NCBI GenBank assembly: GCA_016839445.1
Contig: JAEOUG010000141.1
Location: forward strand, 1 to 45,578
DNA: 45,578 bases
Origin: Candidatus Thorarchaeota archaeon
Lineage (GTDB): Archaea > Asgardarchaeota > Thorarchaeia > Thorarchaeales > Thorarchaeaceae
Direction: 5' to 3'
Part shown: positions 1 to 45,578 of the stretch, piece after piece
Layout: the number at the start of each line of letters is the position of its first letter
How positions within the stretch are numbered: position 1 is the stretch's first letter
Program-made: the position numbers and the translations under genes
The notes under the pieces: generated by a model
What the model was told of the DNA's origin: nothing
What the model saw: the letters and a program-made list of their open reading frames with translations, nothing else
Database searches by the model: none

Positions 1-546
1 GCGTGGGAGAGCTCTCCTTGCCTCCTTCTGTAGTCTGAACAGCTCGTGGTACGCAGACAGGGGCTCCCTATCGTACTTCGTCCTCTTGACATCATACACC
101 CTTTGTGCGCTCTCGACATCAATCGTCCGATACTTCATGAAGTGCTTCAATATCGGCACTAGTTTCGCGGTGGCTCCATAGATTCTTAGAGCAGGGGCAA
201 TCAGTATCACGCCATCCAGACCCGGCTGATTGGCTGCAAGGAGTACCGACTGTGCGCCTCCTGCTGAGAGGCCTGCGACGAGGATCTTCTCTGGACGCCA
301 CGAGCGGACCACTCCAAGACCATCAACTACAGATTGGTACCAATCGGTCCACTTCGTCTTCCTCAAGTCCTCTGGAGTCTTGTTGTGTCCTGCCACCTCT
401 ACAGCGAATGATGCGATGTTCCTCTCTGCGAGGACTTCACCAAGAGTCCTCACTTCATCAGGAGCAGCGCAGAAGCCGTGAATTAGAAGAAAGGCTGCAG
501 TGGCTCCCTCAGGGCGGGTTTCGACACCCGGAACCTGGGGAGCCAT
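1..546 (-). CDS. Alpha/beta hydrolase (carboxylesterase/monoacylglycerol lipase-like), truncated at window edge
   Basis: Not in ORF track. Manual translation from ATG at 546: MAPQVPGVETRPEGATAAFLLIHGFCAAPDEV...ILVAGLSAGGAQS..., with HGF oxyanion motif and GxSxG nucleophile elbow. Frame runs off the window. Confidence 0.85.
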   Translation of the reverse strand, partial: MAPQVPGVETRPEGATAAFLLIHGFCAAPDEVRTLGEVLAERNIASFAVEVAGHNKTPEDLRKTKWTDWYQSVVDGLGVVRSWRPEKILVAGLSAGGAQSVLLAANQPGLDGVILIAPALRIYGATAKLVPILKHFMKYRTIDVESAQRVYDVKRTKYDREPLSAYHELFRLQKEARRALPR

Positions 547-579
547 TGCTTAGTCCACCATCCCTTGGTCTAGTCAGAC

Positions 580-2550
580 TTACTGCGAGAGTCTCCTGAA
601 TCTGAAGCCCTCTTTGAGCATTCCAAGACGGATTCCAGCAATCAGCCATCCCAGCAGGGAGAGAATCTCTGTTCCAATGACGAATGTGACCATCATTGAA
701 ACCACAAACGCAATCTGATCTGGGCCGGGGATTCCACTGAAGTTCGTCAACACTAGGATTGCCATCACTGCTGCAAACCCTAGTCCTGCGAGAGTTCCGA
801 CCTTGAAGATCGTGCCTTCAAGCTCGTATCCCTCATCTTCAACGTCATTCGCCAGACTGAGATTAAGGGAAAGCACTAGCACCAGACTGATGCTGTAGAG
901 TGCAAGCAGGAGAGCCGCTCCAGTGTTTGCGGCATGGGTGACAGTGGTGGCACCTTCGATCACTGGTATCATCAATGAGAAGAGCACACTTGCTCCCATC
1001 AGTATGCCGCCTGTAGCGTAGCCTCTACCGTGTGAGTAGCCCGAGAGCGACACGTTTCTGATGATAAGGAACAGGAAGGGGAAGACTATGATTGTTGGCG
1101 ACTGCACACCTGTTGGGACGAGGGGGAACAGCCTCACATTGAACCAGTTGGAGGTTGGCCAGATGGCCAGCGGTCCTTCACCGAAGGTGCCCAGTAGGAA
1201 CAGAATCACCATTGCTGATGAGGCGAGGCTAGCAATCACGGTGAGCGCACCCTGAGAGAACCCTGTGAGGCCACGAATGTATGACTCAATCATCAGCAAG
1301 ACCTGTGTGATGAGAATGGCAATCCAGGGGAATATCACCAGGAAGGCCAGAGTGTAGGGTGCAACCATCATGAAGATGGCAGTAACCACAAGAGGGACAC
1401 CTGTGATGATGTCTGTCTTTGCGCAGTACTGCGCTCCAACGATGATCATCGCTCCCGCTGGCATGGTTACGAGGAAGAAGCCCCAGGAAGCAGCTCCTTC
1501 TGCGAGAGTCCCAGCCTCCGCCGCAGCAAGGATGCCGATCAGCGCCATGAACAGAGCGAACCACTTGATTCCACCCTTGAGGATGTCCTCTCCTATATGG
1601 GCCGCCTTGAGCTCTCTTGCGCCTAGCCTAGGTGCAAGCATTATCCACGAAACGATCATAGCACAGAAGGCAAAGATGAGTGCCGGACTGGTGACATATT
1701 CAATCAGTGGTTCTGCGGGAATCATCGAACCCCATGGTCGCCACACCTGTACTGCCTCCTCAATATCGATAGGTCCGAGGAAGACAGATGCTGAACCTAT
1801 GACGAAAGTCAGGAGTCCAGTTAGTCCGAACGCAAACTTGGCTGTGTCAGGGCTCCTGGCATATTCGCGAACACTGGAGTCAGGACCCCACCAGAAGAAG
1901 AGAGTGAATATCTGGCCAACCAGCAGCGCTGCATATGCACCATAGACCAGAATTGGTCCTAGTACCTGGCCAAGAGCGAGCAAGGGAATGAAGAGACCGT
2001 TGAGTATGCCCGCTAGGACACCAAACCAGTTCTTCACCGAATCTGCATACACGACAGCGACCATCTGCCACGTGAGCGTGAAAATGGCACCGAGTAGGTA
2101 GATGATCTGAAGGAACCCGGGAATCAGCGAGGATGCATAAATGCCGTTGTAGCCTATCGTCGCGTAGACACCGGTGAGTGCGGCGAACAGAAATGCGATC
2201 GAAATGACATTGCTGTAGCTGGTGCCTAGCATCGAGCGGAGTTTCCTTGATCCGAGTGCCTGCATCATGAGGGAGCCTGCAAGCAGGAACATGAATATCA
2301 TTACAAACACGTGGTAGAGGGGAGTTCCGAAGACTTCCCAAGCAAAGGTTTCATCGACAGGTGGCTCAGAGATCACTTGCCAGGGACTTCCTGTCAGAGG
2401 AACCAATGGCAGACCTATGATGAAACCGAGTACTGCCGCGATGATTCCAAGGAAGCTACCGAAACCTGCTAGTCTACCGACAACTCTAGCGGGTTCTCCG
2501 TCAGGACCCTTCCCGCCAATGGCTGATTTTAACGAGCTCAGTTGGGCCAT
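580..2550 (-). CDS. Large polytopic membrane protein of unknown function
   Basis: 656 aa, almost entirely hydrophobic segments (roughly 16-18 TM by eye); GAGGT SD-like element upstream; no recognisable motif. Confidence 0.8.
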   Translation of the reverse strand: MAQLSSLKSAIGGKGPDGEPARVVGRLAGFGSFLGIIAAVLGFIIGLPLVPLTGSPWQVISEPPVDETFAWEVFGTPLYHVFVMIFMFLLAGSLMMQALGSRKLRSMLGTSYSNVISIAFLFAALTGVYATIGYNGIYASSLIPGFLQIIYLLGAIFTLTWQMVAVVYADSVKNWFGVLAGILNGLFIPLLALGQVLGPILVYGAYAALLVGQIFTLFFWWGPDSSVREYARSPDTAKFAFGLTGLLTFVIGSASVFLGPIDIEEAVQVWRPWGSMIPAEPLIEYVTSPALIFAFCAMIVSWIMLAPRLGARELKAAHIGEDILKGGIKWFALFMALIGILAAAEAGTLAEGAASWGFFLVTMPAGAMIIVGAQYCAKTDIITGVPLVVTAIFMMVAPYTLAFLVIFPWIAILITQVLLMIESYIRGLTGFSQGALTVIASLASSAMVILFLLGTFGEGPLAIWPTSNWFNVRLFPLVPTGVQSPTIIVFPFLFLIIRNVSLSGYSHGRGYATGGILMGASVLFSLMIPVIEGATTVTHAANTGAALLLALYSISLVLVLSLNLSLANDVEDEGYELEGTIFKVGTLAGLGFAAVMAILVLTNFSGIPGPDQIAFVVSMMVTFVIGTEILSLLGWLIAGIRLGMLKEGFRFRRLSQ

Positions 2551-2714
2551 ATCTAAACCTCACGGGTGATGGTGACCATCAGACGGGTGATACGAAAGCG
2601 AGGGTTATTTATGCCTATCGGACTCGGCTCCGGGCGTTGAGGGTCCCCCATAGTCCATTCCGAAACATAATTAGTAACCAGTGTAGCTTCGCATCGGAAC
2701 AGGTGAACTGTGAA

Positions 2715-2861
2715 ATGGCGCAATTCGAGCTTTACGTCAAAGGTGAGAAGGTACGGACAAACAAGTACGTGACCGGTGTGTTTCAGGAGGTTGTTCTCGC
2801 ACTCCTCAGAACACTCGACGGGGTCGAGATTGACTCAGTCACAAGAGTCTCAGTAGAGTGA
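2715..2861 (+). CDS. Small protein resembling the C-terminal domain of archaeal MobB
   Basis: AGGTGA SD at 2701-2706, ATG at 2715. MAQFELYVKGEKVRTNKYVTGVFQEVVLALLRTLDGV resembles the MobB C-terminal pattern (L.V.G..I..N.FV..I....I..M...LKG). Directly upstream of an AOR gene. Confidence 0.6.
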   Translation: MAQFELYVKGEKVRTNKYVTGVFQEVVLALLRTLDGVEIDSVTRVSVE

Positions 2862-2882
2862 GATCCATCAGGTGGTACGACA

Positions 2883-4730
2883 GTGAGCATGAACGGGTGG
2901 AACGGCAGGATACTGTGGGTCGACCTTACTGATAGGACGACTCAGTTTGAAAGCCTTGACGAACAGATATACCTTGACTTCATTGGTGGCAAGGGCCTAG
3001 GAGCCTATCTGCTCTTCCGGGAGCTTGGCGCGCAAGTAGATCCTCTTGGACCGGATAACGTGCTTCTGTTCCTCAATGGACCCCTTCAAGGTCTTCCGGC
3101 ACCGAATGTTGGCAGATGGACCTTGGTGACCAAGTCACCTCATACTGGTCTGTTCCTGGACACTCACTGTGGTGGGCCTCTGGGAAGAGAGATCAAGAAA
3201 TGTGGCTATGACGGCATTGGGATTCGTGGTCGCTCCGAACATCCTGTTGTCCTTGTCATCGATGGGAACGATGTTCAATTCGAGGATGCTCGAATGCTGT
3301 GGGGCAAAGGAACACAGGAATCCACAAGGACTCTCCATGATATGCACAAACAGGGCTCTGCTGTCTTCGTGATAGGCCCTGCAGGTGAGCGACTCATTCC
3401 CATTGCCACTGCGTGTTGTGAATTGGCTCACCAGACTGGTCGTGGAGGAGCTGGAGCTGTACTAGGTTCGAAGAACCTCAAAGGTCTGGTAGTCATTGGC
3501 GACGGCAAGATTCCGGCCGCCGATGTTGAACAGATAAGGCAGATTAACCGAGCGTTGACAAAGGGATGGAACGAGAAGACTGACTATGGCTTCAAAGACT
3601 TCGGCACTCCGTTCTTGGTAGAACTGGCCAACTCCCGAGGGCAATTCCCCACCAGGAATTGGCGAAGCGGATTCTTTGAGAGTCACGAGGGTCTCGACGC
3701 TGCGACGATGAACGAGAAGTGGGGTCTCGGCAGACACCACTCGTGCCCCCACTGTGTCATGCGCTGCACTCATGCCTTTAGGACTGAAGACCCGAGCAAT
3801 CCGGGATCGGAAGTTGAGTCAACAGTTGAGTACGAAACGATGGGTCTCATGGGAGGAAATCTTGGAATTGATGATCCACAGGGGGTCCTCAAACTCAACT
3901 ACCTTTGCGACGACCTAGGAATGGATACGATAAGCACAGGTACGATAATTGGCTTCGCGATGGAAGCGTTCGAGCGCGGGATATTGGCGGAGGATGACGT
4001 AGGGTTCCCACTGAATTTCGGAGACGTGGATGGCGCAATCAGACTCACGAAAATGATTGCCAATAGAGAAGGTATAGGAGAAATCCTGGCAAACGGAGTG
4101 AAGAAGGCTTCAGAACAGATTGGCAATGGAAGTGAGTCCTTTGCCGTGCATGTTAAGGGGCTGGAAGTACCGGCTTGGGACCCAAGAGGTAGGCGAGGTC
4201 TTGGAATCTCATATGCAACAGCCGAAGTTGGCGCTAGCCACCTTCGCGGATGGCCTCAGGCCGTGGATATGCCCGAGGCGCCCGCCTCAGAGGTCATGGA
4301 GTCCCTTATCGACAATCGTGACACGAAGATACTTACAGATTCTCTGATCGTGTGCCACTTCACCTATCATCTTCCTCTTGAGCACGCGACGAAGATTGAT
4401 CTTCTAAGGGCTGCAACAGGTGTTGACTACAGCAAAGAGAGCATCTCGCTGTTCGCCAACAGGGTTGAAACTCTCACGAGGATGTTCAATATCAGAGAGG
4501 GCATAGGAAGGTCTGAAGATCGGATTCCCCCAAGGTTCTGGGAGAAGCATCCGAATGGACCCGCCAAGGGGCTGGCTGCTTTTCTTGATGAGGATGACTT
4601 CAATGAAGCGCTAGATCGATTCTACGAACTGAGAGGGTGGGACAAGGAAGGTACTCCGACTCCTGCAACAATTCAGCGTCTTGGCCTTGATCTACTACTG
4701 CCGGGGCCTACTGGAAGACAGAGCCTTTGA
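2883..4730 (+). CDS. aor: Tungsten-dependent aldehyde:ferredoxin oxidoreductase (AOR family)
   Basis: GWNGRILWVDLT start, KSPHTG, GRGGAGAVLGSKNLK, CxxCxxxC [4Fe-4S] motif, EYET, CDDLGMDTIS, FYELRGWD. Confidence 0.95.
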   Translation: MSMNGWNGRILWVDLTDRTTQFESLDEQIYLDFIGGKGLGAYLLFRELGAQVDPLGPDNVLLFLNGPLQGLPAPNVGRWTLVTKSPHTGLFLDTHCGGPLGREIKKCGYDGIGIRGRSEHPVVLVIDGNDVQFEDARMLWGKGTQESTRTLHDMHKQGSAVFVIGPAGERLIPIATACCELAHQTGRGGAGAVLGSKNLKGLVVIGDGKIPAADVEQIRQINRALTKGWNEKTDYGFKDFGTPFLVELANSRGQFPTRNWRSGFFESHEGLDAATMNEKWGLGRHHSCPHCVMRCTHAFRTEDPSNPGSEVESTVEYETMGLMGGNLGIDDPQGVLKLNYLCDDLGMDTISTGTIIGFAMEAFERGILAEDDVGFPLNFGDVDGAIRLTKMIANREGIGEILANGVKKASEQIGNGSESFAVHVKGLEVPAWDPRGRRGLGISYATAEVGASHLRGWPQAVDMPEAPASEVMESLIDNRDTKILTDSLIVCHFTYHLPLEHATKIDLLRAATGVDYSKESISLFANRVETLTRMFNIREGIGRSEDRIPPRFWEKHPNGPAKGLAAFLDEDDFNEALDRFYELRGWDKEGTPTPATIQRLGLDLLLPGPTGRQSL

Positions 4731-5157
4731 AGTGTCTGCGAAGGTAGACCTCTTTGCAGTTTTCCTCGAAGCCTGACTGCTGGAAGAGTGCGATGACGTC
4801 TCCCCGCGATTCGGGAACGAGTACATCGAGTGCTCTGAGTCCTTTCTTCTCCGCTATCTCTGTAGCCCTTGAGAGGACCTTTGAGCCGAGATCTGTACTC
4901 TCGAGTTCATCTTCTATCTCGAAGTACTTCACGAAACCAATGCGACCGACTTTCGGGTCTTCGCCAATGTCGAGCTTCAGCGCTGCAAGGACCATGTCCT
5001 GAGATGCAGCGATAATGAACATTGTTTCTAGCGGGGCTCCGAATGGCGTAGATGAAGCTCTCGATGACAGGTCCTGGAAGTTCTTTCCTTCTCTGGCATA
5101 GAATCTCTCCAGGGCAGTCCTGTCTTGTGCAGTAGCGAGTCTAACATCGACATCCAT
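4708..5157 (-). CDS. GNAT-family N-acetyltransferase-like protein
   Basis: VRLAT..D start, GNAT-like topology, 'ALFQQSGF' motif B. Motif A is degenerate (ESTDLGS). Start set at ATG 5157. Confidence 0.65.
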   Translation of the reverse strand: MDVDVRLATAQDRTALERFYAREGKNFQDLSSRASSTPFGAPLETMFIIAASQDMVLAALKLDIGEDPKVGRIGFVKYFEIEDELESTDLGSKVLSRATEIAEKKGLRALDVLVPESRGDVIALFQQSGFEENCKEVYLRRHFKGSVFQ

Positions 5158-5248
5158 CAGATGAACCCACAAACATCCTGCCTGTTCAGATTAGAAGTCT
5201 TGTGGTGAGTCCTAATGGTTTAACAAGATACGTGGCGTATGTTCCACA

Positions 5249-5365
5249 ATGCACGAGGATGAAACTTCGAACCACTACACTCTGGTTCTTCTGGTACTGG
5301 CAGTGTGCTTGCTCATCCTACTTATCGCTCTGGCTATCATCTATTTGCCGAGAATTCTGCCCTAG
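5249..5365 (+). CDS. Putative 38-aa single-pass membrane microprotein
   Basis: Manual translation MHEDETSNHYTLVLLVLAVCLLILLIALAIIYLPRILP*. Fills the gap between the GNAT and MinD genes; TTTAA TATA-like element about 25 nt upstream. Confidence 0.55.
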   Translation: MHEDETSNHYTLVLLVLAVCLLILLIALAIIYLPRILP

Positions 5366-5369
5366 TCAG

Positions 5370-6122
5370 CTACAGCGTGAGCCTGTAGATCTCTTCAATC
5401 TTCTTGGTGAACTCATTCTCCGGGTAGCGAAGGCTAACAACGAATCTGCTCCCTGCTTCTATTAGAAGAGGAAGGAGTGGTATGATTGTGGCAACTCTTG
5501 ACTTGAATTTGGACTCCACCTCAGAGATTATCGCCTTATCTTCGTAGATGCTCGGCTTCTTGTTGATGACAATCTTGATGTCTGGCACCTGCAGTTTCCT
5601 GGCCACGCTCAGAGTAGCTGCTGTACCCAGCAGGTCCTGCTCGTCGATTCTTGCCACGACAAAGAGGTAGTGGGCAGTGGCCATTGATAGGAGGGTTTCT
5701 CGGTCGAGACCTGGGTGAGTGTCGATTATCAGCATGTCGAGGTCCTTTTCCTTGATTACGTCAGTGAAGCCTCGCTTGAGGTCACCCACCTCGTAGCCCT
5801 CTCTGAGAATCCTAGTGATCTCGGTTGCTGTCATGGAGCTGGGAATGAGGAAGAGCTTTCCCTTCTTGATGCCAAGCCTCTCAGTTAGGTCCATGCACGT
5901 GTCCCCAATGTCGCACGCGCCACGTAGATAATCGTTGAGCGTGTGCTTCATCTTCTCTCTTCCCATGCCAAAGATTACATGAATCCCGGGCGATGCCATG
6001 TCGGTGTCCATCACGGCTACGCGTTTTCCGTCTAGGGCCGCTATCGCCGCTAGGTTTGCGGCGATGTTCGACTTGCCTGTTCCGCCACGGAAACTATGAA
6101 TTGATACGATCTTGCCTGGCAT
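5370..6122 (-). CDS. MinD/ParA-family ATPase
   Basis: Deviant Walker A HSFRGGTGKS, VMDTD (A'), IIDTHPG (Walker B), INK motif; no obvious C-terminal membrane-targeting helix. Confidence 0.92.
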   Translation of the reverse strand: MPGKIVSIHSFRGGTGKSNIAANLAAIAALDGKRVAVMDTDMASPGIHVIFGMGREKMKHTLNDYLRGACDIGDTCMDLTERLGIKKGKLFLIPSSMTATEITRILREGYEVGDLKRGFTDVIKEKDLDMLIIDTHPGLDRETLLSMATAHYLFVVARIDEQDLLGTAATLSVARKLQVPDIKIVINKKPSIYEDKAIISEVESKFKSRVATIIPLLPLLIEAGSRFVVSLRYPENEFTKKIEEIYRLTL

Positions 6123-7404
6123 CTGTTAGCACTCTCTCATTGGACAGCTCGACGTAGTTGCCTAATGCTCTTAAGACTTCTAGGATTCTTCCTGCAGGAA
6201 TGCCTGTTCTCTCAGAGATTTCCTTCAGAGTATGGATTCCGTTACAGTAGGTCCAAATCGAGTCGACTACATCGAAGTCCCTTTTCTTAATTCCTATGAC
6301 CTCGAGATACGCCACGAACCTATCATCTCTCTCGCCAATAACGGGGTAGATTTTTGCTATCCTCACAAGTCCTTTCGTTATGAGCTGCGCCAGAATCTCG
6401 TCGGTCTGCTCGCGAGGAAGGGAACTGGCTTCGTGCAATTCTGTGACAGTGGTTTCGTCACTGAGCTTGTCCAGCATCTTGATGACGCCCGTTCTCATCA
6501 TCTGACTGGCGCCTGCAAACATAATCTGGGATTCCTTCCCCAGCTTGTCGTCATTGTACAGGGGTTGCACAAGATCATAGTCATAGAAGGTGATTGGCCC
6601 CTGCATCTTGTCGGGCTCGAAAAGCCGCACGTCCTCGTACCCTGTCACTTTCACAAGAGTGGTGAATGGCAAGATGAGTTCAAGGTATGTCTTCTCAGAG
6701 AGACCTGCATTCACGACGAAGCTGCAGAATCCCCTCTCGGGGACTCTCACGAAGAGGAACTGCGTCCCTTTGTCAAGGCTCGAATGTTCAGTCATGGTGA
6801 CGGCTTCATCGAGGCTGCCTATCTTGTCAAGGACTGCCTCTAGCTCGTAAGCTCTTAGATTCGAGGTGGCAACATATCCACCAAAGGTTATCAGAGATCC
6901 CCTATGAATGTCACGATTCACCTCTACCTCGGCAAGTGACTTCTTCAGCCTTCTCAGGTCTGCGGAAGGCAGAAGGGCGGTCTTGTACCGCCGAGCAAGT
7001 CCTGGGATGCCGTCAAACTTCTCAAGCGTTGTTTCGACCACGTCGGCAAACGGTCGAAACCTCTTGGAGTCCGGAAGTTCCTTGGTCAGTTCCGAGTAGT
7101 ACTTGCTCACGAACTGCTCTGAAAGCTCCTGCAGGATTACTCTATGTATCTCTCCGCTGTCCTCTTGGAGAACAAGTGCAATGAAGTATAGGTCTCCTTG
7201 CTTCTCCCAGACAAGCTTGTCTTTGGCAAAGCTCATGTACGTTATCCTATCTTGGCTGACTTCCTTCGCGAATGTCCCGACTGCTGAGAGGAATGCGGCG
7301 ACCAGCTCATCCAGTCTTCTGGTTCCACTGACACTGTAGTGAAAGAGGAGAATCCCTGACTCACGAAGGACGATGATCTCTTTGACCAAAGGGCGAGCCT
7401 CCAC
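6094..7404 (-). CDS. Longin + roadblock-like + tandem winged-helix protein (NPRL2/3-like)
   Basis: N-terminal IIVLRESGILLFHYS...LDELVAAFLSAVGTFAKEV is a typical Asgard longin pattern. Middle VNRDIHRGSLITFGGYVATSNL is roadblock-like. Two C-terminal wHTH repeats. Overlaps the ATPase start by 29 nt. Confidence 0.75.
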   Translation of the reverse strand: MEARPLVKEIIVLRESGILLFHYSVSGTRRLDELVAAFLSAVGTFAKEVSQDRITYMSFAKDKLVWEKQGDLYFIALVLQEDSGEIHRVILQELSEQFVSKYYSELTKELPDSKRFRPFADVVETTLEKFDGIPGLARRYKTALLPSADLRRLKKSLAEVEVNRDIHRGSLITFGGYVATSNLRAYELEAVLDKIGSLDEAVTMTEHSSLDKGTQFLFVRVPERGFCSFVVNAGLSEKTYLELILPFTTLVKVTGYEDVRLFEPDKMQGPITFYDYDLVQPLYNDDKLGKESQIMFAGASQMMRTGVIKMLDKLSDETTVTELHEASSLPREQTDEILAQLITKGLVRIAKIYPVIGERDDRFVAYLEVIGIKKRDFDVVDSIWTYCNGIHTLKEISERTGIPAGRILEVLRALGNYVELSNERVLTDARQDRINS

Positions 7405-7463
7405 GATGGTGGCTGCTACTTGTCGGCGGGGGTGCTCTTAATGTCTTCGAAAGCCTCTGGCCT

Positions 7464-8360
7464 CTACTCCACCAAGCCTGCAACCTCTGTCAGTCGCCAT
7501 TGAACTTGGTCTCCGAGTTTCTCAAGCACATCGTATAGCTGCTCTGGTACCACACCCAGTTTCTCGCTTATCTCAACCAGTGATCTAGAGCCGTTGCAGA
7601 GACCTCGCGCCCTCTCAAGCAGCTGGAACTCCTTGCTTGGCAGTCCTACAAGGTCGAGGTAGGCATTGAAGCGGGCATCATTGCCTTCAATCACGGGGCA
7701 CATCTTCGCCACCTTCAGGAATCCCCTTATCGCTAGGTACTCCACAACTGCAGCAATCTCGTCGTCAGGGATTCCGGTGGCCAAGCTTATCCTATGGATT
7801 GAGTTGCTGCCGTCGATTGCCTCCAGCACCCGATTTCCAGACGTGCCGAAGTCTCTGTGAAACTCATCGAGGAATCCTCCAGAGCGGATGGCGATGTCCA
7901 TCGCCCTCTTCTCCAGAGTAGGCACGACGAACCGGCTCAGGTTTGACATTGTCAGTAGGATTTCTTCATAGTCTGCGAAGACCTGAGTCACCTCTTTCTC
8001 AAAGTCCATGAAGACGTCCAGCACCGCAATCTCCATCTTGAGTTCGTCCTGGTAGCGGGAAACGAACTTGCGCGTGAGTTCTCTTAGAACAGCACGAAGC
8101 ACCTTCTCTGATGCCCCGGATTCTACCAGAAAAATGAACAGGAAATCTGAGCCATATTGCTCGTACAGGAGTTCAGATCCCTCAAACGAAAGGCTCTGAA
8201 TTGACTTTTCCCCAAACTCGGACGCGAAGCTCGTAATCGCACTGAGGAATCCTGAAAGCAGCTCGTCAAGCTTCCGTTCATCAGTTCTGGAGTAGTGGAA
8301 GACAGGACTTCCTCCAGTTGTAAGCACCATGAACTCAAGAATCCCGAGTTTGTCAACCAA
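7464..8360 (-). CDS. Longin + tandem winged-helix protein (NPRL2-like), paralogue of the downstream gene
   Basis: FMVLTTGGSPVFHYS...LDELLSGFLSAITSFASEF longin; VLEAIDGSNSIHRISLATGI and LCNGSRSLVEISEKLGV wHTH repeats; aligns by eye with 6094..7404. Confidence 0.78.
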   Translation of the reverse strand: MVDKLGILEFMVLTTGGSPVFHYSRTDERKLDELLSGFLSAITSFASEFGEKSIQSLSFEGSELLYEQYGSDFLFIFLVESGASEKVLRAVLRELTRKFVSRYQDELKMEIAVLDVFMDFEKEVTQVFADYEEILLTMSNLSRFVVPTLEKRAMDIAIRSGGFLDEFHRDFGTSGNRVLEAIDGSNSIHRISLATGIPDDEIAAVVEYLAIRGFLKVAKMCPVIEGNDARFNAYLDLVGLPSKEFQLLERARGLCNGSRSLVEISEKLGVVPEQLYDVLEKLGDQVQWRLTEVAGLVE

Positions 8361-8491
8361 GAGTCCTCTTCTCCTGCTGACCTTCCCCGGGCTGAAGTTT
8401 CTTTAAGATATCGCCTCTGGATTCCTCCGCTCGAAACATCCATATCTTCCTCTGCAAAGCATCCTGCATCGTCTGGGAGGAATCAGTCTCC

Positions 8492-10111
8492 ATGTTACAG
8501 TACCGAGAGTTCCCGTTGAGGACTGCTGCCGTTCTCGTGCTCTTCTCTGCACCGGTTTCGCTCTGCATCTACATAATCACTGGGCTCGTGTCCGGAACAC
8601 TTCTTGGCCTCAGCCTTCCGGAGCACCATGGACTCTTGGGAATCGGTGCATTGGCTGCGACCGTAGTGCTGCCTATCACAGGACTCATTGTTGATCGAAT
8701 GCGGTTCCACGACCACCTCTTGCTGCTGTCGTCTCTCTTGCCAGCGACGGGTGTTCTCCTGAGGCTCTTCCCTGTCTTGCCTGCTAGCGAAGACCAATTG
8801 AACCTGATACTTGCAGTCTTCGTCTTCTCTGGGCTTGCCGCTTCTGCAGTGCTCTGGACTATCCGGGCCAATCAGAGTGTAGTTGCTCGCTACAGAGGGA
8901 GGACCGTTGCCCTGTTTGTGGCGCTCGTTTTGGTTCTGCTTGGAGTATTCACCTCACTTCCCCAACTTGGTGTCGTTCTCAATGGGGACATCCTTGTGAT
9001 TCCCGCCTTCATATCTCTCTTCGCAGTCCTGCTTGCTGCTGCATTCCGTCCGTGGAAGTTCAGCAGAGCTTCTTTCGGAGCGGCGGGCAGTGCCGGTCTC
9101 TACTTCGTTCCGATGGTGTTCGTCCTTGCGGCGCACATGCTCTGGTACTTCGTAACGAAGACCTCAATAGGGGACTTCTTTGCCGGAGACTCCGCATTCG
9201 AGTCATTGACTCAGTTCACCGGGCTTGAATTCGGGCAGTTGATGCCATTGGCAATCGGTGCCATTGTGAGCGCCGTGTCTGCAGACATCCGGGGCCGGAA
9301 AGCTTCTTTCAGCACACTGCTCTTCATGATGGGCCTCTTGACCATCTTCGGGTCGGCTGTGTATCAGACATACTTCGAGCTAACGGATGTTACTCATACG
9401 ACTTGGACTGTCCTTCTTGTAAGCCTCGTTCTGAGTGAGCGTTTCATCGAGGGCTACATGCTTGGCCTGTGTCTCTTCCTTATCTGGCCTGAGATTGGTT
9501 CTGCGCGAAGCAAAGGTCTTCGACTCTCGCTGATCTGGTTCTTCTTCTTGGGATACATGACGCTGTTCTGGGCGGTGGACCTAAACGCCACGGTCTTTGG
9601 GCTGGACTTCCACTTCCCGTCGGTGCTGAGAAGTTTCGGTGGTGAATTCGCCATTCTCTTCTCTCTGATTGGCCTGTATCTGATAGGTCCGTTGCCAGAA
9701 GTCCTAGGCCGCGAGATTGAGATGGAAGATCTCTCTCTTGAATTCGATGAGCGACAGGTCCGAAAGACAGTTGATGCGTTCGTGGGCGCAGATGACTTCG
9801 AGTCCATCAGGAGCCAGCTTGATATCATCGATGCTGGGCAAGAGATCAGCGATAGCGACATGAGTGAGATTCTTGGAGAGGACTCGAAGGACAAGCTGCA
9901 GCTGCGGAGGATCCCCGGGATTGGCGAGGCTCTCGAGAAGAAGATCCGAGCGGCTGGTTATGAATCGGCTGCGCAGCTTGCTGGTGAAACCGCGCAGCGG
10001 CTCGCTCAGAAGGTGGATGGACTTAGCACGGCAAAGGCTGAGGCGATACTGAAGGAGGCCCGGAAAATCGTCAAGAAGACCATCAAGAAGAACAAGCGCG
10101 GAGCGTCCTAG
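8492..10111 (+). CDS. MFS-like polytopic membrane protein with C-terminal helix-hairpin-helix (RadA-N-like) domain
   Basis: About 12 hydrophobic segments with MFS motif A-like GLIVDRMR and SADIRGRK; acidic linker; LRRIPGIGEALEKKIRAAGY...VDGLSTAKAEAILKEARK (HhH)2; Lys-rich tail. Confidence 0.75.
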   Translation: MLQYREFPLRTAAVLVLFSAPVSLCIYIITGLVSGTLLGLSLPEHHGLLGIGALAATVVLPITGLIVDRMRFHDHLLLLSSLLPATGVLLRLFPVLPASEDQLNLILAVFVFSGLAASAVLWTIRANQSVVARYRGRTVALFVALVLVLLGVFTSLPQLGVVLNGDILVIPAFISLFAVLLAAAFRPWKFSRASFGAAGSAGLYFVPMVFVLAAHMLWYFVTKTSIGDFFAGDSAFESLTQFTGLEFGQLMPLAIGAIVSAVSADIRGRKASFSTLLFMMGLLTIFGSAVYQTYFELTDVTHTTWTVLLVSLVLSERFIEGYMLGLCLFLIWPEIGSARSKGLRLSLIWFFFLGYMTLFWAVDLNATVFGLDFHFPSVLRSFGGEFAILFSLIGLYLIGPLPEVLGREIEMEDLSLEFDERQVRKTVDAFVGADDFESIRSQLDIIDAGQEISDSDMSEILGEDSKDKLQLRRIPGIGEALEKKIRAAGYESAAQLAGETAQRLAQKVDGLSTAKAEAILKEARKIVKKTIKKNKRGAS

Positions 10112-10965
10112 CGTGGCTTCTCCTGCAGTGATGTCTTCTCAATGATAGTCCCATCAGTGGCATGAGGCGACCTATAGAGGGTGTCGTTGTACTTCTCAAT
10201 CTCACGTGCTTCGTCTGCTAGTCTTGCAGCGGCTCGCATCATTTCATGACCCGATGCTGCAAGCAGTGTGTATTCCTTTGGGTCGGAGGCTCGGAAGCAG
10301 GCCATAGATGTCACATGTGCTACTTGCTCCGCTATGGCGAGTGCGGCGTACGCTTTGGCCCTTGCATAGGGATTAGCTAGAGTGGCGTACTCAAGACTCG
10401 TCTTGACATCAATGATGACTCTTGGCAGTGTTGTTTCCTTGCCTTCTGCTATGCTGGCGACAACCTTGTCAATCTCGGAGTGAATTCCTCTGACCACGCC
10501 GCAGATGGCGAGGACTTTCATGGCATCTGTGTTGAATAGGACCATCTCGGTCGAATCAAGGAACTCTCTTCGAGCACCTATCATGGGATCCGGCGTGACG
10601 ATGATGAATCCTTGACGTGGGTGCAGGTTGGACTCCTCAGATTCTTTCCCCTTCTGAACGAATGCTTTCTTCGATGGCGCATCGGAGATTGAAATGCTCG
10701 GAATGTCTGTGTCTTCAAGCGCCTTTCTTACAGTTGCAGGGCCTTCCAGACTCGCGTTTGGGCTGACTATAAGAAGCAGGTCCGGAGAGTAGGATCTCGC
10801 TTCGTCAAGGACCCGCATACAAGAGGCTGTGTCCATCTTCGCCCCAGTCGACCAAGTAGTGATTTCTATTTGCCTCTCCGCTCTCTCATCAAGAGTGTAT
10901 TCGAGAAGTGGTGATGATGCAATGCATCCTATCTTGAGAACGCCAATGCGTGGCAGCTTGCCCAT
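10108..10965 (-). CDS. mtd: F420-dependent methylene-tetrahydromethanopterin dehydrogenase
   Basis: IGVLKIGCIAS...LDERAER, GAKM, SPNASLEGP, DPMIGARREFLD..EM..FN.D, NPYARAKA, HEMMRAAARLADEAREIEK are Mtd signatures. Start set at ATG 10965. Confidence 0.93.
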   Translation of the reverse strand: MGKLPRIGVLKIGCIASSPLLEYTLDERAERQIEITTWSTGAKMDTASCMRVLDEARSYSPDLLLIVSPNASLEGPATVRKALEDTDIPSISISDAPSKKAFVQKGKESEESNLHPRQGFIIVTPDPMIGARREFLDSTEMVLFNTDAMKVLAICGVVRGIHSEIDKVVASIAEGKETTLPRVIIDVKTSLEYATLANPYARAKAYAALAIAEQVAHVTSMACFRASDPKEYTLLAASGHEMMRAAARLADEAREIEKYNDTLYRSPHATDGTIIEKTSLQEKPR

Positions 10966-11028
10966 ATTCGCTCGCCTCGAATCTCGAGGGAGTGGGTGTG
11001 CAACTGACAAAACTCTTGTGGTTTTCGC

Positions 11029-11943
11029 TCAACGTCTGAAGTGGAATGAGAGACCCGTCCCCGCTAATAGGTCCGCTCCGTCAAGCTGTTTTCCACAGGT
11101 CGCGCATCTGAATACGATCTTAGGATCATTAGAGGCAGTACCACATTTGTTGCACAGGGGCTCAACATCAATGACCGAGAGCTCGCTGACCTTCACTGGT
11201 GTCTTGCAGTGAATACATGTCACCTCAGAAAGATCATCCACAATGACTGCGTGGAACTGAGTGCTGCACCTAGGACAGAAGACGTTGAAGACTTTGTGCA
11301 GGTCCTCCGACTGGCATCTTGGACATAGCAGTTCTATTGTGACATTCGAGTCTCCGCATTGGCGGCACTCAAGACTTCGGCCGTAGGTCTTTGATATCAG
11401 CACACCGGCATCTTCAAGATCGTGGAGAAGTCTGGCTACCTCCTCGTCATCAGTCCCTAGGAAATCCCTTGCAGCGGGGTATCTGTGCGAGGTCCTCAGA
11501 ACATGCTCTGGTCTTACGGAATCTATCCGACCCGTAACGAGTTCCTCGACTAGCTTCTTAACTCCTGGATTTGCTAGGAGCTCATCGCCACTGGTTTCCT
11601 TCATTAATTCATGAAGAAGTCTGAATGACTTCGCAAGTTCGTCGTCCCAGGAATCTGCATCGAAATCAATGTGAGGAACAAGCCTGCGGAGGTTTCTCTC
11701 GACAACGCTCGCCTCCTCCTGTTCTTCGACAAGTACTGCAACGCAAGCAGGGGATCTCATGTAGGAAATGACAAGGCCCTGCTGAAGCTTCGAGTAGCCT
11801 ATCTCTGATTCCTGATTCACTCCGTGGCCCATGAAGACCGTAACTGCTTCTTCAGAAGTGAGGGGAGTTGCCTCTGGATATGACCGACCAACCATTGGTC
11901 CAAGGTTGTCGTCCCACCAAATCGAGAATATCGCCTTCGGCAC
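11029..11943 (-). CDS. Longin/uDENN-like domain fused to TackOD1-like (wHTH + multi-Zn-ribbon) domain
   Basis: N-terminal IFSIWWDDNLGPMVGRSYP (DxxxGP...YP). Then LHDLEDAGVL followed by six CxxC motifs spaced as in Thaumarchaeal output domain 1. Confidence 0.65.
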   Translation of the reverse strand: MPKAIFSIWWDDNLGPMVGRSYPEATPLTSEEAVTVFMGHGVNQESEIGYSKLQQGLVISYMRSPACVAVLVEEQEEASVVERNLRRLVPHIDFDADSWDDELAKSFRLLHELMKETSGDELLANPGVKKLVEELVTGRIDSVRPEHVLRTSHRYPAARDFLGTDDEEVARLLHDLEDAGVLISKTYGRSLECRQCGDSNVTIELLCPRCQSEDLHKVFNVFCPRCSTQFHAVIVDDLSEVTCIHCKTPVKVSELSVIDVEPLCNKCGTASNDPKIVFRCATCGKQLDGADLLAGTGLSFHFRR

Positions 11944-12144
11944 TGCAATAGGTCCCCTGATTTGACCACCGTCTATGGATACAAGTGGACTTGCGCGCTT
12001 GAGTGGAAGTCATTCCGACTTATTTGCATATCCTGCACAGACCCTGTCTGAACTGATACAACCAGCTCTCCACCGAAGACTATAAAACCGAACCTCCAAG
12101 TTCGAGCCCCACACGTCTTGATAGACACAAGAAGGTATCCAGTT

Positions 12145-13911
12145 ATGGCTCATCTGATTCGTAGAAGATCGATACTTGTACTCGCGATATCCTGGTTGAT
12201 TCTGTTGCCGGTGCTTGGCGCTCCAAATCAGAGCGCACTCGATATTGCCCCAGTCTCGATCAGTGAGCCTGCGGCACCTACCATCACTGGCCCTTCCTAC
12301 TATGAGTTCGAAAATGGTAGCCGAGGTCATACTCTCGTCTACAACGCGACCGATTCTGATCCGAAGAACTACACAGTAACGAGAGACGGATCCAGATATG
12401 ACTCCGGCTTGTGGGGCGGCGGAGATATCACCGTCTATCTTGTCTACCTGTACACCCGGAACCTGATTGACGTACTTCCTAAGACGTTCAATTTCACAAT
12501 CACAGTCTTCAACGACGACGACGAGTCGGCTTCCATCAATACTACAGTGTATGTGTACGAGGACATCCGGCCTCCACAGATTGTGCAGCCTGCCAATATG
12601 ACTTACGAGGAGGGCTCGTTTGGCCATGAGATCTTCTGGCAAATCGATGAGTCGAATCCAGCGTTCTACAATATCTCACGGGTTTCGAATGAGCCATCAG
12701 GCAATGCCACTACTCTCGTGAGCGGCACCTGGGATGGGAACAACATCACTTATGGAGTAGACGGACTGAATGCATCACGATGGTACCTCTACACACTCTT
12801 CGTCAATGACACCCTCGGAAGGAATGCGACAAGCACTGTGAATGTCACTGTGTTTCCAGACCTGTCGTTTCCGAACGTGACTAGTCCTGATGACATCTCC
12901 TTCGAGTTTGGTGCTGAAGGGTACAGCATCGTCTGGCATGCCTATGACAGCAACCCGAAGAACTACAGTGTGACTGCAGTCATCCTCTACAACGACACAA
13001 GCTACGGGAACGTGTCAGCTCTGCGTCCTTGGGTGGATGTCATTGAATCGGACTGGACATTCACGGATCCAGCGGGGCAGGACATCGAGATTATTCTGGA
13101 CGGCCTCTTCCTTGGCAATTACTCGGTTACGCTCTCCGTCTTCGACATATATGATCGAGAAACGAACGACACAGTAGAGGTCAACATCTACAAGGACCTA
13201 CGCGCCCCTGTGATTACGACCTCCGGAGACTTGGTCTACGAAGAGGGATACACAGGGAATGTGATTGAGTGGTCTGCCGATGAGAGCAATCCGGTCTTCC
13301 TCAACCTCACGCTGAACGATGTAGAAATTCTTGCCAACGGGACATGGAGAGGTGAGAACTACTCCCTCGACGTGGATGGACTAGACGTTGGTGTCTATCT
13401 CTACAACATGACCTTCAGGGACTACTTCAACCAGACATCCTGGGCCGTCATTCAGGTGGAGGTCACACCGGATGCCCACTTGCCGACCATTGCGCAGGTT
13501 GTAATCATCCAGTCCTTCAACAAGATCACGACAAACAACCTCACGCTCCAGGCATATGTGTGGGACATCAACAACATATCAAGCATCGAAGTGCAGTGGG
13601 GCGTAGGAAACCCTGAGTCGGAGGACTTCGAATACAGCACCATGAACATGACATCAGCATCGATTCAGGACTTCTTCACGGCAGAGCTTGGAGAGTACCG
13701 GCTGAATCAGGTAGTGTGGTTCAGACTGAACGCCACAGACAATTCATCAGTCATGAATCAGAATCTGACCAATTGGACTAGTGTAGTCGTTGTTAGGCAA
13801 AGCTACGTTGGGATTCCAGCAGCACTCTACGGCTTCGTGGCGCTAATGGGCGGGTTGTCCTTCCTAGTAATCTTGGTGCTATATTTCAGAACGAGGACGC
13901 GAGGCAAGTAG
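12145..13911 (+). CDS. Membrane-anchored cell-surface glycoprotein with tandem Ig-like repeats
   Basis: RRR + hydrophobic signal peptide; four ~85-115 aa repeats (P.I..P....(Y/F)E.G..G....W...(D/E)SNP..Y); many N-x-S/T sequons; C-terminal TM + basic tail. Confidence 0.85.
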   Translation: MAHLIRRRSILVLAISWLILLPVLGAPNQSALDIAPVSISEPAAPTITGPSYYEFENGSRGHTLVYNATDSDPKNYTVTRDGSRYDSGLWGGGDITVYLVYLYTRNLIDVLPKTFNFTITVFNDDDESASINTTVYVYEDIRPPQIVQPANMTYEEGSFGHEIFWQIDESNPAFYNISRVSNEPSGNATTLVSGTWDGNNITYGVDGLNASRWYLYTLFVNDTLGRNATSTVNVTVFPDLSFPNVTSPDDISFEFGAEGYSIVWHAYDSNPKNYSVTAVILYNDTSYGNVSALRPWVDVIESDWTFTDPAGQDIEIILDGLFLGNYSVTLSVFDIYDRETNDTVEVNIYKDLRAPVITTSGDLVYEEGYTGNVIEWSADESNPVFLNLTLNDVEILANGTWRGENYSLDVDGLDVGVYLYNMTFRDYFNQTSWAVIQVEVTPDAHLPTIAQVVIIQSFNKITTNNLTLQAYVWDINNISSIEVQWGVGNPESEDFEYSTMNMTSASIQDFFTAELGEYRLNQVVWFRLNATDNSSVMNQNLTNWTSVVVVRQSYVGIPAALYGFVALMGGLSFLVILVLYFRTRTRGK

Positions 13912-13917
13912 GGTTCG

Positions 13918-14433
13918 CTAGAGCAGCATCTCGAGGACCATCTCTGGAATGTTTCCTCGGTTATGTTGAGTGATCTCGATCACCTTCACGTCAGGTCTTG
14001 CCCTTATTGCATCCAAGAAGGGGTCTCCTCGCATCTGGATTGTTCCTAATACACAACCGCTGTCTAGGCATCTGACGATTTCGGCTCTGAACGCAGAGGA
14101 GAAGAGCTCCATCTTCGCGATCTCGTCAACTAGGACTACGAGCCCCCTTTCGCGCGCTGATCGCATGGACGGCACGGCGACCCTCTCAATGTCGCCGACA
14201 TTCACCTTGTACTTTCCGACTCGGGGACCTTCTACCAGAGAAGAGTGTGCCAAGACTCCGCTTGCCCCATCAATCGTCTGAATACTGAAGCCCACTCTTC
14301 TCCCGTGCTCTCGGATTTCCGATGACCAGAATCCTCCGAGATCTGATGGATCTAGGTTCCCTGCTATGCACTGAATTGCAGTCGTCTTGCCTATTCCTGG
14401 CTTGCCCGTAAGTAGTATGTTGGCAGCCACCAA
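13918..14433 (-). CDS. NTPase_1 (THEP1/C1orf57-like) nucleoside triphosphatase
   Basis: LLTGKPGIGKTT, GGF.S.EIRE.GRRVGF, RVGKYKVN, VDEIAKMEL. Confidence 0.92.
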   Translation of the reverse strand: MVAANILLTGKPGIGKTTAIQCIAGNLDPSDLGGFWSSEIREHGRRVGFSIQTIDGASGVLAHSSLVEGPRVGKYKVNVGDIERVAVPSMRSARERGLVVLVDEIAKMELFSSAFRAEIVRCLDSGCVLGTIQMRGDPFLDAIRARPDVKVIEITQHNRGNIPEMVLEMLL

Positions 14434-14453
14434 AAGACCTCCTCGCCGGACGC

Positions 14454-15521
14454 TCAGTGTTTTGGTTTCATCCCGTAGTACTTGTACCTCTTCGATCTCG
14501 CAACATTCTGTATCGTGCCTAGGGACTTGGGATCAGTAAGCTCGGCCTCGATGCGCCCTTCCTGCACCGCTTCCTGTAGCACTTGCTCACCGGCAACTGT
14601 CCTCACGATGACCGTTGTGAATCCTTCTTCGGACCCAATATTGCCACATGACAGGTCTGCGTTCATGCTCGTCAGGTCGTGGCAGTAGGCGCACGAAGTC
14701 GAGGCGGCGGAGTCCAGTTCGGAGACCGGCCACTCATGCTCGGTCTTGGGAGTCCTGACCCTGAACTTCCCTCCAGATATCTCAAATCGTGAAATCTCGT
14801 CAATGTCCACCTCTTGGCTCTTCAACCACGCCTTAAGCTTGGGGTACTCGAAAGACTCCATGCAGAAGAGTCCAATAGAGAAGACTGACCGCCTTCGATC
14901 CACACTCAGGTAGCCAGCAGGATGCTGTTTCATTCGTTCAACTGCGTCGATGTCACACGAGGTTCCCACAACCGCCACTGACAGAGCCCCGTTCTTGAAG
15001 CCCTCCATCATCTTTCCGACGACAGAAGCATGGGAGTAGATGGTGCCCCCGCAGTCGGACAATAGCTTCGCATCTTCCACGAGACGCGCCTCGGGCATCC
15101 ATGGCTTTGAGTCACCTCGGCAAGCCACAACAGCAGCGTCAATGAGGTCGTGGTCGAGCATGTATCCAAGCAGGGCGGTCACCACGCCTCCGTCCTGTTT
15201 CCGGTGTTCTCCTGTTGATCTTGCCTTCCAGATGCTCCTGAAGTGGCCCGCAACATCAGTCCACAGTGGATAGGTCCGAGGACACATTGCGTAGCAGACG
15301 CCGCAGGAGGTGCAGTTCCCAGTGAGTGTGGGTACATACTTGCCAGAACTCAGATCCCCTGTAAGTGCATCAGCGGGGCAAGACTCAACACATGAGCCAC
15401 ACTCCACACATACCCCCGGCTGAATGATGTCCTTTTCCAGCTTCTTGAATGCGTATCGCTTAGTGTTTTCTTTCAGCCATCGCTGGGCCCTATCCATAGT
15501 GACTTGATGTCGTTCTGACAA
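14454..15521 (-). CDS. Coenzyme F420 hydrogenase/dehydrogenase beta-subunit family protein (FrhB/FdhB-like) with N-terminal 2x[4Fe-4S]
   Basis: CVECGSCVESCP and CTSCGVCYAMCP, QDGGVVTALL, VVGTSC, IGLFCMESF, CAYCHD, ADLSCGNIGS. Probable TTG start at 15521 after GGTGA. Confidence 0.92.
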   Translation of the reverse strand: MSERHQVTMDRAQRWLKENTKRYAFKKLEKDIIQPGVCVECGSCVESCPADALTGDLSSGKYVPTLTGNCTSCGVCYAMCPRTYPLWTDVAGHFRSIWKARSTGEHRKQDGGVVTALLGYMLDHDLIDAAVVACRGDSKPWMPEARLVEDAKLLSDCGGTIYSHASVVGKMMEGFKNGALSVAVVGTSCDIDAVERMKQHPAGYLSVDRRRSVFSIGLFCMESFEYPKLKAWLKSQEVDIDEISRFEISGGKFRVRTPKTEHEWPVSELDSAASTSCAYCHDLTSMNADLSCGNIGSEEGFTTVIVRTVAGEQVLQEAVQEGRIEAELTDPKSLGTIQNVARSKRYKYYGMKPKH

Positions 15522-15637
15522 TCCTTGTTCACCCTGCTGAGAAGACGACTCCCGATTCAGTATATGTCTATGCCGGAACACCCAAAAGCGACATGGCAGA
15601 GCGGTCGCTGAGCAGATAGATAACGGAGATGTCGTAG

Positions 15638-16357
15638 GTGAAACTTACAGATGACCAGGTCAGCGCGCTTCTCGAGGCAAGTGAGAGGCAAGTGTGTGCA
15701 ACGGACGAATGCTGTGTGCAACTAGTCGCGATTGCAGATCTTCCTAGCAGGTTTGGCGAGTTCCAGATTTGCGGATTCGTTAGTCCGTGTGACGGCAAGG
15801 AACACACTGCCATCATGAAGGGCGACATAGTCAACAAGGAGTCTGTTCTGGTAAGAGTCCATTCTGAGTGTCTCACAGGCGATGTAATGGGGAGCAAGAG
15901 GTGTGACTGTCGCGACCAGTTGCTTGAGTCACTGAAAAGGATTGAGGCTGAGGGCGAAGGTGTTCTCCTCTATCTGAGACAAGAGGGTCGCAATATCGGC
16001 CTTACGGAGAAGATCCGCGCATATTCGCTGCAGGACCACGGCCTTGACACGGTAGAAGCCAACATTCACCTCGGCTGGAAGCCAGACGAACGCGACTATG
16101 GGATTGCGGCCAATATTCTGAAGAACCTCATGGTGAAATCGATCCGGATCCTCACCAACAACCCTGAGAAGGTGGTTCAGCTCAGAAACGCGGGGATCGA
16201 GATTGTTGAACGCGTCCCACTCATCATGGAGCCCACCGAGTACAGCAGAGCATACCTAGAGACGAAAGCGAAGAAGTCGGGACACCTCTTCGGAGAGTTG
16301 GCTGACTTGAGAGACGTTGACACTGTCTCGAAGATTGGCGAGAATCTGATGGAGTAG
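15638..16357 (+). CDS. ribA: GTP cyclohydrolase II
   Basis: VRVHSECLTGD..GS.RCDC, YLRQEGR.IGL..KI.AY.LQD.G.DTVEAN, LTNNPEK, YL..K..K.GH. Confidence 0.96.
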   Translation: MKLTDDQVSALLEASERQVCATDECCVQLVAIADLPSRFGEFQICGFVSPCDGKEHTAIMKGDIVNKESVLVRVHSECLTGDVMGSKRCDCRDQLLESLKRIEAEGEGVLLYLRQEGRNIGLTEKIRAYSLQDHGLDTVEANIHLGWKPDERDYGIAANILKNLMVKSIRILTNNPEKVVQLRNAGIEIVERVPLIMEPTEYSRAYLETKAKKSGHLFGELADLRDVDTVSKIGENLME

Positions 16358-16372
16358 GCACTTGCCTGGTGT

Positions 16373-18268
16373 CTATGTACTTGCCTTTCCTGACGGCGTC
16401 TTCAGAGACGCGACGTGCTTCTTCAATTCATCTTCTGAGTTGTCGGCAGTCAGAAAGAGTGGGACATTGTCAAGCCCCATCGCAATGTAGCTGGACAGCA
16501 GCCACGACCCGGGCGGAAACTCCAACGTCTTGTCCAAGATGCCTATGTCAATCTGGAATGAGCTACTCACCACAGTCCTGTCATAGGGTCTAGGTAGCGT
16601 TCCCACGAAGAAGGTGTGTAGCTGCTGAAGCACGTTGGTGTTGAGATACGCAATTCGTTGAGTGGCAATTGCCCCGCCGAGGCCGTACTTCCGTCCCTGT
16701 CTTAGGAGACGCTCTACTGCATAGCTACATCTCTCTGTCAAGCCGCTTGCCTTACTGGGGATGAACTCCTGCGCCTCGTCGAACACGAACAGGATCTGAG
16801 GCTTAATCTCGAACTTCCTCTTCCTGTACTTCAGTGCTGCAGAGGTGAGTTTCACCACGAGTTCGCGAAGGGTGTCAGGATCCGCCATGGAGAGGCATAT
16901 CAATCGCTCCTTCCCCGACAGCATCTTGAGCATGTCCGAGACTGTGACGCCCTTCGTTGTTGCCTTCTGCGCTCGGGCGAGGCTGCGCTTGAGGCTATCG
17001 CGAGTTGTCGCCCATGCGTAGACACCTGAACTAGAATGGACGTTGAAGGTTTCAACAGCCTTCTTTGCGGCCGCCGCGAACTGGGTGATGAACGGATCGT
17101 CAAGCACGTCTGAGGCCGGCTTTCCCTCCTTTTCCATCCAATCGACGACAAAGCTCTCTGCCTCCTCGATGGCTTGGATGTAGTGGGGTTTGTCAAGACC
17201 CTGGCCAGTCTTCAGGTCTCGAATCTCCTCGAGCAGACTCCCGAACGTAGGAATCTGTGTCAGTGGCTGATTGTAGTACGTGACGTGCCCATCGTTGTAT
17301 AGGTCCTTCAGGACATTGTTGGCCTTGTCATCGTCCTCGAAGTCGCGCGGCTTCACGATGGACCTTGCGAACTGGTCTGCGGAAGTCGCCTCCTCTTCTA
17401 GAATCACCTTGCTGGGTATCTTAGGGTCGCTGATTACATCTGAGAGCAAGAATGGATACTCACAGCTGATGTCGAATATCACGATCTTGCTGTCCTTCGT
17501 GTGATACAGGATTCGTCTGAAGAGGTTTGAGAGTAGGTTGCTCTTACCCCCGCCTGTGAAGGAGAAGACTCCGAAGTGGTATCGTATGAGCTTGTGCAGG
17601 TCAACGTAGACCGGAACCTGCTCTTCTGACTCCATGAACATGCGCAATATACCCACCCTGGGGTCTTTCTTCGGATCTGCAACTGACGGAGTCTTGTCGA
17701 AGCCTATGGACTTCTTCACCTTCGAGTTGTAGATGCTGTCAACTGTCTGCATGTTGATGACCTGGACTTGCTCTCCAACAAGGGGGTACGAGAATCCCTT
17801 CCTGAATTCAATCTCTCCCTTGGCATTGATGACGAGGTCATAGTTGATTGGCACGGCAGTCATCTGCACCATCATGGTCGCTTGGTCGTCTGTGCCCCAG
17901 TCTGGCACTGACTGCTCTATGATCTCCATCTGTAAGGGATAGTAGTGGCTGTCGCTCACACCACCGAGACCGTAATGCTGTGGCCAGACTTTGGAGATGA
18001 CCATCACTGTGAATCTCTCTATCTTCTCCCTTGTAGACCTCTTCGATTGTCCACGGAAGTTCTTGACAGCAACAAGCATACCCTCCTCGAGCTGTGCCAT
18101 GAGTTCCCGGTTGTACTTGATCTTGATTCTGCAGTCGTATCTTGCGGCTGAACCTGCCCACTCACTTGTGTAGTTGGCAGCAACAGGGACCACTCTGGCC
18201 AGTCTGCCTTCGAATGCTCCATCGAAATCTGTGAATAGCTTCTCACGATAGTCTTCTCGATTGCTCAA
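16373..18268 (-). CDS. HerA-family (FtsK/HerA) ATPase
   Basis: HFGVFSFTGGGKSN Walker A, IVIFD, FVFDEAQEF Walker B, RQGRKYGLG..IATQR. GGAGGT SD before TTG at 18268; overlaps the nurA-like stop. Confidence 0.88.
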   Translation of the reverse strand: MSNREDYREKLFTDFDGAFEGRLARVVPVAANYTSEWAGSAARYDCRIKIKYNRELMAQLEEGMLVAVKNFRGQSKRSTREKIERFTVMVISKVWPQHYGLGGVSDSHYYPLQMEIIEQSVPDWGTDDQATMMVQMTAVPINYDLVINAKGEIEFRKGFSYPLVGEQVQVINMQTVDSIYNSKVKKSIGFDKTPSVADPKKDPRVGILRMFMESEEQVPVYVDLHKLIRYHFGVFSFTGGGKSNLLSNLFRRILYHTKDSKIVIFDISCEYPFLLSDVISDPKIPSKVILEEEATSADQFARSIVKPRDFEDDDKANNVLKDLYNDGHVTYYNQPLTQIPTFGSLLEEIRDLKTGQGLDKPHYIQAIEEAESFVVDWMEKEGKPASDVLDDPFITQFAAAAKKAVETFNVHSSSGVYAWATTRDSLKRSLARAQKATTKGVTVSDMLKMLSGKERLICLSMADPDTLRELVVKLTSAALKYRKRKFEIKPQILFVFDEAQEFIPSKASGLTERCSYAVERLLRQGRKYGLGGAIATQRIAYLNTNVLQQLHTFFVGTLPRPYDRTVVSSSFQIDIGILDKTLEFPPGSWLLSSYIAMGLDNVPLFLTADNSEDELKKHVASLKTPSGKAST

Positions 18269-20162
18269 TACTTGACCTCCTTTCTCTGAATGTGCCAAGG
18301 TAGAAGAGGAATTCCCTTAGGTCGGGTCTGTTCAACAGCCACGTTCCTGTGCTTTCAATCATTCCTCTGAATTGGTTGTAGTGGTATTTGGCCACCTTGT
18401 CGGCCACGTAAAGCGGCTTCAGATGTCCGAAGAGCTCAGGAATGCTTCGGCTGGTCATCATCTCAAAGAGACGCACTATGAATCTCTGTATTGGATTGTC
18501 TTGCCCCTGGTAAAAGATCACATCGACCTGTTCTGGGCTGTCAGGGCGATTCTCATAGTCATGTTTCAGACTGACCATCTTCTCCGTTTGGTCATCATAT
18601 CCCTCATAGACAAGCCTGTCGTAGAGAAGGACGTTACTGCGCAGTTTCGGCTCACTGGCTGCCTGACAGAGCTGGAAGTACGCCTTCAGGAATGTCTTCT
18701 CAAGTGAAATCTGGTTTCGTCTTGCGCCAGAAACAAGATTGGGTTCACGTTCAAGGTGTGGCACGATTGTCTTGAACGCGGTGTCGTATTCTACCGATGC
18801 CCAAGGCACTGCCAGCTTGTCACGCTCCTGAAGTGACACCCATTGAAGGATCATGCGGTCTGTGTCCGGAGTATCGTGCCCGGGGCCTCCCAGAGTTCCC
18901 TTGAATCTACCGACGTAGTTCAGAACTGGCAACACCTGTCTCTTCAAGTCCCTAGCGGAAGTGTCCTTCGCGACACCGATGAGGAGAGTCTTGTTCTGCC
19001 AGGCCTTCTCTATGGCCAAGTACAACGACATGAGGCTTAGGAACGAGAGATCATTGGTTGTTATCCACTTACCTCCGACTTTGAATCTCTCTTCGTAACT
19101 GACCTTCGGGTCATTCGAGAACATCCGTCCGCAGACCTCCCTCACCAGGCTCTCAATTCTCTGGCGGATGTCGCGGTACTGTGGCTTAATCACGAACTCC
19201 TTGCCCTTTCTTACTATGATGCCTTCTGCATCTCTGGAACCCCGAATGCCCTGCTCAAGTTCCTTGTCCAGTCTTGCCCTTCCCGAGTCACCTGTCAGCG
19301 ACAGCCGGTCGTACAGCTGCTCTCTTGTCAGTCCCATTGTTTCATCTGCCAGGAGCTCGGCAATAACCCGTGGCAGTAGATACTCTCCCCGCGGCGCCGG
19401 GGTTCCCAGTCGTAGATTTCCCAGCAGCTTTCGTGCGTAGACCCATTCGGACTTGTTGAAGGGTCTGCCTCCCATCTTGTATCCGATGAGGCCGCACTCA
19501 TGGTCGAGATTCACTCTGAAGTCAGAGGTTTCTGCATAGAACGATGCAACCTCCGAGGAGAACACTCTATCAAGGAGAAGAATGTCGACGGGATTCTCTC
19601 CGCTCAGTAGCCAGTACGCTAGATAGAACTCTGAGAGGCCCATCAGGTAGTCTGCAAAGGCCGAATTATCGATTACGTAGGCATCGCTAAACGTGACGCT
19701 CTCGTCTGGGGATCCGTCTTCTGCCCGGACCAGTAGTGTCTGGTCAATCGATGGCACCTCATTGATATAGACCGGGAGAACACTGGAAACGCCAAAACCT
19801 CTCTCCAGATAGTTCTCCTCGTACGAGAGATTTGCCTCACCTTTGTCACCAATCTTGATACTCCCGTGTGCCGAGTATGCCCCCGCGAAGAATATGACGA
19901 GGTCGAAGACGTCCTGCTTCAGGATAGTGCCGTCAATGCCTGCAAAGGTCAGTTCTCTCTTTCCGAAGAACCTGTCAATGAACTCGAGGTCGAACTCCTT
20001 TGCCTCGGCGGAGATGAGCAGTCTTGACAGAACCCCATCGTAGACGCCTCTTAGGCCCTCGAACTTGCTCTTGTAGTCGTCTACCTGCTTTCTGGCCCCG
20101 CCTAGAAGGAGATCTCCTGTCTGTCTAAGACTACGACCGATGAAAGAGCTATCATCGTCCAT
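18243..20162 (-). CDS. NurA-family nuclease, enlarged
   Basis: FAGIDGT, LSEFYLA, LLLDR, IGVAKD and GH..PL..ADK.AK match NurA/RNase H-fold motifs; coupled to a HerA gene; about 640 aa. Confidence 0.8.
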   Translation of the reverse strand: MDDDSSFIGRSLRQTGDLLLGGARKQVDDYKSKFEGLRGVYDGVLSRLLISAEAKEFDLEFIDRFFGKRELTFAGIDGTILKQDVFDLVIFFAGAYSAHGSIKIGDKGEANLSYEENYLERGFGVSSVLPVYINEVPSIDQTLLVRAEDGSPDESVTFSDAYVIDNSAFADYLMGLSEFYLAYWLLSGENPVDILLLDRVFSSEVASFYAETSDFRVNLDHECGLIGYKMGGRPFNKSEWVYARKLLGNLRLGTPAPRGEYLLPRVIAELLADETMGLTREQLYDRLSLTGDSGRARLDKELEQGIRGSRDAEGIIVRKGKEFVIKPQYRDIRQRIESLVREVCGRMFSNDPKVSYEERFKVGGKWITTNDLSFLSLMSLYLAIEKAWQNKTLLIGVAKDTSARDLKRQVLPVLNYVGRFKGTLGGPGHDTPDTDRMILQWVSLQERDKLAVPWASVEYDTAFKTIVPHLEREPNLVSGARRNQISLEKTFLKAYFQLCQAASEPKLRSNVLLYDRLVYEGYDDQTEKMVSLKHDYENRPDSPEQVDVIFYQGQDNPIQRFIVRLFEMMTSRSIPELFGHLKPLYVADKVAKYHYNQFRGMIESTGTWLLNRPDLREFLFYLGTFRERRSSIEQSRRLS

Positions 20163-20217
20163 GTGATCCCCACAGTCTCCTTGTGTACATCTAGCCACGC
20201 AATCGCCAATAAGAAGA

Positions 20218-21540
20218 TTACTCGGCAGTACCGAGAGTGCCCTCCTCTGCCTTGGCCACGGGCCTCATCGCGCGCAGCGCGAGAGCGAGCACTGCAATCA
20301 TCACGAAGCTGAAGATGCCCGAAAAGAGGAAGACCAGCCGGAGGCTTGACCACGCCTCCCAGAGGAATGCTCCTAGGTTGTATGCCACAAGGCTTCCTAC
20401 CGCTATGAAGAAGTTGTACGTCCCAAGTGCTCTGCCCTTCCGTTCCCTCCCGGCCCCTCGAACGACGAGAGTCTTTTCTGCCCCAATCCAGAGCGCAATC
20501 GGCAAAGCCCATGTTATGTTGAGTGCCCAGAGGGCGAACAGACCTGTAGCGGCTGAGAACACGAGAATCAGCATGCTGTTTCCCACCAAGGTTGCCACCA
20601 TGGCTCCCTTCAGATTCCTGTCGGCAAAATCACCTGCTTTGCTCAGAAGAGCGGCGCTGGTGAGTGAGAAGCCGCTCCATGCGTAACCGTACATTTGAGG
20701 GCTGATGCCGCCCCATTCACCCACAACCAGGTTTCCTAGATATGCTACTGAGGCGCGATAGATGATGACGTATCCGGCCATTGCCAGGGTGAATTTCCAG
20801 AAGTCCCCACCCAGACCTCTAATGGTGACCACTGGGCCAGCCCTTGCCTTGTCTATCACCTTCTTTTCAAGTGATTCACCAATGAACGCCAGAGTCGCCA
20901 TCAGGGCAACGATCGAGCCAATACCTGCAACAAGATGGAGGTCACTAGCACCATACCCAAGGTCCATCAGTAGTGACGCCGCTATAGGGCTCGTTCCATC
21001 CACAATGAAAGCAGGGAGCAGCACAACGTTGAATATCCTGGCTGAGTTTCTGCCGGTTGTGACAGCAATCTCGTCTGCTGCTATCGCACTGGATACGATG
21101 ATGACGAAGGCCCAACCGAACATGATGAGCGCATACTCGACCAATATGATTGGCCACCATGGTGCGAACCTGAGTCCTACAAGGCCCACTGACATAGGAA
21201 TGAAGGATAGGGCCATTGTGTTCCTCCGGCCGATGAGATCGGCGATGGTCCCCGAGAGAATATAGCCGATTATTGTTGCCGCGGTTCCGACACTGAAGAC
21301 CAGCCCAATCTCCCATTTCTGAAGGACCACACCGAACGTAGAGGCTAGGTCGAATTCCAGGAAGATACTGAACTCCCATGCCCAGAAACTCATTGAGAAT
21401 TGCGCGAGACCCACGACCAACGCCATTCGCCAGAGGCTACCAGTGAGACCGTAGAATCCCCTGGAGTTACTCCCCTGTTCAATGGGAGTATCACTGGCTA
21501 CCTGATTCTCGTCGTGCGTCAAGCAGGAATCACATCGCAT
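20218..21540 (-). CDS. MFS transporter
   Basis: About 12 TM; motif A GTIADLIGRR; ERKGRALG motif. Confidence 0.9.
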   Translation of the reverse strand: MRCDSCLTHDENQVASDTPIEQGSNSRGFYGLTGSLWRMALVVGLAQFSMSFWAWEFSIFLEFDLASTFGVVLQKWEIGLVFSVGTAATIIGYILSGTIADLIGRRNTMALSFIPMSVGLVGLRFAPWWPIILVEYALIMFGWAFVIIVSSAIAADEIAVTTGRNSARIFNVVLLPAFIVDGTSPIAASLLMDLGYGASDLHLVAGIGSIVALMATLAFIGESLEKKVIDKARAGPVVTIRGLGGDFWKFTLAMAGYVIIYRASVAYLGNLVVGEWGGISPQMYGYAWSGFSLTSAALLSKAGDFADRNLKGAMVATLVGNSMLILVFSAATGLFALWALNITWALPIALWIGAEKTLVVRGAGRERKGRALGTYNFFIAVGSLVAYNLGAFLWEAWSSLRLVFLFSGIFSFVMIAVLALALRAMRPVAKAEEGTLGTAE

Positions 21541-21670
21541 CCAGCGGAGCCCAATCTGCTTAAGAGACTGACTGTTCCCAGCCGGGTCCGGTCAACGTAT
21601 CACACAATGCTTAAAGTGTAGGAGTCATGAAGCAAGCTTGCAGAGACAATAGAAGAGAGGCCTCAAATCA

Positions 21671-23686
21671 GTGATTACTCTGGAAGGTGCAGATCTTAGG
21701 CTCAATCGTGCAATCACTTTCGAATGGTTGTACACGAATGGCCTCGGCGGTTACACATCTTCCACTATCGTTGGACTCAACTCACGGGGCTATCATGGTC
21801 TCTTGGTATCGTCGTTGTCCCCTCCAGTTGATCGATGGCTGACCCTTTCCAGACTTGACGAAGTACTGGTCAATGTCGAAGGCGAATGCAACCTCAGCAG
21901 TCAACAGACGACAGATGGTGTGACTCATAGGGGTTACAGATACCTGAAGCGATTCGAGCTCAATCCTCTCCCACAGATGATCTACAAGACTGGCTGTGTC
22001 GAGCTCGAGAAGACGGTCTTCATGGCTTATCGACGGAACATCACTGTTGTGAACTATGAACTGAAGAACACAGACGAAACGATATTCACAGTCACTCCTT
22101 TGCAGACAAACAGAGACATCCATGCAAGGTCTCCTCGACTTGACTTCACTCCTGAGTTCGAGGCCATCGACAGTCACTCTTTCTTCTCTTTTGACGAGAG
22201 ACCCAACAGCCCCTGGATGTATTCGTACACGCCTGATGCGGAGTTCATGCTAAGCCACAAGAGAGTGACTGAGCCACAAGTATATCGAAAAGACAAGGCC
22301 ATGGGACTTCCCCACGAAGAGGAGCTGATCATCCCCGGCGTGTTCCACACGGTCCTAGAACCAGGTGAGCACTTCCTCTCTTTCCTTTTCGCTGTGGGTA
22401 CGAGTCGCAAGAATCTCATGAAGGACTTGGGGCCTCTCGCAAAGGCCGAACGCAAGGACTTCGCCAAGCTACGTTTCGAGGAGCTCAGAAGGAGGAAGAT
22501 CCTGAATGACAGGGCCTACTCCATGTCTGCACGAGAGAGAGATGAAGACATAGAGTGGCTCGTCCTCGATGCAGACACATTCATTGTTGACCGTGTTTCT
22601 ACGAACATGAGGTCCATCATCGCTGGCTATCACGAGCTCGCAGATATCGGTCAGGATGCAATGGTCGCGCTACCTGGTCTGACCATGTCCATAGGCCGTT
22701 TTCAGGATGCTCGCGCGGTCTTGACCAACTACGCTCGTCACTCACGCTACGGACTTGTACCGAATGACTTTCCTGACCGAGGCATTCAGCCCGAGTACGA
22801 CTCCGTCGACGCCTCGCTCTGGTTCATCATGGCCGTTCGGAAGTATCTGGAGTGCACGAACGATGTTGAGTTCCTGCGCGGAATCATCTGGGATACCATG
22901 GAGTCAATAATAGCCGCATACAGGATAGGAACGAAGTTCAACATTCATGAAGACCACGATGGCCTCATAATCTCAGGCATCGAAGGAGTTGAGGTCTCGT
23001 GGATGAATGAGCAGATAGAGAACTGGACGGCAACCCCAAGGATTGGGAAGTGTGTCGAAGTGAACGCTCTATGGTACAATGTGCTGATGGCCATGGGGGA
23101 GATGTCTGAGCTTGTTGGTCGCGACCCGTACGAGTTCCGAGCTGTTGCGTCCTGGATAAGGGAAGCCTTCGACCAAGCTTTCTGGAGTGACGAGCTTGGC
23201 TATCTCTATGATGTTGTCACCGCTGAGGAGAGTGATGGCTCTATCCGCCCCAATCAGATCTTTGCCATTAGCCTTCCGCATCCTCTTCTTGAGGGTAAGA
23301 AGGCTCACTCAGTCCTGAAAACAGTGACAAAAGAACTCCTCACACCTTTTGGATTAAGGACGCTGTCCCCCTCCGATAGACGATACGCAAGAGCATACAC
23401 TGGCGGTCCTCGAAGTCGCGCTGCAGCTGCGCATCAGGGAACTGTGCATCCTTGGCTCATTGGACCATACATCAGCGCTTGGCTCAATCTGATGGGTCGT
23501 ACTCCGGAGAACATGGCAGAGGCTGAGAAGGAGTTCTTCAGACCCGTGCTTAGCGCTGTGCGGCGTGGCTGTCTTGGAACTGTCTCGGGGATGTTTGATG
23601 GTTCAAAGCCTCATCGAGATAGAGGCTGCGTTTCGAGAGCTCGGTGTGTTGCCGAGCTTCTTCGTGTGTACTTCGATGAGCTGTGA
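21671..23686 (+). CDS. Archaeal-type glycogen debranching enzyme (GDE_N + GH133) homologue, probably catalytically inactive
   Basis: EWLYTNGLGGY.SST, YHGLL, G..PN.F, VDASLWF, R.GK.VEVNALWYN, IRPNQIFA, TPFGLRTL, HQGTV.PW; catalytic motifs altered. Confidence 0.9.
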   Translation: MITLEGADLRLNRAITFEWLYTNGLGGYTSSTIVGLNSRGYHGLLVSSLSPPVDRWLTLSRLDEVLVNVEGECNLSSQQTTDGVTHRGYRYLKRFELNPLPQMIYKTGCVELEKTVFMAYRRNITVVNYELKNTDETIFTVTPLQTNRDIHARSPRLDFTPEFEAIDSHSFFSFDERPNSPWMYSYTPDAEFMLSHKRVTEPQVYRKDKAMGLPHEEELIIPGVFHTVLEPGEHFLSFLFAVGTSRKNLMKDLGPLAKAERKDFAKLRFEELRRRKILNDRAYSMSARERDEDIEWLVLDADTFIVDRVSTNMRSIIAGYHELADIGQDAMVALPGLTMSIGRFQDARAVLTNYARHSRYGLVPNDFPDRGIQPEYDSVDASLWFIMAVRKYLECTNDVEFLRGIIWDTMESIIAAYRIGTKFNIHEDHDGLIISGIEGVEVSWMNEQIENWTATPRIGKCVEVNALWYNVLMAMGEMSELVGRDPYEFRAVASWIREAFDQAFWSDELGYLYDVVTAEESDGSIRPNQIFAISLPHPLLEGKKAHSVLKTVTKELLTPFGLRTLSPSDRRYARAYTGGPRSRAAAAHQGTVHPWLIGPYISAWLNLMGRTPENMAEAEKEFFRPVLSAVRRGCLGTVSGMFDGSKPHRDRGCVSRARCVAELLRVYFDEL

Positions 23687-23740
23687 ACTCGCTCAATTCT
23701 AGACACGGGGAACCAGAGCGGCATCACATGTGCAGAGCGC

Positions 23741-24646
23741 TCATTTGGCAGGATATGCTGACGCCTCTGCCCTGAAGTCCTGTCCGAGGCTGAAGATGTC
23801 CTTTGGATTCGCCACGATGAAGGCGAATCTGAAGGTCTCTGTTGTGGCTGTGCTGGACCAGAAGATGTACTCCGGAGGAATGATGAACGAACTTTCCCAC
23901 TTCTTACATACGGCCTTGAAATGGGCCTCTGCTGCTCTCTTGGAGCATGTGCGGTCAATCTCGATGTCAAACGTGTACCTATAGACCTCGTCCCCCTTCG
24001 TGAGGAACCTGAGCTTGTCAACCGCGTTGTCGAAGCGAGAGTCTTCATCGTCATCGTCGTCGAATATCGATCGATGATACTCCTGCCCTCTTTCGTCGAA
24101 GTAGTCATCAATCCTCACACGGAAATTGGTCATTCTGGAATCGATAGTCATGGAGTTGGGTACGAATTGCCGAGTGTGGTCTAGCCTCAGGATTCGGGTG
24201 TAGTTCAGTGTGATCTCTAGGACTATGCCCTCGGACTCGCCTAGCCGAATGTAGTCGCCTACTCTGAAAGGTCTGGCGAGTAGAACATAGATGCCGCTTA
24301 CGATGTTCGAGAGCGCCTTCGAAAACGCGAGGCCTATGGCTGTGCCCATGAGCGCTCCGCCCGCCAGGATGTATCCCTTGACATCGTCATCAACTAGGAG
24401 AAGCAGAGTGAGCAGTGCCACAGTGAAGAAGAATAGTCGCACGCCAAACACAGTTCCGCTTGTGGCTTCACGAGGCGCTCCAACCTTCTTGAAGGAGACC
24501 TTGATGGATCTAATGACGATGAGGTATAGCACGTAGAGGAACGCGTAGAAGGGGATGGATGCGACGACACCTGCGTACGCCTGCAATCCAAACGGGGCGA
24601 GCAGAAGCCTGATGTAATCGACGAAGTAAGTGAAGAGATCCTGCAA
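23741..24646 (-). CDS. MscS-family mechanosensitive channel
   Basis: GTAIGLAF..ALSNIVSGI..L..RPFRVGDYI..G..EG.V.EI.L.YT, VPNS. Confidence 0.9.
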   Translation of the reverse strand: MQDLFTYFVDYIRLLLAPFGLQAYAGVVASIPFYAFLYVLYLIVIRSIKVSFKKVGAPREATSGTVFGVRLFFFTVALLTLLLLVDDDVKGYILAGGALMGTAIGLAFSKALSNIVSGIYVLLARPFRVGDYIRLGESEGIVLEITLNYTRILRLDHTRQFVPNSMTIDSRMTNFRVRIDDYFDERGQEYHRSIFDDDDDEDSRFDNAVDKLRFLTKGDEVYRYTFDIEIDRTCSKRAAEAHFKAVCKKWESSFIIPPEYIFWSSTATTETFRFAFIVANPKDIFSLGQDFRAEASAYPAK

Positions 24647-24933
24647 TTCCTGTGTCGGCCTCTTAGTTTGATGGCGTTGTGGTGCTCCTGTGGTGGATTA
24701 ATCCTTTGTGGATTGGCCCCACTACATACACGAGATATGAATGAATCATCCATAATACATTATATACAATCCTGTACGAGATTATGTGCAGTCATTGGTT
24801 TACTCCATCAGAGGTCAAGAGGAAAGGACCTTGATGAACACGCCCTCGAACCAAAAGCAAGCCACCTGCCCAACTTCGAGATCACACAGCTCTGGGTATA
24901 CGCAGCACGCCTTGCTTTGGCTGAGGTGATAAT

Positions 24934-27900
24934 ATGAAGAAGATCAATACGATTCTACTAATCACGTTGCTTTTCGTCAGTATCGCAGGTGCAGCCGCAC
25001 AGGTATCTGCTCAGACAGCTGCAGACCCCATAATGGGTGTCGGTTGGTACGTAGAGGAAGACACTAGGCAGTTTGAGCACACAGAGGCGACTTCGGACTG
25101 GATTTTTGGTCCGCAGCCATCTGTTTGGATCGGATATGCGGAGAACCTGACTGATATTGCAGAAAACCGATACAGAGTGGAGCTCGGCGACCAATTGCTG
25201 ATAAACATCACAATTCCGAAGAGCTTCTTGGGTGCAGGCAGTGTTCTGGATTCCGTCCAATTCGGAGGGATTCAGGCGGGCCTTGAGAGACGCGCTTCCT
25301 TTTTCGGTCTTGAGTACAATCTCACGTCGGACCGGTGGAACAGCGCAAGCTTCGTCTACACTCCAGTGTCTGATGTGCCATCTGCTGCTGGCTTTGTGAC
25401 GTTGCAGTCCGGCAGCTGCGAGTTCCATGAGGACTCAGAGCAGTACGTCGTCGTCTTCGCGATTACCTACTATTTGGCGATACCTCCGGCCGTCTTCAAC
25501 ACAGTGCTTCAGACAATAGACTCAGATGGGAAGCCTACAGTGGCGCCTTGGATTGCAGCTTCCGTTCGCGGACAGCAATACAGTCCACCAATTGGCTTCG
25601 GAATGCCTGTGAACCCATTCGACTTCTCGTTGCCTGACTACTATTACGCTGAGATTGTTGATGAAACCGGTAGCATCCTGCACTACGCCGATGTGAATGA
25701 CACCTTCATCGTAAGGATGCTCTCTACAGCTCAGCTTGGCGAGGCTCTCATCCCCTTTGCCCAGCTGACTTGGGATGATTCCTACATGATAACAGAGAAC
25801 TGGACCTTCCCAGTGGGGCTTGAATTGAGCAGCGCTGTTCTTTTCAACAACGACGTCAACTGGGAGCAGAGAGAGGTTGAGCTCTACCCGACCATGTTCC
25901 TGAAGCTGAACAGCACGGATGCCTACGCAGTAGCCGGGTATCTTGATGTTGACTGGGAATGGATTGACCTGGGTGGAGGTCTTGGAATGTGGTTCCCGCA
26001 TCTTCTGGTGATCGAGAACTCAACCATCGACCTGTCCCGGTACTACGTTGCTGATGATGGATTTACTGGGACCTTTGATGACCGACACAGAGTTCAGTGG
26101 GGTGGCTACTTCACAAACGAGACTGATATGGACCCGGGCTACGGGTACGGTGGAACCATCCGAACAGAGATGGACCTCGTCACTGTGCTTGATGTGAATG
26201 GCGAGCCAGTCTACGCTCGGCCTGAGATTCGCGCCAGAGAGACAATGAAGCTGGCCTTCCGCTCGTCTTTCATTGAGGCATTCGTCTACGACATGAGTGG
26301 CAACATCGCTGATGTGGCCCAGCAAGGAGAGCCCCTCAACCTGACAATGTTGGTTCATCGCAACTACGATGAGATCAATGGTTCCATAATCGTCGAACCC
26401 GAGCCTGGAGCAAGATTCAACATAACGCAGAGGCTCAAGGACCTCACATTGGAGGTAACAGGTTCTGCCATGGACAGCAACGACACACACTACTGGCGAG
26501 TAGATATCACACATACAATGGTACTTGACCTCGAGTTTGACAACTTCACAACAAGCTCGAGTTATCGGGTGTCCATGTTCCTTAAGGGAGGGACACACCT
26601 CTGGACTGTCACTGTTCCTGAGAACCATTGGGCTGTCTCAGAGTTCAGCATAGAGATGGGAGAGGACCTCACAACATTGGAGGTGCTTTTCAGCTTCGAT
26701 GCAGATGCTCCCTCAATGGTAATCGAGAACGCGAGAGTGAAGGTTGGCGCTATCCAGAATGTGAGAATCTGGGATCCCTTCAACTCCACTTGGGGCTACC
26801 CGTGGTGGCTCCTTAGTGCAGGACAGGTTACAATAGGCGAGTACATCCTCCTTGTTGCATCATGGACTGACCACTATGCGCAGGTTGACCTGTCGTCAGA
26901 CACCCTCTGGAGTCCGAACCACCTTCGCCTGGGTGACATACCTACATGGAGACCTCCCGTCTGGACAGTCACTGATGATGGGGCAATAGACCTTGATGGC
27001 AATGTGTTTACCACAGAGGACCAGTACTACATCCTACGGACTGGCTACTGGCATGATTGGGGCAACACGACCATTGAAGGAATGCGCGTCGACCTCGGGT
27101 TCGACCCAACGCCTGGTGAGAATGGCGATGAGTTCTTCTCAAGCAACTGGATGGGCGTCGTGCAGATGAACATCTGGTTCGAAGCCAATGAGACCTTCTA
27201 CTGGTATCACGCTGGCGACGGGTCACCTGTCAGTGCTAGCGAGATGGCTGAGATTCAGGACCTAATGTGGGCTGACTATGACGATGATCTCCCGACTCCG
27301 GGTTACGAGTATGTATCTTGGCTGTCCAAGAATCGTACGTTGGATACGAGTCTCATTCCGGGCCTCGAGAGTGGTCGCTGGTCAACAACCTGGTTCGCAT
27401 GGGGCACTGCGCAGACGTTCGCAGTAGCAGTTTCTCAGACCCAGGCCACCGCGGCCCACTTCAGGGCTGAGTACGCAGGGCTCCTGATCTTCAATGATGG
27501 AATCGGGCCCACTGAGAGCGCTCCTGACTTCTCGATTGAAGCTGGTCAAGTTGTGTCAGACGAGGTCACTCACCTTGTTCTCATAGACAGTGTTGGCAGT
27601 GTTGAGCTTCGGAGACCGTTCGGGGCCACAAACAACACTGGACTGGTCTACGTGGATCCGTCAACGGAGGTCACGTTTGGGGTTTCCATCTACGATGTCG
27701 ACGTGACCATCTATCCTCTCAGGGTAGAGCACTCCTCTGCACTCAGAGGCGCGTGGGACTTCAGACAGTCCTATGAGGGCTCTATGGGGCTCAATGCGAC
27801 AAGCTTTGACTACTGGGTGACACAAGCCACAGTTGATGAGATGTCCTTTGACATTAGCTTCTCTGTTGACATGGTTGACTTTGATAGTCAGGACCCAACC

Positions 27901-28491
27901 AAGTGGAACCATGCAGTCGAGTTCAAGGTCGACCAGAGGTTCGGTGACTGGACCCTCCACGACTTCGACAACACTGTTCTGGACGGTCGGAGTCTGGCTG
28001 TGAACTTCTTCGGTGTCTTGGCAACAGGCACACGCACTAGCTACACCGCTGGTGAGCGACCTGTGACGGACACCAATGGAGCCAGCCTTGATGCATCATA
28101 CTACCAGTTCGGATCTGAGAGCAGTCCCTTCGCTAATGTCACGATGGGTGGACTTCCCTACACCTGGGGCGGCGATGGTCATTCACAGATCCACTTCTCT
28201 GGGTCATCAACCGCGCCTATTGGTGCCTTCAGCATCATGTACGAGTCGGCATCAGGCACATCTGTCACCAACTGGAACATTGAGGCTTCGATGCTCTTCA
28301 TGACAGCAGGCTATGAGAACTGGGGTGGACAAGACATAATCTGCGACCCCGTGTTCGTGGCCTACACAAGTGCATCTCAGTCCGGAGGGACCACCTTCGC
28401 TGGCGAAGGTAATCCCGCCATGCTATACATTGCCGTTGGTGGCTTTGTTGCACTGGTTGTCACAGTGTGCGCTCTCTACCGCAGAAGGTAG
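24934..28491 (+). CDS. Large membrane-anchored surface (S-layer-like) glycoprotein
   Basis: GAGGTGA SD; MKK + hydrophobic signal peptide; acidic, Trp/Tyr/Thr-rich beta-type body with N-glycosylation sequons; C-terminal TM + RRR. Confidence 0.8.
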   Translation: MKKINTILLITLLFVSIAGAAAQVSAQTAADPIMGVGWYVEEDTRQFEHTEATSDWIFGPQPSVWIGYAENLTDIAENRYRVELGDQLLINITIPKSFLGAGSVLDSVQFGGIQAGLERRASFFGLEYNLTSDRWNSASFVYTPVSDVPSAAGFVTLQSGSCEFHEDSEQYVVVFAITYYLAIPPAVFNTVLQTIDSDGKPTVAPWIAASVRGQQYSPPIGFGMPVNPFDFSLPDYYYAEIVDETGSILHYADVNDTFIVRMLSTAQLGEALIPFAQLTWDDSYMITENWTFPVGLELSSAVLFNNDVNWEQREVELYPTMFLKLNSTDAYAVAGYLDVDWEWIDLGGGLGMWFPHLLVIENSTIDLSRYYVADDGFTGTFDDRHRVQWGGYFTNETDMDPGYGYGGTIRTEMDLVTVLDVNGEPVYARPEIRARETMKLAFRSSFIEAFVYDMSGNIADVAQQGEPLNLTMLVHRNYDEINGSIIVEPEPGARFNITQRLKDLTLEVTGSAMDSNDTHYWRVDITHTMVLDLEFDNFTTSSSYRVSMFLKGGTHLWTVTVPENHWAVSEFSIEMGEDLTTLEVLFSFDADAPSMVIENARVKVGAIQNVRIWDPFNSTWGYPWWLLSAGQVTIGEYILLVASWTDHYAQVDLSSDTLWSPNHLRLGDIPTWRPPVWTVTDDGAIDLDGNVFTTEDQYYILRTGYWHDWGNTTIEGMRVDLGFDPTPGENGDEFFSSNWMGVVQMNIWFEANETFYWYHAGDGSPVSASEMAEIQDLMWADYDDDLPTPGYEYVSWLSKNRTLDTSLIPGLESGRWSTTWFAWGTAQTFAVAVSQTQATAAHFRAEYAGLLIFNDGIGPTESAPDFSIEAGQVVSDEVTHLVLIDSVGSVELRRPFGATNNTGLVYVDPSTEVTFGVSIYDVDVTIYPLRVEHSSALRGAWDFRQSYEGSMGLNATSFDYWVTQATVDEMSFDISFSVDMVDFDSQDPTKWNHAVEFKVDQRFGDWTLHDFDNTVLDGRSLAVNFFGVLATGTRTSYTAGERPVTDTNGASLDASYYQFGSESSPFANVTMGGLPYTWGGDGHSQIHFSGSSTAPIGAFSIMYESASGTSVTNWNIEASMLFMTAGYENWGGQDIICDPVFVAYTSASQSGGTTFAGEGNPAMLYIAVGGFVALVVTVCALYRRR

Positions 28492-28505
28492 TACATAGAT
28501 CAAGT

Positions 28506-28550
28506 CGGAACCCGAGCAGCGGGCTCGGCGTTCCGCACTTCTTTTCTTTC
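28506..28550 (+). terminator. Hairpin + pyrimidine/T tract between convergent genes
   Basis: CGGAAC-CCGAGC-agcgg-GCTCGG-c-GTTCCG followed by CACTTCTTTTCTTTC, just after the surface-protein stop. Confidence 0.6.
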
Positions 28551-29145
28551 AGAAGTGATGCTCCGGCAGACTCTCTGACACATATGTGGGGTCACTCAGG
28601 TAGCTGTTGTCCGGAGGCATTACCACGCTCCATCCTCTTGCATATTCGTAAGTTGCGCACGCTGCATGACCCATGTCAATCCATAGGCCGGGCTGGATTG
28701 GACTACCGGTCACTAAGGAATCGAACAACGCGACTATCATGGGGTCTGCAACTACTGCGAAGCTATCGTTCACATGCTTGGTGACTATCTCTCCCATACA
28801 GTCCCCAAAGCGCTTCCTCGCCTCTAGAAGTGACTCACCGTTCTTCTCTGAGTGAGTCTCGTCATTCCACATCTTGACCAGTGTTTCTATTGCCTCTTCA
28901 TATCTTGTCTTCAGGTCTGGAATCCTTACGGTTGTGAGGCATTCCTTCTTTGCGGTATCAGAATCAAACTCCTTGCCAAGAATCTCACAGGTCCTGTGTG
29001 CCGCCTTGGATGAGCATGAATAGATTGTGCGCACGCCTGGAACCACTCTTGACCTTGCGAGCTCCAGGATTTGGTTCTCACCCCTCTCGGTGAGCCTGTC
29101 GATGTCGTCCGGGTACGTTTCACCAGTTGTCACCACGTATGCCAT
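28549..29145 (-). CDS. Histidine phosphatase (PGM-like) fold protein lacking catalytic residues
   Basis: YVVTTGET (cf. RHGET), LTERG.NQ, IYSCSSKAAHRT (cf. SSPLxRAxQT), GESL.EA..R, VVAD (cf. VSH). ORF could start at 29199. Confidence 0.75.
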   Translation of the reverse strand: MAYVVTTGETYPDDIDRLTERGENQILELARSRVVPGVRTIYSCSSKAAHRTCEILGKEFDSDTAKKECLTTVRIPDLKTRYEEAIETLVKMWNDETHSEKNGESLLEARKRFGDCMGEIVTKHVNDSFAVVADPMIVALFDSLVTGSPIQPGLWIDMGHAACATYEYARGWSVVMPPDNSYLSDPTYVSESLPEHHF

Positions 29146-29250
29146 GGTCCGGGGTTCCAGCCTGGCACGAGACTCTCTCTCCTGGACGTACTCAAACATG
29201 GTGCAAACCCGCTACAGTAGTTCTGCATGCTTCCCTAATATAGGTCAGTA

Positions 29251-30225
29251 TCATTCTTCATAACGGATGCTCTTCCTGAGAACCTCGTAGGATCCGTAGC
29301 CCCCTGCCCTGCCATCAAGCTCGAACTCGCCGAAAGACTGGATGAGAATTGAAACACTTCCGTCATCGCTCCTGAAGGGTACTGGAATGATTGCGCCAGG
29401 TCGGGCCTTCAGAATATGGCTCTCTCCGTTTGCGTCTAGGATCTTGAGTTCTGTACGAAGCGGGAAGACACCATCCTCTCTGTACGCATGTTCTTGAACA
29501 CTCATCTCTACGAGTGGGATGCACTCACCATCTCTGAACATGAAGCCTCCAGTGCTCATTCTACCGTCCTCCAGTAGAATAGCAGCTGGATTGATAGCTA
29601 GGGATTCATCAAACCAAATCACGAAGTAGAACCAGTTGCCCACACCGGTCCAGTCCCTGATGCCGTGAGTGTGGTCTCGCTGACCCAGGCATGACTCAAT
29701 CTGGTACTCCTCCTCTCCAACCTTTACAGATCCACTGACTCTGCCTATTTGCTCCCAGTGCCTGTCTCCGCTCTTCTTGCCGATTTCCAGCGACTCCTCT
29801 GTCATATGCTCGCTATACTCGTACGCTTCAGTGAACGGCGTGTAACGCAGGTCTATCTTTCCCCCCACTAAGTCGGAGATCACATCCGGATTCTCTCTGA
29901 CGTGCATGAAGTCCTCAGGCCTGTTGAAGATGAGCATGGGTCCCTCGAAGGAATAGACCCAGGAGTCCTCTGAGCGACACTTGTGCTCAACGTTCTCCAC
30001 TCTGAGTGCCCCAGGATAGTGGCTTCCATCATCATTTGCGTGATAGGCTGCCACAGAACCGTTGGGTAGGAAAAGGAAGAAGAACGTCATACCGTCCTGC
30101 TTGTTGGGCTTGAAGCCAACTCGGCTCATGCCCCCGATTCTATTCTCTTTGTCATGGAAGATGAAGTAATAGCTCTCGTTCCATTCCTTCTGTTCTGATG
30201 ACGGACTGTGCGTGAGTGGCTCCAT
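29251..30225 (-). CDS. AttH/tocopherol-cyclase-like fold protein (DUF7064/7065-like)
   Basis: WNESYYF.F.D...GG..R.G..PN, HWEQ.G.V.G...V, GQRDHTHGIRDW. ATG lies 2 nt after the upstream stop. Confidence 0.65.
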   Translation of the reverse strand: MEPLTHSPSSEQKEWNESYYFIFHDKENRIGGMSRVGFKPNKQDGMTFFFLFLPNGSVAAYHANDDGSHYPGALRVENVEHKCRSEDSWVYSFEGPMLIFNRPEDFMHVRENPDVISDLVGGKIDLRYTPFTEAYEYSEHMTEESLEIGKKSGDRHWEQIGRVSGSVKVGEEEYQIESCLGQRDHTHGIRDWTGVGNWFYFVIWFDESLAINPAAILLEDGRMSTGGFMFRDGECIPLVEMSVQEHAYREDGVFPLRTELKILDANGESHILKARPGAIIPVPFRSDDGSVSILIQSFGEFELDGRAGGYGSYEVLRKSIRYEE

Positions 30226-30226
30226 G

Positions 30227-32929
30227 CTAGGAATGCTCCTCGTCCTCGAGGACGACGAAACCCTGATTGCCATCAAGGGTTACTCTCTGCCCTGTAGACA
30301 GCGCCCGGCACGCGTTTCTGATATTAGTCACTGCCGGTATGCCGAACTCCCTAGACACTACAGCTCCATGTGAGAGGATTCCGCCAGTTTCTGTCACAAG
30401 CCCTCCGATCTTAGAGAAGACAGGGGTCCATCCTGGGTCTGTCCTAGGCACCACTAGGATGTCTCCTGCGCGGACCTGTGGGATATCATTAACGCTACTA
30501 AGGACTCGAACCGTCCCAGTAACAACTCCTTGACTTGCTGGAATCCCTCTCAGAGCCTCAGAGGAATCAGGGAGAGGGTCGTTGAACTCCCTATCACCGT
30601 GGAGGAACTTGGGCGGTATGACATCCTCGTGTCTCTTGAATTCCTCATGCCTCTTCCGGGCTGCTTCTGAGAGGCTCCCCTTGTCGAGACCTGCCGGGTT
30701 CTTGACTATCCTCCTGATTTCCATTCGATGCAGGAAGAAGATGTCCTCGGCGTTCTCGAGATATCCACTGCTCCGAAGGAGGTCGCCCATTCGGAGGAAG
30801 AGCCGCCTGTGGCGTGTAATCCATCTGTCGAGATTGAAACGCTGATTCTCTCTGAAAGCTATGTAGGTCCTACTCATGTTCAAGATCGTATTGAAGAGCA
30901 TGAGCTTGATGGGTCCGAACCGCTGATTCCTGAGAGCGTCTTCAACAATCTGCTCTGCCTTTGCTCTCTTCTTTGCCAGGATCTCGCCCTGCTCTGAGAG
31001 GTCTCTGTTCTCATCTGAAACCAGGGATTTTAGAATGTCAAAGACGTAGGCGGGTTCTTCCTGCCATCTGGGATAGTACACTTCTCTTGTGAATCCTCTT
31101 ACCCCGAACTCGTCGAGGAATTCGTCCAACTTGCCTATGAACTCTGAGCCTGCCGGTGTATTCCGAGATTCAATGGTATCCCGCAGCTGATCAGAAGGCG
31201 TGACTTGCACGGCTTCCATGAGTCCTCGATCAGATCTGATGAGGTCTGCAAGACTGTAGATTCCTCTGTTGGTTTCGCTAGTCTTGTGTTCCAGCCCAGA
31301 AACAAGGATTGGGAACAATACTACTTGCGCCTTTTCACCAAGCCAGCGCTTCAGGAGATAGTTGGTAATCAGGTTCATACCAAGATTGTGGACTGGTATG
31401 CCGTATCTTACCAGCCTGAAGTGCTTCATCATCACCTTGTCCAGGTCGTCGGCCAGTCTCATCAGGTCCCCTACGGAACCTTCCGCCATGAGGGTGTCTA
31501 GCTCTTCGTCGAACATCCTGCAATACGGAAGAAAGACCTCCTCTGTCCACTTCTCATAGACACTGGCGGTCTTGGTCATTGAGCCATCCGGATCAAGCAG
31601 CATGACTCGTATTTCAGCCATGATCCGCGCTTTCAGATTGAAGGGGAGGGCTCGCATCGTTTCTCGGCCATAGGGCCCCGAACCGGCGGGGAAGTAGTTC
31701 ATGAGATCGTCGCTTCGAATGAACGGCGGCATTTCGTTGACGACTTTGGTCTTTAGTACATCCAGATTGAAGTAGGCATGTGCCCTGAAGAGCTTCATCA
31801 GCTCAGTCTGCATGCCCTTGTAGCCCATGATCTGGTTTGTCTCATTGTTGACAATGAACGTGAGGTGATCACCAAGCAAGTCAAAGAAGAGCGGAGTGAC
31901 ATTATCGTTCCAGTAGTCGTCGCTATATCCTCTTGTCCAGAAAATCTGCTCATCCTGCTCTGTTCCAGCTCCGACGGTGATCGGTCTAGACTGCAGGATG
32001 TGTAGGCTGCCAGCTCTGTCCACTGCCCACTCTATGTCCTGCGGAGATGCGAAGTGTCGCTCGATGGCGATGCCTGCTTCAGATATGCTCTCTACCTCAT
32101 CGTCATCAAGCGACGAGATTTGCCCGTCCTCTATTGTCAGAGATGTCATCTTGACTCCTGAGCCTTCATCTGGTGTGACGACTGTTCCCTTTGTCCCAAT
32201 CTCCTTAGAAACCAAAGAGAGCGTCGTCGAGTCGATGACGTATCTGTCGGGAACACCGTAGCCACTAACCACTGACTCCCCAAGTCCGAAGTTTGACTCA
32301 ATCATCATTTCTCTCTTCTCTGGGTTGAGCGGGTTGCGTGTGAACAGAACTCCGGCACTCTTGGCATCCACCATTCTCTGAACCACCACGGCAACGCGGA
32401 CCTGGTCATGTGGGATTCCATTGTCTTCTCTGTAGGCTATAGCCCTCGCAGTCCACATTGAGCCAAAGCACTTCTGAACGTGCTCTATCACTGAATCTGC
32501 GCCATCGATGTTCAAGGACGTGTCGTATTGGCCTGCAAATGACGCCTCTGGGAGATCCTCGGCAGTAGCTGAAGAGCGAACCGCCACTCTGGGCGACCCA
32601 ATCTCACGATAGGCATCTCTGATGCTGTCCGCCAGTTCCTCTGGCATGCTCGAGGTTTCCACCAATCTCCTTAGCTCGCCGGAAATTGCGTCTACATCTG
32701 ATTTGTCGGAAGCATGTTTCGCTAGGACGTTTCTCACCCTTTGCTCCAATTCGTTCTGCCTGATGAAGATCTCATAGCCGTTGGTCGTCACGACAAAGCC
32801 ATCTGGGACCCTGAAGCCTGCCTTCGCAAGCTCGCTAAGGCAAGACGCTTTTCCTCCAGTTAGGTTCCTTGTTGACTCATCTATCGATGCAATGTGAAGG
32901 ACAAGAGGGGTTTCACTCAATTCGCTCAC
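30227..32929 (-). CDS. PEP-synthase-like dikinase of rifampicin phosphotransferase/PigC architecture
   Basis: ATP-grasp (GGKA, VAVRSSATAEDL...SFAGQY, PQDIEWA, LQSRPIT); large central domain; C-terminal phospho-His swivel (TDPGWTP, GGILSHGAVVSREFGIP); no pyruvate-binding TIM barrel. Confidence 0.88.
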   Translation of the reverse strand: MSELSETPLVLHIASIDESTRNLTGGKASCLSELAKAGFRVPDGFVVTTNGYEIFIRQNELEQRVRNVLAKHASDKSDVDAISGELRRLVETSSMPEELADSIRDAYREIGSPRVAVRSSATAEDLPEASFAGQYDTSLNIDGADSVIEHVQKCFGSMWTARAIAYREDNGIPHDQVRVAVVVQRMVDAKSAGVLFTRNPLNPEKREMMIESNFGLGESVVSGYGVPDRYVIDSTTLSLVSKEIGTKGTVVTPDEGSGVKMTSLTIEDGQISSLDDDEVESISEAGIAIERHFASPQDIEWAVDRAGSLHILQSRPITVGAGTEQDEQIFWTRGYSDDYWNDNVTPLFFDLLGDHLTFIVNNETNQIMGYKGMQTELMKLFRAHAYFNLDVLKTKVVNEMPPFIRSDDLMNYFPAGSGPYGRETMRALPFNLKARIMAEIRVMLLDPDGSMTKTASVYEKWTEEVFLPYCRMFDEELDTLMAEGSVGDLMRLADDLDKVMMKHFRLVRYGIPVHNLGMNLITNYLLKRWLGEKAQVVLFPILVSGLEHKTSETNRGIYSLADLIRSDRGLMEAVQVTPSDQLRDTIESRNTPAGSEFIGKLDEFLDEFGVRGFTREVYYPRWQEEPAYVFDILKSLVSDENRDLSEQGEILAKKRAKAEQIVEDALRNQRFGPIKLMLFNTILNMSRTYIAFRENQRFNLDRWITRHRRLFLRMGDLLRSSGYLENAEDIFFLHRMEIRRIVKNPAGLDKGSLSEAARKRHEEFKRHEDVIPPKFLHGDREFNDPLPDSSEALRGIPASQGVVTGTVRVLSSVNDIPQVRAGDILVVPRTDPGWTPVFSKIGGLVTETGGILSHGAVVSREFGIPAVTNIRNACRALSTGQRVTLDGNQGFVVLEDEEHS

Positions 32930-33073
32930 CTTTGCTGTGCTGTATCCGTCAGATGCCTGAAGAGAACGGTGCTAAGAGGATTTCGGCAAGGAGGCGCTGG
33001 CGGCGAATGGCATCGTGGTTGCCGCAACAGTCTTTAAGGATTCACAGGCGAAGTCAATACGAGGAAGCACGAG

Positions 33074-33754
33074 ATGCGCATAACCCCCGACAAGATTGGC
33101 AAGCTGGATGGCAAGACCTGCTTCATCTGCGGGCAGTACCTGTTGAACTCAACTGGAGATGACGTGGCTTATCTGCCAGTACACACTGGGAAATCAGTCA
33201 GAGCGCAGCCTGAGCGCTATTACCTCTTCAGCTGCCCAAACTGTGAATCAACAGGTCACAAGCGCTGTTGGTACAACGTCGGCGAACGGAAGCTCCGAAA
33301 GGGCTGGTTCGGGAAGGAGTGGCAGCTCATTTGCCCGTCCTGTGGACACGTCATGTCAGACAAGAGAGAGAAGAGAACAGACTGGAAGAACGGTTACCAG
33401 ATTCCTGGGCACCCGGACTCAGAGATACTCGAGCTCTACAAGGCTGATGTTGTGGCGTGGAAGGCTGGTTCCGTATTCCGAGGCATTGGCAGGGCGGTTG
33501 ACGGCTTCTTCAAATCTGTGGGTATTGGCTCACTTGACAGCCCTGAGCAGAGTTCCATCGCGGCTGCTGCTGCGAAGATCGGGAAGACCCTTCAGGACAT
33601 CGCACAGCAAGTATTCAAGCTTGATCTCTCTGAGAAGGAGAGATCTGAACTCAAGGAGCTGAAGTGTTTGAATTGCGGAGCGCCTCTACCACTCCCTGGT
33701 GAGTTTGACGATGCAGTTGTCTGTGCGCACTGCAATACAGCCCATCTACTCTAG
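33074..33754 (+). CDS. RING/PHD-like (C4HC3) zinc-finger protein with C-terminal Zn ribbon
   Basis: CFIC...CPNCESTGHKRCW...CPSC; C-terminal CLNCGAPL...VVCAHC. Confidence 0.7.
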   Translation: MRITPDKIGKLDGKTCFICGQYLLNSTGDDVAYLPVHTGKSVRAQPERYYLFSCPNCESTGHKRCWYNVGERKLRKGWFGKEWQLICPSCGHVMSDKREKRTDWKNGYQIPGHPDSEILELYKADVVAWKAGSVFRGIGRAVDGFFKSVGIGSLDSPEQSSIAAAAAKIGKTLQDIAQQVFKLDLSEKERSELKELKCLNCGAPLPLPGEFDDAVVCAHCNTAHLL

Positions 33755-33826
33755 AGCCGAGATTCATTAATATGTGGTGGAAAACCACTTGGACAGTGAC
33801 AAGCCATCTGGAGGCTTAAGTTACAG

Positions 33827-34129
33827 ATGCCAATCTTCCTAGAGTTCAATCAGAGCACCTCTCAATTCTTTGAGACTACGCGCAGCGAGGCAACTGACGC
33901 GATTCTACTTGCCATCGACGAGGGCGCCAAGAAGCTCACGATGTCAGTTCCTTCAGGGACCTCAATGATCGCAAGAAGAGCCGCCGAGCGCCAAGCGAGA
34001 GGAATCACCAAGACAGGCTTCCTCTGCAACGATGGCGGCAGATACGGCCGAGATGCTGAGCTTGAGATTCTTGGTGAAGGCGGACAGCTTCCCGAGAGGC
34101 TCACACACAGCCCAAGAGAAGTCTACTAG
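33827..34129 (+). CDS. Small hypothetical protein, possible gelsolin-like fold
   Basis: GGAGG SD; 100 aa; ILLAIDEGAKKLTMSVPSGTSMIARRAAERQARGI pattern. Confidence 0.55.
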   Translation: MPIFLEFNQSTSQFFETTRSEATDAILLAIDEGAKKLTMSVPSGTSMIARRAAERQARGITKTGFLCNDGGRYGRDAELEILGEGGQLPERLTHSPREVY

Positions 34130-34213
34130 ACCTCCCTACTACGAAGAGCCCATCTACCGGGCTCATTCTAGTTTTTCTGATTCTTCAACTCATGCTACGA
34201 CTAGTGCTGCACT

Positions 34214-37012
34214 TCACTTCCATCTAGTGACCCTGTCAGACTTGGGCCTGAACGCCGTAGAGAGAGAGTGGCTGCGAGCTCGAAGAAGCACTATTCTGCC
34301 CTCTCTGTTCCTGGTATACACTAGTTCCATCTTCCCAACATATTTGCCCCACATCTCTGCATAGTACTCGGCGTGTTTCTTCTTCTGACCAATGATAGTT
34401 GGCACTGTGTGGTAGTCCTTCCTGGCCAGGAACATCCACGGTGGAGGAATTCTGACAAGTAAATAGCGAGGATTGCCGATAGGGTCGAGAATCTCTTGCA
34501 GGGCCTTTAGGTAGACTGCCTTCTCTCTGCTTGTACCTCCGTTGAGGTGGCAGTACACAGAACCCAATTCTCCCTCGTCCGCGACGACTCTTAGTTTGGT
34601 GTACTCTGTCTTGATCTCTCCTATCTGACAGAGGGTCTTTAGTAAGGCCTCTCCAATGGAGCGCATGCTTGATTTCACTGGGCCGTGCCGGATGAAAAGC
34701 CACCCTGCCTTCAGTGTCATAGGCAGGGCAACTGCACCTGATATGGCAACGCCCCAAAGGAGGATGTACAGAGCGTATTGGGCCTCCAGTTCAAGAGCTG
34801 GCGTTACCGAATCAAGGTAGTAGATTAGCATGAAGGTGCCCCAGAAGATGCCTTCCCAGAACATTGCCGCAATGGTGTTCCAAAAGACGAATCCTCTTGG
34901 CAATGACACCTTTGCGGTCTGGATGTCTTCTACCAGCCTGATGCCATCCTCGCCTTTTCGCAAGGCAGATTCCCATGACGCACGCACTTCATCTCTGTTT
35001 CCTGCACGCTTCAGCATCTGCTCGTTGACTCTCTGGAGATGTCCCTTGGAGAATGGAGGCTTCCCAACGTCGAGCCTTGTGAAACCGTTCTCGATTAGAG
35101 GTTCAAGATTCGAGACCCCAACAAAGGCCTTGAACCTTCTCTCCATGGTTTCGTAGTCAGGTCCGGGGTCATGGTTCTTCGGTTCCACACAGACGATGTG
35201 CCAGATATTGGCCGTCTTGTTGGGATTGCCCTGCTCGCTCCTGATTGCTCTTCCTCTCATCTGGTTTGAGAGCATGTATGAACCAACGAAGCTCGCTATC
35301 ACGAGTGAGTTGATGGATGGTGCATCCCAACCTTCGCCTAGCAGTGATTTCGTGCCGACGAGCACTTCTATTCCGCCACGAGTGAAGAGGTCGGTGATTG
35401 TCCTGACAAGCTTGTGCTTCTGATCATCTCTAACAATGACACTGAGAAACCTTGGGTCGTGAGGGAGGGGCTTTGTGAGAATCTCATGCTGCTGTATGCC
35501 CACTTCTCTAGCGCAATCACGAAGAACGGACTCCGAGTCTGTGGGCACAACGACGAGTGAGCCACTGAGCACGCCAAGCTTGGCTAGGGTGCCACTCCTT
35601 CTTATTGCCTCGAAGATTGGCACTACTCCAATCTGGTTGAGAGGCGTGGAATCACTTGGTTCCTTGGGCATCGACGCACTTCGGATGTAATCAGTGAGCA
35701 CCACCATTCTGAGGTTCTCTTCGAGGGACTTCGACTCTAGCGATACTATGTCGACAATGCTCTGGAGCTTCGAGATGCTTCGCTTTAGCAGCTTCTCGAT
35801 GGCCTTGACATTCCTTAGGCGTACCCTGCGCAACTCCAGCGCACCTAGTCGCTTCAGCTCATCTCTGATCTCAACCAAGTAGCCCGGATGCTTCGGACGG
35901 TCAATGCCCGGAGGATAGAGAATCCTCGTGAGTAGTATCTCCAGCCATTCATCATCCAGATCCGGAATGTTACGCGCGGAGTCTGCAACAAGACTGACTG
36001 CTGACTTCTCAATCTTGAGCCCCTTCGCCCGTAAGTACACGAGCATTGAGGAGTAGTAGTCCGGCTCATCAAGGATCTCTTCGATGTGGGAGTCTGGTGA
36101 GACTATCCAAGGGTGCTCCTCGACATGTCTGGTGAACTCCTCGTTATCAGCAAGCCAATTCTTGAAGTCCTGAACGCCTCTCCGGAAAATCCTGAGCTCT
36201 TCGCTCTCGGCATCTGAGGGCGTTGTGAACATGAGAAGGTCCTGATGGGGACATAGGTTTCCTTCCAGTACAAGTTCTGGGACAGGAATCTGGGCGTCTA
36301 CAGGTCCGCACAGTTCTATGTATCTCTCCCACTCGTAGTCTGGCACATCGAATGGTGGAGTTGCAGTGAGGCTCACAATCTGGACGTCTTCGCGGATTGA
36401 TTCGATCAAACTCGTAAGGCTCTTCCACCAGCTCGACCTCAAATGGTGTGCTTCATCCAGAACGATGGTTCTGATTCCGATAGCCTTCAGCTCACCTGCA
36501 AGATCCGTGATAATCCTGTTTCTGTTTGACCTCTTCTTCTGGTCAAGCCAGGAATGTATTTTCGTGCCCGTGGACTCCTTAGGCTGTTCTTCCTCTAGAT
36601 CGCCCTCCTCTGTTTCCTCTTGCATCTGCTCTTCTTCTTCGTCTGAGCCTTCCTCGGCCTCTTTGCCCCGCGACATTACAGAATGGAGTGCTTGGTAGGT
36701 GGAGACATTGAAGAACATCGGCTCGTCTAGATCTCTGGAGATCCAATCTGGGATTCCCGACCCTTCAGGGAGAAACAGCTCTACAAGCCGTCGGACCCAT
36801 TGGTCTCGTATTGCTAGTGTCGGTGCGAGAATGAGAGCGGGTCCATCCAGACGGAGGACCACTTCAAGCCCGAGGACGGTCTTTCCAGACCCCGGTGCGG
36901 CCACGACATGCAGTTTCTCGTCCTCAAGGTGTTGCTCTAGCTCCCCTAGGACTCGTGCTTGGTATGGTCTCCACGTTGATCTGAATCTTGTGTCTTCAGG
37001 AAATGTTCTCAT
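34214..37012 (-). CDS. SF2 (ResIII/DEAH-like) helicase with C-terminal hydrophobic hairpin
   Basis: WRPYQ, AAPGSGKT, TYQ, LDEAHH, LTATP, LGEGWDAP, QMRGRAIR; two hydrophobic helices after the helicase core. Confidence 0.92.
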   Translation of the reverse strand: MRTFPEDTRFRSTWRPYQARVLGELEQHLEDEKLHVVAAPGSGKTVLGLEVVLRLDGPALILAPTLAIRDQWVRRLVELFLPEGSGIPDWISRDLDEPMFFNVSTYQALHSVMSRGKEAEEGSDEEEEQMQEETEEGDLEEEQPKESTGTKIHSWLDQKKRSNRNRIITDLAGELKAIGIRTIVLDEAHHLRSSWWKSLTSLIESIREDVQIVSLTATPPFDVPDYEWERYIELCGPVDAQIPVPELVLEGNLCPHQDLLMFTTPSDAESEELRIFRRGVQDFKNWLADNEEFTRHVEEHPWIVSPDSHIEEILDEPDYYSSMLVYLRAKGLKIEKSAVSLVADSARNIPDLDDEWLEILLTRILYPPGIDRPKHPGYLVEIRDELKRLGALELRRVRLRNVKAIEKLLKRSISKLQSIVDIVSLESKSLEENLRMVVLTDYIRSASMPKEPSDSTPLNQIGVVPIFEAIRRSGTLAKLGVLSGSLVVVPTDSESVLRDCAREVGIQQHEILTKPLPHDPRFLSVIVRDDQKHKLVRTITDLFTRGGIEVLVGTKSLLGEGWDAPSINSLVIASFVGSYMLSNQMRGRAIRSEQGNPNKTANIWHIVCVEPKNHDPGPDYETMERRFKAFVGVSNLEPLIENGFTRLDVGKPPFSKGHLQRVNEQMLKRAGNRDEVRASWESALRKGEDGIRLVEDIQTAKVSLPRGFVFWNTIAAMFWEGIFWGTFMLIYYLDSVTPALELEAQYALYILLWGVAISGAVALPMTLKAGWLFIRHGPVKSSMRSIGEALLKTLCQIGEIKTEYTKLRVVADEGELGSVYCHLNGGTSREKAVYLKALQEILDPIGNPRYLLVRIPPPWMFLARKDYHTVPTIIGQKKKHAEYYAEMWGKYVGKMELVYTRNREGRIVLLRARSHSLSTAFRPKSDRVTRWK

Positions 37013-37072
37013 CCACGAATGCTCCCGCGCTTGCTTCTCTTAAAGGGATATTAATCGATTCCGTGGCTGTAG

Positions 37073-38533
37073 TCATCTCCCTATTGTCACGCCACAGAAC
37101 GGGCACTTCACTGGCTTTCCATCTTTCAGGTTCTCGACTTCTTGCACTGACAGCTTGCTGAAACACATGGGGCAGAGCCACGCTGAGAGACGCTCCTGAA
37201 GGTCGTCAATCGCTGGCAGGATCATGGCATCGTCCTCCCCTGAAACTCGGATTCTGCAGCTGGCACCCCGAACACCCGCGGGCCCTGATACCGACACCTC
37301 GACTCCGAGATTCTTGCCCGTGTACTTCCCGCTGGCCCAACCCGCAATACTACCAATGAAGACACCATCTACGATGTCATGTGATGTTTCAACTTCATGG
37401 AAGTTGGAGTCCCCGAGCACCTTGAGGGATTTCTCGTACATCTCCTCAGGAGTCCAATCTTCTACCTTCACCTGAATCTCCCCGGCCTCCAACTCCTCCA
37501 ACTTCCGTCTGAATTCGCCTTTGCTGATGGGCTTGGGCATGAGGAGGTCGCAGACTGCTCTGATGGTGAAGGGTCGTGTCGCAAGAGTGTGGGCCTTGCC
37601 CCATGGATCAACATAAGAGACCCCAGCAACTATGTCTCCCCGAACGCAGTCCTGAGTAGGCCGGAAGTCAAAATGAGGACTTCTGAACCCGCCCGGCTCA
37701 ATCTTTGTGAACTGGCAGTCATCGTCTTTGCTCGCCAGAACCAGCGCATCTCTTGGATAGGATAGCACAAAGACTGTGACATCGTTGATTATGTGGTCTG
37801 AGCTGTTGACTACTTTCACTTTGAACCTGAAGCGACTGCCCACAATCTCGCCGCCTCGGAGAGCAGTGACCGTACCATCCTTGCTCTGGTATGTCGGATG
37901 ACCTTCCGCTATAGTCTTGCTTCTTGCATCATCGTGAGGAGTGCCAAGCGACTGCCAGAACTGGGGTCTGACCGACGCGCTCGGCGACCTCCTCTTGTCT
38001 GTGCCCGAACCTGTCGGACTGCTAGCAAGAATTGATTCCTTGCTGCCACCCGTTTCTTGGTCTTCGTCTTCTTCCTGCAGTCGTCGGATGAATAGAATAC
38101 AGGCTACGCCAGCCGCCACAACGATTAGCGTCGGCACCAGGAGAGGATACCATGACCCAATAGAAGACCAGGCTGTAATGATGATATAGAGAATCCCTAT
38201 GTACAGCAGGCCTCCGCAGCAGATGATGCCTCCAGGGTCTCTAGCCTTCTCTTCTTCTGCAAGATGAGGCTCGGTCTTCTCTGGCTCGGCGCTTGCAGCC
38301 TTCTCGACGGCAACTGGCTCCTTGCTGCCTTCGCCCTCATCTTGGCTCTCGGCTCCCTCTCTTCGTGAAGGATAGAAAGCAAAGACTAACAGAAGAGCCA
38401 TTTCGATCCACAACAAGAAGATGATTCCCAAGTACACCGAAGGGTCAAACGGAGTCACTGCAAGAAACAAGATGGTTAGTATGACGAAGATGGTTAGGAG
38501 TAGGGCTCCCAGAAGGCGCTCCTCCAGCTTCAT
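37073..38533 (-). CDS. 4-TM membrane protein with cytoplasmic beta-sandwich + platform (adaptin/coatomer appendage-like) domain and Zn ribbon
   Basis: Two TM hairpins and disordered linkers, then FRFKVKVVN.S...INDV.V...VSYVD..G...; LLMPKPISKGEFRRKLEEL; terminal CPMC/CPFC. Start uncertain (up to 38590). Confidence 0.6.
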   Translation of the reverse strand: MKLEERLLGALLLTIFVILTILFLAVTPFDPSVYLGIIFLLWIEMALLLVFAFYPSRREGAESQDEGEGSKEPVAVEKAASAEPEKTEPHLAEEEKARDPGGIICCGGLLYIGILYIIITAWSSIGSWYPLLVPTLIVVAAGVACILFIRRLQEEDEDQETGGSKESILASSPTGSGTDKRRSPSASVRPQFWQSLGTPHDDARSKTIAEGHPTYQSKDGTVTALRGGEIVGSRFRFKVKVVNSSDHIINDVTVFVLSYPRDALVLASKDDDCQFTKIEPGGFRSPHFDFRPTQDCVRGDIVAGVSYVDPWGKAHTLATRPFTIRAVCDLLMPKPISKGEFRRKLEELEAGEIQVKVEDWTPEEMYEKSLKVLGDSNFHEVETSHDIVDGVFIGSIAGWASGKYTGKNLGVEVSVSGPAGVRGASCRIRVSGEDDAMILPAIDDLQERLSAWLCPMCFSKLSVQEVENLKDGKPVKCPFCGVTIGR

Positions 38534-38691
38534 CTTCCCAATCCTATCCAGAACCATCGCCCATCCCGCTGCCTGTGTGAATTCCCGCACGAGAGGTTAT
38601 AGGTCTTTCATCCTGAATGAGCCATCTCGAGGAGTGCAGAGGTCTTCTCTTGGACGCCGTGTCTGCGGCATCACTAGTGTGTACTACGACC

Positions 38692-40887
38692 CTATCTCCA
38701 AGCCGAATCGATCTTGGGCAGGGTCTCCTTCGGTGGCTCGGAGTCATGATGCTTCTGAACGATGTTCATGACCTCCGGAATCCAATCGAGACCTAGCTCC
38801 TTGACTTTCTCGGGTCTGGGTACACCGTTCCGTGTCCATCCTCTGCGCTTGTAAGCCGCATCTGTTAGGAGCCGGTATGTTTCCTCCCTGTTCTCTCGAA
38901 GGGCCTTGTTCTTCTCAGTAGTGGACTTGCCAGCGATGTCTATTCCTATGTCCTTGAGCTGGGCGTCATAGCGGTCCTGTCTGGATTCGTACTCCCAGTC
39001 TGTTACTGGCCCTGCGCTTCTATAGGGTATGAACGAGTCATGCAGTCTGAGACCTTTGCCCTGTCGGATATTGAAGATACGCTGGAAGTTGTACACCTTC
39101 TCGGACATCTTGATCAGGTCCTTGCCCTTGGTGGGCCTTCCTGTCATGGCCTCGAAGAAGCGTGCATAGAACTCCACGTGCTTGGGAACCTTGGCTGGCT
39201 CGTCGCTCTCAGCATTGTCGGGTGGAACCACGTCATTCCATGGCAGCTTACACAATCCATTGAGCCCAAACCAGGTCCGCCACATTGGGAAGTAGTGTAG
39301 TGCCTCTGCCTTCTGCTCGAAGGTGGGCATGTAGTTGTGGACCTGGTCAAGGAATATCAACCACGCCTCGTCGTGCTGTGGCCCCTTTAGGGTGAGTCCG
39401 TAGCCTCCCTGTTGCGCCAGGCTCTCTTTCGTGACATACTCGGAGTATTCGAGGCCCTTGTGTTCCATGCCGATGTCCTGCATGTGTTTCTCGTTCACGC
39501 CAAACTCCTTGGCGAAGTAGCCTTTCAGATAGCGGACCCCTTTGCCGAAGTGCTTCCCACCGAATCCTTTGCCCTCTGCGATCTCATGGAGTACTGCAGC
39601 GACGTGCTCTGCCGCGCCCCAGTTAAGCTTGTGACCTCCCGTGGCCTTCTGGTCAATGTGCCCTCCTTCGAAGAGCTCCATGACGAATCCCATTGTGGTG
39701 CCGAAGCTTATGGTGTCGAGACCATAGGCGTCACAGTAGAAGTTGAACTCCGCAACCCAATGAGCGTCGAACACACCAATGTTGGACCCGCAGCCTGCAA
39801 TTGTCTCATACTCCGGGCCGTCTACAACGACCTTCTTGCCCTTGAAGGGACCGGTCCTGAGTTCGAAGCCCTCTATGCAGTGCGAGCAGTTGATGGCACA
39901 GGGGCGCCAGCAGCCGTCCCAGCCCTTACCTGCATTCGTGAAGATCTTCTCCCACACATCTCCGAAGAGGGCCCTTGCCTCTGGGTCTCCACCCGTTCTG
40001 AAGTTGCGTGTCGGCAGCAGGTCGAACTCATCCATGATAGATGGAAGGTGCGCCGTGCCAATGACTCTCATTCTGTTCTGATTGGGGTCTTGGTTGAGAA
40101 TCTCTCCAGAGTGCTCACGTCCAACTTCCTTGATGGCCTCAAGATCGGCGGGGCCATTCATATCTAGTGTAATCTTGTCCTTCTTGGCCACTAGGGCCTT
40201 GATTCGCTTGTTGCGGAAGACGGTACCAATGCCACCTCTGCCTGCCTGCTTGTATCTTGGGAGGTCTCTCCTCATGTCCCACCAGCTGAAGTTCAGGCAA
40301 CCCATCCAAGCATGCTCAGCACCTGGTCCTGCTGTCACCACAGACATGTCCTTGCCCTCCTTCTCCGTGTGCCTCTCACTCAGCACTCTGGTAATCTCAT
40401 AGGCTAGGTCCGGCAGGTCGGTCGCATCGTGAATCTCTATTCTGCCCTTGTCTCCATCTATGAAGATGTAGACATCCTTGTCAGCCTTCCCCTGTATCTC
40501 CATGGCATCGAAGCCTGAGAACTTGAGGTTGGGGCCGAAGTAGCCGCCGACATTGCTGTCAATGACTATTCCAGTCTCTGGAGAGATGGAGGTGACGATT
40601 GACTTGCCTGCACCTGGATACTGAGTCACTCCACCAAGAGGTCCTGTGGCGATGCATATCTCGTTCTCTGGGTCATCCCACTTCACAATACGGTCTTTGG
40701 GAAGTCCATTCCACATCAGCCACAGATCGAATCCCTTTCCCCCCGTAAAGGTCTCTTTCATCTTGTCGTCGACTGGTCTTAGCTTGATCTCATTGCTGCT
40801 CAGATTGACGTAGAGAGTCTGACTTGCATAACCTCGCTCAATCGTCGGCACATCATACGTGAACTCCTTCAGCATAGGAACCACCAA
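38692..40887 (-). CDS. Aldehyde:ferredoxin oxidoreductase family protein (second, longer subfamily)
   Basis: FTGGKG, SPETG..IDSNVGG.FG, QAGRGGIG, CWRPCAINC, GPEYET, CDAYGLDTIS, YKRRGW..NGVP. Confidence 0.93.
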   Translation of the reverse strand: MVVPMLKEFTYDVPTIERGYASQTLYVNLSSNEIKLRPVDDKMKETFTGGKGFDLWLMWNGLPKDRIVKWDDPENEICIATGPLGGVTQYPGAGKSIVTSISPETGIVIDSNVGGYFGPNLKFSGFDAMEIQGKADKDVYIFIDGDKGRIEIHDATDLPDLAYEITRVLSERHTEKEGKDMSVVTAGPGAEHAWMGCLNFSWWDMRRDLPRYKQAGRGGIGTVFRNKRIKALVAKKDKITLDMNGPADLEAIKEVGREHSGEILNQDPNQNRMRVIGTAHLPSIMDEFDLLPTRNFRTGGDPEARALFGDVWEKIFTNAGKGWDGCWRPCAINCSHCIEGFELRTGPFKGKKVVVDGPEYETIAGCGSNIGVFDAHWVAEFNFYCDAYGLDTISFGTTMGFVMELFEGGHIDQKATGGHKLNWGAAEHVAAVLHEIAEGKGFGGKHFGKGVRYLKGYFAKEFGVNEKHMQDIGMEHKGLEYSEYVTKESLAQQGGYGLTLKGPQHDEAWLIFLDQVHNYMPTFEQKAEALHYFPMWRTWFGLNGLCKLPWNDVVPPDNAESDEPAKVPKHVEFYARFFEAMTGRPTKGKDLIKMSEKVYNFQRIFNIRQGKGLRLHDSFIPYRSAGPVTDWEYESRQDRYDAQLKDIGIDIAGKSTTEKNKALRENREETYRLLTDAAYKRRGWTRNGVPRPEKVKELGLDWIPEVMNIVQKHHDSEPPKETLPKIDSAWR

Positions 40888-41082
40888 CTCACGGCCTTCT
40901 AGGGCGCTTGAGCGTTTTCGGCTCTATGTCGCATTTGAGTCTTGTTGTCGCCGACATGCTTGACTGTACATATTGACCTCGTGTCTTCACGGAGAATACT
41001 CGTGTCTGGATGTTCAAGACAGTACATTCATAACATAGTCGTGGACCCGACGGACAACTAGTACAGAGGGAGTCGTACTGCA

Positions 41083-42963
41083 TTGAGAGAAGCCATATCC
41101 ATCCTCGAATCCACCCTTACAGATGCGAACTTCAGGAAGCTTCTCGCCATTACGGATCGGCGTGTGCACCGGTTCGTTGCAGACGCCATCGAGCTATGCA
41201 GACCAATGAAGGTGTTTGTCTGTGACGACTCAAAGATGGACACTGAATACATTCGTCGTACGGCAATAGCCCGCAATGAGGAGACTCCTCTGGCGAACCC
41301 ATACCACACTGTGCACTTCGATGGCTTCTACGATCAGGCTCGAGACAAGGAGCGAACCGTGTACCTTGTGCCAGAGGGTGAAAGTCTAGGCCAGCATCTC
41401 CCCCAAATGGATAGGAAGAAGGGTCTGGAGATTACCAGGAATCGACTGAATGGGAGCATGGACAACAAGAAGATGGTCGTGCGCTTCTTCTGTCTGGGCC
41501 CGTTGGACTCGCCATTCTCTATCCCTGTAGTTCAGATCACAGACTCCTTCTATGTTGCCCACAGTGAGGACTTGCTGTATAGACGAGGATACGACTACTT
41601 CCGAAGACTCCCCGATGAGAAGGAGATCTTCTGGATGCTACACTCCTCTGGAAAACTGATGCTTGGAACAAGCATAGACTGGGAGAACAGGGGGGTCGCT
41701 ATTGACTACAAGGAAAACACAGTCTACAGCTACAACACTCAGTACGCTGGAAATACACTGGGCCTGAAGAAGCTCGCTCTCCGACTTGCCATTCGTAAGG
41801 CAGACCGAGAGAACTGGCTTGCCGAACACATGTTCCTGATGGCCGTTAAGGGCCCATCAGGGCGCAAGACCTACCTCACAGGTGCATTCCCCTCGGGATG
41901 TGGCAAGACAAGCACCTCAATGACACGAGGGAACAACATAGTTGGAGATGATATAACATACATCCGAGAGGTTGACGGGAAAGCCAGAGCAGTCAATGTC
42001 GAGAGAGGCATCTTTGGCATAATCCGATCGGTCACTCAGAAGGATGACCCGCTCATCTGGGATTTGCTACACTCCAGGAGGCCTGCAATCTTCACCAATG
42101 TGCTGATCACTGAAGATGAAAACCCCCGCTGGCTTGACGACGATCAGCCTGTTCCAAAGGGTGGTACCAACTATTCTGGTGAGTGGTTCCCTGGAAAAGT
42201 CAACAGGGATGGTGAGGAAATCCCTTATGCTCACAAGAATGCACGCTACACCATCGGTCTTGATGGTTTCCCTAATCTTGACGGGTCTCTCGATGATCCG
42301 CGAGGTGTGGAGATTGGTGGCATCATCTACGGCGGCAGGGACATGGATACGTGGGTTCCTGTTCAAGAGTCTCTTGACTGGGCTCATGGCGTCGTCACCA
42401 TGGGGGCAAGTCTGGAGTCCGAGTCGACAGCGGCCACTCTTGGCCCGAGCGGCGTGAGGAAGTTTCAGCCGTTCTCCAACATGGATTTCATCTCGATTCC
42501 TCTTGGCAAGTACATTCAGAACCACTTGGATTTCGGATTGAGACTTAGCGCAGTACCGAAGGTATTCGCCGTGAACTACTTCCTGCTGGGACCGGATGGC
42601 TACTACTTGAATCGAAAGGACGCGAAGATTGCGTGGCTTCAGTGGATGGAGGCGAGGATAAATGGGGATGCAGAGGCCATAGCTACTCCCACCGGACTGA
42701 TTCCTACGCATGCGGACCTAGAAACCATCTTTAGAGAGAAGCTGGACCGTGACTACACTCTGGAATCCTATGAGGAGCAATTCAAGCTCCGTATTCCAGA
42801 GCAACTGGAGAAGACTGAGCGGATTGCCGGGATCTATCGAGACACAGTACCAGACTCTCCCCGAGCAATCTTCGATATTCTTGACGCTCAGAAGGCTCGG
42901 CTCGAAGAGGCTCGAACCGAGTTCGGAGACTACGTGTCCCCCCTCTCCTTCAGCAGGTCTTAG
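41083..42963 (+). CDS. pckG: Phosphoenolpyruvate carboxykinase (GTP)
   Basis: YAGN.LGLKK.ALR, WLAEHM, GAFPSGCGKT, VGDDI, HKNARYT, IIYGGRD, VNYF. Confidence 0.95.
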   Translation: MREAISILESTLTDANFRKLLAITDRRVHRFVADAIELCRPMKVFVCDDSKMDTEYIRRTAIARNEETPLANPYHTVHFDGFYDQARDKERTVYLVPEGESLGQHLPQMDRKKGLEITRNRLNGSMDNKKMVVRFFCLGPLDSPFSIPVVQITDSFYVAHSEDLLYRRGYDYFRRLPDEKEIFWMLHSSGKLMLGTSIDWENRGVAIDYKENTVYSYNTQYAGNTLGLKKLALRLAIRKADRENWLAEHMFLMAVKGPSGRKTYLTGAFPSGCGKTSTSMTRGNNIVGDDITYIREVDGKARAVNVERGIFGIIRSVTQKDDPLIWDLLHSRRPAIFTNVLITEDENPRWLDDDQPVPKGGTNYSGEWFPGKVNRDGEEIPYAHKNARYTIGLDGFPNLDGSLDDPRGVEIGGIIYGGRDMDTWVPVQESLDWAHGVVTMGASLESESTAATLGPSGVRKFQPFSNMDFISIPLGKYIQNHLDFGLRLSAVPKVFAVNYFLLGPDGYYLNRKDAKIAWLQWMEARINGDAEAIATPTGLIPTHADLETIFREKLDRDYTLESYEEQFKLRIPEQLEKTERIAGIYRDTVPDSPRAIFDILDAQKARLEEARTEFGDYVSPLSFSRS

Positions 42964-43369
42964 GCTGCATTACGGGATTTGAGGAGCCCTTGCGAACCTG
43001 ATGCAAACTGAAAGTATATCAGGTGTCTCTGGTTACACTCTGAAATGCATGTGTTGGACTCAAGCAACAGCCGGTGTGAAGACTTCGGAGCTCGGATGTA
43101 CGAAACCGTGCAGGTATGTGACCGAACCTGAAAGGAATATATACTGGAAGTTGTGTGGGCCGACGTAATCATACTCGATGAGTATATAGACAACATGAAT
43201 GAGTTGGAACCCATCCTAGGTCCCAATTTGAGGTCTTGGTCGTCACAATGACTGGGAAAATGGCCCCTCACAGGATCTGTACATGTGAGCCCGCCATGCT
43301 ACTTGTTGATGTGATGACCTGGTCTCTTCACCAATGTGACGATAACCCCAGATGTATGAGGTCATCTCC

Positions 43370-45578
43370 ATGACGACAGAAAGACATCCAAAGGCCGATG
43401 CCGCATCAACTAGTGGTGGCTTCAAGTCAAACGAAGCCTTGGTCGTGGGTGGCGGAGTCGCAGGCATGCAGGCTGCGCTCGATATCGCCAACCAAGGCTT
43501 CAAGGTGACTCTGCTTGAGAAGTCGCCCTCAATTGGTGGCAGAATGGCCCAAATTGACAAGACGTTTCCGACCCTTGACTGTAGTGCGTGCATACTCACG
43601 CCTAAGCTGAGCGAGGTCGCGCGCCATCCCAACATCGACTTGGTCACGTATGCTGACATAAAATCCGTGAGCGGCGAAACCGGTGACTTCCGAGTGAAAG
43701 TCCACAAGCACTCTAGATACGTCGACGAGGACAAGTGCTCCGGCTGCAATGACTGCATACCTGTGTGCCCAGTTGAAGTGCCGAATGAGTTCGATCAGGG
43801 GATAGGCTTCCGGAAGGCCATCTACAAGCCCTTCCCACAGGCTACTCCCAACGTCGTAACGGTTGACAAGAGGGGTGAACCCGCTTGCAGGGCTACTTGC
43901 CCCGCCGAGGTCAACGCTCAGGGCTTCGTCACCATGATGCGCCATGGCAGATTCGACGAGGCTCTCGAGATTGTCCGAAGATCCATTCCCTTCCCTGGTG
44001 TGCTTGGGAGAGTGTGCATCTCCTTCTGCGAGGCCGAGTGCGAAAGGGGCATGCTTGATGAGAGCATAAGCATCAGAAACCTGCACAGATTCCTGGCTGA
44101 CTACGAGCGTGAGCACGGAGCCGCTCCTGTAGAGGCCAAGATCGACAAGAAGGACCGTGTGGCTGTCGTCGGTGGAGGACCGGGAGGCATCAGTTGTGCC
44201 TATCATCTGGCCAGAAGGGGATATCCCGTCACCATCTTCGAGTCAAGAGAGAAGGCCGGTGGAATGCTCAGATATGGTATTCCAGAATATCGCCTTCCCA
44301 GGGACATTCTAGATGAAGAGATACAGCGCGTTGTGGACATGGGTGTCAAGATAAAGACCAAATCACCCGTCAAGAACATCAACGAGCTCATGGAGAGAGG
44401 CTTCAAGGCCGTGTTTGTGGCAACCGGTTGCTGGGAGAGCAACAAGCTTGGAATCCACGGAGAAGACACAGAGGGCGTCGTACACGCCATGGAATTCCTT
44501 GAGGCTGTCAACAATGGTCAGAAAGTCTCTGTTGGCGAGAGAGTTGTTGTTGTGGGCGGTGGAGATGCCGCCATTGACTCGGCCCGTGTTGCATTGAGAC
44601 TCGGAGCAAAGGAAGTGACCCTCGTCTACCGAAGATCCCACGTGGAGATTCCTGCAATCCCAAGCGAGGTTGAGGACGCCAAGAAGGAGGGAATCAAGTT
44701 CATGCTCCTGACCAACCCCGTTGAGATCCTCCAATCAAAGGGCCACATCACAGGCGTCAGATGCGTCAAGATGCGTCTTGGCGAACCAGACCACTCTGGG
44801 CGACGCAGGCCAGTTCCGATACCGAACTCGGAATTCACCATGGCTATTGATGAGATGATCATTGCAGTTGGCCAGTCTGCTGACCAACGTGGAGTCCAGA
44901 TGGACGTGGAATGCAATGAGTGGGGTCTTGTCAGGGCCGATCCTGTAACGCTTGAAACTAACACACCGGGTGTGTTCGCTGGCGGAGACATTGTCCTCGG
45001 TCCTCTTACTGTCGTCAAGGCCGTCGGACATGGGAAGAACGCAGCGGAGTCGATTGACCGTTACATCCAGGGACATGACCTCAAAGAGGGTCGTATTAAG
45101 GAGCGTCACCGCGTTCAGTCTTTTGAGGTGCCAAAAGAACACATCCCTGTTGAGAGCCGGGTTTCCATGCCGAAGTCTGGAGTCAGCACCAGAGCCCGTG
45201 GTTTCAGCGAAGTAGAGCTTGGGTTCAACCAAGAGACTGCTGTCGCTGAGGCTGAGAGGTGTCTCGGGTGTGCTGTCTGCTGCGAATGCGAGAAGTGCGT
45301 TGAGGCCTGTACTAGAGAGGCGATCGACCATCACCTAGAAGACGAGGTCTTGGACCTGCATGTTGGTGCGATTGTGCTTGCTACAGGCTACAAGATGTTT
45401 GACATTTCTGAGTACACGCAGTTCGGCTACGGCAAGCTTCCCAACGTCATTGATGCCATGGAGTTCGAGCGGCTGATAAACGCGGCCGGTCCAACCCACG
45501 GACATCTAGTGCGCCTGAGTGACGGCAAAGTGCCTCACAGCATAGGGTTCATCCAGTGCGTCGGTGCCCGAGATGTCC
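43370..45578 (+). CDS. HdrA-like flavoprotein with inserted ferredoxin and GltD-like NAD(P)H module (HdrL-type), truncated at window edge
   Basis: Not in ORF track. Manual translation from ATG 43370: ALVVGGGVAGMQAALD, GGRMAQIDKTFPTLDCSAC, CSGCNDCIPVCP, LGRVCISFCEAEC, GGMLRYGIPEYRLP, VVGGGDAAID...VYRRS, VFAGGD, then VGAIVLATG and FIQCVGAR. Confidence 0.92.
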   Translation, partial: MTTERHPKADAASTSGGFKSNEALVVGGGVAGMQAALDIANQGFKVTLLEKSPSIGGRMAQIDKTFPTLDCSACILTPKLSEVARHPNIDLVTYADIKSVSGETGDFRVKVHKHSRYVDEDKCSGCNDCIPVCPVEVPNEFDQGIGFRKAIYKPFPQATPNVVTVDKRGEPACRATCPAEVNAQGFVTMMRHGRFDEALEIVRRSIPFPGVLGRVCISFCEAECERGMLDESISIRNLHRFLADYEREHGAAPVEAKIDKKDRVAVVGGGPGGISCAYHLARRGYPVTIFESREKAGGMLRYGIPEYRLPRDILDEEIQRVVDMGVKIKTKSPVKNINELMERGFKAVFVATGCWESNKLGIHGEDTEGVVHAMEFLEAVNNGQKVSVGERVVVVGGGDAAIDSARVALRLGAKEVTLVYRRSHVEIPAIPSEVEDAKKEGIKFMLLTNPVEILQSKGHITGVRCVKMRLGEPDHSGRRRPVPIPNSEFTMAIDEMIIAVGQSADQRGVQMDVECNEWGLVRADPVTLETNTPGVFAGGDIVLGPLTVVKAVGHGKNAAESIDRYIQGHDLKEGRIKERHRVQSFEVPKEHIPVESRVSMPKSGVSTRARGFSEVELGFNQETAVAEAERCLGCAVCCECEKCVEACTREAIDHHLEDEVLDLHVGAIVLATGYKMFDISEYTQFGYGKLPNVIDAMEFERLINAAGPTHGHLVRLSDGKVPHSIGFIQCVGARDV

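Follow-up and report, generated by a model that had tools for sequence, protein, structure and literature searches.

Longin-winged-helix paralogues with a conserved gene link to a ParA/MinD-class ATPase in Asgard archaea

Here, we report that two paralogous longin-winged-helix genes (A and B) are linked in Asgard archaea to the gene of a ParA/MinD-class ATPase, and that this link is old and real. Our strongest result is that the ATPase stays linked far beyond local synteny, in two classes. With moderate confidence, we propose that these genes belong to a cellular module with three components, inherited vertically and dispensable, which occurs in some Asgard archaea and consists of the ATPase, a longin-winged-helix adaptor and a membrane protein.

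The window (the whole stretch analysed, 45,578 nucleotides from a contig of a Thorarchaeota archaeon) carries, by its ORF listing, a co-oriented trio on the minus strand: gene A (7464..8360, 298 aa), gene B (6094..7404, 436 aa) and the ATPase gene (5370..6122, 250 aa). B and the ATPase ORF overlap by 29 nt, from the ATG of the ATPase at 6122 to the end of the B stop codon (TAG, 6096-6094). Divergent from A, on the plus strand, is the gene of a polytopic MFS-like membrane protein with a C-terminal helix-hairpin-helix (8492..10111, 539 aa), which is part of the conserved core; the 131 bp between the two ORFs (8361..8491) presumably hold the promoters of both. The initial annotation of this DNA had described adjacent co-oriented paralogues with longin and tandem winged-helix domains, the second overlapping the start of the ATPase. 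The ORFs, BLASTP and fold matches agree with this description, the overlap by B being the 29 nt given above, and the quoted peptides are all present in the translations (AKIYPVIGERDDRFVAYLEVIG and YCNGIHTLKEIS in B; AKMCPVIEGNDARFNAYLDLVG, LCNGSRSLVEIS, RFVVPTL, VLEAIDGSNSIHRIS and VEYLAIRGFL in A). The core observation of a longin-winged-helix pair beside a ParA/MinD-class ATPase is real and confirmed.

Protein A (AF2 model pLDDT 83) has an NPRL2-like architecture, with a longin domain core (residues 7-102; 8055..8342, minus strand) and two winged helices in tandem (residues 163-224 and 229-292; 7485..7874, minus strand), the latter located from model helices and strands and from Pfam TrmB and HTH_47 matches. 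Protein B (pLDDT 78) has a longin domain (residues 9-106; 7087..7380), a roadblock domain that is absent from A (residues 147-253; 6646..6966) and tandem winged helices matched by Pfam TrmB (residues 301-356 and 361-421; 6142..6504), all on the minus strand. BLASTP aligns the N-terminal parts of the two proteins at 31% identity (E 1e-20) and the C-terminal parts at 29% (E 1e-18), and judged by these alignments A and B are true paralogues. A D-x-R-F-x-A-Y-L motif in the winged-helix region is common to both, with D228, R230, F231, Y234 and L235 invariant in 20/20 A orthologues and D360, R362 and F363 invariant in 22/22 members of the B family. At E<=1e-3, A has 256 relatives, and the 120 of these that were listed all bear source names of Thorarchaeota or Promethearchaeota; at the same threshold B has only 57 cluster representatives among 1.84 billion, and none of the 57 is a fusion of B with the ATPase.

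The ATPase scores above the Pfam cut-offs for AAA_31, CbiA and ParA, and its nearest solved chain is the archaeal MinD-1 (1hyq_A, E 9.4e-12). MinD models are missed widely (71 bits against a cut-off of 201.75 for NCBIfam minD_arch). Its deviant Walker A motif (R12-G-G-T-G-K-S18; 6069..6089, minus strand) reads RGGTGKS, with an arginine where ParA/MinD proteins have their signature lysine. The segment from H9 to N19 (HSFRGGTGKSN) is invariant in all 24 aligned orthologues, including those that are only about 50% identical, as are the PG dipeptides in the aligned orthologues. Every one of the 92 genomes with a match has a single copy. Across Thorarchaeota loci the median identity of the ATPase is 87%, against 67% for A, 62% for B, 61% for AOR and 48% for MTD, and it falls with taxonomic distance in the pattern expected for vertical descent.

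How far does the link reach? Within Thorarchaeota we fetched 38 loci, 6 of which are cut by contig ends, and in 29 of the remaining 32 informative loci the ATPase gene begins no more than 60 nt after B. B overlaps or abuts the ATPase start in orthologous loci. By a hand count from coordinates, 54 genomes of the window's family have a full-length B, and in 49 of them the ATPase lies directly 3' of it; of the 27 genomes of the window's genus, 23 have the module. Related genomes are non-independent samples in these counts. Much of this linkage within Thorarchaeota is ordinary synteny, as the entire block TackOD1-MTD-MFS-A-B-ATPase-GNAT-AOR is kept there. The window's class comprises families f1 and f2 only, and the B-ATPase order is kept in f2 too, where the ATPase is 61% identical. 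In another Asgard class, 17 of 19 genomes of family f14 have the ATPase after B (hand count), at identities of 28-32% for B and 50-55% for the ATPase; in the five loci fetched there the MFS-HhH protein was found, and the four other query neighbours (AOR, GNAT, MTD and TackOD1) were not. This synteny survey across Asgard genomes thus bears out the coupling that the initial annotation had read from one locus, with the B-ATPase order conserved in Thorarchaeota and in a second class. Linkage is looser in one lineage with the A-B genes and the ATPase on separate contigs (L033/G317) and in two others with B and the ATPase 1.2-3.3 kb apart and unrelated genes between them. A and B also tend to be lost with the ATPase: of the 16 f1 genomes in which the ATPase has no match, 11 have none at the level of A or B either, among them G336 (97% complete) and G370 (92% complete), and loss from such near-complete genomes indicates that the module is dispensable.

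The co-loss, the gene overlap and the persistence of the B-ATPase order in f14, where of the query neighbours only the membrane protein persists with it, all speak against adjacency without partnership, in which A and B would share an operon with the ATPase and act on small GTPases (Rag-, Arf- or Rab-like) encoded elsewhere. Such a role has precedent, as Asgard longin/roadblock genes are linked or fused to small GTPases (10.1101/2020.10.19.343400) and P0166, which contains a distant relative of the A/B longin domain, also has an Arf/Ras-like GTPase domain in the same chain. A Pfam scan of 32 window ORFs found no small GTPase, in line with the earlier reading of a SIMIBI ATPase rather than a Ras-like GTPase as the encoded partner, and we consider adjacency alone very improbable.

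At the level of fold, the likeness to NPRL2/NPRL3, which are nutrient regulators of eukaryotes, holds as the initial annotation had proposed. Foldseek searches with the predicted models return the longin fold for both proteins. With A, ranks 1-12 are GATOR1/SEACIT chains matched over the whole chain (E 4.5e-8 to 2.8e-5, 350-460 columns), which from chain length and chain lettering we take to be NPRL2/NPRL3, and the best single-domain longin match is weaker (6.2e-5). With B, GATOR1 chains (E about 2e-7 over 470-500 columns) share the field with CPLANE and Mon1-Ccz1 subunits, all at E about 1e-7. TM-scores of the NPRL2/NPRL3 matches are low (0.22-0.34), which indicates similar parts in a different arrangement. 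Membership of NPR2/NPR3 at the level of sequence did not hold: none of 42 A/B-family members matches the Pfam NPR2/NPR3 models at E<=0.1, and PDB profile searches with A and B return no NPRL chain at E<=10. The closest Pfam model for the longin domains is Fuz/Mon1/HPS1 longin 1 (for A, Fuz_longin_1 at E 9.8e-6, 26.2 bits against a cut-off of 26.1), and HTH_NPRL3 matches weakly in 9 of 22 B-family members (best 1.8e-4). A/B is not a demonstrated GATOR1 homologue.

Must A and B work as a pair? Most of f1 has both genes with the ATPase. Genus g12 of Thorarchaeota has A and the ATPase without B in all 4 loci fetched, the synteny being otherwise identical, and f2 and f14 have only B and the ATPase, the best genome-wide matches to A there being B itself. 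Hence the heterodimer, which the initial annotation had made the regulator, is not obligatory. In a tree, the B proteins of f2 and f14, where B is the sole paralogue, join A and not the Thorarchaeota B (SH-aLRT 86-87, root unsure), so A/B is not a simple conserved duo of the NPRL2/NPRL3 type. These single-paralogue systems, the tree and the missing NPR2/NPR3 sequence signal in the Pfam and PDB profile searches make it unlikely that A and B are an obligate NPRL2/NPRL3-like heterodimer whose paired longins activate the ATPase in the manner of an arginine-finger GAP, in place of MinE/ParB. Several features do fit it: the whole-chain ranks of A ahead of any single-domain longin; invariant basic residues (K63 and R362 in B, R230 in A); and the greater length of B, due to its inserted domain. 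NPRL3, too, exceeds NPRL2 in length. A G-x-P just before longin strand 2 (G17-S-P19 in A; consensus G-I-P in the B family) lies near the site that PMC12290439 gives for the 'GP motif' of GAP-type longins, although the B of the window has leucine instead of proline there.

What might the winged helices bind? Matches of the TrmB type, given by 20 of 22 members of the B family and by 19 of 20 of the A family (for the first winged helix, WH1, of B, the Pfam TrmB DNA-binding domain at E 1.6e-9, 37.9 bits against a cut-off of 25.6), would suit DNA partition or positioning, with A/B as ParB/SegB-like adaptors or TrmB-like regulators of a ParA. In such a system, the tail of the membrane protein (Pfam HHH_5, E 1e-7, residues 471-525) would anchor DNA at the membrane. 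However, these winged helices are acidic to neutral (net charge -4 in each domain of A, -2 and -1 in B; medians from -6 to 0 across the A/B families), unlike typical DNA-binding wHTH domains, and the winged-helix fold of NPRL2/NPRL3 serves protein contacts. Furthermore, parA precedes parB in classical par operons, the reverse of the B-then-ATPase order. On balance we find this reading doubtful, even though the ParA/MinD class is best known for positioning DNA and proteins, as is established (introduction of 10.64898/2026.10.19.760177).

A third possibility comes from the ParA-wHTH system described by Li, Burroughs and Aravind (10.64898/2026.10.19.760177), a mainly archaeal member of the ConB2 ParA assemblage in which a ParA is coupled to at least one wHTH gene, with some V4R or profilin-longin-like fusions. 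The preprint gives 'arginine in lieu of the Walker A lysine' and a PG motif as traits of the ConB2 clade, notes that longin-like domains are often found together with NTPases of the SIMIBI and TRAFAC classes, predicts a role in immunity with rapidly evolving wHTH domains, and proposes DNA coating or sequestration as the mechanism. By analogy, the winged helices of A and B would recognise invading mobile elements, to be coated or sequestered by the ATPase and a multimerising longin. In keeping with this, the ATPase has both the arginine and the invariant PG dipeptides, a relative of the A/B longin family (P0148) carries V4R, the opening residues of the WH1 recognition helix differ between B-family members, and the module is dispensable. 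Nonetheless, we judge defence improbable. The module is single-copy, its metabolic surroundings are the same across 38 Thorarchaeota loci, most genomes of the window's genus have it, and the ATPase, 79-89% identical across the window's family, does not behave as in an arms race. PADLOC gives no match for A, only marginal, non-significant ones for B (E 0.006-0.008) and a weak one for the ATPase over its N-terminal ~75 residues only. Pfam scans of the flanking genes found mostly metabolic families and no nuclease or toxin family, with a HerA-like ATPase gene 10 kb from the module, and the main text of the preprint names no Asgard taxon.

In the three-part module that we favour, the ATPase would be the engine, presumably forming ATP-dependent dimers and carrying the Walker A arginine, and its dedicated partner would be the longin-(roadblock)-tandem-winged-helix protein, supplied by one gene (A or B) or by both paralogues. 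We infer that the longin/roadblock platform dimerises, as a homo- or heterodimer, and, once docked on the ATPase, adjusts its ATP cycle, and that the winged helices attach this complex to some site or cargo. The likeliest candidate for it is the divergent MFS-like membrane protein, or else DNA held on its tail. The hydrophobic segments of this protein lie between residues 7 and 406, and the protein atlas calls it MFS-like (score 0.98, in 22 of 30 matches). Its gene is divergent from A and within 300 nt of it in 33 of 34 Thorarchaeota loci, and adjoins B in all five f14 loci. The ATPase clade itself does not need a longin partner, as orthologues in families f17-f19 (47-52% identity) have no longin neighbour. 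They are flanked by a TPR protein, a small protein and a long-helix protein; the last, of about 200 aa, follows the ATPase, gives a weak winged-helix match in one of two scanned, and has no sequence similarity detected to A/B. The module can be read as a ParA-plus-adaptor pair with a eukaryote-like longin scaffold.

Both halves of this module are already in print, as NPRL2-like proteins of Thorarchaeota and as archaeal ParA-wHTH systems with an arginine Walker A. A/B very probably correspond to the "NPRL2-like" Thorarchaeota family of Liu et al. (10.1101/2020.10.19.343400, Fig. 5c), with which their architecture and narrow range agree; the ATPase, the membrane protein and the roadblock domain, all present in the module, are absent from the account of NPRL2-like proteins there. 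Like ParA-wHTH, the module couples an ATPase with the Walker A arginine and PG to winged-helix genes, and the f17-f19 pairing of ATPase and long-helix protein resembles the simple form of that system. It departs from the prediction for ParA-wHTH in being single-copy, syntenic, slowly evolving and set in a metabolic neighbourhood, and neither a roadblock domain nor an MFS-HhH partner is named in the main text of the preprint. The idea of a prokaryotic/eukaryote-like hybrid, raised in the initial annotation, is not new, given the longin-like fusions of ParA-wHTH (10.64898/2026.10.19.760177).

Among eukaryotic complexes, NPRL2-NPRL3 (yeast Npr2-Npr3, the core of GATOR1/SEACIT) shares with A/B an N-terminal longin, a C-terminal part containing winged helices and a make-up of two paralogues of unequal length, here encoded together. 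A/B differ from it in the roadblock domain of B, in a pairing that is not obligatory, and in having a SIMIBI ATPase as neighbour, with no Rag-type GTPase nearby. The tri-longin RabGEF subunits (Mon1-Ccz1, Fuzzy-Inturned/CPLANE and HPS1-HPS4) have three longins, no winged-helix tandem and act on Rabs, whereas A has one longin and B a longin and a roadblock. In MglB-MglA and Ragulator/Rag, a longin/roadblock dimer platform is encoded beside the NTPase that it regulates; the genes of the module are arranged likewise, and by analogy the regulation may be the same, although its NTPase is SIMIBI-class and not Ras-like. In MinD-MinE and ParA-ParB, a small dedicated protein encoded with the deviant-Walker-A ATPase drives the cycle of the ATPase, a place that A/B would take here; they are large multidomain longin-winged-helix proteins and not short peptide-bearing partners.

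We propose that the genes at 5370..10111 most likely encode a switch of the ParA type together with an adaptor of its own, built on a longin scaffold. Two paralogous longin-winged-helix genes, A (8360-7464, minus strand, an ORF of 298 aa) and B (7404-6094, minus strand, 436 aa), directly precede an ATPase gene (6122-5370, minus strand, 250 aa), and divergent from A stands the gene of a polytopic membrane protein of 539 aa (8492-10111, plus strand). The latter is here called the MFS-HhH protein: its membrane part groups with MFS transporters in a protein-language-model look-up (score 0.98, 22 of 30 matches) and its C-terminus carries an HHH_5 match (Pfam E 1e-7). A and B are separated by 59 nt and resemble each other in both their N-terminal (BLASTP E 1e-20) and C-terminal parts (E 1e-18). 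The stop codon of B falls 29 nt within the ATPase ORF, an overlap that results from a C-terminal extension in the window's B, which ends in ...VLTDARQDRINS, the ending being ...VLSHVR in most orthologues (6094-6122). The initial annotation had described two co-oriented paralogues, each with a longin domain and two winged helices, with the second overlapping the start of the ATPase gene, and this description holds: the peptides that it quoted are all present in the translations and the structural models agree with it. A 166-nt metatranscriptome contig from one RNA library (three contig sets compared) is 100% identical to positions 7531-7696 in A, and the other metatranscriptome matches are two short pieces unlike the window sequence; this single contig demonstrates neither transcription nor co-transcription.

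The AlphaFold2 model of A (pLDDT 83, pTM 0.75) has a beta-beta-alpha-beta-beta-beta-alpha N-terminal domain, the order of elements of the longin topology, followed by a helical linker and then a pair of winged-helix units. B is predicted (pLDDT 78) to have the parts of A plus an inserted alpha-beta-beta-alpha-beta-beta-beta-alpha domain. When the full chains of both models were used as Foldseek queries, ranks 1-12 for A were all GATOR1/SEACIT chains (E 4.5e-8 to 2.8e-5, 350-460 aligned columns), presumably NPRL2 or NPRL3 to judge by chain length and lettering, and the best single-domain longin match was weaker (E 6.2e-5). For B, GATOR1/SEACIT chains were level with tri-longin RabGEF subunits (CPLANE, Mon1-Ccz1; E about 1e-7). 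Subunits of the latter kind (Mon1/Ccz1, Fuzzy/Inturned, HPS1/HPS4) have three consecutive longin domains, whereas A has only one and B is predicted to have a longin and a roadblock domain and then winged helices. The closest Pfam model to the longin domain, Fuz_longin_1 (26.2 bits for A against a cut-off of 26.1), covers the first domain only. The TM-scores of the fold matches are low (0.22-0.34), and therefore the domains are alike and their arrangement is different. As judged from the models, A and B have an NPRL2/NPRL3-like whole-chain architecture, with an N-terminal longin domain and a winged-helix C-terminal part.

At the sequence level, membership of the NPR2/NPR3 families is unsupported for the 42 family members compared. 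The Pfam models NPR2 (PF06218) and NPR3 (PF03666) match none of the 22 members of the B family and none of the 20 of the A family at E<=0.1, profile searches of the PDB with both family profiles found no NPRL chains at E<=10, and single-sequence PDB searches with A and B returned chance-level matches only. HTH_NPRL3 gave weak matches in 9 of 22 B-family members (best 1.8e-4), and P0176, a distant relative, matches the NPR2 C-terminus at 6.9e-4. Hence the resemblance to NPRL2/NPRL3 put forward in the initial annotation is borne out by the whole-chain fold in Foldseek but not by sequence, in either the Pfam NPR2/NPR3 or the PDB profile searches, and the string-level likeness to NPRL2 is unsupported by any sequence search.

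The most conserved stretch common to A and B is D-x-R-F-x-A-Y-L, between the winged helices, in which D228, R230, F231, Y234 and L235 of A are invariant (20/20 orthologues), as are D360, R362 and F363 of B (22/22 family members). The winged helices are acidic to neutral, with net charges of -4 and -4 in A and -2 and -1 in B, and so would fit protein contacts, as in NPRL2/NPRL3; pointing the opposite way, the WH1 winged helix of B exceeds the Pfam cut-off for the DNA-binding TrmB domain. The traits of GAP-type longins, according to the available text of PMC12290439, are a catalytic arginine finger and a GP motif. A and the majority of the B family carry a G-x-P ahead of strand 2, at a place similar to that GP motif; in the window's B the motif reads G-I-L, with Leu replacing Pro (7350-7356). 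In the window's genome, the longin domain of A has two weak relatives, each within a much larger ORF: an open frame of at least 1551 aa with carboxypeptidase-regulatory-like/Ig-like matches (G000:C35, L004:937-3336) and a 677-aa frame with TPR repeats (G000:C188, L005:1-1869).

On its sequence, the ATPase is classed as a ParA/MinD-class SIMIBI protein: it lies above the Pfam cut-offs for AAA_31 (55 bits), CbiA (50) and ParA (48), and its nearest solved chain is an archaeal MinD-1 (E 9.4e-12). It scores far below the cut-offs for MinD proper, with 71.2 bits for minD_arch (TIGR01969; cut-off 201.75) and 39.9 bits for minD_bact (TIGR01968; cut-off 212.9). Among 24 aligned orthologues, which reach down to about 50% identity, R12-GGTGKS18 (within a wholly constant HSFRGGTGKSN), D39-T-D41 and D134 are invariant (24/24); in this class of proteins they correspond to Walker A, to Walker A' (DxD) and to the Asp of Walker B. 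R12 takes the place of the signature Lys of the ParA/MinD Walker A. Equally invariant (24/24) are two PG dipeptides, P45-G46 and P137-G138, and the C-terminus reads ...EFTKKIEEIYRLTL in the ORF translation.

Inheritance of the ATPase is vertical and single-copy. One copy is present in each of the 92 genomes with a match, and identity falls with distance, from 85-89% within the genus and 74-85% within the window's family (f1) to 61% in its sister family (f2) and 47-53% in other classes. Across the Thorarchaeota loci, median identities are 87% for the ATPase, 67 for A, 62 for B, 61 for the neighbour gene AOR, 52 for MFS-HhH, and 48 for another neighbour, MTD. In one Thorarchaeota genome, the ATPase copy beside an intact B (G334:C3:53607-54173) contains two in-frame TGA codons and is matched over residues 58-247 at 69% identity; it may be a decaying gene or an assembly error.

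The gene order that drew the attention of the initial annotation is conserved in relatives. The block TackOD1-MTD-(MFS-HhH)-A-B-ATPase-GNAT-AOR recurs across the 38 Thorarchaeota loci fetched. Six of these loci are cut by contig ends, and in 29 of the 32 informative ones the ATPase lies at most 60 nt from B; one locus has a 1.2-kb insert between the two, an ADP-ribosylglycohydrolase gene, one has no ATPase downstream, the ATPase-GNAT-AOR part being on a separate contig, and one is without B. In two lineages a gene has been inserted between B and the ATPase: in one, that of a 317-aa ADP-ribosylglycohydrolase on the same strand (L092:2587-3540), and in the other, an oppositely oriented gene for an 883-aa DUF4350/PKD-domain protein (L091:3125-5776). 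Candidate B-ATPase fusions of 684 aa (at loci L028, L029 and L032) were rejected because translation of L028 and L032 revealed an in-frame stop between the genes.

Thorarchaeota synteny is so deep that any neighbours would stay together, and the telling comparison is thus with f14, a family outside the window's class, since that class contains f1 and f2 only. At all 5 f14 loci fetched, the ATPase (50-55% identical) comes after B (28-32%), and the MFS-HhH protein (25-28%) is divergent and precedes B; the four other neighbour queries, AOR, GNAT, MTD and TackOD1, were not found at these 5 loci. One f14 genome has an ATPase with 100% identity to an NCBI protein labelled Candidatus Hodarchaeota archaeon. 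By hand count from coordinates, B adjoins the ATPase in 17 of 19 f14 genomes and in 49 of the 54 f1 genomes with full-length B, the f1 count sharing genomes with the 38-locus set and therefore not being independent of it. In f2, B adjoins the ATPase (61%) and the membrane protein is not alongside. Full-length B is confined to f1, f2 and f14 among 400 Asgard genomes, with 57 cluster representatives of B at E<=1e-3 in a 1.84-billion library. A has 256 relatives (E<=1e-3), and among the 120 matches listed the source names are Thorarchaeota or Promethearchaeota, or the protein carries no name.

The genes are also lost together. Sixteen f1 genomes have no ATPase match, and 11 of these are also without any A/B-level match, including ones that are 97% and 92% complete; the remaining 5 have A or B matches, several of them truncated or beside contig ends. 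No genome in this f1 comparison had the ATPase without an A/B-level match, and since the genomes are related and not independent, the counts of linkage and co-loss, like the rates, are descriptions and not statistics.

The module comes in A-only, B-only and A+B versions, so that the ATPase is never without a longin-winged-helix partner, a place that either paralogue can fill. Both f2 and f14 are without A, the best genome-wide matches of A there being both ends of B. Conversely, in the Thorarchaeota genus g12, 9 of 17 genomes match the B profile at an A-like level only (E 1e-32 to 1e-34), and all 4 loci fetched (L086-L089) have the usual block with A, then the ATPase ~100 nt on, and B cleanly absent. 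At another locus, a remnant of B comprising its last ~45 codons lies between A and the ATPase (L030:1127-1261). The A-only and B-only versions speak against a heterodimer of the NPRL2/NPRL3 type being obligatory and favour a dimerising adaptor that may be homo- or heteromeric. Of the A+B heterodimer first suggested, what stands is that both paralogues lie beside the ATPase here; the A-only and B-only loci with an ATPase indicate that one paralogue can suffice. In a maximum-likelihood tree, A forms one clade (SH-aLRT 100) and Thorarchaeota B another (97), and the single-copy B of f2/f14 joins A, not Thorarchaeota B (SH-aLRT 86-87). Because the outgroups sit on very long branches and the rooting is insecure, the tree leaves the order of duplication and loss unsettled.

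In two Thorarchaeota lineages an insert of ~3.6 kb separates A from B (L038:7084-10279, and the corresponding position of L042). At L038 it codes for a 594-aa PAS histidine kinase, a 120-aa stand-alone receiver and a further HATPase_c protein of 344 aa, and B and the ATPase remain adjacent despite the insert. This insert recalls a remark, in the available text of Liu et al. (10.1101/2020.10.19.343400), on the frequent fusion of NPRL2-like longins to two-component domains.

Members of the ATPase clade also occur away from a longin partner. In f17-f19, families of other Asgard classes, orthologues at 47-52% identity were found in 4 of 7 genomes, with a TPR protein, a 110-137-aa protein and an ADP-forming acyl-CoA synthetase-like protein as neighbours (loci L082-L085). 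A long-helix protein of ~200 aa follows the ATPase there, with a weak winged-helix match in 1 of the 2 scanned; these proteins have no detectable similarity to A or B (hhalign probability 1.3% with the B profile and 0.2% with the A profile). This setting is a distinct and recurrent context of the Arg-Walker-A ATPase clade, and since the neighbours there are different, we infer that the clade predates its longin partner.

The remaining genes of the window are mostly metabolic (Pfam scans of 32 ORFs), and include aldehyde:ferredoxin oxidoreductases, methylene-H4MPT dehydrogenase, an F420-hydrogenase beta-like protein, GTP cyclohydrolase II, a glycogen debranching enzyme, a PEP-utilising enzyme and PEPCK. 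No Ras, Arf or Gtr1 Pfam match, and hence no small GTPase, was found in the 32 ORFs scanned. A 304-aa protein (11029-11943, minus strand) combines a TackOD1 output domain with several zinc ribbons (Pfam E 1.6e-15); it is syntenic with the module across Thorarchaeota and was not found at the f14 loci. Its N-terminal ~130 residues are without family assignment, and a longin-like character for them is unsupported (hhalign against the B profile, probability 0.2%). A HerA-like ATPase (16373-18298, minus strand; Pfam DUF87; PADLOC HerA E 6.2e-45) overlaps the end of a 651-aa ORF without a family match (18243-20198, minus strand), and the two could be a HerA-partnered system. Long ORFs without a Pfam match at E<=1e-4 are those at 24934-28491 (plus strand, 1185 aa), 580-2550 (minus, 656 aa), 12118-13911 (plus, 597 aa) and 37073-38590 (minus, 505 aa).

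What might the role of the module be? One option is immunity: a preprint (Li, Burroughs, Aravind; 10.64898/2026.10.19.760177) predicts, in its available text, that a "ParA-wHTH system" coats invading DNA. For the window's branch, we disfavour this reading in view of the fixed synteny of a single-copy module across 38 loci, its slow evolution (medians of 62-67% for A/B and 87% for the ATPase are similar to or above those of metabolic neighbours), its metabolic gene context and the lack of meaningful PADLOC matches, with none to A, marginal ones to B (E 0.006-0.008) and a weak one to the N-terminal ~75 residues of the ATPase. Rapid evolution, a patchy range and a defence-island context, which would be signs of an immune role, are accordingly not features of this module, although the dispensability of the module keeps the immune reading alive. 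The context thus bears on the published prediction for this ATPase clade, the stable, single-copy and metabolic pattern pointing to a cellular role here.

Instead, gene linkage and predicted folds suggest a partnership of A and B with the ATPase, in which a ParA-type switch would work with a longin-scaffold adaptor. The longin/roadblock platform would dimerise and dock on the ATPase dimer in its ATP-bound state, and the complex would be tethered by its winged helices to a cargo, for which the HhH tail of the membrane protein, or DNA, is a candidate. The observation that opened this work is confirmed and its interpretation supported in part. Asgard archaea encode many "eukaryotic signature" longin/roadblock proteins of unknown partners and roles, mostly without a conserved gene neighbourhood. 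The A/B family has a fixed and ancient genomic partner in a ParA-type ATPase, plus a membrane protein, and thereby leads to a concrete hypothesis, open to testing, on how a scaffold of the NPRL2/NPRL3-like kind may function in prokaryotes. For biochemistry, nature already supplies variants to compare: A-only, B-only and A+B.

By analogy, the module might be an archaeal transporter-coupled switch that parallels, and maybe foreshadows, the eukaryotic transporter-Ragulator/GATOR-Rag logic, a suggestion that we regard as improbable. An MFS-like "transceptor" would recruit a longin/roadblock-winged-helix scaffold through its cytoplasmic tail, and the scaffold would control a dimerising NTPase switch, with a SIMIBI ParA-type ATPase dimer in place of the eukaryotic Rag GTPase heterodimer. 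Were this so, NPRL2/NPRL3-type proteins would have regulated dimeric P-loop switches at membranes before becoming tied to Rag GTPases.

Both halves of the module, NPRL2-like proteins and an Arg-Walker-A ParA, as well as similar pairings, are already in print. The available text of Liu et al. (10.1101/2020.10.19.343400) describes "NPRL2-like" proteins as a longin plus a small NPRL2-type C-terminal domain, present in most Thorarchaeota and a few other Asgard MAGs, with the same longin domain also fused to two-component domains. A and B share both this architecture and this narrow range, and are very probably the same family. In the available text of the preprint (10.64898/2026.10.19.760177), ConB2 ParA proteins have a PG motif and an Arg where Walker A otherwise has its Lys, and the mainly archaeal ParA-wHTH system couples a ParA gene to at least one wHTH gene, the product of which is sometimes fused to a V4R or profilin-longin-like domain. 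The main text, as available, mentions neither an Asgard taxon nor a roadblock domain nor an MFS partner, and hence the locus is only a probable member of the kind described. The points of likeness to that text are several: the window ATPase has R12 and two PG dipeptides, either of which could be the preprint's PG; A and B, with a longin and two winged helices each, directly precede it; P0148, a relative of the A/B longin family, carries V4R, as do some ParA-wHTH proteins; and the f17-f19 loci resemble the simple form of that system.

Follow-up and report, generated by a model that had tools for sequence, protein, structure and literature searches.

Analysis of a 45,578-nucleotide stretch of Candidatus Thorarchaeota DNA (the window) shows that a gene for a membrane protein, in which an MFS-fold body is joined to an (HhH)2 domain, is inherited together with genes for longin proteins and a ParA-type ATPase, and the encoded protein is therefore probably their membrane partner, in a function predicted from sequence. 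The MFS-HhH gene (P0001; 8492..10111, forward strand) starts with ATG, occupies exactly the coordinates given in an earlier note on this DNA, stop codon included, and encodes, according to its open reading frame and translation, 539 amino acids. The protein has four parts, a 12-helix MFS-fold body, an acidic linker, an (HhH)2 domain resembling the RadA N-terminal domain and a basic tail; the earlier note had proposed the same anatomy, and the structural model, Pfam, profile comparisons and charge counts all agree with it. While the gene is single copy in its own genome, 184 database homologues were found at E<=0.001. The best 120 of these 184 are 446-590 aa long and 51-100% identical, and PF14520 is present in 118 of the 120 among the matches listed. 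This set of homologues shows that the MFS-HhH fusion is not a chance artefact. The longin and ATPase halves of the gene set have already been published, and literature searches for an MFS-HhH fusion found no relevant paper.

A conserved gene set in three Asgard families

Three partner genes are encoded on the reverse strand, upstream of and divergent from the MFS-HhH gene. The nearest (P0165; 7464..8360, 298 aa) encodes a short longin and winged-helix protein with a Pfam Fuz_longin_1 match of 26.2 bits and weak wHTH matches. It is paralogous to the next (P0166; 6094..7404, 436 aa; E 1e-20 for the N-terminal and 1e-18 for the C-terminal part), in which a longin domain is followed by a second alpha/beta domain and a winged helix that matches Pfam TrmB at 37.9 bits; the P0166 type is the longin form common to Thorarchaeota and the distant lineage introduced below. 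Foldseek searches with the AlphaFold2 model of P0166 (pLDDT 78.9) returned Fuzzy, MON1/CCZ1, GATOR1 NPRL chains and BLOC-3 as best matches (E 1e-7 to 1e-5). NPRL2-like, Fuzzy-Inturned, Mon1-Ccz1 and GATOR1 longins are thus the closest folds to this partner, not to P0001. Eukaryotic multi-longin regulators work with a small GTPase, whereas the longins of this gene set accompany an ATPase instead. An NPRL2-like longin family has been reported from most Thor MAGs, in a preprint whose main text mentions neither MinD nor MFS nor HhH (Liu et al., bioRxiv 10.1101/2020.10.19.343400).

The ATPase (P0164; 5370..6122, 250 aa) is a variant of the ParA/MinD type, in whose Walker A motif (HSFRGGTGKS) Arg12 replaces the signature Lys. 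Both R12 and a DTHPG motif are invariant in 22 sequences. Its closest PDB relative is MinD-1 of A. fulgidus (1hyq, E 3.7e-16), and its Pfam and NCBIfam matches fall below the MinD cut-offs. Of the "longin-MinD cluster" described in the earlier note, the longin genes and the membership of the ATPase in the ParA/MinD family hold, but the enzyme is not a canonical MinD and belongs to the Arg-for-Lys "ConB2" type of ParA.

P0001 and the longin gene at 7464-8360 are separated by a divergent intergenic region of 131 bp (8361..8491), in line with the ~130 bp noted earlier. An alignment of 25 Thorarchaeota intergenic regions contains two conserved motifs, TCTTTAAGATATCGC at 8400-8414 and CGAAACATCCATA at 8432-8444, which we take, by the archaeal promoter consensus, to be back-to-back BRE/TATA-type promoters. 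An operator or centromere site was considered and rejected for these motifs, as they look like BRE/TATA elements and the distant lineage has an analogous pair of its own with a different sequence (TGAAAC.CTTATAAT); an operator is thus not claimed. In one metatranscriptome run, a single 166-nt contig was identical to 7531-7696 in the short longin gene, while the MFS-HhH gene had no contig in the same run and two sister runs had no matching contig, a contig depth that shows neither expression nor silence of either gene.

MFS-HhH proteins occur in three Asgard families: the Thorarchaeota family (f1), its sister family (f2) and a distant lineage (f14) labelled Hod- or Hermodarchaeota by different sources. 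The earlier note had made its proposal depend on linkage to the longin and ATPase genes in other genomes, and this linkage is real and old. Upstream sequence is available for 27 Thorarchaeota loci; a longin gene lies divergently upstream of the MFS-HhH gene in all of them, and 21 also contain the ATPase gene, the remaining six ending before its position. Of 13 loci in the distant lineage, where the MFS-HhH protein is only ~25% identical, 12 have the same head-to-head arrangement with one or more longin-winged-helix genes and the ATPase. As the genomes are related, these counts represent about three independent lineages, not 40. The phyletic patterns match as well: orthologues of the longin-winged-helix protein P0166 (E<=1e-100) occur only in f1 (58/85), f2 (1/1) and f14 (17/19), and the ATPase (E<=1e-40) in 69/85, 1/1 and 18/19, respectively; another three families (f17-f19) have a related form of the ATPase. 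All three genes are absent from nine f1 genomes, including G336 (97% complete, 20 contigs) and G370 (92% complete), although such co-absence is weak evidence because adjacent genes vanish together in fragmented MAGs. In the one f2 genome (G311), the MFS-HhH gene and the longin-ATPase pair are on different contigs, and SfsA, glycogen-debranching and SIS genes neighbour the former. Nine other neighbours in the window were also tested, none of which lies beside the MFS-HhH gene in f14 loci; TackOD1, Mtd, AFOR, the GNAT-like gene and other Thorarchaeota neighbours were rejected as module members because none adjoins MFS-HhH in the distant lineage.

Divergent regulator-transporter gene pairs are a very common arrangement. 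The protein could accordingly be a plain lineage-specific MFS carrier, with winged-helix neighbours acting as divergent transcriptional regulators and an HhH domain that is stabilising or incidental and has no DNA role, a reading also favoured by the unlinked genes in G311 and by the existence of MFS carriers with an extra cytoplasmic C-terminal domain. An example of the latter is E. coli YajR (3wdo; Z 23.9, 359 residues aligned), in which, as in P0001, the MFS body continues into a small soluble domain in the cytoplasm; this extra domain is presumably not of the HhH type, and neither an acidic linker nor a basic tail nor longin/ParA partners are known from YajR. We nevertheless regard a plain carrier as unlikely. 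The HhH fusion is kept in 14 of 14 f2 and f14 loci and in all eight full-length distant representatives scanned (seven exceed the HHH_5 cut-off and the eighth scores 25.1 bits), linker residues are invariant across the three lineages, and the very strongly conserved ATPase is always in the set, which a simple regulator-transporter pair does not account for.

A second alternative arises from the ATPase. P0164 has both stated hallmarks, Arg for the Walker A Lys and a PG motif, of the ParA-wHTH (ConB2) systems described in the main text of a recent preprint (Li, Burroughs and Aravind, bioRxiv 10.64898/2026.10.19.760177), in which a ConB2-type ParA is coupled to wHTH proteins, some of them, mainly in archaea, fused to a profilin/longin-like domain; P0164 shows the same coupling with its longin/wHTH partners, and the longin-winged-helix protein of Thorarchaeota resembles those fusions. 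ParA-wHTH proteins of the ConB2 assemblage were proposed to intercept DNA from invaders and to coat it (bioRxiv 10.64898/2026.10.19.760177). The present gene set could thus be a membrane-linked archaeal version of such an immune system, in which MFS-HhH catches entering DNA at the inner membrane face, and interception would be well served by a domain that binds DNA non-specifically on the cytoplasmic side of the membrane. Several observations make this rather improbable. The module is single copy, vertically inherited and collinear across the whole Thorarchaeota family, lies in a region of even composition and includes no effector gene; its distribution is thus not patchy. Its proteins are as conserved as metabolic neighbours or more so (identity across Thorarchaeota loci 84-89% for the ATPase and 44-72% for the partners, vs 58-66% for AFOR and 45-54% for Mtd), whereas the wHTH proteins of the preprint are called "rapidly evolving" in its main text. 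That text also contains no membrane HhH partner and no MFS, transporter or Asgard (bioRxiv 10.64898/2026.10.19.760177), and PADLOC gave no match for P0001 and P0165 and weak partial matches for P0164 and P0166.

An MFS-fold body with a predicted cytoplasmic (HhH)2 tail

The 12-TM body (aa 1-402; 8492..9697, forward strand) was delimited by AlphaFold2 helices, Foldseek, VIA, hhalign and conserved columns. The AlphaFold2 model of P0001 (mean pLDDT 77.4; mostly 80-95 in the TM blocks) places 12 long helices within residues 9-398. Foldseek, which the earlier note had suggested for the body, gave 138 PDB matches at E<=0.001, the best 50 of which are by title all MFS-type transport proteins. VIA-align ranked MCT8 first (9fkn_A; Z 26.4, rmsd 4.5, 364 residues aligned), and Z was at least 8 in 498 of the 1000 chains compared with the body. 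The two six-helix bundles superpose on solved carriers over 340-372 residues; among MCT8 (9fkn/8zko), SLC37A4 (9w1p), VMAT2 (8jsx) and DgoT (6e9o), Z ranges from 25.5 to 26.4 with 341-372 residues aligned, and the nearest Atlas clusters are archaeal MFS_1 families (score 0.97). P0001 differs from these carriers in its low identity (9-13%) and in a tail of ~140 residues with the (HhH)2 domain, and its transport activity is putative. The earlier label "MFS-like" therefore holds for the fold, but not for Pfam MFS_1 (PF07690, cut-off 33.4 bits): no Pfam match falls on the body at E<=0.01, the 44 matches of a six-frame PF07690 search of the genome do not include 8492-10111, and the family profile found HhH relatives only, and no MFS chain, among PDB sequences. 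Evidence for the assignment comes from the fold, the motifs and a profile-profile match of partial length, in which hhalign aligned the body with the MFS_1 genes of this genome over 107 columns covering TM2-TM5 only (Prob 95.8%, E 7.6e-9).

Motif A of MFS carriers, G-x-x-x-D-R/K-x-G-R-R/K, is located in the TM2-TM3 loop and often repeated in the TM8-TM9 loop. P0001 has motif-A-like loops after TM2 (G64..D68-R69, partial) and after TM8 (D265-x-R-G268-R269-K270, conserved), the first of which aligns in hhalign with that of the MFS_1 genes of the genome; the distant lineage has the canonical PDRLGRK. A joint alignment of 31 sequences from the three lineages identified R135, D265/G268/R269/K270 and W332-x-E334-x-G336 as conserved cytoplasmic-loop residues. 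In the same alignment, the predicted cavity holds no invariant charged residue and the acidic position of TM10 is E or Q.

The C-terminal tail with its HhH domain is predicted to be cytoplasmic, because the number of helices is even (12) and the loop charges are of the positive-inside kind, with 13 K+R inside vs 2 outside. Motif-A loops are cytoplasmic in MFS carriers, and the tail shares their side of the membrane. The earlier note had raised the side of the HhH domain as a question for topology prediction and offered a DNA-uptake component as an alternative. Membrane-anchored (HhH)2 proteins do bind incoming DNA in bacterial competence, where ComEA combines a single anchor with an external domain. 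P0001 is like ComEA, whose (HhH)2 module binds DNA non-specifically, in having a membrane-attached (HhH)2 domain with predicted binding, but differs in its 12 TM helices and in the predicted cytoplasmic, not outer, face of this domain. As both ends of a 12-helix MFS protein are cytoplasmic and the loop charges and motif-A loops agree, an external DNA receptor is disfavoured and very improbable.

Between body and HhH domain, the acidic cytoplasmic linker (aa 403-465; 9698..9886, forward strand) has a net charge of -15 in P0001 and of -6 to -23 in all 31 aligned sequences. E408, E412 and D419 are invariant across all three lineages in this alignment, and pLDDT is below 50 in the AlphaFold2 model despite this conservation.

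The (HhH)2 domain that follows (aa 466-527; 9887..10072, forward strand) was recognised by Pfam HHH_5, which matches residues 471-525 with 32.7 bits vs a cut-off of 27, and by profile matches to the PDB. Its first hairpin reads PGIG and its second DGLS. The resemblance to the RadA/Rad51 N-terminal domain, remarked on before, was substantiated: the best PDB matches of the family profile are the RadA/Rad51 domains 1pzn (E 5.5e-11), 2bke (E 3.8e-10) and 1b22 of human RAD51 (E 6.1e-8), and this likeness spans both hairpins and a conserved AGY segment; Topo V (HhH)2 and the N-terminal extension of eL32 come next. P0001 is not a recombinase, since it lacks the RecA-type ATPase core and ends 12 residues past the HhH domain; NCBIfam RadA models match it by positions 3-63 of 316 only, with 26 bits vs a cut-off of 259. 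Its HhH domain further differs from that of RadA/Rad51 in its C-terminal position on a membrane protein, its more basic character and the polybasic tail behind it. The same Pfam HhH domain is elsewhere fused to Topo VI-A, eL32 and eS25, proteins that handle nucleic acid.

The basic C-terminal tail, KKTIKKNKRGAS (aa 528-539; 10073..10108, forward strand; net +6), includes at residues 528-536 the KKTIKKNKR stretch that had been pointed out previously. Of the 31 aligned sequences, 22 have a tail with a net charge of at least +4, and the other nine a neutral tail or none. The HhH core is conserved across the three lineages, and the net charge of the domain varies from 0 to +12 across the 31 sequences. 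The net positive charge and the basic tail are indirect hints that the (HhH)2 domain may bind nucleic acid without sequence specificity. Only G476 is invariant in the hairpins across lineages. In f14 proteins both hairpins are degenerate, the first being G-V/L-T and the second often lacking Gly, so that the HhH domain could serve protein contacts instead.

A candidate membrane platform for a ParA-type switch

Co-inheritance and the head-to-head gene order in two deeply separated lineages support the reading of these genes as one module. It is tempting to propose, with a probability we put at roughly 0.45, that MFS-HhH serves as membrane platform in a ParA-type switch module of three parts, and that this module contacts nucleic acid. 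Such a module would consist of the MFS-HhH membrane subunit, one or two longin/winged-helix proteins and the variant ParA-type ATPase. The tail would be its working end, with the (HhH)2 domain and basic end touching nucleic acid in a non-sequence-specific manner at the inner membrane face. The longin/winged-helix protein and/or the ATPase dimer in its ATP-bound form could dock on the conserved acidic linker, which may instead be an auto-inhibitory segment for them. With the tail on nucleic acid and the partners docked on the linker, the module would assemble a DNA-protein complex at the membrane, and the ATP switch would control this assembly. The MFS body probably still cycles between conformations, because its gating motifs are kept, and may relay to the tail a signal of transport or membrane state. 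An analogy is offered by ParA-centred systems elsewhere that recruit HhH or HeH DNA-binding modules, as described in the main text of the ConB2 preprint (bioRxiv 10.64898/2026.10.19.760177). A complex prediction with the P0166-type protein (436 aa), the ATPase (250 aa) and tail residues 396-539, made with alignments and without controls, scored 0.29 and 0.10 where the mark is 0.32, values that count neither for nor against a complex.

Several observations run against the platform reading. Nine of the 31 sequences have a neutral tail or none, the f14 hairpins are degenerate and the f2 genes are unlinked. Moreover, a pure tether needs no 12 helices with intact motif-A loops, and these features point to transport or sensing.

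The possible, though less probable, explanation that follows from the latter is a transceptor or regulated transporter, whose body carries or senses a solute and whose linker relays its state to the longin/winged-helix protein and the ATPase. Output would then be transcription, through the wHTH, or another process, and the HhH domain mainly a protein-contact or auxiliary module. Such a function would fit the motif-A-type loops in both halves, canonical in the distant lineage, and the profile-profile match to bona fide MFS_1 proteins over TM2-TM5, but the cavity offers no invariant charged residue and its TM10 acidic position alternates between E and Q. Likewise, the sugar-metabolism neighbours in G311 are suggestive of a substrate, yet this clue is limited to one genome. 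In its fold, P0166 resembles NPRL2/3, Mon1-Ccz1 and Fuzzy; in eukaryotes these are regulators of NTPase switches that are recruited to membranes, and cases of transporters recruiting longin complexes exist there. Its TrmB-type wHTH and the back-to-back promoters that separate the MFS-HhH gene from the partner operon are compatible with a regulatory output as well, whereas the retention of a nucleic-acid-type domain with a polybasic tail is left unexplained. We think it unlikely that the protein is an Asgard "transceptor" whose tail both recruits an NPRL2/3- or Mon1-Ccz1-like longin pair with the ParA-type switch and touches DNA directly. If true, it would couple membrane or nutrient state to the nucleoid and give the transporter-longin-NTPase sensing platforms of eukaryotes a prokaryotic counterpart, in which an ATPase takes the place of the small GTPase.

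In Asgard archaea, longin-type proteins are regarded as precursors of the regulators of membrane trafficking and nutrient sensing in eukaryotes. MFS-HhH gives one Asgard longin family and an unusual ParA-type ATPase a concrete and conserved candidate membrane partner, the soluble tail of which (~140 residues) can be purified. If this tail binds nothing, MFS-HhH would simply be a divergent transporter with an odd appendage. If it binds DNA and the partner proteins, an ATP switch would run a direct membrane-to-DNA link in the archaea most closely related to eukaryotes. Such a finding would also inform the question whether ParA-wHTH systems, as published, serve immunity or housekeeping.

The membrane body and its C-terminal tail

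The gene at 8492-10111 (+), termed MFS-HhH here, is a genuine open reading frame and the only long frame at that place on translation, and it occurs once in its own genome. The window is archaeal, with an even GC content (0.51-0.55), and genes near MFS-HhH encode, among others, an F420-dependent methylene-H4MPT dehydrogenase (Mtd), an aldehyde:ferredoxin oxidoreductase, an FrhB-like protein and a TackOD1 protein. The nearest relatives of the MFS-HhH protein are Thorarchaeota by database source names.

An AlphaFold2 model from 40 relatives (pLDDT 77.4) contains 12 long helices spanning residues 9-398; residues 401-461 are modelled with low confidence and lead into a helical C-terminal domain (pLDDT ~78). 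The proposed MFS-like body of about 12 transmembrane helices is borne out by 138 Foldseek matches in the PDB at E<=0.001, led by MelB, OxlT, MFSD2A, VMAT and GLUT3, and by VIA-align matches to MCT8, SLC37A4, VMAT2 and DgoT (Z 24-26.4, 340-372 residues aligned); YajR is likewise a structural match (Z 23.9). Judged by sequence, the body is very divergent. Pfam detects HHH_5 alone and nothing over the membrane body, the gene is not among the 44 PF07690 matches of its own genome, and the family profile found no MFS chain among PDB sequences. When 12 canonical MFS_1 proteins from its own genome were compared with the body profile to profile, TM2-TM5 aligned (Prob 95.8%, E 7.6e-9), with the G-x-x-x-D-R and R-G loops in register, and the nearest Atlas clusters are archaeal MFS_1 families. 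Because of these fold and profile-profile matches, but for want of a PF07690 or PDB-profile match, the modelled body is filed under MFS by fold and motifs, outside Pfam MFS_1. Elsewhere in the window, at 20230-20709 (-), a 552-aa frame contains a match to canonical MFS_1 (43.5 bits).

Retention of the gating motifs suggests that the body still changes conformation, which makes a transceptor role of MFS-HhH the main rival to the reading favoured below, if a somewhat unlikely one. With helices taken from the model, 13 loop Lys and Arg residues lie on the side of the two termini versus 2 opposite; this bias and the even helix count place the tail, by prediction, in the cytoplasm. The DNA-uptake alternative, which needs an external, ComEA-like HhH domain, is disfavoured by this topology.

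HHH_5 covers residues 471-525 (32.7 bits; cut-off 27). The preceding linker (403-465) was correctly described as acidic, with a net charge of -15 in this protein. Across 31/31 compared sequences the linker ranges from -6 to -23 and the HhH domain from 0 to +12; the C-terminal end is basic (+4 or more) in 22 of them. The label 'RadA-N-like' is also right, since the best matches of an HhH profile from 20 loci are RadA/Rad51 N-terminal domains (1pzn, 5.5e-11; 2bke, 3.8e-10; human RAD51 NTD, 6.1e-8), followed by Topo V (HhH)2 units, the archaeal eL32 N-terminal extension and NusA. Unlike RadA/Rad51, MFS-HhH has no recombinase core by NCBIfam models. Other matches of a phmmer search with the protein (P0139, P0149, P0142, P0150, P0153, P0156) carry two to seven copies of HHH_5 fused to Topo VI subunit A or to the ribosomal proteins eL32 and eS25.

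When 31 sequences from three lineages (own family, sister family and a distant Asgard lineage) are aligned together, R135, Y204, R269, L312, W332, E334, G336, W349, E408, E412, D419, G476, G489, Y490 and A516 are invariant, mostly in cytoplasmic body loops, the acidic stretch next to the membrane and the HhH core. The same alignment has no invariant charged residue in the cavity, where the acidic position of TM10 is E or Q. The linker is kept in sequence yet modelled with low confidence, as is typical of regions that become ordered on binding a partner, and we infer that it may do so.

Linkage and distribution of the three genes

Synteny and co-occurrence with longin-winged-helix (longin-wH) and ATPase genes, a check suggested by the earlier note, were found in Thorarchaeota and in the distant lineage. 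Four of 31 Thorarchaeota loci begin inside the MFS-HhH gene; in the 27 with upstream sequence the short longin gene is always divergent upstream, and the ATPase gene is present in 21, the other six stopping short of its position. This would show little by itself, because the whole 17-kb region is collinear. The decisive comparison is with the distant lineage, whose MFS-HhH is ~25% identical. In 12/13 of its loci a single longin-wH gene stands head-to-head with MFS-HhH and the ATPase gene comes next (the thirteenth has only 176 nt of flank); none of nine other window proteins tested matched there. Since the three genes adjoin one another and the genomes are related, the linkage and phyletic evidence amounts to about three independent lineages.

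The TackOD1/zinc-ribbon gene (11029-11943 (-)) lies downstream of MFS-HhH across Thorarchaeota, after Mtd wherever Mtd is present; it is not in the conserved core, because the distant lineage's loci lack it. The gene at 4708-5172 (-), whose 154-aa product has a weak GNAT-like match, adjoins the ATPase gene in 22/31 Thorarchaeota loci but not in the distant lineage. One genus of the own family (loci L082-L084) has lost the longer longin paralogue and kept the short longin, ATPase and MFS-HhH genes. In the sister-family genome G311 (loci L067 on contig C39 and L081 on contig C41) the longin-ATPase pair and MFS-HhH are on different contigs, the latter beside SfsA, glycogen-debranching enzyme, SIS-domain and arrestin-N-like genes. 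Two short motifs between the divergent units (8400-8414 and 8432-8444), kept in 25 intergenic regions of Thorarchaeota, resemble BRE/TATA promoters placed back to back, one for each transcription unit; an analogous pair of its own is present in the distant lineage.

Exhaustive phmmer searching of 1.84 billion representatives gave 44 matches at E<=0.001 in all. Eight full-length representatives scanned with Pfam all end in HHH_5 (seven over the cut-off, one at 25.1 bits) and lack any MFS match. In a survey of 400 genomes from the phylum, matches at body level are present in 74/85 genomes of the own family (E<=1e-30; counted from the match listing), the single sister-family genome (1.9e-37) and 17/19 of the distant lineage (1.8e-13 to 7.7e-22 over the body), whose proteins are labelled Hodarchaeota, Hermodarchaeota or plain Promethearchaeota; other families reach E ~1e-5 to 3e-8, an HhH-only level as judged by E-value alone. 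Longin-wH orthologues (E<=1e-100) are confined to 58/85, 1/1 and 17/19 genomes of these three families (best E elsewhere 7.8e-22), and the ATPase (E<=1e-40) occurs in 69/85, 1/1 and 18/19, so that by sequence matches the phyletic patterns agree. All three genes are absent from nine own-family genomes, including two with a completeness of 92% or more; MFS-HhH alone is absent from two fragmented ones and sits at a contig edge, partners absent, in three.

Three further Asgard families have a related ATPase form in 5/7 genomes, where the adjoining genes encode TPR and small proteins but not an MFS protein. At L085, L086 and L088 (genomes G125, G126 and G129; 315-341 bits) the flanks encode a protein with TPR repeats, one of 110-137 aa and a coiled-coil/weak wHTH protein, and MFS-HhH is not nearby; this set may represent a version of the module in which the partners differ.

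Partner proteins and readings of the module

The ATPase (5370-6122 (-)) combines the Walker A sequence HSFRGGTGKS, with Arg12 for the signature Lys, and DTHPG, both invariant in 22 sequences; among solved structures A. fulgidus MinD-1 comes closest, at no better than E 3.7e-16. Identity of the ATPase between Thorarchaeota loci is 84-89%, versus 41-72% for neighbouring genes, and ~50% to the distant lineage, a conservation far above that of any neighbour. The longin-wH proteins, the longer P0166 (6094-7404 (-)) and the short P0165 (7464-8360 (-)), are paralogues encoded in tandem. The P0166 model comprises an N-terminal beta-beta-alpha-beta-beta-beta-alpha domain, an extra middle alpha/beta domain, roadblock-like by element order alone, and C-terminal winged-helix units; its best Foldseek matches are Fuzzy, MON1/CCZ1, GATOR1 NPRL chains and BLOC-3 (E 1e-7 to 1e-5), with low whole-chain TM-scores (0.2-0.27). 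NPRL2-like proteins occur in most Thor MAGs according to the accessible text of Liu et al. (bioRxiv 10.1101/2020.10.19.343400), in which MinD, MFS and helix-hairpin appear 0 times; its supplements may yet name the gene among neighbours.

Exactly such Walker A and PG features mark the ConB2 ParA assemblage in the main text of Li, Burroughs and Aravind (bioRxiv 10.64898/2026.10.19.760177), which also describes a 'ParA-wHTH' system found mainly in archaea. Some of its members are fused to a profilin/longin-like domain, and the authors propose that it coats invader DNA. The window module shares these ATPase features and a longin-like, wHTH-bearing partner. The ATPase clade would fit an immune role of this type, but the module is vertical, single-copy and slowly evolving and PADLOC gave no match of note on its proteins, which leaves immunity improbable. 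That main text contains MFS, transporter, Asgard and Thorarchae- 0 times, though its supplements might list the gene; the accessible text of the Asgard transporter survey PMC7997004 does not mention an HhH fusion, and full-text literature searches found no paper on an MFS-HhH protein. A plain transporter with divergent regulators would leave both the fixed MFS-HhH fusion and the constant ATPase presence unexplained, and we regard it as improbable.

The combined evidence fits a module of three parts centred on a ParA-type ATP switch, with MFS-HhH as its subunit in the membrane. In the most likely reading, at a probability of roughly 45%, the tail would be the working end of MFS-HhH, in which the HhH domain and basic end would contact nucleic acid and the acidic linker would dock partners or mask the HhH domain.
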